Shown: piece by piece, positions 1-64,000 of the stretch
How positions within the stretch are numbered: the stretch's first letter is position 1
Layout: each line of letters begins with the position of its first letter
Assembly: GCF_006345805.1 (NCBI RefSeq)
Contig: NW_021832381.1
Span: 62,001-126,000, forward strand
Reading direction: 5' to 3'
From: Octopus sinensis
Taxonomy: Eukaryota
DNA: 64,000 nt
Position numbers and translations under genes: made by a program
Notes under the pieces: generated by a model
Told to the model about the DNA's origin: nothing
The model's database searches: none
What the model saw: the letters and a program-made list of their open reading frames with translations, nothing else

Positions 1-825
1 GGAAAACACGCAACGCGCCTAGTCGCTGCATTGCACACATTTTTGTACGTACAATGTGATCGGCAAACTCACCGGAAGGCTTGAAGAGAACCCCCAAATA
101 AGTCATCCGATTGCTGACCCGTTCAGCAATAACCTAGGGACGTAATTAGTATAACCCCTCGTCCTTTTACAGACTTTGAAAACTTCGCACTTGTCCGAAC
201 GCATCTTTAGATCCCTACTCCCACACTAGTTTACAAGTCTATCCACAGCAACCTGTAGCCTACGACACGCACACTCAGGTTTCATCGAGTGATCCCAGAG
301 GATGATGTCGTCTGCATAGATCACCATTTCAGTACGAGCGTTGACTGGCATGGGCGCAGAAGCCATAAAAATATTAAAAAGCGTGGGACTCAGCACAGAA
401 TCCTGAGGGACCCCGCGAAGGACTGTTGTGACTTTAGAAAAGACCCCCTGATGTCGCATAACCTGTCCGCGAGATTCAAGGAACCCCGACAGCCAGCGAC
501 CAAGCTCTATGTGTTTGGCTATGTGCTTGGCATTCAGGTTCCAAATAATTATCGCCTTCGGATGCTTTCCAAAGAACTCCCGTACGTGCCAGGAACACGC
601 CGTAAAGTTCTTCGAATACATCGCCCCTAGGTAAAATGTAAAGTTACCTTTGCGAATCCTCACTTGAAGGAATTCGCGGCGTAGCGGATTTTGTCGGCGA
701 AGGTGGTACCGACCCGCTCGCAATGTGGCTTGCAGGCTTCACAGGCCTCGGCATCCAAGCGGACTTGGGAGGTTTGGACTGCTTTGCCCGCTTGCCAGGT
801 TGTGACGCAGGGGCTGCGACTTCTC
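1..825 (-). mobile_element. Internally deleted APE-type LINE copy (same family as 60860-64000)
   Basis: Minus strand reads ORF1 C-terminal piece, then EN piece (EFLQVRIRKGNFTFYLGAMYSKNF..WNLNAKH), then RT piece (RGVPQDSVLSPTLFN..YADD). Highly similar to the reverse complement of 62113-62278 and 63697-64000, with two internal deletions; runs off the window start. Confidence 0.9.
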
Positions 826-2010
826 TTTTTTCTACAGAAAGCTTTGTATTAAAAAAAGTAGAAACTAAATATGGAATTCTTTCTAACCAAAGATTGTTTC
901 TCAAATTTGTGTAAATTGGAAAATTTTAATTCTCGAAAAAGACAAGCTCGCTGCTTAATTCGAACAAGCGTTACAATACCCTTTCACGTGAAAAACATCT
1001 TCACCATATAAAGTAATGATGTATGATTGCATCCCCTTTCATCGCACAATATTTTAAATAGACAAGATCGAAGAGGTCTTTTTTACATAATTAATAATTT
1101 TGACAGCATCTTCCAAAACTTGACGCAAAGAAAATGAAATATTCTCCGATGTCAGAGCATTGCCGTGAAGACTGCAATGACTACAAGTACAATTTAGAAC
1201 CATTTTCTTTATCCTTGGTACAACTCCAAAAAATTTGTAATAAATTTCGCAGAATCCAGGTTGTTACTATCTAGACAGCATAGAAAATCGCAATCTCAAG
1301 AAGAGCTTGGAGGTGTCTAACAGACAAAATTTTCCAGAGTGTGGCACGAGCGACGAGAGAATTATGAATCTTTTATTTGGTGGATGTGCTAATAATAAGA
1401 GCTATTAGCGACAAATCGATTTAATCACAAATTAAAAATGGCAAACTAAATATCTTTTATAAAATACATGGATTTCCATGTAGAACTAGTAAACTGCATT
1501 GCACCATTTCTAAATGGATAGTTAAATTCTTTAACTCAATTATCCACGACACCCTATCTGGATAGTTTTAACAAGAAATGAGTTTAAAGGTGCAAAAAGT
1601 CTAAGATTGTGTTATGTCTTTAACAGATTTGTGAAAGTAAACGTAGTAATTATCTATTGAGAGTGGCCTCGGTCGGACTGATTGAACAATAGAGTTTATT
1701 GAAATATTCTGGTTGAAAGGAAGTAGTACTTTTTTAATCAAAGTTACGGATGCTTTTCGTTGTACTAGTATCTGAATTTTCGTGCAAAATTTATTTTAAA
1801 TTTCAACCCGCTGTGACTTAAAAATTGATCATTACGAGATGCAAAGTGCGTACCGACTGCTTGTAAATTTTTATCGAAGCCCTTTTCGATTTTTAAAAGA
1901 AAAGTCTGAAATAACTATTTTGGTAGTCCCAAAATACTAGCCACTTTTTCAGCTTAGCTGATAATAAGAAAAAGACACGGAAACAGTGTTAGTAAGAAAG
2001 AAATAAGAAA

Positions 2011-4150
2011 TTAATATTTCCGAACAAATGGAGGTAAAGTGGGACAATCCTCATACAAGGTATGATCAATAACAGGACGATACCGTAATGATATCTAAAA
2101 TACACAATATAAAACCCACCTCTCCACTATTCTGATTGTAATATGAAAGAGTATGCTTCCTCCAATGATCCTTAAATTCCCTTCGAGATTGGCCTTCAGA
2201 ATCAATAGAATAATCAATTTCATCAATTCTAGTCTAAAGAACTATGATTTAGGTTATTTCTGACAGGAAAGTCTTCTCTAGAATGTGCTCCACGACTTTC
2301 CTTTCTTGCCTCTGCTCCTACTACAGTTTGAAGAGAGCAACACATTAAATTCTCAAGTTCCAATGTCTCAATTAAATCCGTATTCCAAATCAAAGACTTG
2401 TCGACGACCTAAAAATCTCAATTATAAAATAACTCGGATATCATTTTTTAGTTCATCGTGGATAGCCTTCAATTTTGTAATTCCTCCCTGAAGTGTAGGT
2501 CCATCACGAAAAACGGCCGCATGCTCTTGATTTGCCTTTTGCATTTTCAGACGAAGTGTGGCAGCACTACTCGACCCATTAGCATTCAAAAGGTTATCCA
2601 CGTGTTCTATTGAACTTCTTCCTGCATCCTATTAGTAAGAGAAATTAATCGACATCGGGCAAGTTCGAAAAGTTTGAATTAGGTTCCGTGTTTTCTGCTA
2701 TTGTATTTGCACAAGCTCGCCCAAAAACAACTAAATCAAGCAAGGAATTGGCCCCAAGACGGTTGGCTCCGTGAACATTGGCACACGCCCCTTCACCGCA
2801 GGCATAAAGTCCCGGAATAACAACGTCCTGGCCATCGACATGGTCGACGACTTGTCCTTTCCAATTGGTCGGAGTTCCTCCCATGTTGTAGTGGACAGTT
2901 GGGATCACCGGTATCGGGTCTTTGCTCACATCCACTCCAGCAAAAATCATGGCTGTCTCGGAAATGCCAGGCAAACGCTCCTCGATCATCTTTTTATCCA
3001 AATGACTCAACTGAAGATAAACATGATCTTTTTCAGGACCACAACCTCTGCCATAATAATTCTTACCTAAATAAACCTTCCCGCCATAATTTCTAGGGTT
3101 GCCGACCTAGAAACAACATCTCTGGAAGCCAAATCTTTCGCGGTGGGAGCATATTTTGGCATAAATCTTTCTCCCTCAGAGTTAACCAGGAATCCTCCCT
3201 CTCCACGAACTCCTTCAGTGATTAAACATCCAGCCCCATAAATCCCTCTTAATCACTTGAATAGTCCTCACCAGTCGGATGGAACTGAACAAACTCCATG
3301 TCTTGGTTAGGAACTCCTGCCCGAGCTGCGATTCCAAGTCCGTCGCCTGTACATGCGTGGGCTCCCGTGCAGGAAAAATATGATCTTCCATATCCCCTGG
3401 ATTCAATTACAGAGACAGAACCCAGTGGCAAGTACTGTGTTAAGGGAGTTGAATCTATGGAATGTGCCATCTTCGAGATTCATAGCAATCACTCCTCGAC
3501 ATGTCCGCCCGTCCATGAGCAAGTCAAGCGCAAAATATTCAACAAAATATTCAGTATTGTAATATAAAGACTAAATTATAACAAACAAATTGAACTCTGC
3601 CGTAAAGGGTATGGAGCATAGAATGTCCTGTTCTATCGGCCACGGCACAGCATCGATGAGCCTGTCCTCCTTTTCCGAATTTTAAACTTTGGCCTCCAAA
3701 GGCTCGCTGGTAGATTTTCCCGTTTTCGAGTCGGCTGAAGGGCATTCCGTAGTTTTCTAATTCTATGACCACTTTTGGGGCCTCTCTGGTCATGTATGAA
3801 ATCGCGTCCTGGTCACCCAGCCAGTCAGAGCCTTTTACAGTGTCGTAAAAATGCCATCTCCAATCATCCTCTTCCATGTTACTCAAAGCCGCGTTGATGC
3901 CTCCCTGGGCAGCAACCGTATGAGAACGTGTCGGAAAAAGTTTGGTAACACATGCCACTTTGTACCCTTTGCTGGCTAAACCAAAGGCTGCACGAAGCCC
4001 AGAGCCGCCAGCGCCGACAACAACTGCGTCGTATTTGTGGTCAATCACTTTGTATTGGCCAAAGGAAGCGGACAGAGAACGTCGAATGATGCCCTTTAGT
4101 GATAGTTTTAATAGCGACTAAAATTTTTAATAAATTTTACCACAAACCAT
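2011..4150 (-). CDS. SDHA: Succinate dehydrogenase flavoprotein subunit
   Basis: Motifs [21 protein letters not shown] (FAD-His), [22 protein letters not shown] and ESRGAH. Removing nine GT-AG introns of 25-31 nt gives one frame from ATG 4150 to TAA 2011. Confidence 0.97.
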
Positions 4151-4291
4151 CAGCTGTTATTCAGTACTATTCAACTAAAATATAAACAAGGTTTTTTTTA
4201 TTTATTATTTTCAAATTTAATAAAACGTAAATGGAAAAGGTCTTTGACACAAAATCAAGAAAGTTCCTTATTCACATCAAAAATCCATGCC

Positions 4292-4724
4292 CCTTGGCTG
4301 AAGACTAAGCTATGATAATGGATTTGGACGGTCGTGAGTTCGATTCCGAAGGAGGCCAGTTTTCATCCTGGGGCAAATTCTCGTTATCGTTCCCCTGCCC
4401 GTGAGGCAACGAGTACTTCTGGCACGACACAGTTGGAAATGGGGATCTCTTACCTTCCGGGCTTAGCGTGGCGTTACGGGGTCCACCATGTCAGTTGGAA
4501 ATTCCTCCGGATATGGCAACGCTCAGGAGGCACTTAATGCCTACCGAAAAAGGACTCTTAGCTTCTCAGACCCTGGGACATCGTCGTCTCAGGCCGATCT
4601 TGCGGGAAGGATTGAACCTTTCAGAAGGATCTCCCTCGTTTGGATCGGCGATCACGGGAATAACTATAATTAACTGGCTTTGCCCGTGTTTGGTCTTTAA
4701 ATAATAAATAATAATAAATAAATA
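4292..4724 (+). mobile_element. tRNA-derived SINE
   Basis: A-box-like TGGCTGAAG (4294-4302), B-box GTTCGATTCC (4338-4347), (AATA/ATA)n tail, and a perfect 16-bp TSD ATCAAAAATCCATGCC at 4276-4291 and 4725-4740. Confidence 0.85.
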
Positions 4725-4775
4725 ATCAAAAATCCATGCCAATCTCAAGCTGTGACTATAAAATTTCCTCAGTAG

Positions 4776-5200
4776 TTGGAGAGTACATGTTTGTATGGGA
4801 CAGTCGATTTCAAAGTCAAGCCTTCTAAAAAAGGAGTTCCGCAAGGTTCCTTGCTCTTTCCCGCCCTGTTTAACTTCTTCATTGCTGATCGGCTTCTATC
4901 GGGCAATGAAAAAAACATCTTGATTTCCTACACTGACGAAATTGTTGTTGCTTCTAAAGATCGGAACATTCTGGCTGCCTATCAACTTGTCCAGAAAAGT
5001 AGGCGATTTTTTTTAACTTCGGATAAAACAACGCACCTCCCAAAAAACTTCAGAAATTAAAATAGAATGGCAATCAACAGCTAAAGACTCGATTATAGTG
5101 TTGGAATTATTTTTGCGAACAAACAGTCGTTCAAAAAATCGTTGAATTAACCTCTTAAGTGATACCCGAGTGATTAGCAAACATATTAAGGATTTCCTTG
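4776..5200 (+). pseudogene. Degenerate LINE reverse transcriptase fragment
   Basis: KKGVPQGSLLFPALFNFFIAD and a decayed YADD (YTDE), followed by stops. Confidence 0.75.
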
Positions 5201-5439
5201 GCAGTGAAGACTCGTAAGAAATCTTTTTGGGAGAGAGTATAAGTGTAATTTTTGAGTAAAGAAATATAGACCCAGACTAGTCACAGGAAGTCTCATTCAG
5301 AAAAGTCCTTAGTAATGGAGAAAAAATAACTTTCAACCATATTCCGCTTTCCGGAGTTTTCTTTGGTCAGAGATTCGTGTAAAATATAGAAGCTTAGAAA
5401 AAAAGAATCCCTTAAAATAAGAAATTCTGAGATTATGTT

Positions 5440-6000
5440 TTGTATGATATTTCTTCGGGAATTTAAGAAGTTGGACCCTACTATGTCAAAGGATATCCGC
5501 TCAAAAAACCATCGAGCGTCTCCTGTGAATGTAAACATCTGAGAACCGATCTCTTGAACAAAGCTAAATTGTTCTTCCTCCCAACGAACCGGAAGTCTCA
5601 ACCACGAATGGGAGGAATTGGTACCTCTACACAAGTGAAGAGTACTTCTCCATCTTTTTACATTCAGCAGTTGTGGCGATTGATCCAGGGGCGGATGCGG
5701 ATATCACCAGGTTCTGAGGCGATAATGAGTCCACGGATGTGGCCTCCCATGTGAGTGACTTCTCTCTGTTAAAGGCTCTGTTGATAAGGACTAACGGAGT
5801 CAGAAAGTTCCCAATACTTGGCAGTGGAGTGGCATTCAACCAGGCACCGCTGTGGAGACGATAGGCCGTCTTAATGCAGGCCAAACAATGTTGATCGAGG
5901 GATGTGGGGAACGACTTAATACGGGATTGGAAGTGAATTTCGTCCCAATCAAATTGCCTTTGTGGAAGGTCCGGGATTTCAAATCCTAGCGAGTTCCAGT
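5440..6000 (-). mobile_element. CRE-like non-LTR retrotransposon C-terminal (restriction-like endonuclease) fragment
   Basis: SGAWLNATPLPSIG, LTWEATSVDSL, APGSIATTAECKKMEKY and FVQEIGSQM..GDARWFFERIS; frameshifted. Confidence 0.7.
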
Positions 6001-6622
6001 TTAGGGACGCGATAATAACTTAGAGGGTACTTAATGTTCAAAATCAGTTGAGAGAATTGTGCCCATTGATTCCGGTGCGGTTTTCTCCATAAGTTTCGAT
6101 TTGTTCGTGATAATAGTTCTACAATTTGGCTCGAACCACAATCTATCTGCCTAATTGTCTCGCTTTTTTGCGTTTTCGTTGATTTTTTCCCAACCAGATG
6201 CTTTCTTACACAACAATTTTTGTTCCTTACAATAGTTAGTACTAAATTTTAAGAAGAATTTTTGAAAAAACGGAAACATCTAAATGTCAAGGTCTAAATA
6301 TAAGTCAATAGGTCTAAAAAGTAACACGATAAAATGTGCAACGCGAATAGCTCACAACATTAAGATCACTAACGTAAGCGTTTTACGTGAATAGTCAAAT
6401 CAATGATTATTAGCACTCTAAGACATTTTCATACTAATCATATTTTAGAGTTAGTTCATCAATTCTTATTATTAATGTTATAAGTCTAATAGCTGGCCTA
6501 TTTTCTAAGTTAATAAATCATAACATTAAGTATTAAAACCTACAAAGTAAATAGTCCTAAATAAGTAAATAAACAATTAAAAACCAATTAAATGAAATCC
6601 AGAACAACAATTAGTTGGTTAA

Positions 6623-7191
<569 letters not shown>

Positions 7192-7292
7192 CAGGGTAAC
7201 AACAGCAATGCCTGAAATTATAATATTTATTAAAATAATATCACAAAATATTAAAAAAATATTAATCATTACAAAAATTTCATTTAAGTATA
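7192..7292. promoter_or_regulatory. Putative bidirectional promoter
   Basis: 101-bp AT-rich gap between the divergent ATGs of UBE2D (7191) and FDXR (7293); inferred from geometry only. Confidence 0.55.
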
Positions 7293-8729
7293 ATGCTGCG
7301 AGCTCTAACATCTGTACGAGTTGCTGTGATAGGTTCCGGTCCTGCAGGTTTTTTTGCTACCGGAAACATTCTTAAAGTTAAAATATTAATTACTACGTTT
7401 TAAAGTGGGGTAATAATGTATTTGTTGATATGTTTGAAAAAATGCCCGTCCCATATGGCCTTGTTCGCTACGGAGTTGCCCCCGACAACAGCGACGTCCG
7501 GGTATCCTGTTTATTCATTTTTCTTAACAGAACATAATCCAAACATTTGAAAAAACTATGAAAAATTCAAGATTTTCATTTCGTGGGAACGTGGCACTGG
7601 GAAGTGATATTTCCCTTGATGATCTCAGTCTCGCTTATCATGTAGTTATTTTGGCTACAGGTGCAAATAAACCAGCTAAATTGAATTTGACTGAAGTACT
7701 ATTGATTTGCTAGTCAAGTCTAGAGAGAAGTGACAGCTCACGAGGTGATGGGTTTGGTGAATGGACACCCCTCTTCTGACTTAAGCGTATATCAATTCGG
7801 TGTTATTGGCAGTTCTTGAATTCGCTCAAGAATTCTCGAAGTGTCGCGGTTATTGGAGTTGGAAATGCTGCTTTAGATGTAGCACGAGTACTTCTAATGG
7901 GTGGAACTGGCTACTTGGATCAATTCAGCGAACATATTCCTCAAGATGTTATGACTTCTTTAAGCTCACTGAATATCCACTCAGTTAAACTTTTTGCTCG
8001 ACGGCACGCAATCAATTCAGCATTCTCAACACGCGAATTACGTCATTGCACTCGCCTGTTTAAAGTACAAATAGAAAATTTATTTCCTCAATTTGTACCT
8101 TCCAGTTTATATTAAACCGAAAATATATCTGTTAGATCTTTCCCGTGTTGATAGACGGAAGTTTGAATTGATTATGAAATGTGCGGGGGAGGCAGGTAGT
8201 GCATCAAAAAAAATGATAATCTCGTATCTACGCCGTCCTCTTAACTACTCGAAGGGAATATTGACTCTCGGCATTAATGTGTGATCAGTCGTGATTATAA
8301 ATTAGGAAATTTCACAAAATAATTACTCCGAGATAAGAGAATCTGATCGAAAAGAGTACTATGAATGTGATCAAGTAAGAAGAATAGTTCATATTTTATA
8401 ATTAGATAGTCACTAGTTTGGGTTCATATTCTGATATTGAATCAAATGTTGATAATGTGTTTCCTTGTGGGTGGGCACGGACTGGTTCGGCTGGAACAAT
8501 TCACGACACTCTTGTCGATGCGACCTCACTTACAAATGCGCTAAGAACTGAGTTTCCTATTCTCTTTGAACAAAACAAGCCAGGAATTGACTTGCCTGCC
8601 ATTAAACATAAATTAGAGGGATTAAAAATAATTACTCAAACTGGATGGGAGAAAGTGAAAGAATTTGAAAGATTAAACTCAATCAGAGTTCGAGATTACA
8701 ATAAACTTATTGATATTGCTTATTCTTGA
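7293..8729 (+). CDS. FDXR: NADPH:adrenodoxin (ferredoxin) reductase
   Basis: VAVIGSGPAGF, PVPYGLVRYGVAPD, FRGNVALG, VAVIGVGNAALDVAR, FSTRELR and GWARTGSAGTI; seven GT-AG introns of 26-31 nt. Confidence 0.93.
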
Positions 8730-9201
8730 TTGCGTTGGTTTAATTGACTTTTACTGCGTGTTTCACTTTAATTAATCGATGTAGAAATAATGGTTAGTAT
8801 TTCTTTACTATTCAACAAGAAAATTGTCTTGTTGAAGTTTAAACCTTCATGAAAAGAATTAATATAAGTTGACTAAGACCATGATGACTGTTTTTTGACT
8901 GAGACCATGTTGTCAATAGTCATAGATCTGCTAGGCCATCTAATCCGCCGGCAGTTCAAAATAATTTCTGTCTTTTTTTTCTTTATAATGGAGATTAATT
9001 AACACTTTTTGATTAAAAGGAAAAATTTCACCAAATAGAGATTAAAATATTGTCAAACGCGACAAGCATGTGAAAGATAAATTCTTTTAAAATTTAAATC
9101 AGCATTCGTTCAGCAAGACAACGACAGCAAATTGTTAGTTAATTTACATACAAAATAATAAAACCATTTATTGATCAATCAAGTATTAGATAAACATCTC
9201 C

Positions 9202-10372
9202 TCATTCGATTCTTTCATAGAAAAGGAGATAGGCCGCATTCGAGACGACATCTGATGGCAGGCAATTAGAAACACTGCAAATGGCGATTTAATAAAACCT
9301 CGAATCATTCAAAAGAAACCAAATATCCGAACTATTGCAGGATCGACAAAAGGCTGTATAATGGCCAGAATTGAGACTTCCGTAATGATTTATGACTCCA
9401 TACAAGTTATAACGGAGAGTATTATTTCCCTCTTACATTAGAAAAAGTATACAAAACCTACAAATTGAGATAAATCAAGGTTATCTAATTTAAAGTTGAC
9501 TTTATGATTAATTTTCTTGTTCAGGGGAGGGCCCGTAAAACGAAGTAAATCTGAATACAAATTAATTTAAAATTGAACGGAATATGAAGTATTTTGGAGG
9601 GTGTTTTATAATCCATGAAAACTCTGAATCAGTCTTCTTTCCGCACTTTTTACAAAACTGAGAAAATATAACGAAGATATTAAACCGGCAAATTCTCAGC
9701 TGTCATTGTTTCCGGGGACATTTCCTGTTTGAGTAAATCCACAATATCATTACGTTCTCCCGCCTATCAAATGAAAACTGAAAAGAATAAGACCTTGATT
9801 AACGGAATTGTGAACGACCAGATTTCCTCGTTCATCGTAAGAACATTTCCACAGACCATGCACTTCATAAAACGAGTCACTTGTCCAAAGAAGTCCCTAA
9901 ACACTCCGATTGGCGGAGAAAACTCATTTCCATTGGAATGTCCATAATATTCGCACAAGTCTTACCTCTCAGTTTTATCTGACAAGTTCACCAAAAGGGA
10001 GGTCAAAAACTCGTGAGAATCGTGCTGTCTAAACTAAATACACGAAAAAGACCTATAGCCAATAAACTTTCGAAGCTTCATGTTTATTTCCATTTTAAAA
10101 TCTCGCGGACAACAAGGACCTGATGTAGAAGAAGACCACATTTCTTTCACAAGTTCACAAAATGCTAGAGATGAGTAAAATATACTACATTCCTCAAGAG
10201 ATCCGTTAAACTGTATTTCAGACAATTCAGGTCGTAGAAGGCAGTCTTTAGCAACTCTAGGAGTGTTGACCAAACACTGCAGAACGGAGTTCATGTAGCA
10301 CTTAAATTACATCATACATCGATTTACCGTATTACCTAGGTTCACCAATCCGCGGGTGATTTGAGAGCTCAT
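9202..10372 (-). CDS. Ubiquitin-specific protease (USP2/8/21-like), catalytic domain only
   Basis: Cys box GLVNLGNTCYMNSVLQC, QHDSHEF, CxxC zinc-finger pairs, His box HYGSLNSGHYTAF, LLNDS and AYLLFY; short introns. One splice junction (9897/9942-9965) is ambiguous. Confidence 0.9.
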
Positions 10373-10736
10373 TTGTCTTTTCTCGGTCTATTTAATTATT
10401 TGTTTTATTTGTATGCTACGTTAAAAGACTTTGTTGGTATGAATTCGCAATTATTCTATGACGTTAAATGACGTCTTATTACGTTTTCATTTTGGGAAAC
10501 GTTTAATTCTTGGAGAATGTCATAATCGTTTCCGTCATCCATTAAATCGGAGAGAAAATCGCTATGTTTCTAATAATGTACACATAAACAGTAACATACG
10601 GCAACTAATTTCAAATAAATGACTCGCTAGCTTAATATTCCATTTGGTTGTCCAAATGAAAAAATATATTTTACAAAAAACTACAATATATTTATAAAAT
10701 TTAATAAATTCGTTAATCATGAGTGAACTAGTAATT

Positions 10737-11379
10737 CTAATCTTTATTTAAAGTCAGAAATGCATCTTCCTGAATACGATACCCATTCCACATTCCATAT
10801 TTTACTTCTTTCAGTGCCATTAAATACTTTAATCTACCAAAGCATTTCATGTTGTCGTTAATTTCGAGGATATTTGTGTTACCTTAAAAATTACTCTGTA
10901 TTCTAGATACCAGAATAAATATATATATCATGCGTATGACCTAAGCAAGATGAAATATATTCAGGCTTCCATGTTGGCCAAACTGGGATGATACATGCTG
11001 CCATCAAATTTTTTCCTTTTTGGTCTATTTTTTCGAAAATAGAAACGGTGATAAATTGGTCATTCCACGCCTCAGTTCCAATAAAGCCAGTTATTATTAC
11101 AAATTTGTTACCGCGTGGTAGTAAAAATTTAAAATAGTGTAATAGCGGAGTTTCGACATACTGTTCGTAAACGGAATTATCAATTTCTACAAAATTCTGT
11201 CTTCGAACTAAGTAATTCGGATCGGATAATTTTGAATAAACGTAAATTCCTGGTGGATTTGGCCCATGTGTGCGACAAATCTCGAATTTTAAAGAATAAA
11301 TTCCTGATTTAGTAAACGAAATGGTATCTACTCCAAATTCGACTTCCAATAGCGAATTTGAAAGGTTAATTCCAAACAT
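10737..11379 (-). CDS. CCDC33: CCDC33-like protein (N-terminal C2-like domain only)
   Basis: EFGVDTISFTKSGIYSLKF, FKFLLPRG, IIPVWP and DIYIYSGN..CFGRLKY resemble, from recall, the CCDC33 N-terminus (EFEVLSVGFNEAGRYALRL, FIFTLPKG, IFPIYP, DLYRYCGN..CGSLAY). One clear 28-nt GT-AG intron. Confidence 0.55.
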
Positions 11380-11868
11380 TAAATTAAATTTTTTCTATAA
11401 TTATATATAGTGGCGCAAATTTTATTCGCTCATACGCAGAAAAAAAAGACAAGTTAATTCATTAGTACTAATGCTGACCTTTGGATTATATTTTTGTTTC
11501 AAACGGCTTCAACAGTGAAATAAATGAAAAAATTTTGAAGTTTTTACGTTATAATTTTCAATAGTGATAAAATTTCTAAGAAATACTCTAACATTTTGTA
11601 AAAAAAACATTGAAAGTACATATATTTAAATACTCAAATTTTTCCTTTATTGTTCTGTAATTGGAAGCCTCTAAAAGTTGTCATTTAAAATGAATATGTT
11701 TGCTTTTTCTACAAAATAGGAATCTACTTAACAAGACACTTTCAAAAGAAATGGATTTTGACTTTTAGTTTACTATGAGAAAAAGTCGGTCATGAAACAA
11801 CAAAGTCAATTCTCGATAATTACTACGTTAGGCTCGAAAGGAAGCTCAGTACTTAGCTAGGCCACACA

Positions 11869-12106
11869 TTTATTAATAAAAAAATTAATCAACTAATTAA
11901 TTGCCTAACTAAGTTTTGAGCCTTCGAAGTGAACAAGGGGTCCCACTCCACACATTTCCTCCTCTTCTTCATCTTCTCTGGTTCTGTAGATTTTTGAGAA
12001 GGTGCAGTCCAGCGTCTTTCGTTAATTAAATGTCATAAAAAAACTGGATTGAAGAGCATCGAACGAGATACTCTCCAGAGTCCTCTTAAAAACAGTTGAC
12101 TGCATA
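11869..12106 (-). mobile_element. LINE 3' end interrupted by Helitron 1
   Basis: Similar to 57848-57962 plus 58630-58775; AATAAA at the 3' end; continues briefly beyond the Helitron at 14652. Confidence 0.6.
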
Positions 12107-12127
12107 TCTTAATAATAAAATGGTATG

Positions 12128-12196
12128 GTGTGTGTCTGTCTGTCTGTCTGTCTGTGTGTCTGTCTGTGTGTCTGTCTGTCTGTCTGTCTGTGTGTG
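12128..12196 (+). repeat. (GTCT)n/(GT)n microsatellite near the Helitron 5' end
   Basis: Visible directly; mirrored at about 48896-48945 in copy 2. Confidence 0.95.
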
Positions 12197-12224
12197 CACA
12201 CCAACTTCAAATTGGCAATACGAT

Positions 12225-13585
12225 GTCCTCGACTTACATGATGAGGTCCTTAAAACCTTCCCCCCAAAAAAATTAAAAAAAAATTTTCTGCATTTTGGTT
12301 AAAATGAACAACTACAATGTCCTCGACTTACATGATGAAGTCCTTAAAACATTCCCCCCAAAAAAATTAAAAAAAAATTTTCTGCATTTTGGTTAAAATC
12401 AACAACTACAATGTCCTCGACTTACATGATGAAGTCCTTAAAACCTTCCCCCCAAAAAAAATTAAAAAAAAATTTTCTGCATTTTGGTTAAAATGAACAA
12501 CTACAATGTCCTCGACTTACATGATGAAGTCCTTAAAACCTTCCCCCCAAAAAAATTTAAAAAAATTTTCTGCATTTTGGTTAAAATGAACAACTACAAT
12601 GTCCTCGACTTACATGATGAAGTCCTTAAAACCTTCCCCCCCAAAAAAAATTAAAAAAAAATTTTCTGCATTTTGGTTAAAATGAACAACTACAATGTCC
12701 TCGACTTACATGATGAAGTCCTTAAAACCTTCCCCCCAAAAAAAATTAAAAAAAATTTTCTGCATTTTGGTTAAAATGAACAACTACAGTGTCCTCGACT
12801 TACATGATGAAGTCCTTAAAACCTTCCCCCCAAAAAAAATTAAAAAAAAAATTTCTGCATTTTGGTTAAAATGAACAACTACAATGTCCTCGACTTACAT
12901 GATGAAGTCCTTAAAACCTTCCCCCCAAAAAAAATTAAAAAAAAATTTTCTGCATTTTGGTTAAAATGAACAACTACAATGTCCTCGACTTACATGATGA
13001 AGTTTTTAAAACCTTCCCCCCCAAAAAAAATTAAAAAAAAATTTTCTGCATTTTGGTTAAAATGAACAACTACAATGTCCTCGACTTACATGATGAAGTC
13101 CTTAAAACCTCCCCCCCAAAAAAATTAAAAAAAAATTTTCTGCATTTTGGTTAAAATGAACAACTACAATGTCCTCGACTTACATGATGAAGTCCTTAAA
13201 ACCTTCCCCCCCAAAAAAAATTAAAAAAAAATTTTCTGCATTTTGGTTAAAATGAACAACTACAATGTCCTCGACTTACATGATGAAGTCCTTAAAACCT
13301 TCCCCCCCAAAAAAATTAAAAAAAAATTTTCTGCATTTTGGTTAAAATGAACAACTACAATGTCCTCGACTTACATGATGAAGTCCTTAAAACCTTCCCC
13401 CCAAAAAAATTAAAAAAAAATTTTCTGCATTTTGGTTAAAATGAACAACTACAATGTCCTCGACTTACATGATGAAGTCCTTAAAACCTTCCCCCCAAAA
13501 AATCAAAAAATTATTTTCTGCATTTTGATTAAAATGAACAACGCGAATGTCCTCGACATTCATGATGAGGTCCATTAAACCTTCA
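12225..13585 (+). repeat. About 94-bp minisatellite, 14 units plus a degenerate partial unit
   Basis: GTCCTCGAC recurs at 12225, 12319, 12413, 12508, 12601, 12697, 12791, 12886, 12981, 13077, 13171, 13267, 13362, 13456 and 13549. Unit length varies only in the C/A/T homopolymers. Confidence 0.97.
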
Positions 13586-15290
13586 AGGCAAAAATCTCAC
13601 GTATTAAGAATATCCTTGATGAAAACGACAGCGAGAATATTAACAATGATGAACTCCCAATTATTCGCGATAAAGAAATTCAATTCATCCTATGTTTTTC
13701 TTTTTAAATTAAATGCATATATCATTATCGACCATGAATCAAAATTAAAGCTATTATCATATTTGACTTTGACAGAATGTGCAATCACAGATTGCACGAC
13801 TTTGAATAGAGTGTGCAATTAACAGATTTTGAAAAACCACTTTGATAGTTGAAACCACATTAGCACAATCATTAACACAATTTACCACCAATTGACGCAC
13901 GACCTTGAATAGAGTGTGCAATTAACAGATTTTGAAAAACACTTTGATAGTTGAAACCACATTAGCACAACCATTAACACAATTTACCACCAATTGACAG
14001 CGCAATCAGAAGAATTTGCGTAAAAATATTAACTATTTACTTGAGTTTTTCGTAAAGATAGAATTTATTTTCGGTATGCCTCTTTTCCTAAACTTTTTTA
14101 TTATTCAAAATAATTTTTTAAATAGATAACCGAAGGAGGAAAAACGAAGCTGAAGAAAAAACGGTCAGCTTAATAAGGTAATTAATTAAATCTTTTTTGT
14201 GTGTCGCTTTCTTGCCTGCCGCATCTCCCCCTGCCCCATTTCCGCCAGTAAAAAACAAAAAAATAAAAAAAGAAAAAAAAGGAAATTACAAAGGAAAAAT
14301 GAAAAAATTAAATATAAAAAAAAATAGACCACAAAAAATGAAAAAAAAAGTTTGCAATGACAATAAACAAGGCCCAAGGACAGTCATTAAAGGTAGTTGG
14401 GTTATTTTTAGAGAGTGAGTGCTTTTCACATGGACAGCTGTATGTGGGATGCTCGAGGGTAGGCAGAAGAGAAAATTTATTCATATATGCCAAGGAAGGA
14501 CGGACGACAAACATCGTTTATCAACAGGCGATAGAATAGGGTTACATTAAACCAGGTAGTTTTATACATCTACATAAACTTATAGTTGTTTGATGAAACA
14601 GGCCCTCCGCAGGAGCTAGGTCGCGGTGAGCGAAGCGAGCTGCTGAGCTAGTAAGCCTATAAAGATTTATCTACATCCGACTGTTTTAAATACTTTTGTG
14701 GTATTTGGTGATCATTCTATCCCATGTCATAACTCACGGAATGACATGGACTTTAAGCTGGTGTATCAGTCATAGCTCGTTTGGAAGAAGGTCATAGTTC
14801 TTCCGCTTCTCCACTTCCACAGTCTTCAAACGATCTAGGTACATGATGCATACTTTCACGATAACGATCGCCTCGGCAACTTTATCGTAGACCACCTTAA
14901 TGCACACGTTTGAATTCTCACGCACCGATTGAATTCGATGAGTTTGCAACTTTCTGGACTGCGTCAAGTCATACTTATTGCATAACAAAAGATGAAGAGA
15001 CCTCGCCACCTCGTTATGGCTCCATTCATAATTATGGTAAAGCATACTCCCACACTTCGTGGCTAAATGGTCAACGGTCATCTCTACAGTGGTTACACTG
15101 TATTCTGTTGACCATTAAAAACGTTTCTATCCTGCAAATATGAGAATAATTGTTTTGATCGGGGAGAGTTATTTTCATATTTCAGTCACGTTGATGACGA
15201 CAATACGTCAATGTGCGGGCTGTCTAGGCTGCTGAAGATGTCTTGTAAAGAACTCTTAAGTTGATCTTTTTTATTAGCTATTACCTTTGA

Positions 15291-17107
15291 GAACAACGAT
15301 TAAACCTACACTGTCGCTTGTGGCGAAAGTTTGGAAGCAACAATTATCATTAGGGCAATTTAAGTGCTAAAATGCTATTTTACTTTTTATATTTTTTTAA
15401 TATAAAATTGAATTTGGAATAATTATTTTTTAATTTTGTTAAAAAAAAACATACATTATAAATGCTATAAATGCTATTTGTAATTTTAAATGCTAATTTT
15501 TTTTTTAATGCTAATTTAAATTGCATTTAAAATTTTTTAATGCCACCCATATTAAATAAAATAATTTAACACGCTATATAGTATTTGAGTGATGCCAAAC
15601 CCAAGTGTTGTTGCTTAAGAAAGCCAAGCGTATAGTCTCAGAATTCAAAGATGAGTTTTTACTTTTGATAAGTTTTCCTATTGAGCTAACACGCGCGTTG
15701 TTGTTGTGGTGCACTTTTTCTATTCATTTGTTCATTTGCTATTTGTTATTCAATTCAATAATTCTCTCTCTTTTTCCATTTCTTTTTGTCATCCATTTTT
15801 TCATTGTTTTTATCTTGCTCTCTTTTTATGTCTTTCTGTTTCCAACCCACTTCTGTTCTATGCTCTACTTGCGAAGTTAGTAACAAACGCAAGAAAGGGA
15901 AAGTCTGTTCTAGTTGCGACAGATTCTCCACCTTCTTGCGTGCGTCTTTCTAGGCGCGTTTCTGCCTCTCTCTTAATTTGGGACTGTCCTTCCTGCCGCA
16001 CTTGCCAGCCGGTTTAGTGTTCCAGCCCGCAAGAATTCCCCGAAAAAGTGCCATTCGCAACATCCCCGTCTGCCGAGGAAGTTCTCAAATCTATCAAGCT
16101 CTTCTGCCGTCTCCGGAAAATCCCATTCAGAATCCCAAAAGCTGCGCGTATCTTTGCAGCCTCCTCCTTGTTCACCGCAATCGATAATGCTTGGCATCTG
16201 ATGGCCATTCCGATTGGCTTAAGCTGTTTTGCTTCGCCTCTTTCGTCTCGGTTTTATTATTCCTTCCCTCTCGGCCATTGGCCTTTCTATAAACGACAAC
16301 AAATCCGAAGTGGTGAACATCAATCTTAACCCAAATTCATTCACTGAAGACGTCGTAATTTGTTCAAGGATGTTGGATACCCACCTGATATCGTAATTAC
16401 TAGGTATTCTTTTTCTTAATTTATGCAGATGGGGAAGTTGGTTTAAAGCAGCGAAATATTATTTTACGAATTTTGAAAAAATTTGTGAAATTGTTAACGC
16501 ATTTCAGTCAGATGGAGTTTTAGTATCAAATGCTAAACATCATGTAAATAATCCCGATATTAAGTTGAAATTAACGGAGATAAAATTTAAATGTTATTTT
16601 TATTATTTTGGCGCCTGGGGATCATATCGAACACAGAGAGAGGATGCGTAGTCTGATTGGGAATGTCGGGGTCACCTAATTAATCTTGTTTTCTGGCCTG
16701 ACGGTGCTCTTGGTTTTTAAATAAATAAATTTTTATTATTTTAAGTTATAGATTTTACAATTTTAAATGCTAGATTTGATCATTTTAAGTGCTAATTTTT
16801 TAAATTATAAATGCTAGATTTAGCGCAAAAAATTTTTTTTTAAGTGCTAGAACAAAATTGCCCTAATTATCATATTTGGGGCACGTGCTTCGGGAGAATG
16901 GTATAGGAAAAGAAATCCTGCTGTCTTCGTTCGTTGGAAAAAGGAAGCATGGTAGACCGAAACTAAACTGGACATCTGAAGTAGTGAAACTTACCGGACA
17001 TCATTTGTCGGAAATAGCAGAGCTGGTGGGGGATAGAGTTTCGTGGAGGGACTTGTCTTACAGAATCGCCAATGGCCGGAATCGGCTGAATATGGCTTAA
17101 CTTAACT
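15291..17107 (+). mobile_element. 5'-truncated RTE LINE fragment, split by a hAT element
   Basis: 12-bp TSD TATTACCTTTGA (15279-15290, 17108-17119) and a (CTTAA)n tail. Removing the hAT and one TSD copy restores KPTLSLVAKVWKQQLSYLGHVLRENG..GKRKHGRP. Confidence 0.88.
15351..16865. mobile_element. Non-autonomous hAT DNA transposon
   Basis: Perfect 11-bp TIR TAGGGCAATTT, 8-bp TSD ATTATCAT (15343-15350, 16866-16873) and repeated subterminal AAATGCTA; no transposase. Confidence 0.92.
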
Positions 17108-17311
17108 TATTACCTTTGAAGTTTGATCAACTCCCTCACATTAAATTGGGTAGTCACCCAGACCATATTTAGCGGACACGTAGCCTTTTCTAGTTCCAAG
17201 GTGTATACAGCGCGCTTTTTCAACAGCATACACTCGACCCATTCCACAATGTGTCGTGCATCTTAGCAAGAAGTCACTCACTTAAGTGTATGATGTTACT
17301 CAGTCCACGTC

Positions 17312-18060
17312 CTAGCTGCCCGCTAGATAAGTATAATCTCTCCAATACGTTGTCGGAAAAGACAACAAATTTAATGCATTTCCGCTTACGGAACAATAAA
17401 AATAACCCATTTCGCACCAAAATCTTGACAACGAATTTTTAGCATTCGAATTATTGACCATATCAATAAAAGCCTCTTGAATATTTTCATCGACTAAACG
17501 TGGATCAAGATCAAACAGTGTACAAATTAATTTCAAATCAATATTGCCCAGTTCTGGAAAGTATTTACTTACTTCTTTCTGAAAATATGTTAAATGTGCA
17601 TAAATAAGGTCAATTATTTTTTTGGTTTCAAATGCATCTATTTTTGCACTCTTCTTCAAAAGATTCAAGCATAGTAAAATCATTCAGTTTAACTTTTTCT
17701 TTTCACAGTTGTAACTTCATAACAAATACACTAATTTTTAACATTAAACAGTTAAAAAACTTAGTTCAATCCACAAAATCAACTATAGTTTCACGTCTCC
17801 CCTGAAGGGATTTGTTAAGTGAATTTATACAAGAAAAAAACATCTCAAGTAGACAAGCTATGAGATATCCATCAATTTCTAAATAAATTCTAATGATTTG
17901 GGATTGTTTGGGATTAAAATATTCAGATAATTCATTTTTCAAAAAAAACTTTGGCAAGGATGTTTCCTCAAATAGTCATCTCACTTTAGTGTGGAATAGC
18001 AGTTTTTCTTTCCCTGTCAAATTCTTCGCAAATTAGTCTGAAAATGTGAGAATGTAATGC
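17312..18060 (-). pseudogene. hAT (Buster/FAM200-like) transposase fragment
   Basis: LLFHTKVR*, SLNKSLQG, SKYFPE, FWCEM and LLSFPTTY; stops and frameshifts. Confidence 0.75.
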
Positions 18061-18129
18061 ACTCTTTTTAATATAATTCACGTTATGTACGTTTTACGTT
18101 TCACGAAGGAATTATTGAATATTAAAATA

Positions 18130-18790
18130 TATTGAATAACGATAAAGGCACATGATACCAACCTTTACAATAACAATCTCTCTAGTGACTTTGTCGTGGA
18201 CCACAATGTCTGGTTTGTTGTGCTGGACAACAATCAAGGTGCTTACTGGAGTATCCAGCTTTATGCCCAACCTCGAGTTCTCACACCGATTAGACTTGGT
18301 GGGTTCGAAACTTCCTGGACCGCCTCAAGTTATGGGAGATAGAGGGATTTCACTATATCGTTATGTCTGCATATGTAATCATGGTAAAGCATTTTCCCCC
18401 ACTTTGTGGGTAAATGGTCAGCGGTCATCGCCTTACTCTTACAGTAGCTATACTGTTTTTGTTGACCATTAAAAAATTTCTATTTTGTAAATATCGGGAG
18501 AGTTATTTCACTGTTTTAGTCACGTGATGACGAGGATACGTATGCGCGGATTATCCAGACTGCCAATGAGAGTCTTGTGAAGGACTTTTGAGTTTATCTT
18601 TTTAACTAGGGATTCCCTTTAAAGTTTGATCAACTCCTTCACATCAATTTGGGTAGCATATAAATCATAGTTAAGCAACACATAACTTTTTATGATCCAT
18701 AGGTGTGCACCATGCGCTTTTTCAACAACAAAAATGGCACCTTTCTTCCCAAACTGCACGATGTCATTGATTTCGCTGGGGTCAAATTCT
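18130..18790 (-). mobile_element. R4/Dong-like non-LTR fragment, second copy
   Basis: Nucleotide similarity to 14900-15290 and 17120-17250; provides the empty-site state for the RTE insertion. Confidence 0.7.
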
Positions 18791-19376
18791 ATGTTAGTTT
18801 GCTTTTACAATGGTTTATGTTTTATGAAAAATTCTGTCTTTTGACCTTTTTCTGTTCAGAGGGTATATGCTTTTCATCAGTTTTTTTCTCCTAAATGATA
18901 GCAGGTTCACATTTACATACTAATGATAGCAGGTTCACATTTGCAGTTTGAGTTGGAGATCAGCCACAATAAAATGAAAAGGTGACTATTATAAATTGAT
19001 AAATTTTGTCAGCGTGCTGTTCCTTTTAAACATTTTTCTAGGTGACAATGAACTCTCCTAATACTGGCACGTGTTACTAGATTTTTGGCAACGAGAAAAA
19101 TGCTTTCGGACATTTTAGCCACTCAAAAATATTAAAAACCACGTGTCAATTCAAAAGAAAACTAATGCTGTTTACTCGAATTTTAAAATGGCATAGTTTG
19201 CCTATTGAATGTTTAAATCTATTTCGGACATAACACTGAAACTCGAACGTTTATTTCCCTATTCTTATAATAGCTTAAGTACAACTTACCAACAAAAATC
19301 GATTAATTTAAAATAGCAGCCATCAATAAGAATTTACTTGAAAAATAGTTTTTGTTTCAATGTATAATATTAAAAA

Positions 19377-22300
19377 TCATGTTAGAAATTCAATGGCAAC
19401 GTCTAGCAACTCATCAAACTGAAAGAAGGAAGTATTAAAGTATTCTGAAAGCATATTGCAACCAAGAAGATGTTCAATTACATCACAGCAGCTCACTTTC
19501 CAATCATTTTGAGAATCAGATATAAACGATTTTTTTAAAATGAGCATAATTACATTCTGAAGTTCCAATTGACATGCATCCTCTATTGGACTTTCAGCAA
19601 TAAGGTCCATCAAACTGTTCATCATTGCATTTAATTGGTTCTAAAATTAAAAAATGGTAAGACTTGGTTGATTTCTTTAATAATAGTGTCATCTCGCAAT
19701 CGGTTCCACAACTTGAAGTCCTCTCTAGTTGCGTTGTCTAAATATAAGTATAAATATACCTAATTCTGTATAGTCTCTTTCAGAAAGTTCCCCAGATTTA
19801 TTAAAAGGTGCAAAGATGAGATGTACCTGATACAAAAGAACTAATTTATCATTCAATGATTCTCCATATATAATATTTAGACACATAACAAAATCCACAA
19901 AAGAAACATAGTTATTCTCAGATATCAATGAAAACAGAAAGAAACACAATGATTCAGGCGACTTTCCTTTATACCAAACTGAGAGACGATAAGATAAATT
20001 TTGAAATGAAAGATAGTCTAGACGAAACACATCTTCAGGATAGCTTAGAATTGAGTTGAGGTCACATTGATCTATTCCACAGCAAGTGTATGACTGCATT
20101 TTTAGCGTTTCGTGTTTGAACAAAATTAATATTTTTGACAAGATATTTTCAGGCATTTTCTGATATGGAACGTACAGCGTGTTTTGTAGCAAATTTTGAT
20201 GGTTTGCTTTATAATTTTCCTTAAATGTTAAAAGTTTGTCTTACAATCATCATTTGTCGTGAATATTTAGCACGAAGAAAAATTATGAGGTCCATAGAAA
20301 CAGATCTATAATTCACAAAAGCTGATTCTAGAAATCTACGTATTGACATCGACTAAATAATTAAAAACATTGGTTACATTAAAGTTTGTATCATATGTTG
20401 AAATTGTTCCAATGTACAAAGACACAATAGAAAACATTTCAGGGATCTCAGTAGCATTAGCAAGATCATGTGCACAACTTTTATAAATCTGAAGAGCCAC
20501 ACGGAATAATATCTATTTAATAATTACTTAACACTCACTAGTGGGCCGTCCAGGCAAAAATAATAATCTAAGATCAAAGCTGCCAATTTTGGAGGAAAAA
20601 CGCTTAAAAAAAGTGTAAGGAACCAAGACAAAGATATTGCAACAATTGTAGTTGTACAACCAAAATTTTCTAATTCTGGAATATGTGAGTAAATTAAATC
20701 CTTTAGAACCTCTAGATATGAAACATTCAAAAATAACCACAATCAACGACAGCGCCCCTGACATTTTCGCTATAATATTCGTTTAGGCCATAAAACTCAC
20801 ATAACTGCACAAATAGCCAAAAAGCACTCTCCTCGCTACAGTAAATCAAAAGCATAGCCGCAAGAGAGTTCATAGACTGACAGTAGCCAATAGACGGGTT
20901 GTGGTAGGCATATGCCAACAAAATTCTTCTCAGCGATTGGATTCCAGGACCGTCCGCTGAAAATATGTGAAACTCGGGCAGAGTCCTAGAAATAACTAAC
21001 GTAATCAACAATTAGCCTTATTAAATCTTTCTCAATTTCTTCGACTACATACGAGGAGACATGCTGTTTAGCTCTGTCGACAGCCATTCGGTAATATCCA
21101 TTGCTGACAGCAAATCTGTTGACAGCCCCGGAATAGACCATCCAAACATTTTCTCTGTGAATGTCAGGAACTCCGTCAAGTGCCATATTACGTGTTTCTG
21201 GCAGAATGTACAGGTAATTATGACATCTAAGCAATATTAATAATATATGACAATTTATTTTTTGAAAGATGATCAGACCAACTTAAAACGTAGAAATGAC
21301 AGAATAATTGATTAGTAAGTTCGCGATTAGACATTATGTGCGTTGTCTCAGTATCGAAAAATCTGTAGTATTTTCCTTCTAAATCTTGAAGGAATCCTTT
21401 GTTGGAATCAACTTTTATCGTAATGTCGTCACTGAGGTTCAGAAATGACATGATATGATCACTTTCAAGCCAAAAATGTAGTTCAAGCTAACAATATTTA
21501 CAATCATGAAGAACCGTATCATTCTTGTATGTCAAAGTGAAAAAATTATTTCCTTTATAGATAACCCGTTTAATAATTTTAGTAGGTATGACAAAAGTGA
21601 CTTCTGATTCCTATATAAAATTAAAAAAAATTCTAAAATAGTACGTTTCCATCAAATATCAAAAAATTTTCTGTAACCAACAACTCGCCTCTAAGGTCCT
21701 TACTGATACAGCAGTTAGTCTTAGATAGCAGCTCTTCATCATCTGGTAAATGTAAAGACCGCCTGTCAACTATCCATTTTATAATTACCTATTTTCCTGC
21801 CAATAAAACAGGGAATTAAGTCCTTCTTCTGATATGGTATTTTCTCCGCTGAAAATCAAAATCTTACAAATCTTACCATTTTAACATAAAATATGCAATA
21901 TCCCGAAAATCGCGTCGATCAGTAAGGATAGAAAAACGGTACTGCCGATAATATTCAGAAATGTTACAGTTTGTCTATTGAACTCAAAAGAGATAACATA
22001 AGGAAGTTTTTTATCCATAACGAATTGAACATTCTAATAAATTGAATACTATTTTGATTACATTAATTGCAATCCAAGGAATAAAAATCTGGAAATGTTC
22101 GTCATCTGAAATATATCCAAACGACGTCAGCATAAGATATGCTGTTCCTCCAATGGGCATGCATTTGTCCCATAATAAGGCTGAATGGCCTAATTATTAT
22201 TTATAGTATTTTTAAAATACTTCGTATAACATAGTCCAAATCTTTTTTCCGGTATACCGTGCTTGCTAAAAATAAAACAATAATTTAAATTATATTTTTT

Positions 22301-22395
22301 AAATAAAAATGGAAATTTAATTAATGGCATTATGTCCAATTAATAAAAATAAAATTAATAAGCACCATACATCGTGAAGGTTCTAGATGGACCAT
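19377..22395 (-). CDS. TBC1D9: GRAM-TBC-EF-hand Rab GAP (TBC1D8/TBC1D9 family)
   Basis: Two GRAM-like segments; TBC motifs GVPDIHRENVW, EIEKDLIRTLPE, LRRILLAYAYHNPSIGYCQSMN, EESAFW and SLSWFLTLF; an EF-hand-like region. Many 22-34 nt introns, one GC-AG. The 5' end is less certain. Confidence 0.88.
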
Positions 22396-22918
22396 ATTTT
22401 TAAGTTTGTTAAAAATAAATTGGAATAATTTTGTGTGGTCGGAAATTGTTACTAAAAAGTACTTAAATTAAAAAATGACTCATTTCACGACAAATGCTGT
22501 TTTCTAACCACAACAAAGATTCGACAGTTTTTAACTCGCAATTCTCTTTACAGATTACAAGAAATAGGCACAATAAAGCAAACCATAAAAGGATTCTCCG
22601 ATTTTTATTAAAATTCTGTATTCTGGATGTCTATACGACATGAATAAGCTGTTTTTGTAACACTTTCTATGAATTAGACTTATTTTCAAGTTTTTTTCAA
22701 CTGCGACAAAAGAATTTATAACTACAGTAGCCCTTAGAAATAACAAAGATTCCGTAAATACCAGTTTTTTGAGTTATAAACAGGCACAGGATATATCCAC
22801 ATTCTTAATTAACTTTAAAAATTTGCATAGAAGAATATTATTTAATATTTAAAATAATAAGCTTTTTGAACTGATAATTTTTAATAATTAATAGTTTAAC
22901 TTATTGACTTATCTTGTT

Positions 22919-23637
22919 ATGTCTTCTCGTTGGAGTTTGGAATGGATGTGCATTACTGGTCTACTCTACACTGAAATGATTATAGTTTTTCTACAATTAT
23001 CTCACTTAATATCCGCTGCTAGGTTAGTATTTGTTACCACTCAATTTAGATGGAGAAAAATAGTAAAGAGTAAAATAGTCCAAAAACCACTGAGTTATCT
23101 GCAATATTATATGTCAATAATTTTTTTCATCTTATTGATTCTTATGACCGGTATTTTTATTTCATAATTCTCTGACTCGATTTTTCAAATTGCCAGAAAC
23201 AGCAAAGAAAACAATAAAACTTCCCTGGTTGCTAATGCAATAGGGCAAATGAAATTATTTCGTGCTCAACGAAATCTCTATATTTTGTTCTTCTCAATGT
23301 TTCTTCTTTGGTTGTCATTTGATTGTGATGTTTTTTTAGGGTCATCTGCCGACTTTCTAGCATTCTTTCTCAATACACTACCATGTCAATCAATCATGAA
23401 GCTCTCATAAATCAAGCTAAGAATGCATCAGAATTCGCTGCTAATCTGTTGTGTGACGAGGCAGATAAAGAAAATAGATCGGGCAATGAGTTGGAGATTA
23501 TTAATGAAGGCTTGGAGATATTTTATTTTATGTTAGAGAGGAGAGCTAAAAAGATTGAATTTGATGATTTAAGAGCACAGTGCGACGTTTTGACTGAGGA
23601 ATATGCATTGCTTAAGGAAGAATTAAAGGTACTCTGA
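22919..23637 (+). CDS. BCAP31: B-cell receptor-associated protein 31/29 homolog
   Basis: SLEW..LLYTEM, RWRKI and MKLFRAQRNLYI, followed by a coiled-coil tail. Needs a non-canonical intron at 23151-23174; the exact 3' end is uncertain. Confidence 0.85.
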
Positions 23638-23759
23638 AGAATCGAAAATTCTGCAACTTGGTATAACAAGATTAGTTAAGTTTTATTTAGTTTGTTTAAT
23701 GCGGTTTCATTAATCATTTCTTTCTGACCGATATTTTTTATTCATATTCTAATAGCTCT

Positions 23760-25990
23760 CATAATTATCAAAATAATTAGAATTTTTAACCGTCGTTAGA
23801 TCCGGTTGCGTCCACCCAGATCACCTGAGGTCTTGGCCGTTCTGAGGTCTTTTGCGTTTAACAGCAGCGGCAGGATAAACGCCTTAAATTTATCCATCTC
23901 CGCGATCTCCTATCCTCACTAACCCAAGAACCCGGGAGGGACTTGCCATCTTCCGTCACTCGTCTTTATTCGCACATTGTCTCGGGCGCAGTTTCAGCCG
24001 TCGACAGAGATCATTTCTCTGCTGGGCTCATTGTCTTGTCGAAGACCGAGAGTGGCGTGTGGCCCATTGCGGTCGGTAACGTTTTCAGGAAACTCTTGGC
24101 AAAAATAATGTCCCACAGGGCGGTCCCCTTTCTGAGTCTGTAGTTCCTTCCTTTTCAATATGTTGTCAGCGTAGCATAGGACTTGCCATTGTGTTAGTCA
24201 AAGCCCGAATACGGAAGTTCATTGTAAAACTAGACGTTAGTAACACTTTCAACTGCGTTCGTCGGGACCATCTGCTCGATGTGGTCTTGGTGAATTGCTC
24301 AAAGCTTTTTCAAATCGTAAAGCTGGCGTATTTTTTCTTTAGGTTCCTTTTGATCTATGACAAAATTATCATGTCCGAATGCGGTATTCAGCAGGGTGAC
24401 TGACTGGGCCAATTGCTGTTTGCCCTTTCTGTTGACTATATTGCACGTAACCCTGTTCAATGTTAACTTCTGGTATTTGGATGACGTGACGATACATGGA
24501 CACACAGAGGTCGTTATAGAGAACGTAAACAGAATCACTTTTAGTTTCTCCAAGATCAAACAATCTCTAAACGGCGGCAAATGTGAACTTGTCAATATTT
24601 CGCTCGCCCCTGGTCCTCTCGCCAATACATTTTCTTTTCTTTCCAGGCCAATTGATGGGTTGAGGCTTACTGTTAACAGCGATCTAATTATACTGGAGTC
24701 GCCAATTTCCGACCATGCTATAGCAAAACCTTATTGTCTGAATGAAACAAAACTAAACTGCTTACTGATCGGATTAGTGGGCTTGACTCACATCTGACGT
24801 TTTTCTTATTGAAAAATTTCCTTTTGGTGCCAAGACTGACTTACATTCTTCAGATCCCTCATATTTCGTTGCCGCTGATTTATTATCCAGAATCGACAAT
24901 TTCGTCCACAAATCCTTAACATTCCATCTCGATTCAAGGATCACTGGTAACGGTTTTACCCGTACCAGCCTACCTACACGTTTCGGGGAGATTGGGATTC
25001 GCTCTTGTGCAACCTGGCTTTGCCTTGTATCTTTATTCCACGTCGGCTTCCAGAAATTCCGTTTGCTCAGTTCTACATTTCTTTCTCCAACTTAACGAGC
25101 TCTTGGAATACTCCTCTGCCTGCCGTGCTTGCTGTTCACTTGGCCTTGATTTCCCTGCGATTCCTTCAGTCCACAGGGGGTGGGACGAGATCTTCTGATT
25201 AAATAATTTACGCAAACTCCGTTCAGAGTTGAAGCAACTTTAACTGGTCTTACTAAACTGCGTATGTCAGCCGCATACGGAAGACTGGCTCAAACCACTC
25301 ACAATCACCACCATGGGATTACTACTGGATTGATATGTGCTTACGTCTGGGTTTAAACATCTGTCAGCCCCACCCTTGCCGGTGAGTGTTTACAATTTCG
25401 TCAAACTGCTTGCACGTTTTGTCGTATAAGAAGAGCGGTGGTAGAATCCCTTCCCACACTCAACTCAATGACTATGTCGGATGGCTCTAGAGTCGGCTGG
25501 TTTCCCTTACACTCTAGAGCCAGTTGACCTTTTTCAGAGCGATGGCAAGCTCCCAGACGTTGTTTTTGTTGACGTTTATGTTTGTAAGCTTAAACATAGA
25601 TATTTTTTTCAAGTAACAAAAAAAGTCTATATGTTATTACACTGCCAATTACAAGAAACTCGTGGGATTTCATACACTAAACGAAAAGCTTATGTCAGAC
25701 TTCGGGTCTTCCTTTGACTTTGTCATCCGCTGTTGTCCATAAACAGATATCCTTTTCGATGTACATATGATCAAATATATTGCTATCCCTATCATTCCAA
25801 ATTGGAACTGGGTATTTTCACGTCACGACGGCCTAAGCCAGATCATCCTCCGGTCTCTAAAAATAGCAGGCTTCAGTTGGAGCATATATCGTAGAATACA
25901 GAAGATCGAATAAAATGACTACTTATCCGTTCAATAAGAAAATGTGTCTGGTTTGGGACCCAACACGAATAGACACATGACCGTGGAAAC
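23760..25990 (+). mobile_element. Degenerate CRE-like non-LTR retrotransposon
   Basis: GVWPIAVGNVFRKL, KLDVSNTFNCVRRD, GIQQGD, WYLDD, LRLGLNICQPHPC, EPVDL..SDGKLPD and CLVWD; many stops. Confidence 0.8.
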
Positions 25991-26029
25991 GCCAATGTCT
26001 AATTAAGAGAATTTTGATCATAAGCCATA

Positions 26030-27050
26030 TTTAGCTGATTCCGGCTATTGGCGATTCCATTGATCAAATTCATCCACGAATCCCTGTCCCTAACCAGCTC
26101 TACAATCTCCAAAAAACGATTTCCGGCTATTTTAACGACTTGTGATAAGCAAATTAATCATGGTCTTCTTTGTTTTTTTCCAGTAAACGCAGATACCAAA
26201 ATTTTCTTTTTATATCACCCACTCCAAAGTACGTGTCCCATGTATGAAAATTGTTTTTTCCATATTTTCGCCACAAGCGACAATGATGGTTTATTTTTTA
26301 CAAGAACTTTGTTATTTGATACTTTATCGTACCAATTTATTTTCAAAAGTTTGCGCCAGCTCTATAATTTCAATGAATCCAGTCCTAGAACAATGTCAAC
26401 AATTAACAACGATCAAAGAAGACGGAGTACAATTGCGTGGACAAGTCTTATCTTTGTCCTGAGACAGACATCTTTTTTACTTCAGATCCGATTAGATTTT
26501 ATTATCGTACTTCTGCACATGGTCGACCGTTTATTGATTTCCAAGACACAACCACCATCTCTACTTATCAGATTTAATAATATCCAATTTACCGGTACTA
26601 AATCATCTTACATTCCACGTTGCAATATTAAGATCATCAGTGATAAGAACAGGTCAGGAAATAAGCTCATAAAGATGAAATTTTTATCTAGCCATCATTC
26701 TGGTTTTTTATTCTCATGTAATTGTGTCCAAAACAGGGGTGATGTCCGCAACGAAGTCTCGCGAGAATCACGTTTCTTTTTTGGAAATAATGCCAAGACT
26801 CACTTAGTTAATATAATCAAAATTTTGTATAATATTTAGCACCGATGCTCAGCCACGACGATAAAGTGAAGATGGCCGTCGCTTATGGTGTGACCCTAAG
26901 AGGTCTTTCAGTTTTCTTTGTGCCGCATTCCTCCCAATTTCAGAGTGGAATGGGGTTAAATAAATAAAATGGCCTTCGCTAACCATGTCCACAAGATCTA
27001 GATATCTTTTTCCTAAAGCTCGTGAATTCACATTGATTCGAAATCAAAGA
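26030..27050 (-). mobile_element. Degenerate RTE LINE (EN start plus RT C-terminus)
   Basis: LNIATWNVR, KTKIRLVHAIV and SLVAKIWKKQFSYMGHV; same family as 15291-17107. Confidence 0.75.
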
Positions 27051-27319
27051 AATTACGGTCTCTAATTTCTAGTTTGTGAGTCTGAAGCAAAATCCGATGT
27101 TAAAAGAGTAGCAAATTTTTTGAATAGCTTTTTTATTGATGTGACTTGTTAAGATTTTATTTTGATTTAATTTATAACTAATCATTAATTTTCATATTTT
27201 AAACAATAAAAATAAATTAGTCAATCTTGAATTCCAGTTAGTGGTGTTTTACTGTGAAATACCGCAAGAAATTATAGCTAAAGTCTAATTTGTAATTTAT
27301 TTTGAATAGACCGCCGTAT

Positions 27320-30300
27320 ATGAATTCTATAAAGGAAAATAAAATAAAAACCAATTCTGAAGCTTCTCTAGAAGACTACATATCTTTAAAAATACTTGTT
27401 AAAAATATATGTATACGCTGTTCAGCTTAATATAAGGTTCATCTATTGGTTCTAAAAAATATCGACTTTTATATAAACATGTGTTCTCACTTAGTAAACC
27501 TTACGAACTTAAAGTCGGTCATTGTCAACCTTGTTACATCCGTTATTGCAACGAAGACAGTGTTTTATGGGGAGGATTCCAAGCACACAGACAAGTTGAA
27601 TTTCTTTGTAATTTTAAAGATTTTTGGATTGCTTTGTTTCGCGTCGGTACCTAAAACCAGTCACGAATTAAATAAATTTGTCGGTGAATTCAACAAACTT
27701 AAAAAACAATTTTCTGAAACCTTAATCAACTATCATCTGTTTTTTGTCACATTGGAGAACTCTGAGAATAAAATAGGCAGTACAACATTATTTAGAAGAG
27801 CCAAATCAACAGATAGTACAACAAACATGTCTTTTGCTCCAATTGTGGACGACATGGCAATTCCAGATCTTTCCAAAACTTGGTTTTGTGAAGCGTTGAA
27901 AGACAGAAAGTCTACTATGTCATTGCTGTCAATGAAATATGAAGACGATCTCAAATTATTTGTTGATCAATTTTGCTATCAAATTGGCTGTGTTTTGTAC
28001 AAAAAAGTGTTCAATTGGATGGACTTGGACAGTGAAACAGCGTTTTCACCAACTCCATTTGAAATTGATACCGAGTGTTTGTCTAATCTGTCAAAAAAGT
28101 TTTAAAATACTAATTTTATACCAAGAGAACTAAAAAAATATACATTGGTTAGAAATCGTAAATATGTGGCTGATTTAAGTCTATTGATTGGATCTTATGA
28201 CAGGGCAATGCTTTTATATCAAGTTGCCTATGATCTGATAAAAGATTTTGATTTCATATACTGGATTGCTGGTTTCTAATAAATATTGAATCTATAGGAA
28301 TTCTTGAGGGAATTGTAGTAGCTTCTAATTATTCTTCCAAAAAGTTTTTCAATTTTAACAAAATTATAGAAATGTTCTTACGAAAAAATTGCAGCTGACA
28401 GGAAATTTTCTCGACAATTTGATTCAAGTTTTGGATGCTTACGAGAAAGTACAAATATTTGATTATAATACAGACTGAATGGTCATATATTGTCGAATGT
28501 GAGGCGGCGATTGTTGGATTTAATTACGCAATTTCTTCCAAAGTAGATTAATATAGTTTATCCGCTTCAGAATATTGAAAAGGCTCTTTATTTTGCAAGT
28601 CGGTCAGCCAGGATATTGACATCAACAAAAGGGGTCGACAAGGTTTTTTTTATATTTCTTCATTTATAAAGACCCATTTTTATCAACAACATGCAAAATT
28701 TTATCTACTAGCGAAATGTAGGCGAAAAGAAGCATTCTTCCACAGAATGAACATGTTGCATATGATTTCTAATGAAGAGGATGCAGAAAGAGCACATTTT
28801 TTGATTTTAAAGACCGCGAATGTGTTTGGAATGTTTGAAAAAACTCAAATTGGTAAACCTATATGTAGTGATGATAGTTTGGCCACTAATTACAGCGGAT
28901 ATAACTGACATGCTAATACAATCTGTTGATAAACTTGAACATTCCAGTTTTCTTAGTCCGCAATTGGCCTCAATGGCTAGATTACGATATATTCAGAATG
29001 GATTGTGCCATTTCTTTTACCACAGGGCAATCCAGTCGAATGAATGCTTTAATACATTTGTTGAACTGCTTCCAGCACAATCACAGTGTGAAGAATTGTC
29101 TGAGATTTTTATGGGATATCCAATTTCCCCACTTACACTTGAGCACGTCATAGAAATACGGTAAAAATTTAATGTCTATAAAAGCAACATAAACTGCCAT
29201 CAATTGCCTTCAAATTTAACTCCTCATCCTTTCAAGAGAGAAATAGGTCAATCTCCTTTTATTTATACTCCCAACGTTAAGTCTAATGTGTTGTGGGTGA
29301 AGCAATGTGTTAATGTTGTGAATGTCGAGTTATATAACCCATGTCCATTCACTGTTGATATTTCAAATTTGGTATTACGCATTTTTATAGTTTTTAGATT
29401 CCTTCTTTCAGTGGACCAGAGGTATTCATTCCATCCGTGTCATTTTCTATCATTGGCCACTCTCATTACTCTGTTCCTCTAAGGGTCCTTCCCCTTTCTA
29501 CAGGCTTGCTACAGATTGATGGTTATACCTTATTTTAACTCAAATTTAGGATTGAATTTTTTAATTTTTGGCATTGATGTTACTTTGAAAGTTCACCAAT
29601 TCTCAGCTGTGGAAGTTGTAGACGAACTTCCTATTTTATTTCTTATCCAAGATTTTGAGGTTCCTAGCAAAAGTGTCTCATTCGATTTTGAAAATCATAT
29701 TGGACGAATACATTTAGATCTTGTTTCATCGTTTGTTCTTTCTTTAACAAATAGTACCAACATGTCAATATGTCTTAGCAATGCTTCGAATGTCCCAATA
29801 ACATATATTGAACACACCACCAGACCATTCAGTCCTGGTGAATTCAAATTTGAGATGTCATCTGTGAATAATCCACCTATAATTCCACATTCTAACTTCC
29901 ATGTTGAATTTTCGGTTTCCTGTCCTGTATCTCATTCTACACATCACATAATTGAACATTCAATTATGTATTCTTCTAATATGGAATATTATCGACTGTT
30001 GCGGTTGGAAATTGAGTTGGAAAAGCGTGTTCCTTTCTTTGTTCGAGAATATTTTATTCGAACATGTGGCCCACCTTTGTTTTCATTTGTTGTTATTAAA
30101 TTAGTTCACACTCATGTGTATTCTTTACTGTTGTAACCACAGTTGAAAAAGTGAATATTTCTATTCAAAATGATTCTGCTGTAGAGCTTGATAAGCATGT
30201 ACATAAAAAGTTTTATTTTAACTCTTTGATTACAGTTTTGTAGTTAAAGTCGAATGCTTGAACTATATGGAAATGCCTTGGAAGGAGAGCGAGGCTAATA

Positions 30301-30856
30301 AAGCAGTTATTGCTTATTTGCAGTCTCAGTTAGCTATCTACTTTATAATTGATGGTGTCTCTATTCCTTATAACATATTTGAGCTTCCGTGGACAAGTAA
30401 ACAATTAAGTGGAGCTTATTATCGTCCATTTCGTGATTTAAGTTTGTTTTTATAGTTTATTCACCAGGATGTGAATTTGTTGGTCCATACTTCATAGATT
30501 CGGAATTAGTGATGCCTGTTGATGACATATTTTTCACGGATGCTCATATTTTTGACATATCATTTCCCGCTGTAGTATATTCGGCTATGTGGAAGCTCAT
30601 AGTCACACCAATTAGTTCTTCGGATGACTTTAAGGCTGATTTTATATGTATTGGGTCATTGACTAAGCCTCTTAATCTGGTATTTGGATTTCTGACCTAT
30701 CTGTAGGAAATAAATGGCACAAAGTCCCATGAGGATTTTACTTGTCAACTTGTTTTTTTAAGATCAGGATCATATATTGTTGAGTTATTTATTGAGATTT
30801 CCAATGATGAGGCTATTTTGTATGAAATCTTGTCGGCTTGTTTTAAAGTATGCTGA
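27320..30856 (+). CDS. TRAPPC9: Trafficking protein particle complex subunit 9 (NIBP/Trs120)
   Basis: WGGFQAHRQIFGL, RNRKYVADLSL, YWIAGILEG and SPFIYTP..WV..V.LYNPCPF; GT-AG introns of 24-29 nt reconstruct one frame. Confidence 0.88.
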
Positions 30857-31539
30857 TATGGCTCGGAATATGCATTATATATATTAATATTAACTTCCCC
30901 TTATTCTAGATTTTATTGATTCAAAATATACCAAATAAATTATTTTTAGTTTCTGTTTTTGTAATTTGATGCATTTTGTTACATCATTTTTTTTCTTAAG
31001 CAGTACGTTCACTGCACGGGTGAGGAGGTAGATCTAGATTCAGGAGTCTTCCTCTTAACATGCATCGATAACCCGTGCCTCGTCTCAACTTGCATGCTCA
31101 CTAAGGTTTTTTGCAACACGAGTGTTCGGATATATGCATTCATCTTATTCTTCACATCAAGCGCTTCCAGAATTTTGATAAAATTCCGTTGCAGGTCATA
31201 ATGAAAGGGATGATTTATACTTTCCCTTGCTGCTCAGCAAATTCGGTAATGTCAATTTATTTAGATTTCCAGTATTGTACTTTCGAGATAAGAATTATGC
31301 GATATTAGCCATATGTGTTTTTTTGAATTAATGACCCTCAGCATGCGTTCCACATACAAATCGAAACACAAAAAAGTAGCCAGAAAATTGGTCTACTATC
31401 TCTAATAAAAAAAGCCCAGACTACAATGTAAAAAATAAGTTTACCTAAAAAATCAAAAAACTCCGAACTCCACTATAATCTTGGCCGTTACTGAGAACGT
31501 CAAAAAAGCTAGTATGCTAAATTCGCACATTGATTCCCT

Positions 31540-31990
31540 ATTCAACATACATACTGAAATCGACCAAAAACTGAAACCTTTGATACCTGACAAATCCACA
31601 TTAACAAACCCAATAAGTGTCTCGGAAATTCTGTAAGCCATTATAAAACTGAACACCGGAAAATCTGCAAGGCTAGAAAATATACCAGCAGAACTCTTAA
31701 AACATGCCATAGAGGAGCTAGCTGCAATATTTTCAATCGGTCTCTCCGGAAAGACACTTCAGTGGATCTGAAAAAGATGGCTAATACCATTACAAAAACT
31801 CGGAAGGGTAAAGACACCGTTTTCAATCTTAAAAATCTATTATTGAAGCGCACTAATTGAGTTTAGTGCTCTCGTTGGCAACACTTATGAAATTTATGTG
31901 GACGATCTAAACTTTTTTTCTGAGAATATTCAAACACTCGACTACAGTCTCAACAAACTTCTACAGTATTTTCGAGATAGTTTTTGTTCG
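31540..31990 (+). pseudogene. Degenerate LINE RT fragment
   Basis: GKSARLENIPAELLK and IYVDDLNFF; frameshifted. Confidence 0.55.
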
Positions 31991-32198
31991 TAAACTCCGT
32001 TTTGTCGGAGTTTACGATCGAAGAATAAAGGAATCATTTTGACAATCACTGACATTGATGAATCCTTCGCAGCGCTAAATTCGCACATTGATTCCCTATT
32101 CAACATACATACAACTAGGACAACCACAAAGTTGACCTAAACAAGCAAAAGTCAACAAAATTGATTCAAAAAAGAGGAAATTTGACCAAAATGTAGAC

Positions 32199-33950
32199 CA
32201 GTGTTTCCCAAACTTTTTCTTTTTGTTGCCCCCTTTAATAAACTTTTTAACAATATCGCCCACCATGAAAATTTACATGGAAAAAAAGAAAAAAATAAAT
32301 TTATAACAACAATCAATGAGAACAATAACGTTTTATGAATTTAGAAACAAGTTCTTCTGCATTTGGCTTTATGTTCGTAAGACGAAGCCGTAAATCTCCT
32401 CTCTCAGTAACGTCTAAGCGTTTCGACTTTTGGTAACAAGTTAAGATACAACTCTAAAGCTTCTCTCGACCAAGTAAGAAGCAGGAAAAGCAATAAAAAA
32501 ATAATTTAGCTTTCTCCCATAATACAGGATTTTCCAGGAATATCCGCCTGGAGCCAAAAACCCTAAATCTAACCCTTGTTAAAATGTTGGTTTCAATTCC
32601 CAATCATTTTTCAATACAATTAGTTCCAGTTGACAACAAGATTCGACGTCGTCGATATCTTGAAAAAAATCTATGATCCAGTCCGGAACTTCTAGTTTGC
32701 ATAAATCTTTGAAACGCTGCTTCACATCATTTTCAAGAGTGATTAAATGTTCAACATAATTTTCGAGATCGTCTTCAGAAAGTAGGTTTTTAAGATTGTA
32801 AGACGTGGGAATTTGCTTAACTCATTTCTACCAATATTTCTACAAAACAAGGATAATATTGAAATAAAAGCAGTAATGAGTGACTTTGCATAAATTAGAA
32901 TAATATGAGAAAAATTAACGAATACCTTTATTAAGTTAGTATCGGCGAATTGTAGTTGTGCGTTAAGTAAATTAAACTTAGCAAAAAATGTCTGCTAAAT
33001 AAGCAACATCATGTTTAACAGATTCTAGTTCTAGACCAAAGTGAGAGTTCAAAGATTTGAAGAATTCAACCACAGTGTCGAAGAAAGAGAATATACGTCC
33101 CAAATTGTCACCCTTTGATAACCACTTTACTTCTGTATGCATTAAAAGTCGTACAAAATCTTCATTATCGACACAAAGCTGGTAAAAAAACGTGAATTTA
33201 GCGAATTTGATTTAATTTTGTTAATAGAAGAAATAACTGTATTAAGAAAAGAATATAATTGAGCAGTTGTGTTTTTAGCAACTAAATGCTGCGGATGGAT
33301 CACACAATGAAAAGTCAGTACAGTTGGTACTTGTTGTTTTGGGAACACCATAAAACCACGATAGCAACCGATCATGGAAGGTGCCCTATCAGTTGCACAG
33401 GCAACTATATTCGTTATTGGTATATTTTTAAGAATCAAAAATTCGTTAACTGTGTAGAACATTGATTTCCCTTTATTATCGGTTTCTAGCATTTGTGCAA
33501 AAAGTAATTCCTGCATAACCCGGCCATCTTTGACAAAACGTAAATGTGCAAGTAACAAAGAGTCATTTCCAGGAAGTATTGACTCATCTAACTGTAGACT
33601 AAAATGCGTATTTTTCAATATCGAACACAAATTGTTTTCTACATCGAATGCCATGTCATCGATACGTCTCTGTACCGTGTTGGTACTTAGTGGAATCGAC
33701 TTAATGATATTCTGATGTGGTTGGTGCATAACCGTTGTCAGTACTTCGCGAATTGATGGAATTAGAAGTTCGCCAATTGTGTGAGGTTTACCAGATTTAG
33801 CGATGGGTAAAGCAATATTATATGATGCAATAAGACCATCATCATTCCTTCTACAATCAGCAGTAAATATATTTGCCCATTTCTGTTGATTTTTGTATTT
33901 TGTGAGTAGTCCTTTAAAATTTTGGGTTAGGAAAGTTTTTTATTGACCAG
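32199..33950 (-). mobile_element. hAT (Buster/Charlie, SCAND3/ZBED-like) transposon, 5'-truncated
   Basis: One TIR, CAGTGTTTCCCAAAC, at 32199. SGKPHTIGE, PLSTNTVQRRI, FSLQLDES, CATDRAPSM, HCVIH and RGDLRLRLTNIKP; disrupted. Confidence 0.85.
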
Positions 33951-34169
33951 TTATTTCAAGATTTGATTTTTAATTAAATAAAAATATAATGTTTTTTTTA
34001 ATATTTTATACACAAATCATATAAAATTAGTTATTTAAAATTTAAAAAGCACTTTTGAAGGGTATGTTGGTTTTGTGTATAATAAAATCAGAAACAGCTT
34101 TGGAAATTATTTAAACATGGTCTAATTTATTGTATGACTATTTTCAAAAAAATTTACGGACTTTTCAGC

Positions 34170-36330
34170 ACTTTGCTCTAATCCGGCAGCTTAAAGAATT
34201 CATCAACTTCGACCATCATCTTATTACAGTGTTTTTCTTCCGAGCAAACACTTTTAGGTCGTCCATAAAAACAGGCACATTCTCCTCCTCTCCAATTGAT
34301 TGTCACTGATCAAATTGTATGCCTCAATTTTTTGTTTACGGATTAACTTACAAGTTACAGTCCGACCCCCAAATGGGGCACCAAGTGCCCCAAATGCGGG
34401 GGTGCCCCAAAAACAGGGTTTGTTATTTTTTAAAAATTAAACCATTAATAAACATCAAAAAACATTTTTACTAAAATATTCAGTTATTTTCTTTTTATTT
34501 GTAGAGTTTTGTCTGATATTGTTCGTCAATTTCAGCCGAAAATCAAAAAAATCTCGGAGCATACTTGGTGCAACATTAGAAATTTTTTCTTCTAAATTGT
34601 TAAGCAGATCTTTTGTTTTTGCTACGACATTTTCACTATTTTCGGTTTCTGAATATGTATCATAAACATTATTGTTCATGTCTTCGCATTCTCCATCAAT
34701 TGTTTCGTTAACAACTTGATCTAAATGTTCATCTGTTAGACAGTTTTTTGTTGCATAAGAATCACGGTTCCTGTCGATTTTCTTCCAACAATTAACAATA
34801 CTTTTAGCATCTATTTTCTCCCATCCTTTTGAAATTAGCATCATAACCTGACGCAAATTTAATTTACCAATAGAATGTGTAAAATCGTTTTCGAAATCTT
34901 GAAAACATAAAAATTCCATTAAGAAAGAGGAATAATAATCTTTAAAAATCTTGATTATTCCCATATCCAAAGGTTGTAAATAGGGCGTTGTATTTTTCGG
35001 CAAAAATAAAAATTCGATGTTCGAACATTCGGCAGTTTTATGGCATCCCGCATTGTCAAGTATTAATAATATTTTTCTGTTGTTTTTGCAAAACGATTCA
35101 TTATAAGTGTAAGCCAACTCATAAAAGTCTTTCCAGTCATCCATGCATTTTGAGAAGATGAATACAATAACCAAAATCTTGAACATCAAAATTTTTTAGA
35201 CACCGAGGTTTTTATATTTTCCAATAATCAATGGATTAAGTTTTTCCCGATTAAACTGCAGCATAGAAGAACAGTGAGTCTTTCTTTCCCTTGTTTATAA
35301 CCAAAACACGGTTCGCCTTGTTCAACAAATGATTTTTGAGGAGTTCTTTTTTAAAAAGCGCAGTTTCATCACAATTAAATATATTCTCAGGTCCATATTT
35401 TAATACTTTCTGGTCATATTTTTCAAAATAATTTTTCACATAAGATAAATCACATGAAGCTTTTTCACCACATATTGACTTGAATTGAAGTTCATGCCGC
35501 AATTTAAATCTATCAAGCCACCCATTGGAAGCTTTAAAAGAAGTAAATCCAATTTTTGAAGCTGTAACTAAGGCAATTTTTTTCAAATAGGGCCTGAAAT
35601 CGGAATTTTATCTACGCGTAGTCTTTGAAATATTTCAAAGACTTGATCATCAAATTTATCTTTATCGGCTTTAAATGTGTCATATTCCTCAGAAATAGTA
35701 TTGCCGTGTTGCAAGAAAGGTACAATATTTCGTTTTATTCTTGATATTGTTCCTTTACTTGTGTTGTACTTTTTCATTAGTTGCCTCTCAGATAAATTTT
35801 TCTTCAAAATTTCTTTAGCAATCTTCAATTTAGTTTCGTAATCCATAACCACAACAATAAAAATATAAATTGAAAATAAAACAAAAAATAATTAATTTAT
35901 TATAATTTTATTTTATTTTTAATTCCTTATAAATGATTTTATGGTGCCCCAAAAATTCCATAATTTTTTATCGATTTTTTTTTTTTCTGCCAAAATGTAC
36001 TTTTGGAATAAAGTGCCCCAAATTGCGGGGGTGCCCCAAAATCCGAGGGTGCCCCACCCCTGGGGTCTGCCCCATTTTGGGGTCGGACTGTATATAGATT
36101 TGAGATGCAAGTAATCGGCCTCAGATCATTGGTTAAGTCACAAATTCCTTTTTTTGGAATGAGAGAGGTAATTCCGGTGTAGACCAACTCATCAGGTGTA
36201 TACTTTCCATATATAATCTCCGTGACTTTCTTACAGAGGTCATCGTGGACTGCACTGAAATTTCTTAGAAAAAAATTGTATATGCCATCACATTCGCAGA
36301 CGCTCTAATTTGGCAGCTGTTAATGATTTC
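34170..36330 (-). mobile_element. R4-like RT fragment interrupted by the pogo element
   Basis: CDGIYNFF..LIPKKG..RPITCISNLY on one side, and ISDNQL and FMDDLKVF on the other side of the TA insertion. Confidence 0.7.
34358..36090 (-). mobile_element. pogo/Tigger-type Tc1-mariner transposon with frameshifted transposase
   Basis: 23-bp TIR CAGTCCGACCCC(C/A)AAATGGGGCA and TA TSD; HTH/CENP-B (KASNGWLDRFK) and DDD motifs (IFNCDETAL, LILDNAGCH, LQPLDMGII) spread over three ORFs. Confidence 0.93.
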
Positions 36331-36643
36331 AATGATTGTCTCTTTTCAAATATCAGCAGTTGTGTTTTCAGCACCAGTCACTCGATTATCTAATAAAACC
36401 GAGCCCCGCACGGACTTTTGTTTTACCCAAATAGAATGAGAGACACTGACTCTGGTCAAACATAAACTGCGTATTCTTTTTTTCTTAGTCAAATTTCTTT
36501 AGATCTGCCAGTTAAGTTCAAAACACATATTATCACCCCGGAATTTTTTTCCTTGTTTCATAGGTTGCCAGTTTTTTCCACAATTTTTGCGTTATCATGG
36601 ATGCAGCTGACACCTTTAAACATGTCTTTTTTTGCCCTTCCGG

Positions 36644-36969
36644 TATCAATATTGGGTCAAAATGTGTCTCAATTCGTCACTAAATGATTTACTCGTTTTG
36701 TAATTATTAGTTGGTGGTGTGACCAACTCGAGTTCCTTTTTAAGTTTGGCAAGCTTTGCGTTCATAATTCCGATACGCTCATTTCTTTTACTGCGTCATA
36801 TGCTCATAGATGATGTCAGCCCCAGTCGAGGCATTTATACCAGCCAATATTTTTTTATTGAAAAACTGAGAGGGAATTCATCTACTTCCTCACTGGCTTT
36901 TCTTTTTAATTGATTCGTAGGTAAATCATTTAGTGACGAATTGAGACACATTTTGACCCAATATTGATA
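36644..36969. mobile_element. MITE with 49-bp perfect inverted repeats
   Basis: 36644-36692 is the exact reverse complement of 36921-36969; the outermost TA may be a TSD; no coding capacity recognised. Confidence 0.85.
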
Positions 36970-37591
36970 GACCCTTAGGTAGCGTTTCACAAAGCTCAGT
37001 CAGAAACAAAAAAAATTTGAACGTACCACAAGTATTATGTCGCGTCCCATGGTGGTTACGCATCCCATGCTGGCTACATGTCACCTGTCAATCAATCATT
37101 TTTACGAGGTCATTGGCTGTCAGATGTCATAATTAATGTGGTTTAATCATTCGTTACTCGTTTGGGCATATTTAATATTTTTAGCGTTATTATTCAATTT
37201 TCAACTCATTGGCCATCATGCGCGGAAATTGCCAGTCGATCCGCTGCGCATTTTAACTTTTTTCGTTTATTAACAAGTTATTTAAAAAAAAAATTTTCAA
37301 CATGTCCTCTTTAAAATGTATTCCCCTGTATATGTAATATGTCGCGAGCGACCGAGCACAGCGAGCGACCAATCTAGATGCGATCAATCAAAAAATATAT
37401 AAATTGACAAATACCGTTGAACTATTGAATTGTTTATTTTCTATGTAACAAACTCGTCACTAGATTAAAAGGGGGAGAGAAAAGCCAAACGAAACCAAGG
37501 AGACGGAAGAAACAAGTTTGTTTGCTGATTGGGGTCAACTCTAATGGGACACCAGATGTCCCTTCGATAAAAATAACGACCCCTTGCACCA

Positions 37592-40154
37592 CTATTTATT
37601 TAAGTGATGCAACAGTTTTTCAATGGATCGTACCGATCTCTCCAGCTCTGGGGTTAGTTTGGATTTTAAGTCCAAGCCATGTGCCAGTTTAATGGCATAT
37701 CTCCGCGTTTTCTCCAAAAGATCAATATGTTTCTTTCCTTCGCAGCTTCCTAACCATCCTTGAGATCCATAGATCAGGAAGGGTTCTATACACGCAGAGT
37801 ATACGTATAAGAACGTTTCCGGTTTCAGCTGGAATCGCATCAGAGCTTTCAATATTTGGGTAGCCTTGTTCTTTCTCTTCCTTATATACATCTTGAATGA
37901 ACCAGTTGCATCCACAACTATTCCGAGGTATTTAAGATCCTCCACGGGTTTTATCGCTCCGGTGTTAATACAAACATCAGGTTTTCTTCTCCTTTCACCA
38001 ATCCAACAAACAGTGCTTTTTTCAAAAGATAAAGACAAGCCTTTATCCTGGCACCATTTGCCAATTTTTTCGATATGACTATGGGTTCTTTTCCACGATA
38101 TTGATTTGCTCATAGAGAAATCCATAATTAAAATATCATCTGCGTAGATGACCATCTCCATGCTAGGGAGATCCACTTGAGGAATGTCGCACATCACACA
38201 GTTAAATAAAAGTGGACTGATGACAGATCCCTGCGGAACTCCTCTCTTAAGCAAAATTCTCTTCGATAATTGGTTTCCGACCCGTACAAACGATTCTCTT
38301 CCCGAGAGGAAACTCTTCATCCAAACTAGGGCTGTCTTTCCAACGTTAAAATTGTATAAAGTTCGTAATAGCCCGGCATGCCAGACGCTATCAAATGCTT
38401 TTGATATGTCTAGAAATGCAGCCGTAAGATACTCTTTTTTCCTTTGTGCTGTAGATATGGCCTCCTTTAACAGTGAAAAGCAATTTCCAGTGCCCTTGTT
38501 CCGCCGAAAACCCCATTGCTCTTTCAAGAGATACTGTTTATCTTCAATATAAGTTGATAGTCTTTTAAAGACAATTTTTTCCATGATTTTTGAGATAGAA
38601 CATATGAGACTGATTGGTCTGTAATTTGCAGGATCCGAACTCGGTTTTCCTTTCTTCGGGATCATGCGAACAATTGTCCTCTTCCATGCTTGGGGAACAT
38701 GTCCAATACTCCACGAAGAGTTAAATAACTTCCATAGTTCATATAATAAAGGCATTCCCGCCTTTTTGAAGGTAATCATCGGTATGTAGTCCCAACCAGG
38801 GGATTTATTTTTTACATTCGTGTATTGCTAATTTGATTTCTTCCATAGAAATAGCTCCACATAATGGTCCCTCCGTAAGCGATAGTAACTCCCAAATACA
38901 CGTCTCATTTTGTATAGTCTGAGAAATCATAGACAAAGGGTCCACTTCTTGAATCTTAGCTAGCTGCTCTTTTAACTTCTCAGGTACTTCCTCTCTTGGA
39001 ATCAGATTGCCATCATTGGACTTGAGTTTTATCTCTCCACCCTTTTTATCAGAACTCATCTTTGAGAAAAGTTTCCAAAAATTCGGATTTTTATGAAAGA
39101 GTTTAGAGCATTCTTTTTTCCAGCTCTCCTCTACTATATCTTTAGATAATTCCTCTGATAAGTTTTTAATCGATTTTATTCTTTGTTTGAGGAAGATAGC
39201 GTCTTGCGGGTCCCAACACCGCTTTAGTTTACTTTCCAAGTTCCTTTTTTCACGAAGTAGTTTGGATTGCTCTTCATTTATCAATCGATTTTTGTACGAG
39301 AAGAGAAACCTCTTTTTTCCATAGTCCTCCAGATAACTTCGAATAATGTTTCTCATTCTTTCATCCAAATAATTGATCTCGTCAAGATTTAGTATTTTCA
39401 ATTCTTGAGTATTTGCCAATTTCATAGACATATAAAAGTTAAAATGATTCCAATTAATGTTGCTGATATTATAACCAAGAAATACATCCTCAGTGAGAAC
39501 TGCTCCCGTTCTTAGTTTCATCGTTTGCGGAAGATGGTCACTCCCAACATCATTTTCAACATAAGGCCGGTCACACAAACCACTTAAGGCATTTGCAACA
39601 ATAAACAATCCTAATCGATCACCACCTTGCTGCTGAAAGTGGTTAAGCTCTTCAGATGTTAAAATTTGAAAATTTGAGGTTTTTTTGATCTCAAGTAAAC
39701 AATTTCCATCCTGATTTGACTTCACGCACCCATATGCAGTATGCTTCGCATTTAAGTCTCCAACAAGAATTGGATTTTCATTTCCTTCCATAAAATTTTT
39801 GACAATCGACGAATAATCTTTCAACCTTTTGAAGTATATACCTCCAACGGTTATCCATCCAATAGAAGTTTTTAAATCAATGGATGCTAATTCACGTACA
39901 TTCTGTTCAATTATTCTTGGATTCCGAATGTCAATAGACTTTTTGTAAAATATTGATGTTCCTGTGCCGGCGTTAGCACCAAAATGCCAAGGAATATCAA
40001 TCGAGCTGTATCCAGGAATAGTGATACTTCCAGACTTCTTCATTTTCGTCTCGTTAATGATAAATACATCCATCTGAACTGTGCTGATAAGAGCTATCAG
40101 CTCTGCTGCCCGCTTTCGAAGAGAGCGGGCATTAACCAGGGTAATTTTGGTCAC
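37592..40154 (-). CDS. Element A ORF2, AP endonuclease plus reverse transcriptase
   Basis: NARSL, INETK, GDLNAKH, SDHLP, YRPISL, QWGFR, DISKAFDSVWH, GVPQGSVISP and YADD. One +1 frameshift in an A-run near 38805. Confidence 0.9.
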
Positions 40155-41164
40155 GTTTGATTTATTTGGTGGCTGCTTCCCTCTTTTAGGAGAGCCACCA
40201 AACCGAGTAAAAACTTGGCATCTTTTTTAGTTCTGGTCATGTCCTTAATAGATCTTTCGAGCTCACTAATTAAGTCAGCTCGAGGTCGACCCGTCATTGA
40301 CCCAGCTCCTGAAGTCGACAAAGTCTGCACCGCCGAGTGAGATATAGTCGTTTCCTCTGTCTGTGTTCCAACTTCAACTGTTTTCCTAACTCTTGGAACG
40401 TTCCATCCCGCCCATGGCTTCAAGGGTAAATTTTTTATGTCTGTTTGGTTGATTTTAGCATTCGCCGAAGCTTCTTTTAACAGTTTCTGAACCAGAATTT
40501 TATCATTTTTCAGCTTTGAAGCTTCTTTAGCTTTCTCACAGCCCCGATAATTTGCCAAGTGGCTCGAAGAACCGCAGTTGACACATTTTTTCATGTTAGA
40601 GTCCTTGCAATCTGTTCCAGCATGTGTACCCGAACAAAATAGACATTTCTCCTGATTTTTACAGAAGCGTGCTATGTGGCCAAACCCTTGGCATCGATAG
40701 CACTGGACTTCCGGTTTTCTGTACCACTCGGCCTTTACATTCGAAAAGCCAATCTTTAGCCCCAATCGTACAAGCGATTGAGCTTCTCCATGATCAGAAG
40801 TTACCAATTTAATGATAGGGAGTCTCACTCCCCTTTTCTCAAAGCGTTCGAGAGTCATTTTTCCTTTCACTTTGCCCTTCAGGAAGTCTTCGAGTTCCTC
40901 AATTTCGATCCAAGTTGGGACATTTTTTAGAATTATTGCCACTGGCCCGAATTTCTTATTTTTGAGAGACTGGCCTCCCTCTCCAAAAGGTTTGCTTTCT
41001 TCTAATTCAATTTGAAAGTTTTCCACATCTTTTTCGACTTTGAAATTCAGTAGGAAATCTCCTGACTGTCGGCGAGAGACTCGTGCCTTCTTGATCGATT
41101 TCATGTTGCATAGCGTGTTAAAAATATTAATAGATCCCATCGAGGGGTTATTGACTTTAAGCAC
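40151..41164 (-). CDS. Element A ORF1, gag-like nucleic-acid-binding protein
   Basis: CYRCQGFGHIARFC, CLFCSGTHAGTDC and CVNCGSSSHLANYRGC; the N-terminus is truncated or frameshifted. Confidence 0.9.
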   Translation of the reverse strand: MLKVNNPSMGSINIFNTLCNMKSIKKARVSRRQSGDFLLNFKVEKDVENFQIELEESKPFGEGGQSLKNKKFGPVAIILKNVPTWIEIEELEDFLKGKVKGKMTLERFEKRGVRLPIIKLVTSDHGEAQSLVRLGLKIGFSNVKAEWYRKPEVQCYRCQGFGHIARFCKNQEKCLFCSGTHAGTDCKDSNMKKCVNCGSSSHLANYRGCEKAKEASKLKNDKILVQKLLKEASANAKINQTDIKNLPLKPWAGWNVPRVRKTVEVGTQTEETTISHSAVQTLSTSGAGSMTGRPRADLISELERSIKDMTRTKKDAKFLLGLVALLKEGSSHQINQT

Positions 41165-41229
41165 AACAGTAATGTTCCTCCAAACTTGTTTTCATATGAT
41201 AAATGCTCGTTTTCTGTCTACAAATACCG

Positions 41230-42715
41230 TTGAATGAATGAATGAAGTTTATTGTAATTAACAGAGAAAGAGAAAGTGACAGGAATTAAGGACGGTGATA
41301 GGACGAGACTGATGCCAAGGCAACTGAACTCTTCTGAGCTTGCGTCCAATTCATCTGTCGTGAGCCAGAGTTAATGGTGGCTATGTTGCTGAATTGCTCC
41401 CTTCTAGCAGGAGCTCTTGCAGCATATCCATATCCACTCCAAGTAGGGTCAGGGCTCCTACACAACAGCGGAAGCATTCCAGTTGGGAATCTCTGTTGTG
41501 TAGGTCCTGATCCGAGTGGGGACCTCTTTGTGACAAAGCTTTGTCACGGTGGGTTTTTCTCCTCTTATGAGGGACAGGCGAGCGGACCACTTCTGAGTTA
41601 TGGCACTCATTAGTGGTTGTCTTCGAGTTTGTGAGTGTGCTGGGGGCCGGCGACGTCTGAGTAGAGACATCGACTTTGGACGGACTTCGGGGAGCCGCTT
41701 TTGTCCAGACTGATTTTATCGGTTCGGCTTTTACCCAGCGTACTGGGCTTTTTGTCTGTGGGCTCTTCGCAGCCCTTGAGGCTGCTGTTGCTGCTTTGGC
41801 AGACGGACATCCACCGTAGCACGCCAAGTGCCCAATGTTCTTGCAATTAATGCAAGTTTTTGCAGCTGGGACACTCGGTTTCGGCTTGGAACTCGGGCAG
41901 TTTTGGTGCCTGTGTTCTTTACCGCAGAGGAGACAACGGAGTTTTTCTGAGCATCTGTAGGACGTATGTCCAAACTGATTGCAACGGAAGCATCTCGTTG
42001 CTGAGGGCTTGTGCCATCCGCAGCGGATATGGCTGAAGCCCGCAGTTATTCCAAAGCGGATGAGGGTGTTGGCCTCGGCTCTGGAATCCAGCGTGAGTCT
42101 GCCGATAGGCATGTCGGTTCCATTGCGAGAGAATCTTTCGAACTTGAAGTCCGATTCTAGACTTTCTCTCAAGTGGAGGTTAAGATCCTCTGTCGAGATC
42201 CAATGAGGGATTCCTTTAAAGACCAAGACTGAGGCCTTCTCAGCTATTGAGGCAAGTTTATGGCCGCCTTCGCCAAACATATTCGATTGAGTCAGCTCTG
42301 CTTTGAACGCAGCAGCATCCTCTGGCGAACTGAATTTTAGAATGAAGGTGCCGGACTTCTGTAAGGTTATCCGGGCTATGGAAGCAGTTGGAGACTTGGA
42401 TAGGAGGTTAAACCTCTTGATCTTTCCAAGTGCCGAGTTTTCGATACTCAGAGAATATGTGAGGTTTGAGCTGTTAGCCTCAGTTGTCGTCTGATAGAAT
42501 TGGGTCTCACTGTGTTTTTGAGCCACAGTAGGGTTCGGAGGGTTCGGATGTTCGGTGGGATATTCAGGTTCGCAAAAGGGCTGTGGCTTGGCCGCTGTTC
42601 GTCCTTGAACTTTGGAGCAAGCTTTGATTGATTCGAGATTTTGTTTATTCTTGACCATTTTTTCTTTATTTTCCTTTACCATGCAACTGGATTCTCACAG
42701 CAATTCTCAAATACT
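41230..42715 (-). mobile_element. Array element A': ORF1-only (gag-only) LINE derivative
   Basis: Intact 433-aa ORF1 (41381-42682) with CFRCNQFGH, CLLCGKEH and CINCKNIGH, followed directly by a 150-nt 3' end ending in AATAAA..(TTCA)n; no EN or RT. Confidence 0.9.
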
Positions 42716-42725
42716 ACAAATACCG

Positions 42726-45142
42726 TTGAATGAATGAAGAATTTTATTGTAAGAAAGAAGAAACGAGACAGAAACTTAGTGCGGAAAAATAATTTTGACG
42801 AGACGATTGCTTTGGGCATTCGAGCTCTTCCATGGTTCGTCCGCTTTGTCTGTCTATGAGCAGGGACACCTGCTATTCTCCACGATCGATGAATAGGTCA
42901 GCCACTTTAGAGCGTTTCCGAAAAGTTCGGATAGAAGCCTCGATGGTTTGCCGTAGCTCTGGAGACTTGCTCTCCGCCCAGCTTGGGACAGGCTCCCATG
43001 GATTTAGCATATAGGCTAGTTTTAGAGCGTATCTCCGTATTTTTTCGCATTTTCGCAGAATTTTCTCATATTGTTTCGAGTAGAACCAAGCTTCCATACC
43101 ATACAGTAGGCTGGGCAAGATTGTTGCATGGTATACAAATAGGAAGGTATTTGGATTCAAGTGCATGCCTCTTAGAAGTCGGAGAGCGGCGATGGCTTTC
43201 CCTTTTCTCCGTTTGAAATGCAAATGGTATCTCGAGTTTGCGTCGATTGTGAGCCCCAGGTAACGTATGCTCTCAGGGCGAGCGATTTCCACCAAAGAGC
43301 CGGGTTTGCGATCTTGCGACTTTCTTGGGTTAATTTAGAGATATGCAGATTTGTCCATGGCCAGCGAGAGTCGCTTACCAATGCACCAATTCTTTATCTC
43401 CTCAATGTAGCCGGCAAGTCGTTTCTCAGAGGCATTGGTGTCCATCGAGGTGTCCAGAACGAGAACATCGTCTGCGTAGAGGAGTAGGGATGTCCTGGGA
43501 TCGGAGGGTGTGGGGAAACTGCTCATTACCAAATTGAAAAGGATTGGGCTGAGACAGGACCCCTGCGGAACCCCCCTTCGAAGCGAAATATATCTTGAGA
43601 AGAAGCCCGACTCAGAGATATAAGAGTAACGATTTGAGAGGAAGCAGCGCATCCAGAGAAAGACTTCCGCTGTTGGCTCACAGAGTTCGATCCTTTCCAG
43701 GAGGTCTCTGTGCCAGACGCTGTCAAAAGCCTTTGAGATGTCCAGACATACAAGAGATAAAGTTTCTTTAAACTCCATTGCTCTCGAGATGGTGGACTGT
43801 ACCGTAATGAAACAGTCACCGCAGCTACGTTCAGAGCGAAAACCCCATTGCTGCGGGAGCAGCACTTTCTTCTCTTCGGCGTGGAAGTCGAGGCGCTTGG
43901 CCATAATTTTCTCCATCAGCCTTGAGATAGTTGGGATTAGGCTTATGGGACGGTAGCTGTTAGCGAGATTCACCGGTTTCGCAGGCTTTTTGATCATCCG
44001 GACCTTCGAGATTTTCCATTTTCCCGGCACATGGCCCCACTTGAGACTTGCCGTAAACAGATCCGCGAGGAACACATGTAGGTCTTCGGGTGCTTTCTTA
44101 AACAATCGCATCGGTATTTTGTCATGGCCCGGTGCGTTGCCTTTTGACGAACGGATGGCCCAGGTCACCTCTGCAATGGTGATCGGGTGATGGTCCGACG
44201 ACAGTGGGCGCGGCAGTGGCTCCGACTCCCGGTTTTGCAACGTTTCCGGATTGGCCTCCTGGATAGTGGCCAGGTGTTCTGCGAATATGTTTGGCATCTC
44301 TTGTGGCGAGGCGGGCATACCAGACTGGTTGCACAACCTCGGGGGTGAGGATTTTCCTTCGAGGTTAGCCACTTTGTGGAAACAGTCCCAGAAATTTGGG
44401 TTTCTGTAGTCCAGGTTTTGACAAGCCTTCTACCATTTCCTGGCTGCTTCCAGCTTTGTCGCGACGTGGACCTTATACCCAATTTCCGAGATCATGTTCC
44501 TAAGTCTTCCCCTGTCAGCTGGGTCCACACAGCGTTTGAGTTTATTTCTCAGCCGCTTCCTTTCGTTGAGGATGATCTTCACTTTCACGCTCGGAGTGGT
44601 CCTCCGTGCGCGGTCTGCACTTGGCAATTCTCCGTACGACGTTAGATACTGAAGCATGAATTTGCTTAACTTATCGCTTGCGGAGTCGATGTCGAGGGCT
44701 GAGTTATACCCAACAGGGCGACCGTTGTCGTGCAGGAATGCACTTATGAAGCTCCTGTAGTGTGGCCAGTTGATCTTTGAGAGATTGTAGTGAGAGGAAA
44801 TGTGTTCTTGTCTAACAATGCTAGTGTGAATTTTGATCTCCATTGGTAGGTGGTCACTTCCGATATCGTCAAGCACTGTAGGCTTTTCCATAAGGTTAGC
44901 GACAGAGTGAGAACAGATGCACAGGCACAGGTTGTCCCCGCCAAAGGGCGAGTGGTGGTTCGGGTCTTCGGATGTCCTGACGAAAACACCAAGCTTGTCA
45001 GTGACCTTCTTCAGTGTTCGACCATCTTGGTTGGTTAACCGACATCCAAACGCCGTGTGCTTCGAGTTTAAGTCTCCGATAAGAAGGCAATGAGCTATGC
45101 TTGAGAAGAATTCGTCAATCAATCTGATGCAGGGGGGGAGAT
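42726..45142 (-). mobile_element. Array element B: 5'-truncated LINE (partial EN plus RT)
   Basis: Begins at GIYLPP within EN; GDLNSKH, SDHLP, YRPISL, GVPQGS and YADD split over three ORFs; ends in AATAAA..TTCAA. Confidence 0.9.
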
Positions 45143-46702
45143 AAATACCGTTGAACGAACGAACAGATTTTATTGACTTAGCAACCGAAAGAGAAGAGTT
45201 TTATGAAAAGGTTTTATTTAAAATCGAGACACCGGAAGCCTCCTCCTTGCTTTCCTATTCACTTCTCATGCCCTTTGCAATGAGCAGAGGACTTGCCAAA
45301 TGTTTTGAGTTTGTTCGTCTAGCTCTCTGGGGAGATCCTGATCAAGCCGTAGCTTATACGCCAGTTTAATCGCAAAGCGCCTTGTTTTCTCCAGTTTGGT
45401 GATTATGCGATTTCTCTCGTCTGTAGGGTACCAACCTTCATGTCCATAGATAAGGACTGGTTCTACAGTCGCCTTATAGATGAAGAGAAAGGTGTCTGGG
45501 GAGAGATGGAAGCGTATAAGGCTTCTCAGGATCCCGGAACATTTCCTTCTTCTAGATTCCACGAACTTAAGGAACGATCCGTCAGCCCCGATCGTTACCC
45601 CAAGGTAGCGTAGGTCGTCAGTGATTCTTAGTCCCATTGTCTCCAGAATTGGTTCTCTTTCTTTCCGAGTTTTAGAAACCCACGTGATGGTGGACTTGTC
45701 TCGTGCTAAGGAGAGGGCTTTCTCCGTAGCCCAAGACTCAACCCTCGCTATATATTCCCTCAGGCTTTTCCAAGAGAGGTCCTTGGATCGCGACAGATCC
45801 GTAACCAATATGTCGTCCGCATAGATAATTAGTAGACTCTCCGGATTTACTGGTTTCGGGATGTCGGCAACGTATAAGTTGAAAAGTAGAGGGCTCAGGA
45901 CCGACCCTTGAGGCACTCCCCTCCTTAGATTGATTGTATCCGAGGTCCGGTTACCACATCTGATAAAAGACTTTCGCATGTGTAAGAAATTCTCTAGCCA
46001 TTTGACAGTCCTTTGCCCCGGATGGATACTGATGATCCTTTCCAGGAGGCCTACGTGCCAAACGCTGTCGAACGCCTTTGAAATGTCCAGACAAACAGCT
46101 GTCATCCCCATCTTGTGTGTAAGGGCCCTCGAGATTTGCGTTTCCAGTTGGGCAAAGCAGTTTCCACAAGACTTCCCACGTCGGAAACCCCATTGTTCTT
46201 TAGCCAGGTAACCTGACTCCTCCACGAGAATAGATAATCTGTTAAAGATTATACGTTCCATGATTCTTGATATGGAGCAGATGAGACTTATGGGTCGGAA
46301 ATTTTCTGCACGGTCTTTAGGTTTCCCTGCCTTTGGAATCATTCGTACCACGGTTTTCTTCCATGCATTCGGGACGTATCCAGTCTCCCAACTGGCATTG
46401 AAAAGTATCGTTATTATCTTGACTAGGCTTATCGGGGCCTCTTTGAAGACTCGGATGGGTATGTAATCAAAACCCGGTGCGTTGTCCTTGCATCTTTTAA
46501 TTGCTAGTAGGGTTTCATCAAGGGTGATTGCGTGACAAAGTCGACCAGGGGACATTTTCGCAGAGGCTATTGCCCTCTTTTTATCGTCCACTAGCTCGGC
46601 AGCTCGCTTCGCTCACCGCGACCTAGCTCCTGCGGAGGGCCTGTTTCATCAAACAACTATAAGTTTATGTAGATGTATAAAACTACCTGGTTTAATGTAA
46701 CC

Positions 46703-47134
46703 CTATTCTATCGCCTGTTGATAAACGATGTTTGTCGTCCGTCCTTCCTTGGCATATATGAATAAATTTTCTCTTCTGCCTACCCTCGAGCATCCCACAT
46801 ACAGCTGTCCATATGAAAAGCACTCACTCTCTAAAAATAACCCAACTACCTTTAATGACTGTCCCTGGGCCTTGTTTATTGTCATTGCAAAACTCATCCT
46901 CAAAGGAAATTGCAGCCTTTTAAATCTAAATGGTAATTCATCAGAAATTATCGGAATTCGTGGAATATAAACATCCTCACCTCTATACTTACCTGTTAAT
47001 ATCGTCGCCTCTATTACGTTAGCCATCAAATTTTTGATAACTAACCTCGTTCCGTTGCATAATTTAGGTGGCGCAAGATTTCGTAATAAAACCACTGGAA
47101 CGCCTATCTTTAACTTTAAAAGATGATTCGGCAT
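46703..47134 (-). pseudogene. Helitron PIF1-like helicase C-terminal remnant
   Basis: [55 protein letters not shown]; no Rep domain. Confidence 0.88.
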
Positions 47135-47974
47135 TCCAGAGGGATCTAAGGAGTTTAAAAATTCAATCCGGTTGAATTTTTAGAAAATAACAAAAAATAA
47201 AGAAAAACAAATAAAAATGAATAATTTAAAAACAAAAAATAAAAAAAACAAAAAAAAAACTTTAAAAATTTGTAAAATAGTATAAACAAAAAAAATCTCT
47301 GCCGCCACGGCAACAACCAGTCTAATTTTTTAACAGCCAATTAAGATAATGCTTAAGAGCCTTTATAGTCCGGAGATTTAGCTTAGTGACCTTGATTAGA
47401 CAAACCACTGGCGGAAATGGGGCAGCCGGAGATGGGGCAGGCAGAGTAGCAGCAGCCAAAAAAGCGACACACAAAAAAGATTTAATTAATTACCTTAAGC
47501 TGACCGTTTTTTCTTCAGCTTCGTTTTTCCTCCTTCGGTTATCTATTTAAAAAATTATTTTTGAATAATAAAAAAGTTTAGGAAAAGAGGCATACCGAAA
47601 ACAAATTCTATCTTTACGAAAAACTTAAGTAAATAGTTAATATTTTTACGCAAATTCTTCTGATTGCGCTGTCAATTGGTGGTAAATTGTGTTAATGATT
47701 GTGCTAATGTGGTTTTAACTATCAAAGTGTTTTTCAAAATCTGTTAATTGCACACTCTATTCAAGGTCGTGCAATCTGTAATTGCACATTCTGTCAAAGT
47801 CAAATATGATAATAGCTATAATTTTGATTCATGGTCGATAATGATATATGCATTTAATTTTAAAGAGAAAATCATAGGATGAATTAAATTTCTTTATCGC
47901 GAATAATTGGGAGTTCATCATTGTTAATATTCTCGCTGTCGTTTTCATCAAGGATATTCTTAATACGTGAGATT

Positions 47975-48870
47975 TTTGCCTCGAAGGTTTTAATGGACCT
48001 CATCATGAATGTCGAGGACATTAACGTTATTCATTTTAATCAAATGCAGAAAATAATTTTTTGATTTTTTGGCGGGAAGGTTTTAAGGACCTCATCATGT
48101 AAGTCGAGGACATCGTAGTTGTTCATTTTAACCAAAATGCAGAAAATTTTTTTAATTTTTTTTGGGGGAAGGCTTTAAGGACCTTATCATGTAAGTCGAG
48201 GACATCGTAGTTGTTCATTTTAACCAAAATGCAGAAAACTTTTTTTTTAATTTTTTTTGGGGGGAAGGTTTTAAGGACTTCATCATGTAAGTCGAGGACA
48301 TTGTAGTTGTTCATTTTAACCAATATGCAAAAAAATTTTTTTTAATTTTTTTTGGGGGGGAGGTTTTAAGGACTTCATCATGTAAGTCGAGGACATTGTA
48401 GTTGTTCATTTTAACCAAAATGCAGAAAATTTTTTTTAATTTTTTTGGGGGGGAAGGTTTTAAGGACCTCATCATGTAAGTCGAGGACATCGTAGTTATT
48501 CATTTTAACCAAAATGCAGAAAATTTTTTTTAATTTTTTTTGGGGGGGAAGGTTTTAAGGACCTCATCATGTAAGTCGAGGACATCGTAGTTGTTCATTT
48601 TAACCAAAATGCAGAAAATTTTTTTTAATTTTTTTGGGGGGGAAGGTTTTAAGGACCTCATCATGTAAGTCGAGGACATCGTAGTTGTTCATTTTAACCA
48701 AAATGCAGAAAATTTTTTTTTTAATTTTTTTTGGGGGGGAAGGTTTTAAGGACCTCATCATGTAAGTCGAGGACATCGTAGTTGTTCATTTTGACCAAAA
48801 CGCAGAAAAATTTTTTTTAATTTTTTTGGGGGGGAAGGTTTTAAGGACCTCATCATGTAAGTCGAGGACA
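47975..48870 (-). repeat. About 94-bp minisatellite, 9 units plus a degenerate unit
   Basis: GTCGAGGAC at 48011 (degenerate), 48103, 48195, 48291, 48386, 48480, 48575, 48669, 48766 and 48861. Confidence 0.95.
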
Positions 48871-49474
48871 TCGTATTGCCAATTTGAAGTTGGTGTGCAC
48901 ACACAGACAGACAGACAGACACACAGACAGACAGACAGACACACACCATACCATTTTATTATTAAGATTATATCTGTCGGGACAAAACAGCTCGGGTCGA
49001 CATCTTGAATTTTCGCCAGTTGTTGACGTAAAGCGTCAGGTACATCGTCTCGGTTGATGGCATAGCCATTTTCTGTGGTTAAATTGATTTCATCTCCTTT
49101 GCATTCCGTTTCCTTTAGGCGATATGCCTTCCAGAAACTTGGGTGTCTTCGATTAAGCTTAAAACATTCCAATCTCCAAGCTGAGTCAATGTTTTCTTTA
49201 GACCTTTTGTCGATCCTCTTTTTAAGAGAGGAAATCATTGCTCGTAGGCGTGTGCAGTCTGTTGGGTCAAAACATCTGCGTAGCCTCTTCTGGTATCTTG
49301 CCTTTTCTTTCAGGAGACTCACTACTGTGTCGTCGAGTTCATGAGTCCCTCCACCAGAGTGTTTAATGAACTTTTTCCTGGAGAACTTCTCCAAAGAAGT
49401 GTTGATAAGATTCCTAACGAGCTAGTCCAGACTTTCAATTTGTTTTGTCTCGTGTGGGACGCGACATATTAATA

Positions 49475-51241
49475 ATGTCTGACATCTTCAATATCAAAAA
49501 AAGTATTTTAATTAGACATGATTTTTCCATTAATTTGTTGTATTGCGGTTTAATACGTTTCTGTATTAATTTTATCTGAAAATTTACGCCTGGGTGTAAT
49601 TTGATTAATGGGGAAAATTAATTCTATATTATTACAATTTTTGTTCAAAAACTCATTAATTATAGCAACAATTTTATGTGCGCTGTTTGGGATTGGAATT
49701 GGAATTTATTTGAGAACATTTTCGTTATCACAAGATGTTATAACATGGATTGGTTATTATTATTTCTAATACTGTTTAATTAAATAGGCATTCCCGGGGA
49801 ACTTTTTTACCGTGCTTTAAACATGCTAGTACTTCCTTTAATAATTCCTAGCATATTCGTGGGTGATTATATATTTATTATTATTTTATAGCCATTTCAG
49901 AGATGAAACCTTCTGATAGCACAAGAACGATAGGAATTGTTTTCGGTTATGGAATATTAATTAACATTATTATGAATTTTATTGCCTTTGGATTTACATT
50001 GATTATAAAGCCAGGAAGTACGACTTCTAAAATGACTTATAGCGAGAAACAGTCTTAATCAGACTGGAACATTTGATGATGTTTATTCAACAAAACTAAT
50101 CATTTCTGACATCATGGCCGATTTCCTAAGGTATATAATGGTCAAATATTGTAGAAACCTAATTCCTGATAATTTGGTTAGAGCATTTTTTTCGTCTGTA
50201 ATTATTTAACTGTAAAAAATTTTAGGCTTTGACGGTTACTAAAAATACCTCTTCTGGAATACTTGAAAAACATCTAACAGAGACTGAAGGAAGCAACATT
50301 ATCGGTAAAGTATTTCTCTTTTTTTAGGTCTTGTATTTGCAACAATTTTGTTTGCAATAACTGGAAATTATATTCTGACAGATGAAATTTCTCAGCTCAT
50401 CATGGTTGTTTCTGGATTTCAAAAAATTGTCATTCATCTTTTTTCAAAATTATTTACGTATTTATTAATAAAATCGTAGAATAATGCCGGTGGGAGTAAT
50501 GTCAATCGTTGCTAGTACGATTATACAGGCTTCGGATATTGAAACTATTTTTTTTTCTCTTGGATATTTGATTATTACAGTTATATCAGTATTGTGTGTT
50601 CAAATGTTTGTTTTTATTCCATTCACAATTTATTTGACAACTCGCAGGAATCCGTTGTCTATTATGGCAAATTTTATAGAAGGCTTTTTAGTTTCTATTT
50701 CAACTTCATCAAGGTTCTTTTAATAAAGAAAATAATTTAGTCTAAGTGGAGTCCCTAAATTGTCAGAAGGACTTATAAATGCCTTTGAAACTGATTCTAC
50801 TCAAGCAAATTCGGCTGTAGCTTTATCTGTCCCGCTATGTGCATCTGGTTCTAGTGCCTACATTACGTGTGCAATAATGTTTATTGCAAATCTTGTAAAA
50901 AAACCTTTCATGCTCGAACAAATAATAATTGCCATGTTTTTATTGTGGATTTTCGATGATTAGATTTCTGAACTCCATCTCGGTCATTGCTCTACCAACG
51001 ATTCCTAACGCTAGCATTGTCCTTGTAATAATCATTCTTAAATCATTTAATATTTCGACAAAGTTTGTCGGCTTGTTGTTTGCGATTGATTGGTTATTGT
51101 ATGTGATGTTATATAACTAATTCAAGGGACCGTTTAAGGACAGGAGTTAACTACTACAATATGTCAGTATGTTCTATTATTGCCTGCAAATATTCTAACA
51201 TTAATATGAAACGTGATAAACACCCGGGAACTATGTTGTAG
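49475..51241 (+). CDS. Divergent SLC1 / dicarboxylate-amino acid:cation symporter (EAAT-like)
   Basis: GIPGELFYRALNMLVLPLIIPS, DFLRNLIPDNLVRA, NIIGLVFA, IMPVGV, STSSR and FAIDWLLDRLRTGVN; eleven GT-AG introns, most 22-35 nt. Confidence 0.88.
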
Positions 51242-51869
51242 CTTAACTTTATCATGATAACTAACCACTATTTAATTTTAGATGTAATAAAAATTGTTAA
51301 TTGAATTCAGTTGATTTAAAATTGTTACGAATTTCAGATTACTATTAAAAAATTACAAAAAATTAAAAAAAAATGCCACCAGGATTAATAAACATGAAAA
51401 ATTTCAAGACAACTTTAAAAAAGACAAAACACTCTTTTAGTAAAAAAAGGAAATCGATAAAATAATAATTTTTAATTTTAAAATTTGCAGTCTTTATCTT
51501 TTCATTATCCTGAATAAATATTTTCTTTCTTAAAGAACGTAACGAATTAAGTTGTTGTACCGTGATAATTTCTAAACCCCGGTTTGTCGCTTATTATTAT
51601 ATGTCACAGGCTGGATAATGCCCTGGGTTGGATAATACCCCCTTAAAAATTTTATTAAAATCAAACGAAAATAACCTGATGATTAATTAAAAATAATTTG
51701 ATAATGAAATTAAGTCGATTTATTCAATTTTTTTATCAAATTTTTGATTGAATTAATTTTTCCAAGAGTCGGCAAAAACCGTCATCACTAATTTTTCCGA
51801 ATCAATAACGTTTTTTATTATAATTATACAATTTTTTAGGTCTACCATTTAAAAACAAATATTAAAAAT

Positions 51870-52420
51870 TCATGAATTTTTATTATATAAAAAATTATTT
51901 AGATTTGCATTAATATCATGTCTCAGTAGAACATTATCTCCTACGGCTAAATCTTCATTAAATTTCCATTTCTGCCTCCTTTTCATTTTTTCTCCGGCGA
52001 AAACATGGCTTTCATACACACTTTGTTGATTCAAACAATCGTCCTCGTTTTCGAAATAATCAGATCCAATTATCTCCGATTGACTTGATTCAACCGCTTC
52101 ATTTCCATCGAATGACAATAACGCCGATCTTATTTCCTCCGGGATTAAATGATTTCCTCGCATAAAAATTTTGAAAGGTGTCCTCTTGGTCGTTTCATGC
52201 TTCGCCATGTTATATTTATAAACGATTTCTTGATAGAAGTCTTTATAGCTTCCAAAAGACCCATTTGAGGCACTAGTTGAGCTAATCCACCTTTTGATCG
52301 ATTGATTGAATCTAAAGATAAATTTACAAATAACTTGCCTTTCTACATGACCCTGAATCCATTTATCGCTATTAAGGCTAGCATACCTTCTTAAATCCAC
52401 TAAATCTGCAATCGGTCCAT
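51870..52420 (-). pseudogene. Gypsy-integrase-related (Ginger/KRABA2-like) transposase relic
   Basis: IADLVDLRRY fused to WIQGHVER|FNQSIK..YN..HETTKRTPF; a 27-nt GC-AG intron at 52312-52338; the catalytic core appears deleted. Confidence 0.6.
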
Positions 52421-52619
52421 ATAAAAAACATCTATTTGAATATTTTATATAATTTCCAACTCCCGTAGAACCATTTTATTCTTAAGATAAAGTTTTTTTT
52501 CTTTAATCAAATAAAATATTTTTTGTGCGACCGACAAAGATACTTTTAATTATCGAATTGGCCCTTGAGCTAAAAAAGGTTGCGAGTTTCCTGCTGTACA
52601 GAAATTAGCACTTCTTGTC

Positions 52620-53240
52620 CAAGTGGAACGACTGTATCGCCATATGTTTTGTCGGATGTTTAAATGAGCTCAGATAAAATTTTCATCCTTAAGACGTGTC
52701 ATCACTTTTGCATTCCAGTCACATGCACGGAAAATGAGTGGCGAAGCATGTTATAGGCATGGCGTGATTGTAAGTCCACTATTATTTAACATTTATATGG
52801 CGGATATTCCAAAGCCAGAACACCAAATGGTAACCTTATTATTTATGCAGATGATGTGCTCATAACGAACATGTCTTGGAGACTGGTGGATTCACAACGC
52901 AGGCTTCTCAAACTAGTTTCAAGATTCAAAATTTGGTGTAAAGGGAAGGGTCTTTCTCTGGGATCCGAAAAATGTACAATTACTCACAAATCGAGGAAAA
53001 GAAATGAGATACAGGCTAATAATATAATATCGGAGTTTGTTCGGACTCAGAGTCTTCGTTATCTTGGAATCTTACAATGGAAAAATGATCAATGGATGCA
53101 TACTGGAGAAAAAAGGGCAACAAGAATCTTATCGACTTGAATAACGATACGCTTGTTTACATTTATAAGAATGTGTTCAAACCAGGAATTTTATATGGAT
53201 GCAAAAGTTGGAAAATGGGAAGAAGCTAATTTATGATGAC
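52620..53240 (+). pseudogene. Degenerate LINE RT related to the array family
   Basis: SPLLFNIYMADIPKP, WCKGKGLSL and LRYLGI, with frameshifts. Confidence 0.65.
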
Positions 53241-53560
53241 ATCTCATCTCGTTCTATCAAGACCCTTGGAAAATATCATAGGCCATCCACCACGTGGTAT
53301 CCTTTTGAATAACAAACTTCTTGATTCTCTTGTGCCACCGGTCTATACTTCAGAGCAATCACTCAATAGGTATCTCCGTGTCCAGCTTGCACGACTTCGG
53401 TCGAGAAATCATCCACTCATTTTTAAAACACACCGCTCTCTCACCCTTGAAGACCTTTTTCCTGTCCTGGACTGCTTCACCTGTTACCACCTATTGGGAT
53501 TCGGGATCTCTGTTTCTCACTACCTGATTGCAGCCGGCTTCTTACATGTTTGAGAAGCCG
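53233..53560 (+). pseudogene. LINE ORF2 C-terminal fragment
   Basis: PPVYTSEQSLNRYLRVQLARLRS..CxxC-like tail typical of LINE C-termini. Confidence 0.5.
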
Positions 53561-54099
53561 GGGTAAGTAACTATTGTGGCCTAACAAAACGTTTTTATGG
53601 ACCTATCTACAAAAGATAACAAAAGAGAAACTACTAATAACGTAGACTATGTGGTCCATGGGCAGCTCGGAGTGCATGGATCTGTTACCCATTCTTCCAG
53701 TCTTGTGTCACATCCGGATTGCCTTGTTAATCTGTTATCGTTAGGGGCTATCATCGATCAAGTAACGCAGATGGACATAACCAAGGACATAATTAAGTAA
53801 CGCGAATGAAGTGGTTAATGTCTCTGGAGAAAGATTCAAAAGGATACCATGTTGTAGACGGCCTATGATCATCCGGGCTTTTAACAAAAAGTTCCTTACG
53901 TCAAAGTCTGTGGCGAACCTGAAGCGCCTGACTAAGATGTCGGGAAAAAGTTCAACTTTCCAATGCAAAAGCTGAAATCTCTGATTTTAGAGAATTCTCA
54001 AATGAATTCTCTTTCCAGATTGAGGAAGTAAAGTGTATTCCTTGAAGTATGCAGACGCCGACCAGAAAAGTCCCATAACAACTACTTGAAAAAAGATAT

Positions 54100-54800
54100 T
54101 TTCTGGAATAAATGGAATGATTCTCAAATACATCATGACCACTCCTTTTTTCAATTTGACTGATACCACCGACATTATCTATGCCGTACAGCTGACATAC
54201 CAAGCTCTTAAAAAATACTCCTCTAAGAATAACAATTGGAAAGGAGACATGAAAGCAAACTTAAAGTGCAGTATTAACAGATTCATACGCTTATTGGCCA
54301 AAATGGAAATTCAAAGTTTGATGAGGCAACGAGGGATACCCAAGTGAATATGAATTTCTAAAGTCAAAGAGAGTATAATCTGCTTGCATTGGAGACGAAA
54401 TAAAGATTGTCAAAAAAACTACGACTCAGTGAAGCAAGAAGAGAATTTCGTAAGCAAAATTGGTCCTTTGAACTCACTCGGCGACGTTTTTACCGAACAT
54501 CAAATGATGGAAAAACGTCTGCAGAGTTCGTGTTTAACGAAAGCGAATGTCTTTCCTATTGGAAGAAAATATGGAGTAAACACGAGAGGGATGGCAGTAC
54601 AGTGTTGATTAGCAAGAAAGTCACTGCAACAGAAAACACATTCGCTTTCAAAAACCACGGGGCCTCTATGTCTAATACAGAACCGCAACCTATTTTTTGA
54701 CAATGCTGGAGAATTGTGCAGTCATTGTAACTCAGCCACAAAAACAGTTGATCACTTAGCGACAAGGTGTGGTCAAATGCTAAATGCGTGTAACATAAAT
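54100..54800 (+). mobile_element. Internally deleted R4-like element
   Basis: IIYAVQLTYQ, EARREFRKQNWSFEL..RFYR and YWKKIW joined to TVDHLATRC. Confidence 0.65.
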
Positions 54801-55187
54801 CGATAATGAATATTATAAACAACTGCATACAAATAAAATTGGAGAATCTGCACACGAAAACAAAATCTACAGTAAAAATATAACCAGGTTAGAAAGAAAC
54901 CTTCTAATTGAAATAAGATAAAGGACTGACAGGATCACATAAATTTAATTTTATTACAGGGATATTTTTATAATTTTTATAATAGTTAGCAGAATAATAA
55001 TCACAAATTCTCTTTTTTATTGAACAGATAAATTTCTGCTTGACTTAGTTCAACAGACATTTTTTTAAAATTGATTTAAAAATTTTGAATCAAAAAATTT
55101 TTAGCAGGGTTCTCACATCAAATGATCCAAATAGTGTTTTATCACTTGTCGACTCAGGCATCGGAGAAAACAAAAATGGCGGATTCG

Positions 55188-55810
55188 AGAGAGTTTACTG
55201 TAATGTGTTAAAAATAATTAGGTTTTATTTAAAAAATATTAAAAAATAAATAATAAGTAATGAATTAAACATTCATTTGGGTTTTTTTTAACACATACAA
55301 AAATTAAGTAGAAATGCACTACACCATCCACGTCTCTATGAAGAGATGATAGGGAGTTTGCGGCTCTTTTTCACATTTATTGTGCAATGCCACCACGTCG
55401 TGGGTGAGACACGCGACATGTAGAGATTAAAAGAGACGCACTGACACCGGGATGACTTAATTAGACGATTACTATTCCTCTTTCCTGTGTTCTAGGGGTT
55501 AAATAATAATAACATACAAAAATTATTTTAAACTCTGGGGCATAAGATGACCTGGCAGTTCCCTCGGACGATCGCCTACGAGACTCTTTGGAAAAAATAA
55601 ATCTCGTTAGAATCTTTGTCCAGGCCGACGAAAAAAGAAAACGATTCCGGGCCGATGATCCAGAATATGTCAACGACTATTGGTGCGAATAAATCTGATG
55701 GAGTTTAATTGATTTACGGCATGATATTTTTTAGGGTGTTTAATGACAGCGCCTCGTTGTCATCCTGTGCTCTTGATCGAAAAAAACAAAATATAAGGTA
55801 AAAATATTGG
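55188..55810 (+). other. Possible small spliced gene of unknown function
   Basis: ATG in AAAA context, several GT..AG blocks and GC-richer exon-like segments; no unambiguous frame or family found. Confidence 0.25.
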
Positions 55811-56416
55811 AAACAAACAATTGGATTCTAGTCGATAACGTGAAAAATACATATCAATGATTAAAACCGTCGACGAGGCGGCAAAAATATTCAGGAAAAA
55901 AATTAATGAAGAAAATTGCAGTTATTGAGGGGTACATACTGGAAAATTTAATTAATTCTATAATACAAACTACTCATTTTTCTGGACCTTATGAAGTTAT
56001 TGTTATAAATAATGTTGTTTGGATTGATTTCTATCAACAAAGATGTTATTATTGTTATTTTTTTCATTTGAACAGCCAGGTTGTCTCAGCACTGGGTCTT
56101 CGTGGAGATCTATACCGATAACATTACTGGTTTCGAAAGTAAAAATGACTTCAGAAACAAGGCTTTAAATGTTTTAATTCAATTTTTTCAATCAACAATT
56201 AACTTTCAATCTAGTCAACAATTATAAATAACACGCTTTTGATGTTATACATGTCAACTCTAAATCAAGGCACTGACGTAAGTATTCAATCTGAATTAAC
56301 CAACTATACTTGAATTCAACAATAGATATAATTGAGGGTGCGGTCTATACATTAAAAGCCAACAATTGTGGTTTGAAACACCTTTTCTATAAATAGAGAT
56401 TCTTAAATCTCCAGAA

Positions 56417-57794
<1,378 letters not shown>

Positions 57795-57847
57795 CTCATC
57801 TGTTACTAAAAATCACTAACTTTTATTGAGCTTTGTTCAATAATCCC

Positions 57848-58775
57848 TTTATTAATAAAAAAACTAATTAACTAATTAATTTTCTAACTAATTCCAGAGC
57901 TTTTGAAGTGAGCAAAAGATGGGACTCCACGCACCTTCTTTCTTCCTCCTTTTCTCTGGCAATCCCAATTCACCCTCTTCACTACTGATAGAAGATTCAA
58001 GAATAGACCGGAACTATTCATTGGAGACAATCCTATTCCCTCTTTGCGTACCCAGAAGATCCTTGGCGTGGTTTTCGACTCCTTAATGACGTTCTCAAGT
58101 CACGTGGAGGAGGCCCTAGCTAAAGGTCTTCAGAGGTGGAACGTCTTGAAAGCTCTGTTAAAGAAGAGTCCCTTCCTCCTGAAAGATTGTGTCAGCAAGG
58201 TCTACCAACAAGTGATTGCCCCGACGGTTGAGTATGCCTGCTCAGCCTGGAGGTTTGAAAGCGGAACGTTTGAACTTACTCAGAAGGAAGATTATATGCT
58301 CCACACTGACACCTCAGTTGGCAGCCTTGCTTCTGAGGAGGCGATGCAGAAAAATGGACAGGGTTTCCTACGTTTCTGCAAGGAACTGGGAAACCCATTC
58401 AAGGAAAAGGTGGCCTATGCAGAGGAATTTCGGTCGGTTATAAAGAAATGCACTCCAATTGAGTTTCTCTGCAGAAGGAAGAGAAGGAGGAAGAGAAGGT
58501 TTCCGGGTTACGGTTGGGTCATCAAAAGATCATGTAAGGAGAGTAGGGCTGTTGTTGGAGGCAGGGATCACCTAATTAGTTAGTCCTGACCTATCTTTCT
58601 CGGTGATCTTGGAGTTAATAAATAATAACCTTTGAGAAAGTGCAATCCAGCGCCTCACGCTGACTAAGTTTCAGAAAAGGACTGAATCGCCAAGCATCAA
58701 ACAAGACACTCTCCAGACTCCCCTTAAGAACTGTTGACTGCATAGAGACTTATCTACACCCAGCTGTCTTAGTAC
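57848..58775. mobile_element. LINE 3' end (-) with a nested opposite-strand LINE 3' fragment (about 57965-58628, +)
   Basis: Flanks are colinear with 11869-12106; the insert encodes LGVVFDS..VIAPTVEYACSAW and ends in an (AAT)n tail. Confidence 0.65.
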
Positions 58776-58789
58776 CCCTTGTGGTATTC

Positions 58790-59400
58790 AATGAACAGTC
58801 AATCCCATGTCATCACACACTGAGTGACATGGACATTTCTACACCACCTGAAAATGTATCTCTGTTCCTATACGCAGATGATATTACGATCACGTCATCA
58901 AACACGAATCCAACAACAGCATGTCGTAAGTTCAACCATTCATTGATACCCTGTATAACTGGATCACTCTAAACGGGCTATCCATATCACCAACCAAATC
59001 ATCAGCCACTCTTCTAACAAGTAATACAAGAGAACACAATTTCACTTCGACAATAAGAATTACCAATATTCAAATTCCCCACACTAAAACAGTCAAAATA
59101 CTCGGGATAACGTACGATATCTCTATCATTTCGCCAACACATTGAAAACCTGACTCACAAATGCAAAATGAATGCCCTCCGCTCACTCACCGGAACAGAC
59201 TTTGAACAAAACAAGCAATGCTTAATACTCATATAGAAACAATACATTCTTTCAACATTGGACTACGCAGTCCATCATGGGCGCCTTTGCTGTCAAAAAG
59301 ACTCGTTCAGAAGTTACAATCAATCCAAAACCAAGCACTCAAAATCATTACGGGTTCTATGAAGTCTACTCCGACAGAAAATCAACATGATCAAACTTGT
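58790..59400 (+). pseudogene. Jockey-like RT fragment
   Basis: LFLYADDITI, VKILGITYD, SPSWAP and KLQSIQNQALKIITG. Confidence 0.7.
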
Positions 59401-59450
59401 AGACCATTTCGACATCTGTGGAACCCAATTCTTCGTCTCCGTGAGTATAA

Positions 59451-59843
59451 TCAATTTCCATTTACTGCAAGCATTCTGCTGATTTCATAGCTTGCAGTGA
59501 CTAATGCAGTACATTGATTATGACTTTTTGTAAAATGAGTCTGTAACGCAGATAAATTTTTTAGCAATTCATTTAGCTTTGAAACACGCATTGGACCTTC
59601 TTGGTTAATAAGCAACTTAATACCTTCGAAAGAACTGTATGATAGATGATTAGATTGATAATGCCTCTTTAGGTTGTATTCTTTCGGTATAGCGATAAAA
59701 TTGTTACATATCAAACAATGTATTTTTCCATCAACCCTTGTGCAAAAATAGAGAAGTTCCCATTTATCTTGAAACACTCTCGGTTCATCTTTCAAGAACC
59801 GTTTCTTTTTTATTCCAGAAGAAGCACGTGATATTGAAAACAC
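59451..59843 (-). pseudogene. hAT transposase N-terminal fragment (GTF2IRD2/SPIN-like BED finger)
   Basis: FQDKWELLYF..CLIC..KEYNLKRHY..H..SYEIS. Confidence 0.75.
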
Positions 59844-59929
59844 GATTTAAAAATACAATTAAAAATTTTAATTAAATGTAAAAAAATAAAAAATAATTTT
59901 TTGTATTTTATAACCATTAAATCAGACCG

Positions 59930-60240
59930 AACTTATTTTTACCAAATGAAGGACTGGTCCCTTGTAATAAACCCGGACAAAACGGAAAGAACTACCATAT
60001 CCCGCCTGGGGACGAGAAACGAGGAGAAGTGGAGAACATGCAAAAAAGTTGGATCTCTCCTTGGGGACTCGGAGGACGTTATTCGAAGGAAAGTGCTGGC
60101 TGTTACATCCTTCAAAAAAATGTGGACGATCTGGATGAGGCGCAAGTACATAGGAACCCGCCTTCGAATTCGGCTGTACAACTCCTTTGTCGAACCAATC
60201 TTGCTTTACAACGCGGGGACCTGGGGCCTAACCGCTAAAG
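59930..60240 (+). pseudogene. RTE-like RT C-terminal fragment
   Basis: INPDKTE..KKVGSLLG..RRK..RIRLYNSFVEPILLYNAGTWGLT. Confidence 0.7.
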
Positions 60241-60850
60241 AATTGCATAATATATACCGCAATTCATTACATAATATCAAGTACTCCCATATCCGAACAT
60301 TTAGAAACCTCCCCAAAATGCATAATATATACCGCAATTCATTACATAATCTTAAGTACTCCCATATCCTAACATCTATAGACCTTTCCAAATTTCATAA
60401 TATATTAGGCTAATTCATTAAATAATCTCAAGTACTACCATATCCTGACATCTAGAGACCTGTCCAAATTGCATAATATATTACTGAATTCATTTCATAA
60501 TCTCAAGTACACTATATCAAAATAGTTATAAACCTCCCCAAATTGCATAATATTTTAGGCAATTAATTAAATAATCTCTAGTACCCCGAAATCCTGACTT
60601 CTAGAGACCTGTCCAAATTGCATAATATATTACTCAATTAATTTCATAATCTCGAGTACACCATATCCAAAAATTTAAAAATTTTCCCAAATTGCATAGT
60701 ATTTTAGGAAATTAATTAAATAATCTCTAGTACACCGATATCCTGACATCTAGGAACCTCCCAAAATTGCATAACATATTACTCAATTCATTTCATAATC
60801 TCAAGTACACCATATCAAAAAATTTATAAACCTCCCCAAATTGCATAATA
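60241..60850 (+). repeat. 75-bp tandem repeat (8 units) with about 150-bp dimeric higher-order structure
   Basis: AATTGCATAA-like anchors at 60241, 60316, 60391, 60467, 60541, 60616, 60690, 60765 and 60839; the later units alternate between two types. Confidence 0.9.
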
Positions 60851-60859
60851 TAGGTAACC

Positions 60860-63800
60860 CGAACCTATTCAGGTAACCCGTGAGGACGGCTGGCGTACCG
60901 TGGGGAAACCCAAACGTGTCGCTTGTCGTCCAATTTCTAACAACTTAGGTTCTAGCAATTCGTCTTCGGAGATGGATCCGCCTCCGAAGAAGACCGCTCG
61001 CGCCGGGGGTAGAATTACTTTCGGCGTGGTAGCACGACTAGAGGTCTTTCCCACTTGTGGAAAGGCCTCAGTCGTTAAAATCTTAGGGATTTTGGACTCG
61101 ATACAGCCGTCTAAGCGGTATCGAGTCCTGAAGAGGGAGCCCACCCAATTCCTGCTTGGGTGGGAGAAGTCTGAGGACTTTTCCAGTTTCGAAAGGGAGC
61201 TGGAAAAGTCCATCCCGTTCGGGCCTGGCATGCATCGGCTTGTCAGGTTCGAACGCAAGGTAGGGCAGGTAAGAGTCCTCCTCCTTGGGGTCCCCGGGAC
61301 TTCGAGGATAACGACCTTTTAGAACACCTGCAGCTGGAGTACCCCAGTGCCTCTGCCATTGCACGCTTCAAGCAAGGTTACCGGCCTCTTGAAGTGGTGG
61401 AGGTCACGCTGGGATCTCCTGCTGAAGCCGAGCGCCTCATACTGCTGGGTACGAGGGTTGGCTACGTCAGGCTTCGTGCTGTCCGGACCCGCCCGAAAGC
61501 CACCCAATGCTTTCGGTGTCAGGGTTTCGGGCACATAAGCACAGGGTTTCAGGACACGAGGTGTCCTGAGAAGGCGAAGTGCCTGAACCTGCGGTGGGGA
61601 GCATGGTCGCAAGGCATGCCCCTCGCCACCTACGAAGAGGTACTGTGTCAACTGTGGTAAGTTAGGACACAGTGCCAACTTCAAAGGTTGCCCCAAGTTC
61701 AAGGAGGCAACCCGAAAGGTAGGTGCGGGTGTAATCTCGAAGGTAAGTCGCGCGGCTAGCGTCGCAGCCCCTGGGGCACAACAACCTGGTGTAGCAAATA
61801 TGCTACATTGCAACATGGCTGAGGCCAAGAAGATCCTTGGCAAGGAACCGATATGATGCTCAACATTATATCGATGAACGCGCGCTCCTTGTCCGGTAAA
61901 GGAGACGCCGTTCAGAGGATGTTGGCCACCACGAGTGCGGACATTCTGGTGGTCAACGAAACGAAGGTAAAGGGGGGTCCGTACGTAGTTGATGGCTACA
62001 ACTGTTGTCACATACCTTGGAAACAGGGGTCAATATGTGGCACGGGAACTAGCCTCTTCTACAAGCCGTACCTCGCCTTGCAAAGTTCAGGTATATGTTC
62101 TTGTAGCCTATGCGAATTCCTTCAAGTAAGGATTCGTATAGGTAACTTTACATTTTACCTAGAGGCGATGTATTCGAAAAACTTTACGGCGTGTTCCTGG
62201 CACGTACGGGAGTTCTTTGGAAAGCATCCGAAGGCGATGGTTGTTGGAGACCTGAATGCCAAGCACATAGAGCTTGGTTACAGGGTAACCAATGCGCATG
62301 GTTTGGCTCTGAAAACTCTGGTTGAAGACCTCGGGCTGGAAATCCGGACTTCAAGTGAGCCAAACCACATCGATTCGCGAGGCGGACGAGACTGGCTAGG
62401 GCTTGCTCTGGTCAGTCCTGGAATGCTAAATTGGGTTAGTAAAACAATTTTATTGCCCAATATTGGAAGCGACCATCTGCCTCTATTGCACGAACTCCGC
62501 GAACCAGTCCCTCAAAGGGTTCCGGGATACTTCAACCTCCGGTCGGGTTCTTGGGCCAACCTGGAGAGGTTCATGGCCAGCAGGTTGCCCTCACTTCTGG
62601 TGGGGAATACCTGTGCCAATATACGTGAGTTGGAGGCGTTAGATAATGGAATCAATGCTGCCCTGACTGATTATATGCGAGATAATTTCAAACAGAACTC
62701 AGTGCAGGGTCAGTCACATTCCACGCTCCCATACCGGGTCTTAAATAAAATTAAGTTTAAGCGCCGGCTATCCAGACTACGGGACGAATGCGTTTACGAG
62801 GAAAACCGTGTTTGGTTTCGAGGCTGGATTAGCCGGCTTCAGAGGGAGATCAGAAGAGAAATCCGCGAACTCGAAAGTTCACGGTGGGAGCGAGCCTGCA
62901 GACGCGTAGACGCCCGCTTCCCGGACTTCTGGAAACAGTTGAAGAGCTTGTCGGGGAGAGGGGTAGCAAATTCAGTGCGCCTTAAACGCTCTGATGAAAC
63001 CCTTGTTTCGGACCCGGTTGAGGTGGCTGAAATATTTTCGACCCACCTCGATAACATCTCTGGAACTGAAGGAAGCCAGTTCGTGGAGACATCGTCCTTT
63101 GATACTGTCCAGCAGATGTTGTCGTGGGACAAGCGCTGCCAGCTGGGCATATCAAGGAACGATGCAAGCGACATTTCCGAAGCGGAGATTCTGGCAGCGA
63201 TCTCCCGAAGTAAGAACACTGCGGCGGGTCTGGACCGGATCCCTATGGCTATCTTTAAGAAGGCCCTGCCGTTGTTGATCACGGCTTTACAGGTCTTGTT
63301 TAGCGGGAGCTTGCGACTTGGGATGATCCCCTCTAGATGGAAAGTGGCTGAGGTAATCCTTATCGGAAAACCCAGGATGCCTCATGATGTCCCTGGGGGA
63401 TAAAGACTTATTTCCTTGCTTCCCGCTGTATCTAAAATTTTAGAAAGGATCATGCAACGAAGGCTCCTGGAGGAGCTGACGATGGTTGATGCCCTTCCTG
63501 AGTTCCAATGGGGCTTCAGGGAGGGTCGTTCGTGTGGAGACTGCTTATGGAAGGTGTCTTCTGAGATGAAGTGCGCCCTCCAGAAGAAGGAATGTGGTAT
63601 GCTAGTTAGTCTTGACATTGAAAAGGCCTTCGACTCGGTGTGGCACGACGGCCTCTGGAACTCCCTCACCACGTGTGGGGTTTCTCCGTGTCTAAGACGC
63701 TGGCTATCGGGGTTCCTTGAATCTCGCGGACAGGTCGTGCGGCATCAGGGGGTCTTTTCTAAAGTCAGAACAGTCCTTCGCGGGGTCCCTCAGGGCTCTG

Positions 63801-64000
63801 TGCTGAGTCCCACGCTTTTTAATGTCTTTATGGCATCTGCGCCCATGCCAGTCAATGCTCGTACTGAAATGGTAATTTATGCAGACGACATCATCCTCTG
63901 GGATCACTCGATGAAACCTGAGTGTGCGTGTCGTAGGCTACAGGTTGCTGTGGATGGACTTGTAAACTGGTGTGGGAGTAGGGGTCTAAAGATGCGTGCG
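60860..64000 (+). mobile_element. APE-type LINE related to the array family (ORF1 frameshifted; ORF2 61853 to window end)
   Basis: ORF1 CFRCQGFGH and CVNCGKLGH; ORF2 NARSL, VNETK, GDLNAKH, SDHLP, one in-frame TAA at about 63401, then DIEKAFDSVWH, GVPQGS and YADD. Confidence 0.9.

Follow-up and report, generated by a model that had tools for sequence, protein, structure and literature searches.

A possible TG 3' splice site in a 24-nt intron of a BAP31/BAP29 homologue from a genome with ultra-short introns

The AG at the 3' end of an intron is the most rigid of the splicing signals. The locus considered here, a BAP31/BAP29 homologue within a window of 64,000 nucleotides (the whole stretch of DNA that was analysed, to which all positions refer), raises the question of how a full-length protein can be produced when the second intron of its gene seems to lack that signal. 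Window positions 23151-23174 (+) read GTATTTTTATTTCATAATTCTCTG, a segment of 24 nt that has GT and TG at its ends and no AG inside. The donor bases GTAT at 23151-23154 provide the GT 5' end, and TG occupies 23173-23174, where the AG should be. In the unspliced frame that starts with the ATG at 22919, this region reads ACC GGT ATT TTT ATT TCA TAA, while excision of the 24 nt joins ACC G/AC TCG (Thr-Asp-Ser; slashes mark splice junctions), from which the frame reaches the motif MKLFRAQRNLY. Under use of the TG, the predicted mRNA junction 23150/23175 would read ...TTATGACCG/ACTCGATTTT. With a G at 23150 as well as at 23174, excision of 23150-23173 as a GG..CT intron would yield an identical mRNA, and GT..TG is the only one of these two equivalent boundary placements with a standard donor. 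A preliminary description had reported the GT-TG segment with its in-frame TAA and without AG, the restoration of the Asp codon and of the frame upon its removal, and a nearest in-frame AG that would require a 57-nt intron, pass over two other AGs and delete the Asp; each of these points was recovered on re-reading, with the stop at 23165-23167 and the two skipped AGs, at 23196 and 23202, out of frame.

The locus reflects either non-standard splicing in an animal with tiny introns or a single base of the assembly that is wrong or variant. In the reading preferred here, with a probability of about 0.5, the major (U2-type) spliceosome would remove intron 2 with the TG as its 3' splice site; this figure, as well as the weight given to the three rival readings, is a judgement and not a measurement. 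The coordinates of the features involved are collected in Table 1.

Table 1. Window coordinates of the BAP31/BAP29 homologue, of the other genes with mapped introns and of the transposable elements.
Feature	Position	Strand	Details
BAP31/BAP29 homologue CDS	22919-23637	+	4 exons; 212 aa with all three introns out; stop TGA at 23635-23637
Exon 1	22919-23022	+	MSSRWSLEW...ISAA plus two bases of the Arg codon
Intron 1	23023-23049	+	27 nt, GT-AG, phase 2 in the Arg codon AG/A; in frame, stop-free
Exon 2	23050-23150	+	WRKIVKS...LLILMT plus the G of the Asp codon
Intron 2 (putative GT-TG)	23151-23174	+	24 nt, GT...TG, phase 1 in the Asp codon G/AC; C at -3, exon base +1 is A
CATAA, candidate branch site	23163-23167	+	Putative; holds the intron's last adenosines (intron positions 14, 16, 17), 7-10 nt 5' of the TG
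In-frame TAA within intron 2	23165-23167	+	Upon retention the protein would end ...LMTGIFIS
Terminal TG in the place of AG	23173-23174	+	T at 23173 is the sole base deciding canonical versus non-canonical
Exon 3	23175-23310	+	(D)SIFQIARNSKENNKTSLVANAIGQMKLFRAQRNLYILFFSMFLL plus two bases of the Trp codon
First downstream AG	23195-23196	+	22 nt past the TG; 46-nt intron, frameshift, stop after 15 codons
Third downstream AG	23206-23207	+	Only short in-frame canonical intron (57 nt); deletes DSIFQIARNSK
Intron 3	23311-23339	+	29 nt, GT-AG, phase 2 in the Trp codon TG/G
Exon 4	23340-23637	+	VICRLSSILSQ...EELKVL, then stop
Possible extra intron in exon 4	23510-23536	+	GCTTGGAGATATTTTATTTTATGTTAG; 27 nt, GC-AG, in frame, stop-free
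SDHA introns	about 4117-2000 (gene)	minus	n = 8; mapped by homology
UBE2D-like E2 introns			n = 4; UQ_con domain
Adrenodoxin reductase (FDXR) introns			n = 7; spliced protein matches PDB 1cjc (1.2e-37), alignment ungapped over the first two junctions
GRAM/RabGAP-TBC gene introns			n = 6; mapped by homology
USP-type ubiquitin hydrolase introns			n = 7; mapped by homology
SLC1-type transporter introns			n = 9; mapped by homology
GC-AG intron, GRAM/RabGAP-TBC gene	21016-20986	minus	31 nt; only splice restoring the TBC motif IEKDLIRTLPEFHIF; GT-AG alternatives destroy the motif
69-nt intron, USP gene	9965-9897	minus	AG/GTAAGA...GTGTTTAG/G; restores ...TERDFFGQV
Non-LTR retrotransposon ORF clusters (endonuclease + RVT_1), pogo-type DDE_1 transposase	37592-49400 (minus), 61853-63403 (+), 34458-35195 (minus)		

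With regard to the host gene, the earlier assignment to BCAP31 is borne out at the level of Bap31-family membership, as the protein matches the Pfam family Bap31 (PF05529) over residues 6-135 with E = 4.8e-24 and 85.2 bits against a cut-off of 22.7. Its homologues among BAP29 and BAP31 proteins are 30-40% identical to it. In an alignment of the window protein with 15 homologues (A1), MKLFRAQRNLY is invariant and Asp69, which belongs to the LxxD(A/S) segment, is found in at least 90% of the sequences, and the motif and the Asp are both present only when 23151-23174 is removed. The surroundings of Asp69 read TDSIF in the window and ADSLF in the best homologue. Retention of intron 1 costs 15 bits against the family profile. 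This intron and the one at 7061-7035 (minus), each of 27 nt, are both in frame and free of stops, and splicing errors at either of them would be invisible to nonsense-mediated decay, because retention adds only 9 residues. In exon 4, removal of the possible extra intron gives 110.4 bits with the profile versus 109.0 when it is kept, and takes the odd, hydrophobic segment GLEIFYFML out of the coiled-coil region. The 212-aa protein has no match to Bap31_Bap29_C (PF18035), and the KKxx ER-retrieval tail of its aligned relatives is absent from its C terminus, with no downstream splice option that yields KKxx. A short, diverged protein without this tail is compatible with relaxed constraint.

The options for intron 2 were scored with a profile made from the 15 homologues, from which the window sequence was left out. 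The AGs located 3' of the TG end at 23196, 23202, 23207 and 23243, and would define introns of 46, 52, 57 and 93 nt from the donor at 23151, the first two out of frame and the last two in frame. The GT-TG isoform obtained the highest score of all intron-2 options (109.0 bits), followed by the product of an AT-AC intron at 23153-23176 (105.2 bits), the 57-nt and 93-nt GT-AG isoforms (85.7 and 84.2 bits), the first-AG isoform with its 46-nt intron (33.9 bits) and the retained intron (30.2 bits). The intron had been called obligatory, which holds insofar as a full-length, family-like protein is concerned, and does not hold beyond that. An open frame is a poor guide in this sequence: a window-wide count of GT..NN candidates that join open reading frames gave 253 ending in AG and 259 ending in TG, with no enrichment of AG over TG or over the others, so that frame continuity by itself proves nothing and the intron call rests on homology. 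The context of this count is a window that is AT-rich and repeat-rich.

The homology argument becomes much stronger when the gene structures of distant relatives are considered, since they lead to the expectation of an intron at exactly this site. In BCAP29 of the pipefish Syngnathus scovelli, the Asp codon is interrupted in phase 1 (CTC G/GTAAGG...TTTGTAG/AT GCT), and the neighbouring introns, in phase 2 of an Arg codon (AAG AG/GT...AG/G TGG) and in phase 2 of a Leu codon (TGG CT/GT...AG/G GTT), correspond to the sites of introns 1 and 3 of the homologue, the latter in a Trp codon. All three introns of the homologue therefore match those of pipefish BCAP29 in position and phase. Furthermore, the BAP31-like gene of Saccoglossus kowalevskii has the same phase-1 site in the Asp codon (...tctttcag/AT GCC ATC), and its next intron, in phase 2, lies at the same place as intron 3. 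The preliminary description had placed a phase-1 intron in this Asp codon of human BCAP31; such an intron is present in the pipefish gene, a vertebrate paralogue, and in that of a hemichordate. Judged by these gene structures, intron 2 is an ancient bilaterian phase-1 intron in a conserved Asp codon that has shrunk to 24 nt.

A comparison with the remaining introns of the window shows which of its properties are unusual. Introns were mapped by homology in the SDHA, UBE2D-like, FDXR, TBC, USP and SLC1 genes which, together with the two canonical introns of BAP31, amount to 43. Every one of these ends in AG (42 GT-AG and one GC-AG), and they measure 22-35 nt with a median of 27, apart from a single intron of 69 nt; the GC-AG intron at 21016-20986 carries the sole non-GT donor in this set. 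Two GT-AG introns, at 10052-10029 and 9298-9275, are exactly 24 nt long. Given this length range and the 43 AG ends, a length of 24 nt is ordinary and the TG alone is odd; intron 2 is likewise ordinary in its donor and base composition, and differs from the other 43 at base 23173 alone. The base at -3, a C in intron 2, is T in about three quarters of the mapped introns and C in 5 of the 43. The uniformity of the acceptors means that there is no sign in the window of a generally relaxed acceptor rule. At a frequency similar to that of the fly, the prior expectation of one GT-TG intron among 44 is about 2%, a value that falls if the missing in-frame AG partner is counted and rises if tiny introns relax the acceptor check.

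The proposal in the preliminary description that such introns are defined by length is too simple. Several window introns skip internal AGs situated 16-24 nt from the donor, as seen in SDHA at 3271-3246 (minus; AG at 24 of 26 nt), in the UBE2D-like gene at 7061-7035 (minus; 20 of 27 nt) and in FDXR at 7696-7723 (+; 18 and 23 of 28 nt). Since AGs next to the used one are passed over, the acceptor is not simply the first AG beyond a set length and, moreover, the 69-nt intron of the USP gene, which exceeds every other mapped intron more than twofold in length, indicates that length alone is no selector. At this USP junction, which follows ...DKTE, no GT-AG solution of 20-45 nt is in frame, and the frame-keeping cuts of 21-30 nt end in TA, GG, CA and TC; it was considered as a second non-AG acceptor and rejected, as the canonical 69-nt intron solves the frame. 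Among the introns of FDXR, intron 2 at 7502-7530 (+; 29 nt) has the form GTATCCTG...TTCTTAACAG, which resembles U12 donor and branch boxes with the 'branch' A 3-4 nt from the AG, a likeness that is probably due to chance.

The identity of the organism bears on how such introns should be viewed. The genome is most likely that of a dicyemid and fits Dicyema japonicum, an attribution drawn from features of the window and not from a database match: the best protein matches are spiralian, the median intron measures 27 nt, LINEs are numerous, SDHA and FDXR are present, and GC content and repeat load agree. The reconstructed SDHA shows 72-73% identity to its mollusc counterparts and about 71% to those of a brachiopod and of flatworms. 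Protein searches returned nothing above 40% identity for BAP31, nothing above 73% for SDHA and no near-identical protein, so that transcript-derived proteins of the organism are apparently absent from the collection that was searched. The GC content of the window is near 37%, and the genome of D. japonicum has been described as 67.5 Mb with 36.7% GC and 49% repeats (PMC6736024). Among the 51 animal genomes surveyed in a 2026 study, introns as short as those of the window, about 25-30 nt, were confined to myxobolid myxozoans and Dicyema japonicum (PMC13644364). A myxozoan origin was rejected, as the best SDHA matches are molluscs, a brachiopod and flatworms and not cnidarians, and the window holds both SDHA and FDXR; the myxozoan Henneguya salminicola, by contrast, has been reported to lack mitochondrial DNA of its own and to be no longer capable of aerobic respiration. 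The retrotransposon ORFs lie in the stretches of highest GC content in the window (up to 43-51%), while the gene-bearing parts have 32-36%. Microsatellites of the (GTCT)n type, at 12089-12299 and about 48800-48900, are read as SVCLSVCL or TDRQTDRQ in open frames and recur beside retrotransposon fragments. A run of long open frames at 26039-30703 (+), of up to 266 codons and with no Pfam match, may represent a lineage-specific multi-exon gene.

Introns with TG acceptors have been characterised in other organisms. In human, TG acceptors have been validated in 36 genes, always as alternatives to an AG at most 28 nt away and never as the sole acceptor, the base at -3 being a pyrimidine and that at +1 a purine (Szafranski et al. 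2007, PMC2374985). Among the non-canonical terminal pairs of Drosophila introns, GT-TG occurs most often, in 23 of 60,223 introns, of which 22 have a similar alternative splice nearby (FlyBase 'Rule-Benders', PMC4528330). The window intron resembles these tandems in its GT donor, its TG end, the C at -3 and the A at +1, and in having a companion AG 22 nt past the TG, although this last feature carries little weight, as chance alone will often place an AG within 28 nt. Notwithstanding, the known TGs alternate with a productive AG, whereas the AG partner in the window is out of frame, which would leave the TG as the sole route to the full-length protein; in addition, the putative GT-TG intron is far shorter than its human and fly counterparts. 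In the green alga Micromonas, GT-TG splice sites are annotated for two classes of introner elements, IE-B and IE-D (PMC3879977). Those elements are recently spread repeats of 100-6,494 nt, unlike the single, ancient and position-conserved 24-nt intron of an animal discussed here.

Further comparisons concern the selection of the acceptor. Yeast without Prp18 uses UG, CG and GG acceptors, the majority of them 5' of the regular 3' splice site; U tracts ahead of such sites favour their use. Both Prp18 and Slu7 are dispensable when the distance between the branch and the 3' splice site is short (PMC10711555). The window intron likewise keeps the last G, and its distance from branch to TG is necessarily very short within 24 nt; non-AG use in yeast, by contrast, is a mutant phenotype and a low-level alternative. 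Some short human introns are described as being spliced without U2AF. With regard to animals with tiny introns, the ultra-short GT-AG introns of dicyemids and myxobolid myxozoans have medians of 22-27 nt, those of Dicyema genes measuring 26.2 +/- 1.9 nt (PMC13644364; PMC2222250; PMC6543705), and the dicyemid donor consensus is reduced to GTa (PMC13644364). Intron 2 belongs to the same length class and shares the GTa donor, the lack of a real polypyrimidine tract and the preservation of an ancestral position. However, AG is the one 3' signal that remains in the descriptions of those introns, and it is missing from intron 2. A literature search on non-canonical splicing in dicyemids found nothing relevant.

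If the TG is used, 24 nt would be too little to accommodate a polypyrimidine tract together with a U2AF-type check of the AG ahead of the first catalytic step. It is therefore proposed that the acceptor would be selected during the second step, at the nearest position able to dock a few bases beyond the branch adenosines, which may lie in the CATAA element. In the 42 introns compared, the last A is usually 2-11 nt from the 3' end (15 nt in one case), and A is weakly enriched at intron positions 16-19, a signal too weak to place the branch site. The TG would retain the last G, which could pair with the first G of the intron, and the C at -3 with the purine at +1 would supply the context of the proven human TG acceptors. 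The canonical AG located 22 nt downstream probably competes and would give rise to a frame-shifted, unproductive mRNA, in which case the output may be a mixture. Folding of the RNA at 23141-23215 gave no structure that would hide the downstream AG (z = -0.23), and an Rfam scan of the window for snRNAs and other RNAs returned no matches.

Three rival readings have to be weighed against the use of the TG. The one that survives best, possible although on balance doubtful, is that A is the true or prevailing base at 23173, and that an assembly error or a minor allele conceals an ordinary 24-nt GT...CAG intron. The two states differ by one base, CAG acceptors do exist in the window, and the AG ends of all the other mapped introns point in the same direction. 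If the window belongs to the D. japonicum assembly, its contigs were merged from Platanus (Illumina) and Falcon (PacBio RS II) assemblies of pooled animals with 1.24% heterozygosity, and reduced to one haplotype with HaploMerger (PMC6736024), so that a single A/T difference at this position is not far-fetched. On the other hand, no frameshifts and no premature stops occur in the coding sequences reconstructed from the window, about 8 kb in total, which suggests a low local error rate and argues against a sloppy assembly at the BAP31 locus. Long-read sequencing errors are mostly indels. Moreover, among the six single-base changes that an AG can undergo, the one observed happens to give the commonest working non-AG acceptor, and an allele that kills splicing would be expected to be rare in a consensus.

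An unlikely reading is that the TG is real and unused, in a gene that is crippled or being lost, with splicing at the first AG (46 nt), splicing at the 57-nt site or retention of the intron as the outcome. In human disease mutations that convert AG to TG, neighbouring AGs were activated instead of the TG (PMC2374985). The removal of a 69-nt intron from the USP gene makes an excision of 46 or 57 nt mechanically feasible, dicyemids have undergone many gene losses (PMC6736024), and the divergence of the BAP31 protein, together with its short length and the absence of the KKxx signal, would fit such a fate. Nevertheless, the remaining frame, the other two introns and MKLFRAQRNLY are intact, so that an inactivation would have to be very recent, and the family profile scores the 57-nt isoform 23 bits lower than the GT-TG isoform.

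Other boundaries for intron 2 are very improbable: the 24-nt AT-AC alternative is in frame (Thr-Gly-Ser) and scores just 3.8 bits lower, but it replaces the near-invariant Asp with Gly, and the resulting intron would no longer share the conserved site and phase of its counterparts in pipefish and Saccoglossus. The U12 class, which is characterised by the donor consensus RTATCCTT and the branch box TCCTTAAC, tolerates varied terminal dinucleotides and could accommodate a relaxed 3' end; the first four donor bases of intron 2 agree with this consensus, as do 6 of the 8 positions of its donor GTATTTTT, but ATTTTTAT lacks the ATATCCTT box, no ATCCTT donor box is present, the 3' part TTTCATAATTCTCTG holds nothing similar to the branch box, and the orthologous vertebrate intron, that of the pipefish, is plainly U2-type (GTAAGG...TTTTGTAG).

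As for the implications of these readings, both the existence of GT-TG introns as a rare U2-type class and the ultra-short introns of dicyemids are already known, and what would be new is an animal intron of 24 nt, ancient and conserved in position, whose sole productive acceptor is a TG. Should the T at 23173 prove to be erroneous or allelic, there would be nothing unusual in the case, which would then mainly serve as a reminder that single-base oddities at splice sites in draft assemblies need to be checked against the reads. If the TG is used, gene finders restricted to GT-AG would mis-annotate genes in genomes with ultra-short introns, and a tiny intron with the TG as its only productive acceptor would constitute a natural test of how the second step selects its site when an intron can hold neither a polypyrimidine tract nor U2AF. 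A broader proposal, quite unlikely at present and put forward tentatively, is that in the 22-35-nt introns of dicyemids the 3' site would be set mainly by the distance from the branch or from the 5' end, with a weakened proofreading of the AG, and that the TG could then be the constitutive and sole productive acceptor of intron 2. If true, this geometry would contradict the rule derived from human genes, by which a TG is never the only acceptor. Non-AG acceptors would then be expected to form a class large enough to measure across dicyemid genomes, and perhaps across those of myxobolids as well.

Follow-up and report, generated by a model that had tools for sequence, protein, structure and literature searches.

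A polar array of four diverged LINE-derived elements joined through a common short motif

The window (the whole 64,000-nucleotide stretch of DNA that was analysed) contains four LINE-derived units, A, A', B and C, which all lie on the minus strand, adjoin one another without spacer between positions 37417 and 49454 (Table 1), and run at each 3' end directly into the same short motif, CGGTATTT(GT). This arrangement is best explained by repeated site-directed insertion with duplication of an 8–10 bp target, a reading in which we place moderate confidence; the array is a probable member of the sequence-specific APE-type LINEs.

Table 1 Positions of the array elements, the junction motif and adjoining features (all on the minus strand)
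Feature	Position	Description
Motif copy 4	37407..37416	CGGTATTTGT; after the 3' end of A, then unique flanking DNA CAATTTATATA...
LINE A	37417..41219	near full length; 3' UTR end AATAAACAATTCAATAGTTCAA; one frame break between APE and RT
LINE A, parts	ORF1 about 41164-40154; APE 40154-38805; RT 38779-37592	three CCHC knuckles in ORF1; IYADD in RT
Motif copy 3	41220..41229	CGGTATTTGT; between A' and A
Element A'	41230..42715	~33 nt leader, ORF1, ~150 nt covering the ORF2 end and a 3' UTR with terminal (TTCA)3A
Motif copy 2	42716..42725	CGGTATTTGT; between B and A'
LINE B	42726..45142	5'-truncated inside APE; tail TTCTTCATTCATTCAA
Motif copy 1	45143..45150	CGGTATTT, followed here by AT, not GT; C/B junction
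LINE C, 3' part	45151..46590	RT ORF of 441 aa, stop-free (IYADD); tail GTTCGTTCGTTCAA
Helitron-like insert nested in C	46591..48967	starts 5'-TC, ends CTAG-3', between A and T
LINE C, 5' part	48968..49454	part of ORF2 linking APE to RT; 35% identity with A
Upstream flank adjoining C	49455..49471	final 12-14 nt repeat, inverted, two downstream-flank sequences
TTCAACGGTATTT matches	37409-37421, 41222-41234, 42718-42730, 45143-45155	the four claimed 3' junctions

Four diverged elements and their one close relative

A and B match Pfam Exo_endo_phos_2 / Exo_endo_phos and RVT_1, and C matches RVT_1; YADD is found in the RT of all three (3/3), and no ORF2 piece matches an RNase H family in Pfam. The ORF1 knuckles of A and A' follow the pattern CX2CX4HX4C, CX2CX3HX4C and CX2CX4HX6C. 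The I/Jockey-type architecture assigned in an earlier, sequence-only reading of this DNA is thus borne out, with a three-knuckle CCHC ORF1 and an APE-RT ORF2 in which no RNase H is matched. In B, the C-terminal part of APE and the RT (LYADD) share one frame with two in-frame stops, and its 5' junction consists of AT plus CTCCCCCCC ahead of the first homology. A', previously taken for a LINE, does possess an intact ORF1 (433 aa, 42682-41381, three CCHC knuckles, 31% identical to that of A) and a 3' end but has no ORF2; it is an internally deleted or ORF1-only element. Similarly, C is a LINE as had been claimed, 5'-truncated between APE and RT and joining the flank ...ATATGTCGCGTCCCA with no copy of the motif, but it is not continuous over 49454-45151, being interrupted by the Helitron-like insert (A/TC...CTAG/T). 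This 2.4-kb insert contains a 95-bp tandem repeat in 9.4 copies, together with a C-terminal fragment of a Pif1 helicase, and has a sister copy at 12107-14651 with 92–99% identity.

RT identity is 49% for A/C, 44% for A/B and 43–49% for B/C, and nucleotide similarity among the four elements is confined to short patches. With RTs 44–49% identical and ORF1 31% identical, the four elements are independent insertions and tandem duplication is excluded, as the sequence-only reading had held. Within the window, every member of this lineage belongs to the array; the other LINE fragments (109-507, 4827-5039, 52758-53211 and 61074-64000) are located elsewhere and are at most 38% identical.

In a collection of 5.8 billion proteins, no sequence except one fragmentary gene model exceeds 39% identity across the RT, so the lineage is at least poorly sampled. 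The best database matches are unnamed or generic, those with a name being 'jockey-like' or avian CR1-like proteins (about 28–35% identity). The only close relative found in the searched collections is an A-like LINE at 8400-12177 of L088, a contig filed under Octopus sinensis, whose RT is 57–60% identical to that of A. Its 3' UTR can be aligned with that of A up to AATAAA, beyond which the tail is different, lacks CGGTATTT at its end and adjoins a U2 snRNA gene at base 1-3; the gene is complete, its Rfam match spanning model positions 1-192 from the base right after the LINE tail. The lineage thus shows a second precise junction, and the tail changes with the flanking sequence and not with the family.

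The junction motif and its origin

The 8-mer CGGTATTT occurs seven times as an exact match in the window, where shuffles predict 2.08, and the 13-mer TTCAACGGTATTT exactly four times, 4/4 on the minus strand. These four coincide with the junctions reported in the sequence-only reading, in which four abutting LINE units were each followed by the motif; the last copy occupies 37407-37416, not 37406-37416 as first given. All four 3' ends of the lineage in the window are thus followed by an identical 8-mer (13 of 13 nucleotides with TTCAA), but they belong to one locus and are therefore not independent samples of genomic targets. The form CGGTATTTGT is present at three junctions and CGGTATTTAT at the fourth (C/B). 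Given the first junction, the chance of three further 3' ends with the same 8-mer is about 1e-14 (computed, 8e-15), and chance is excluded as the origin of the shared motif. The remaining CGGTATTT sites (23149+, 27257- and 44112+) carry no insertion; their number is close to random expectation (2.5), and either the 8-mer alone is insufficient for insertion or the elements come nowhere near to filling their sites.

The elements end in a common form, AATAAA-N5-8-(TTCR)n-TTCAA, with AATAAA 13–19 nt ahead of TTCAA. The tail just upstream of TTCAA is variable (TTCAATAG, TTCATTCA or TTCGTTCG) and the UTRs have diverged, whereas the motif is invariant, as expected if all copies descend from one genomic 10-mer. 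Moreover, the microsatellite-like (TTCR)n tail occupies the position at which a LINE usually ends, which places the motif outside the element; nor is the motif an element 5' end, since B is truncated inside APE and is still preceded by it. The motif stands on both sides of A (10 nt), A' (10 nt) and B (8 nt), as target-site duplications would give. Double insertion at one site is known to produce head-to-tail LINE tandems separated by a target duplication, as in R1 tandems with a 33-nt rDNA duplication, and tail-to-internal tandems also occur (PMC5932611).

The junctions, divergence, tails and bracketing repeats can be read directly from the DNA; the order of events, the nick positions and the presence of the motif in the genome before insertion are what we infer. 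The array would have arisen through at least four separate target-primed reverse-transcription events involving four diverged families of one LINE lineage. Its APE endonuclease would nick the bottom strand directly 5' of CGGTATTT(GT), and reverse transcription would begin at the ...TTCAA end of the RNA, possibly aided by a read-through transcript whose motif anneals to the nicked strand; in R1, a read-through transcript anneals to the nicked strand in this way and aids priming. A top-strand cut placed 8–10 nt further downstream would leave the motif on both sides of the new copy, the duplicated motif would offer a fresh target for the next insertion, and the asymmetry of the site would give all copies the same orientation. 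C, now at the 5' edge, may have been inserted with a blunt or recessed second-strand break and hence without an upstream motif, the Helitron landing in it afterwards. As A' encodes ORF1 only, the ORF2 protein would have been supplied in trans.

Besides the single locus and the empty CGGTATTT sites noted above, three observations count against site-directed insertion. A pure duplication model predicts five copies of the motif, but an exact-match search of the window and inspection of the junctions found none 5' of C, leaving four motifs for four elements. The flanks are unique, whereas known site-specific LINEs mostly have multicopy targets. Finally, the A-like relative on L088 does not end in the motif.

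The first of these is accommodated directly if CGGTATTT(GT) belongs to the elements' own RNA, as its true 3' terminus or an obligatory read-through, and was never a pre-existing target here: one motif would then accompany each 3' end and none would stand upstream of C. We consider this origin, the main rival, unlikely, though well worth weighing. The endonuclease could prefer the terminus of a resident copy and cut at or after it, much as L1 and Alu pile up in poly(A) tails, or, within a single integration, the reverse transcriptase could jump from one RNA to the 3' end of another. The invariance of 13 nt, TTCAACGGTATTT, across families that are 44–49% identical fits a functionally constrained terminus; with AATAAA 13–19 nt before TTCAA, an end 8–10 nt further on would still be within normal cleavage distance; and the end of the L088 relative, ...GTTTTGT, weakly resembles the motif end ...TATTTGT. 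However, a fixed 10-mer after a microsatellite-like tail is an unusual end for a LINE, and the L088 element has a 3' UTR homologous to that of A, without CGGTATTT. Template jumping across the RNAs of four families in one event is improbable, and predicts a duplication around the whole array, where nothing beyond a 2-nt CA is seen. Targeting of a resident tail, for its part, still means that the enzyme recognizes the motif, and differs from site-directed insertion only in the origin of the first copy.

Flanks, assembly and host

Both flanks are unique host DNA, with host genes and other repeats on either side of the array, an SLC1-like gene starting ~150 nt away and no Rfam RNA gene in the flanks. 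The inverted copy in the upstream flank has its partners at 37335-37346 and 37036-37049, and these 12–14 nt inverted copies in both flanks suggest that the two formerly adjoined, with little loss of target DNA. They also bear on whether the array could date from telomere-like end healing of the HeT-A/TART kind, with elements added in succession by their 3' ends to an eroding chromosome end and the array becoming internal later. Polarity, variable 5' truncation (B and C) and an ORF1-only A' resembling HeT-A would all suit such a history, but the DNA on both sides is ordinary and gene-bearing, the inverted repeats point to former contiguity, terminal repeats are absent, and the motif would again have to be the elements' own terminus; we find this origin scarcely credible.

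It is also very unlikely that the array is an assembly artefact, with separate LINE copies joined through a short junction repeat so that their order and contiguity are unreal. The B/A' and A'/A junctions have ~26 identical nt in common (CTTCATTCATTCAACGGTATTTGTAG), which could confuse a short-k graph assembler, but at the other two the shared stretch is just 13 nt, and a mis-join at the 26-mer would leave the tail-motif-head junctions real and could only permute the order of elements. The window is, in addition, otherwise coherent, with a nested Helitron that has clean A/T boundaries and host genes whose introns are consistently tiny. The size of these introns, 15–27 nt, suggests that the genome is that of a dicyemid mesozoan; repeats are reported to make up about half of a dicyemid genome (PMC6736024).

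Comparison with known LINE systems

The array elements resemble the R1 clade (R1, TRAS, SART and Waldo) in being APE-type with a three-knuckle CCHC ORF1 and, as proposed here, in precise insertion at one sequence with a target duplication; in R1 such a duplication permits head-to-tail tandems (PMC5932611). By contrast, the array motif is short and lies in unique DNA, whereas R1-clade targets are rDNA, telomeric repeats or microsatellites; and the array tail is (TTCR)n. R1-clade ORF2 carries a C-terminal Cys-His motif after the RT, whereas in A, B and C the translated ORF2 ends ~110 aa past the RT core, with no more than a single Cys and without a Cys-His motif.

The Tx1 clade (Tx1L in Tx1D, Keno in U2, Kibi/Koshi in microsatellites) also has APE-type elements and, as is proposed for the array, sequence specificity with several families per target, but belongs to the L1 group and has another type of ORF1, and the array elements lie outside any multicopy target. 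An association with U2 snRNA genes is common to Keno and the L088 relative. Keno, like Utopia, goes in at a site 38 nt inside U2 and removes the first 38 bp of the gene (PMC4640811), whereas the L088 element adjoins U2 base 1-3 and not this conserved site; its identification as a Keno/Utopia-site insertion was rejected, as the Rfam match is complete from model position 1.

The arthropod Jockey and I group shares the ORF1 knuckle pattern and an APE-RT ORF2 without RNase H, and Jockey tail-to-internal tandems and HeT-A/TART form polar arrays with 5'-truncated members, HeT-A being an ORF1-only partner. However, the host of the array is not an arthropod; Jockey has a poly(A) tail and no fixed target, and I a (TAA)n tail, in contrast to the (TTCR)n-TTCAA tails found here; and HeT-A/TART are added to chromosome ends without a target sequence, whereas the array is internal with genes on both sides. 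'Stringent' LINEs of CR1/L2 type share a short tandem-repeat 3' tail after AATAAA, and the best named RT matches include CR1-like proteins; to our knowledge, the three-knuckle gag-like motif is missing from CR1-group ORF1 proteins, and we know of no site-specific member of that group.

Almost all known sequence-specific APE-type LINEs belong to the R1 or the Tx1 clade, and their targets are multicopy and 'safe' (PMC4640811). It is quite possible, although we lean slightly against so broad a reading, that a Jockey-like lineage, probably confined to dicyemids, evolved true sequence specificity outside R1 and Tx1. At least three autonomous families (44–49% RT identity) and a dependent ORF1-only element would home to, and regenerate, one 8–10 bp motif in unique DNA, giving polar mixed-family arrays, while a sister family in another dicyemid would have switched to the start of the U2 snRNA gene, its 3' tail co-varying with the target. 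This would represent a third, independent origin of sequence specificity in APE-type LINEs and a compact natural system for how APE endonuclease and 3' tail jointly define a target, featuring an 8–10 bp target in unique DNA common to deeply diverged families and a sister family that has apparently taken the start of the U2 gene as its new target. Such a lineage would further show the origin of mixed-family LINE arrays, which are raw material for satellites. No earlier characterization of transposon biology in the dicyemid phylum was found in the searchable literature, and if the genome is indeed a dicyemid's, the array would provide the first.

Composition of the LINE array

The ORF1 of unit A encodes three CCHC knuckles (CX2CX4HX4C, CX2CX3HX4C and CX2CX4HX6C), and the same three are present in A', an internally deleted or ORF1-only element that lacks ORF2 and would therefore need the ORF2 protein in trans. 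With its three-knuckle ORF1, APE endonuclease and reverse transcriptase (RT), the array fits the I/Jockey-type ORF architecture proposed in the sequence-only reading. That reading had also described the proteins of the four units as clearly different and excluded a tandem duplication, and both points are borne out: RT identities are 49% (A/C), 44% (A/B) and 43–49% (B/C), the ORF1 proteins of A and A' are 31% identical, and DNA similarity among the four units is limited to short patches. Since the elements differ to this extent, tandem duplication was rejected outright. The description of C as a LINE stands as regards its open RT frame, but the unit is interrupted by a Helitron-like insert. The small number of disabling mutations suggests a fairly young age for all four insertions.

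Positions of the array units, their junction strings and other features (window coordinates unless L088 is named)
Feature	Position	Strand	Description
A	41219-37417	minus	near full length: ORF1, APE, RT (IYADD); one frame break before RT
A'	42715-41230	minus	short leader, intact 433-aa ORF1, final ~150 nt of element
B	45142-42726	minus	begins inside APE; APE-RT frame with only two in-frame stops
C	49454-45151	minus	begins in APE-RT linker; open RT frame of 441 aa
Helitron-like insert in C	46591-48967	minus	2.4 kb, 5'-TC...CTAG-3', between A and T
Helitron-like sister copy	12107-14651	plus	92–99% identical to insert in C
TTCAACGGTATTT, four copies	37409-37421, 41222-41234, 42718-42730, 45143-45155	minus	extended junction string
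Ferredoxin-reductase-like gene	7816-8729	plus	host gene
USP-like gene	10034-10294	minus	host gene
SLC1/EAAT-like gene	49605-51117	plus	host gene
Aspartate aminotransferase gene	56447-57791	plus	GT...AG introns, only 15–27 nt
A-like LINE in L088	~8400-12177		identity to A: ORF1 46%, APE 49%, RT 57–60%
U2 snRNA gene in L088	12178-12367		Rfam 118.9 bits, model positions 1–192; begins at base after LINE tail

In function, the array probably works in the manner of the R1-type and Tx1-type site-specific APE LINEs. However, a Cys-His motif in the C-terminal region of ORF2 characterizes the R1 clade, whereas the array ORF2 lacks such a motif, and the kind of target also differs. Jockey elements match in ORF architecture, but the array has no poly(A) tail; CR1 elements match in the microsatellite tail but not in ORF1. 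The array lineage is probably a new sequence-specific APE-type LINE. Folding of the four 3' UTRs revealed no conserved 3' stem-loop (z-scores 0.4–1.9).

No further tail-bearing fragments or 5'-truncated copies were found in the window; identity of the remaining LINE fragments to A, B and C does not exceed 38%, and none has a readable 3' end. A further LINE on the plus strand (61074-64000) carries, besides ORF1, an intact ORF of 516 aa that contains APE; its RT runs past the window end, and its 3' end lies outside the window. With an identity to A, B and C of only 27–38%, this LINE is assigned to a different lineage. The two Helitron-like copies are each non-autonomous, sit between the nucleotides A and T with 5'-TC and CTAG-3' termini, and contain a 95-bp tandem array and a C-terminal fragment of Pif1 helicase; their high mutual identity indicates that this family was recently active.

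The shared junction motif and its origin

All four LINE 3' ends are followed by the 8-mer CGGTATTT, as had been read from the sequence with coordinates accurate to one base: there are exactly four copies of the extended string TTCAACGGTATTT in the window, one at each of these junctions. Every copy sits at the end of a LINE 3' UTR built as AATAAA-N5-8-(TTCR)n-TTCAA (minus-strand reading) and is followed directly by the next LINE unit or the flank, the junction sequence being CGGTATTTGT, the longer form ending in GT, in three of four cases and CGGTATTTAT at C/B. CGGTATTT itself has seven matches in the window, where shuffles predict 2.08; the three unoccupied sites elsewhere (23149, plus; 27257, minus; 44112, plus) equal the number predicted by chance. 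At the base composition of the window, the probability that three further 3' ends would carry CGGTATTT is ~8e-15, and chance was rejected outright as the origin of the shared junctions.

We favour, with moderate confidence, site-directed insertion with target duplication, namely a series of insertions into a single asymmetric site. A bottom-strand nick just 5' of CGGTATTT and a top-strand break 8–10 nt downstream would duplicate the motif at each insertion and so leave a new target. Such repeated insertion would account for the shared orientation of the units, for the 10-, 10- and 8-nt repeats that bracket A, A' and B, for the presence of the motif in front of B even though B is 5'-truncated inside APE, and for a motif that is invariant while the adjoining tails vary. 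Double insertion at one site has been described for R1, with a 33-nt rDNA duplication, and for jockey, whose tail-to-internal tandems show different truncations (PMC5932611). Chance alone would give ~150 CGGTATTTGT sites in a ~70 Mb genome. The weak point of the duplication reading is the absence of a fifth motif copy 5' of C, which would require a blunt or recessed second-strand break in that one event.

In the main rival reading, the motif could belong to the RNA, either as its true terminus or through read-through. Four motifs for four elements would then follow without an extra assumption, and the 13-nt invariant block would reflect functional constraint. We nevertheless regard this as rather unlikely. 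The three abutments would require self-tail targeting, in which case the enzyme would still recognize the motif, or template jumping across four families, which is improbable as a single event. Misassembly of the array appears highly improbable, and what probability remains is shared by other alternatives.

The array lies in unique host DNA: the 5' flank of C (SLC1/EAAT-like exons on the plus strand begin at a distance of ~150 nt) and the 3' flank are both unique, and the array is bordered by ...GTCGCGTCCCA on one side and CAATTTATAT... on the other. There is no evidence for a multicopy RNA gene as the target; Rfam at the gathering threshold gave no match in the whole window, permissive Rfam scans of both flanks gave nothing credible, and the flanks joined as an empty site folded no better than shuffled sequence. 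The last 12–14 nt of the upstream flank (TAATATGTCGCGTCCCA, minus strand) have inverted copies in the downstream flank (49460-49471 with 37335-37346; 49455-49468 with 37036-37049), which suggests that the flanks once adjoined each other and that the loss of DNA was small; these copies may belong to a small palindromic element in which the first LINE inserted.

Tx1L resides in Tx1D, a DNA transposon. An analogous location of the array inside a DNA transposon was rejected, as the bracketing inverted repeats measure only 12–14 nt and neither flank has a further copy in the window. Just downstream of the array lies a perfect 49-nt inverted repeat (36644-36692 and 36921-36969, with 228 nt between the arms) resembling a MITE or foldback element. 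The window also contains fragments of a hAT (Buster-like) transposase and a pogo/Tigger-type DDE_1 transposase (33142-35586 and 17312-17683, minus strand).

Relatives and a LINE abutting a U2 snRNA gene

When the RT of A was used to search for homologues, no match covering most of the query exceeded 39% identity. An exact look-up for the ORF1 of A' came back empty, and the contigs of the nearest relatives (P0002 and P0007) showed no motif at the 3' ends. Scanning metagenomes with TTCATTCAACGGTATTTGT produced six matches, all unrelated and none from the window's own genome; genome and viral contigs scanned with TTCAACGGTATTTGTAG yielded chance bacterial or viral matches only, and a search of viral contigs for related loci yielded a single irrelevant match. 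Sequence searches of the PDB with APE and RT gave no placement of the endonuclease close to R1Bm, TRAS1 or L1 EN.

Only one close relative emerged from the collections searched: P0014, a fragmentary gene model recorded for Octopus sinensis, whose contig region L088 (NCBI GCA_006345805.1, VCDQ01001570.1:219581-249021) carries an A-like LINE. The 3' UTR of this LINE can be aligned with that of A up to AATAAA, after which the tail is different (ACTTGTCTTGTTTTGT); CGGTATTT is absent, and the element ends in ...AATAAAACTTGTCTTGTTTTGT, abutting base 1–3 of a complete U2 snRNA gene. With a 3' UTR that is homologous yet free of the motif, this relative lends no support to the view of the motif as the elements' own terminus. 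The known U2-targeting LINEs Keno and Utopia insert 38 nt into U2 (PMC4640811), so that the junction in L088 is a different one. It is very unlikely that this one LINE 3' end met the first U2 bases by chance, and the copy may represent a new U2-directed LINE family. It further suggests, as one copy, that this lineage characteristically forms precise 3' junctions and that the tail follows the flanking sequence, not the family. A 37-nt piece of the C-terminal coding region of its ORF2 recurs just upstream of ORF1 (L088 8324-8361 versus 11867-11904, 35/37 identical) and could be an odd 5' junction or the remnant of a second copy.

Source of the DNA

Dicyemid mesozoans are kidney parasites of cephalopods, and we infer that the window derives from one. 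The tiny introns of the aspartate aminotransferase gene, its best match (58%; UniRef entry P0121, filed under the octopus Callistoctopus minor, all remaining aminotransferases being at most 42% identical), and the G+C content (~37%) and repeat-richness of the window together agree with the Dicyema japonicum genome (36.7% G+C, 49% repeats, mean intron 38 bp, many LINE ORF2 copies; PMC6736024). The Callistoctopus minor entry may likewise be parasite DNA. The ferredoxin-reductase-like exons gave no match as a taxon query, and no description of dicyemid transposons was found in the searchable literature.

Gene density in L088 is high: long exons from several unrelated genes fall within 8 kb, and DnaJ, WD40, MFS, RSE1/DDB1-type propeller and metallophosphatase genes within ~20 kb. 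Two repeat families are common to L088 and the window; an unclassified repeat recurs at window 4314-4701 and L088 25706-26036 and 28737-28980 (75–80% DNA identity). L088 is probably dicyemid DNA within the octopus assembly.

Follow-up and report, generated by a model that had tools for sequence, protein, structure and literature searches.

A site-specific array of diverged LINEs at the end of a candidate Tc1/mariner-type MITE in Octopus sinensis

The 64-kb stretch of Octopus sinensis DNA analysed here (the window) contains several LINEs lying end to end, which raises the question of whether they chose this site and, if so, what they recognised. A sequence-only reading had proposed that their target was the terminal inverted repeat of a MITE. 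Positions 37417-49454 are occupied by four head-to-tail APE/RT LINEs, A to D, on the minus strand, one of them split by a further insert:

37417-41219, minus strand: LINE D, full length, 3.8 kb (ORF, Pfam and junction reading)
41230-42715, minus strand: LINE C, ORF1-only derivative without ORF2 (ORF and junction reading)
42726-45140, minus strand: LINE B, 5'-truncated within the APE domain, (TTCA)n tail (ORF, Pfam and junction reading)
45151-49454, minus strand: LINE A, 5'-truncated in the APE-RT linker, split by a nested Helitron (ORF, Pfam and junction reading)
46591-48967, minus strand: Helitron-like insert within LINE A, 5'-TC...CTAG-3' between A48968 and T46590

LINE D carries on the minus strand an ORF1 (41164-40151) with an RRM-like region and three CCHC knuckles, and an ORF2 with APE (40154-38805) and RT (38779-37592) domains and one frameshift near 38805-38812; its tail reads AATAAA..TTCAATAGTTCAA. 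LINE C consists of a 33-nt 5' UTR, an intact ORF1 (42682-41381, 433 aa) and a 3' UTR of about 150 nt with a (TTCA)n tail. LINE B retains an APE remnant and an RT, with at least three frame disruptions, while in LINE A the RT ORF (46591-45266) is intact, a single in-frame TAG lies at 49424-49422 and the tail is (GTTC)n-like. Pfam matches in copies A, B and D were to Exo_endo_phos_2/Exo_endo_phos, RVT_1 and zf-CCHC. The ORF2 of these LINEs measures about 850 aa and has no Cys/His motif at its C-terminus, and the closest relative in the protein database is 39% identical, none being higher. The insert within LINE A shows the features of a Helitron, namely 5'-TC, 3'-CTAG and an A/T insertion point without duplication; its 3' hairpin is weak. 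Inside it are (ACAG)n, 9.4 copies of a 95-bp satellite and the remnant of a PIF1 helicase (Pif1_2B_dom in Pfam, E=1.3e-12), and its removal in silico restored the reading frame of LINE A. We read the 12-kb block as five transposable elements nested in a sixth and not as a gene cluster.

Could the array have grown from one insert? Pairwise identity between its LINEs is low (44-49% in RT, 32-35% in APE and 31% in ORF1), and this divergence rules out duplication of, or unequal crossing-over within, a single insertion. The copies come instead from at least three old and very different families. All four end in AATAAA..(TTCA)n-A and are followed by CGGTATTTGT, with G>A in one copy. On the plus strand, ACAAATACCG adjoins each LINE at 37407, 41220, 42716 and 45141, the last copy reading ATAAATACCG:

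37407-37416, minus strand: CGGTATTTGT, adjoining the 3' end of LINE D and forming the inner portion of the right inverted repeat; either the target or one of its duplicated copies
41220-41229, minus strand: CGGTATTTGT spacer between LINE C and LINE D (junction reading)
42716-42725, minus strand: CGGTATTTGT spacer between LINE B and LINE C (junction reading)
45141-45150, minus strand: CGGTATTTAT spacer with one G>A, between LINE A and LINE B (junction reading)

The four 3' ends are unalignable upstream, converge on ..AATAAA..TTC(A/G)TTC(A/G)TTCAA followed by CGGTATTT(G/A)T, and then diverge again. That RTs so dissimilar share one junction shows independent insertions by different families, and thus sequence-specific targeting. 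Use of the same nucleotide by three or more old families is strong evidence for sequence-specific integration, and a site-specific LINE array is well supported for the one locus examined, where all four insertions with the junction CGGTATTT(G/A)T reside. Because the 5'-truncated LINE B also has the 10-mer upstream, the 10-mer is not a LINE 5' end; LINE A has no upstream copy, so the 10-nt duplication is not universal. A target-specific family in the sense of PMC4494074 would have more than 20% of its genomic copies beside the same target; viral contigs yielded no further target-flanked copies.

What did the LINEs enter? The sequences on either side of the array form the ends of a candidate host element:

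37036-37037, no strand: TA, left flank and putative target-site duplication of the host element (read directly; matches the TA at the right end)
37036-37416, no strand: host element body, 381 bp, non-coding, AT-rich, without Rfam or tRNA match
37038-37057, plus strand: terminal inverted repeat of the left end, exact over 12 nt (37038-37049) and matching the rejoined right end at 17/20
37041-37077, plus strand: subterminal direct repeat of 18 nt, 2.1 copies, CGCGTCCCATGGTGGTTA / CGCATCCCATGCTGGCTA (TRF, 84% matches)
49455-49466, minus strand: right terminal inverted repeat, outer 12 nt, reading TGTCGCGTCCCA on this strand, immediately next to the 5' end of LINE A
49467-49468, no strand: TA, right flank of the host element (read directly)

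Direct reading of the plus strand places TGTCGCGTCCCA at 37038-37049 and its reverse complement, TGGGACGCGACA, at 49455-49466. The 12-mer has no other exact copy in the 64 kb, counting the forms on both strands; when up to two mismatches were allowed, the window held six matches against 1.6 expected. Removing 37417-49454 joins 37416 to 49455, and the minus strand then reads TGTCGCGTCCCA^CGGTATTT, which agrees with the left end, TGTCGCGTCCCATGGTGGTT, at 17 of 20 positions; the mismatches fall at positions 13 (C/T, a CpG>TpG change), 17 (A/G) and 18 (T/G). The earlier claims that excision of the array restores an inverted terminus bounded by TA at both ends, and that its outer 12 bp are still paired, are thus confirmed. 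The inverted repeat is short: beyond the 12 exact nucleotides, CGGTATTT extends it at five of eight positions, against two of eight for the next 8 nt, CAATTTAT. Direct repeats longer than TA are excluded at the flanks (TTA versus TAT), and since TA is its own reverse complement it could equally belong to the inverted repeat. Rejoined, the TA-flanked host element measures 395 bp (37036-37416 plus 49455-49468). The left end alone carries the 18-nt subterminal repeat, which might be a second transposase-binding site.

As a control for chance, we scored 44,969 mock placements in this window for inverted repeats with one arm at most 30 nt from the right boundary and the other at most 500 nt from the left boundary. 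Repeats reached 12 nt or more in 0.38% of placements and 14 nt or more, the length observed here when TA is included, in 0.05%. Most background matches were of low complexity, unlike the observed repeat, which is GC-rich. An inverted terminus of 12 nt (14 with TA) is therefore unlikely to have arisen by chance. It was the inverted repeat itself that set the right edge of the array; protein homology of LINE A is demonstrable only as far as 49442, which makes this edge uncertain by up to 12 nt, within the 30-nt tolerance of the control.

The host element has features expected of a MITE, namely inverted termini, a TA duplication, small size and lack of coding sequence. Flanking TA dinucleotides placed precisely at the repeat edges are the hallmark of Tc1/mariner-type insertion. 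We found no ORF of at least 100 aa and no tRNA gene inside the element, and no Rfam family either in the window at gathering score or in 36900-37480 at E<=1; a non-coding, TA-flanked element devoid of such RNA genes fits a Tc1/mariner-type MITE. The 64-kb window contains neither a second copy of the element or its terminus nor a transposase-encoding partner with related termini, the only DDE element being pogo-like (34356-36092) with an unrelated inverted repeat (TA, then CAGTCCGACCCCC). This pogo-like element and a 326-bp MITE (36644-36969) are neighbouring TA-flanked elements. In scans of public metagenomes and prokaryotic genomes, the uninterrupted TCCCACGGTATTT junction appeared only in cyanobacterial repeats without TA flanks or a LINE; these share 23 nt with the junction and nothing further, so that the resemblance is probably a coincidence. 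Taken as the target of the LINEs, a MITE inverted repeat is plausible but unproven, and the element would belong to a multicopy family. The proposal that the inverted repeat is the target is partly supported, in that the 10-nt sequence joined by all four LINEs lies directly inside the 12-nt terminus. The whole repeat is not what is recognised, since three of the four insertions entered a site that already had a LINE tail upstream (or, had the order been the reverse, a LINE 5' end downstream); recognition must essentially involve CGGTATTTGT and one flank.

Other explanations of the locus have to be weighed. The inverted repeat might be coincidental, a LINE having entered an ordinary site whose target-site duplication then served as a local hotspot for more LINEs. 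Inverted matches of 12 nt are common across the 64 kb, and the repeat itself set the right boundary of an array whose homology stops short of it. Against this stand the low rates in the control, obtained with the 30-nt boundary tolerance, the GC-rich composition of the repeat, the TA after both arms and the five further matches gained once the ends are rejoined, and we regard coincidence as very improbable. Somewhat less remote, though still unlikely, is the idea that CGGTATTTGT (or TTCAACGGTATTTGT) is a conserved LINE 3' terminus in a self-targeting array, the first copy having landed by chance 12 nt inside the repeat. All four copies share an identical block, TTCAACGGTATTT, although the rest of their 3' UTRs cannot be aligned, LINE A lacks the 10-mer upstream, and at a single locus target and terminus are inseparable. 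However, related LINEs finish in the tetranucleotide-repeat tail itself: a metagenome LINE, 34% identical, ends in AATAAA..(TTAC)5 directly against unrelated DNA, which argues that the tail is the true LINE terminus and CGGTATTTGT the target. The greater extension of the inverted repeat by CGGTATTT than by the alternative junction (5/8 versus 2/8) also speaks against a LINE terminus, and the array would still start flush with the inner edge of the 12-nt repeat, so targeting would be needed anyway.

With about the same low probability, the target could be, instead of a mobile MITE, some other multicopy sequence that happens to include a short inverted repeat, such as a satellite unit, the promoter of a gene family or a small RNA gene not yet catalogued. 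Three families with RT identity below 50% at one site suggest a long-lived, conserved target, as in R1, R2 and Utopia LINEs (PMC4640811), and such deep divergence implies an old, stable target, a role more often filled by RNA genes or satellites than by a MITE. The window, moreover, contains a single copy of the element. On the other hand, the Rfam and tRNA searches found nothing, no unit is tandemly repeated around the site, and the TA pair coincides exactly with the repeat edges as in Tc1/mariner-type elements.

We thus favour, with a probability of roughly 0.6, the reading in which a TA-flanked, non-autonomous Tc1/mariner-type element of about 395 bp was invaded serially by sequence-specific LINEs, the 10-mer being duplicated each time. 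The host would have been a small non-coding element with terminal inverted repeats of about 20 nt, the structure of non-autonomous Tc1/mariner-type elements. An APE-type endonuclease would nick the bottom strand 12 nt inside the right end, between TCCCA and CGGTATTTGT, and the freed 3' end (..ACAAATACCG-3') would serve as primer for copying the LINE RNA from its (TTCA)n tail. A second-strand cut about 10 nt downstream would then duplicate CGGTATTTGT as a presumed target-site duplication, so that a usable target is restored with each insertion. Other families of the same lineage would have inserted later and so produced the head-to-tail series A, B, C, D with the 10-mer after each. The likely order runs from A (oldest) to D (youngest), each LINE entering the copy of the 10-mer still adjoining the element interior: A bears the nested Helitron and a mutated spacer, the reading frame of B is broken at least three times, and C and D have stayed almost intact. 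An empty site without LINEs would read TCCCACGGTATTTGT.

Targeting of a DNA transposon as a safe site by LINEs is already known. Tx1L and Tx2L insert into Tx1D and Tx2D of Xenopus laevis (Christensen et al. 2000, as cited in PMC1919474 and PMC4494074), a comparison drawn by the sequence-only reading and an apt one: according to these citing accounts, an APE-type LINE there encodes an endonuclease that recognises about 10 bp around the nick in a non-autonomous DNA transposon, and composites result. Tx1D is piggyBac-type (PMC4494074), whereas the host here is TA-flanked, the LINE clade also differs, and our array is known from its sequence alone. A closer precedent is the insertion of Tx1-Mar LINEs and SINEU-3 into the non-autonomous Mariner-N4_AMi of crocodilians, often in tandem around the target-site duplication (Kojima 2015, PMC4494074). 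There, as here, several related families prefer one defined site in a non-autonomous mariner-type transposon, and tandem insertions sandwich the target-site duplication, as explained by sequential insertion. Unlike Tx1-Mar, the octopus LINEs use a site inside the inverted repeat itself, with a duplication of 10 nt instead of 16, and their 3' tail is a tetranucleotide repeat.

Tx1-Mar belongs to the Tx1 clade (L1 group), and the octopus LINEs do not look like members of it. Their ORF2 is short and lacks a C-terminal zinc finger, and their domains score no better for L1, these being similarity scores and not a tree: the RT gave E=6.6e-19 against R2 and E=1.7e-13 against human L1 ORF2p, and the APE profile gave E=7.6e-7 for its best solved relative, the endonuclease of the telomere-repeat-specific LINE TRAS1, and E=0.67 for an L1 endonuclease. 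Resemblance to the R1 clade (R1, TRAS1, SART1) lies in the three CCHC knuckles of ORF1, a sequence-specific APE endonuclease nearest to the TRAS1 enzyme, exact junctions, short target-site duplications and several diverged lineages on one target. However, the ORF2 of R1-clade LINEs usually closes with a zinc-finger-like domain (PMC1919474), absent here, and R1-clade targets are rDNA, telomeric repeats and microsatellites, not a transposon end; the R1Bm endonuclease was absent from the APE profile matches at E<=10. The 3' end, AATAAA with a short tandem-repeat tail, here (TTCA)n/(GTTC)n, is like that of CR1/L2/Rex1 (Jockey superfamily). The few named homologues include a 'jockey-like' rotifer entry and unnamed bird RT proteins, which we take to be CR1-type. 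Type-I ORF1 (RRM plus three CCHC) is present in some CR1 and L2 subgroups (PMC4120745). Most reported target-specific LINE families fall into the early-branched, Tx1 and R1 groups (PMC4640811), so strict specificity in the Jockey superfamily would be unusual. We suggest only tentatively that an old APE-type lineage outside Tx1 and R1 (CR1/Jockey-like and bearing tetranucleotide-repeat tails) may have become strictly specific for a 10-15-nt site in a mariner-type MITE inverted repeat, with at least three families (RT identity below 50%) and an ORF1-only derivative sharing the niche.

LINEs with sequence specificity exemplify safe-site integration in nature, and work on their endonucleases treats them as programmable tools for insertion. 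A further lineage with a 10-nt target in a DNA-transposon end would represent an independent origin of specificity, to which the coexistence of deeply diverged families at one target would likewise attest, and the site would offer a clean natural substrate for work on endonuclease specificity. The locus would add a further case of a DNA transposon as a multicopy, perhaps mobile, refuge for retrotransposons. On the tentative reading of a CR1/Jockey-like lineage, the composite of MITE and LINEs may even remain mobile by transposase, because the repeat keeps its outer 12 nt, and its transposition would give the LINEs a second route of spreading.

Four minus-strand LINEs in head-to-tail arrangement make up the 12-kb interval at 37417-49454.

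LINEs of the array, with their positions in the window
49454 to 45151, minus strand: LINE A, starting in the linker between endonuclease and reverse transcriptase (RT); one in-frame stop; intact 441-aa RT frame
45140 to 42726, minus strand: LINE B, starting inside the endonuclease; at least three frame breaks
42715 to 41230, minus strand: LINE C, with ORF1 intact (433 aa) between a 33-nt leader and a 3' UTR of about 150 nt; essentially all of ORF2 absent
41219 to 37417, minus strand: LINE D, full length, with ORF1 and ORF2

On the sense strand all four copies share the 3' end ..AATAAA..TTC(A/G)TTC(A/G)TTCAA, directly followed in each case by the 10-mer CGGTATTTGT (CGGTATTTAT after LINE A), past which the sequences diverge. 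ORF1 of LINE D contains an RRM-like region and three CCHC knuckles, and its ORF2 contains APE and RT domains with one frameshift near 38805. The 3' UTR of LINE C is similar to that of LINE B; LINE C resembles the ORF1-only HAL1 derivatives of L1. Nested in LINE A is a Helitron-like element of 2377 bp (46591-48967, minus strand; 5'-TC...CTAG-3', between A and T), whose cargo comprises (ACAG)n, 9.4 copies of a 95-bp satellite, a T-rich stretch and a C-terminal remnant of a PIF1 helicase. Its excision restores the ORF2 frame of LINE A (..VPTDI joined to MDDKKRA..). A second array of the 94/95-bp satellite (12219-13584, 14.4 copies, 96% matches), in the orientation opposite to that of the Helitron-borne array, suggests that this satellite family is carried by Helitrons.

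When the array is removed and 37416 rejoined to 49455, a 395-bp element results, the right end of which reads TA-TGTCGCGTCCCA-CGGTATTT and the left end TA-TGTCGCGTCCCA-TGGTGGTT. The 12-nt terminus TGTCGCGTCCCA occurs exactly twice within the window, at 37038-37049 (plus strand) and 49455-49466 (minus strand), with TA on the outer side of both copies. Direct reading thus confirmed the statement of the sequence-only reading that excision creates an inverted terminus matching at 17/20 positions and bounded by TA at both ends; one of the three mismatches is CpG>TpG. This host element lacks coding capacity and carries a subterminal 18-nt repeat at its left end. With its inverted termini, TA on both sides, length of 395 bp and non-coding interior, it is plausibly a MITE by structure. 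No second copy of the element and no uninterrupted paralogous empty site was present in the window, and the near-match CGGTATTTTT at 23149 has no adjoining LINE. Within the host element, TAATATGTCGCG at 37335-37346 repeats the right-end flank together with the start of the inverted repeat, in direct orientation relative to the left end and inverted relative to the right; it could reflect chance, about three such 12-mer matches being expected, or a relic internal terminus.

The surrounding window is eukaryotic, has a G+C content of about 35% and abounds in transposable elements. An SDHA exon (succinate dehydrogenase flavoprotein subunit; 3551-4048, minus strand), highly conserved and 87% identical to the best database fragment, with fragments as its top matches, is the sole clearly cellular gene recognised there. 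At 36644-36969, 67 bp left of the host element, TA flanks a 326-bp element whose 49-nt inverted repeat (TA followed by TCAATATTGGGTCAAAATGTG...) is perfect; it has the appearance of a young MITE from another family. A pogo/Tigger-like element with a DDE_1 transposase remnant (34455-35189, minus strand) occupies 34356-36092, bounded by a 25-nt inverted repeat of 96% complementarity (TA followed by CAGTCCGACCCCCAAATGGGGCA). Its termini are unrelated to those of the host element, ruling it out as the autonomous partner. A multicopy RNA gene was likewise rejected as the LINE target, since the window gave no Rfam match at gathering score, 36900-37480 gave none at E<=1, and no tRNA gene was matched.

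To gauge how often such termini arise by chance, we distributed 44,969 mock insertions over the window and examined each for an inverted repeat linking the 30 nt past one boundary with the 500 nt preceding the other. In 0.38% of placements such a repeat reached 12 nt or more, and in 0.05% it reached 14 nt or more. The real repeat measures 14 nt counting TA, is GC-rich within AT-rich sequence, and extends further at 5/8 positions after rejoining. Allowing 30 nt at the boundary is important, since LINE protein homology is demonstrable only to 49442 and the final 12 nt of the array are assigned via the repeat rather than independently.

Pairwise identity among the array copies is 44-49% in RT, 32-35% in APE and 31% in ORF1. 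The copies are therefore not duplicates of one another, and at least three long-separated families occupy the same nucleotide. A single locus leaves some room for CGGTATTTGT being the LINE 3' end rather than part of the target, yet we consider this unlikely. A metagenome LINE of 34% identity stops at AATAAA..(TTAC)5, directly abutting unrelated DNA, and a tetranucleotide tail thus seems to be the usual terminus in this LINE group; moreover, CGGTATTT prolongs the inverted repeat at 5/8 positions, against 2/8 for the following sequence. That CGGTATTTGT might instead be a LINE 5' end is ruled out by the truncated copy B, which also has the 10-mer upstream. A further LINE of the array's broad group starts near 60.9 kb (plus strand), immediately downstream of a 75/149-bp tandem repeat (60241-60852), and continues beyond the window end at 64000; a rearranged fragment of its family lies at the opposite window end (1-800, minus strand). 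It does not use the CGGTATTTGT site, and we dismissed it as a counter-example to specificity: sharing only 27% APE identity with the array copies, it belongs to a different family. Its RT and theirs are about 38% identical. We thus regard a site-specific LINE array as well supported and highly probable. As for the claim of the sequence-only reading that the LINE target is a MITE inverted repeat, the array and the inverted TA-flanked terminus stand, the MITE attribution being plausible from one locus. To the whole statement, that the target is the inner half of a MITE inverted repeat, we assign a probability of about 0.6.

Against a database of 5.8 billion proteins, in which the window's own proteins were not present, the best match to the LINE RT had 39% identity. 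None of five contigs encoding the better RT matches contained CGGTATTTGT, and one of the five showed the tail type of the array LINEs; an RT scan of viral contigs gave no match. For the uninterrupted junction GTCGCGTCCCACGGTATTTG, JGI metagenomes yielded seven contigs in two independent groups, both bacterial. Three represent one bacterial coding region matching in exactly 20 bases. The other four represent a cyanobacterial repeat: the 23-mer of the rejoined site, TGTCGCGTCCCACGGTATTTGTC, is identical to the opening unit of a motif of ~21 nt (core TCCCACGnTATTTG) that recurs several times in the same orientation per roughly 240 bp. Among GTDB genomes the 23-mer was found in two cyanobacterial MAGs, Kovacikia sp. 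and a Gloeobacterales cyanobacterium, beside toxin-antitoxin-like genes. Neither a LINE nor TA flanks are present at the cyanobacterial loci, whose similarity to the window ends at 23 nt. We estimate that about one chance 20-mer match is expected in a JGI-sized collection; for the 23-mer in the 596-Gb genome set the chance expectation is 0.017. The 23-mer match is probably coincidence, and because similarity stops at 23 nt and about one chance 20-mer match is expected, we dismissed the bacterial hits as evidence for a MITE family.

Insertion into the host element may have proceeded as follows. The endonuclease would nick the bottom strand between TCCCA and CGG, and the primer ..ACAAATACCG-3' would begin reverse transcription at the RNA tail. 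A top-strand cut about 10 nt downstream would duplicate CGGTATTTGT, so that every insertion would leave a fresh target for the next element to enter. The degree of degeneration points to A as the earliest insertion, B as the next, and C and D as the latest: LINE A contains the nested Helitron and its spacer is mutated, B has suffered the most damage, and C and D remain almost intact. Should this order hold, newcomers would have entered the 10-mer copy still adjoining the host-element interior, and recognition would then depend on the 10-mer and downstream sequence, not on the repeat's outer 12 nt. The upstream 10-mer is absent from LINE A, which may have integrated without duplication or lost it at the truncated 5' junction.

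Transposons are already a recognised target class for sequence-specific LINEs (PMC4640811). Tx1L targets the non-autonomous piggyBac element Tx1D, Tx1-9_AMi goes into Harbinger elements, and both Tx1-Mar LINEs and SINEU-3 into the non-autonomous mariner Mariner-N4_AMi, frequently in tandem around the target-site duplication, for which sequential insertion has been invoked (PMC4494074). By analogy, the present array appears to operate like these Tx1-type cases, while the LINE itself differs. The comparison with Tx1L/Tx1D made from sequence is apt for the mode, a LINE in a DNA transposon; the LINE lineage is another. In contrast to Tx1-type LINEs, the array LINEs have a short ORF2 of about 850 aa without a C-terminal zinc finger, and their tail is a tetranucleotide repeat; their RT is not nearer to L1 than to R2. 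Few homologues are named, namely a rotifer entry labelled 'jockey-like' and unnamed RT proteins of birds, and solved structures gave only a weak preference for the TRAS1 endonuclease (E=7.6e-7 with the APE profile) over that of L1 (E=0.67). Taken together, these features argue that the array LINEs are not Tx1-like. They may lie in the R1 clade or, within the Jockey superfamily, on the CR1/L2 side, type-I ORF1 being found in both (PMC4120745). Should they represent a lineage outside the Tx1 and R1 clades, and should the MITE family be real, the array would be of moderately greater significance.
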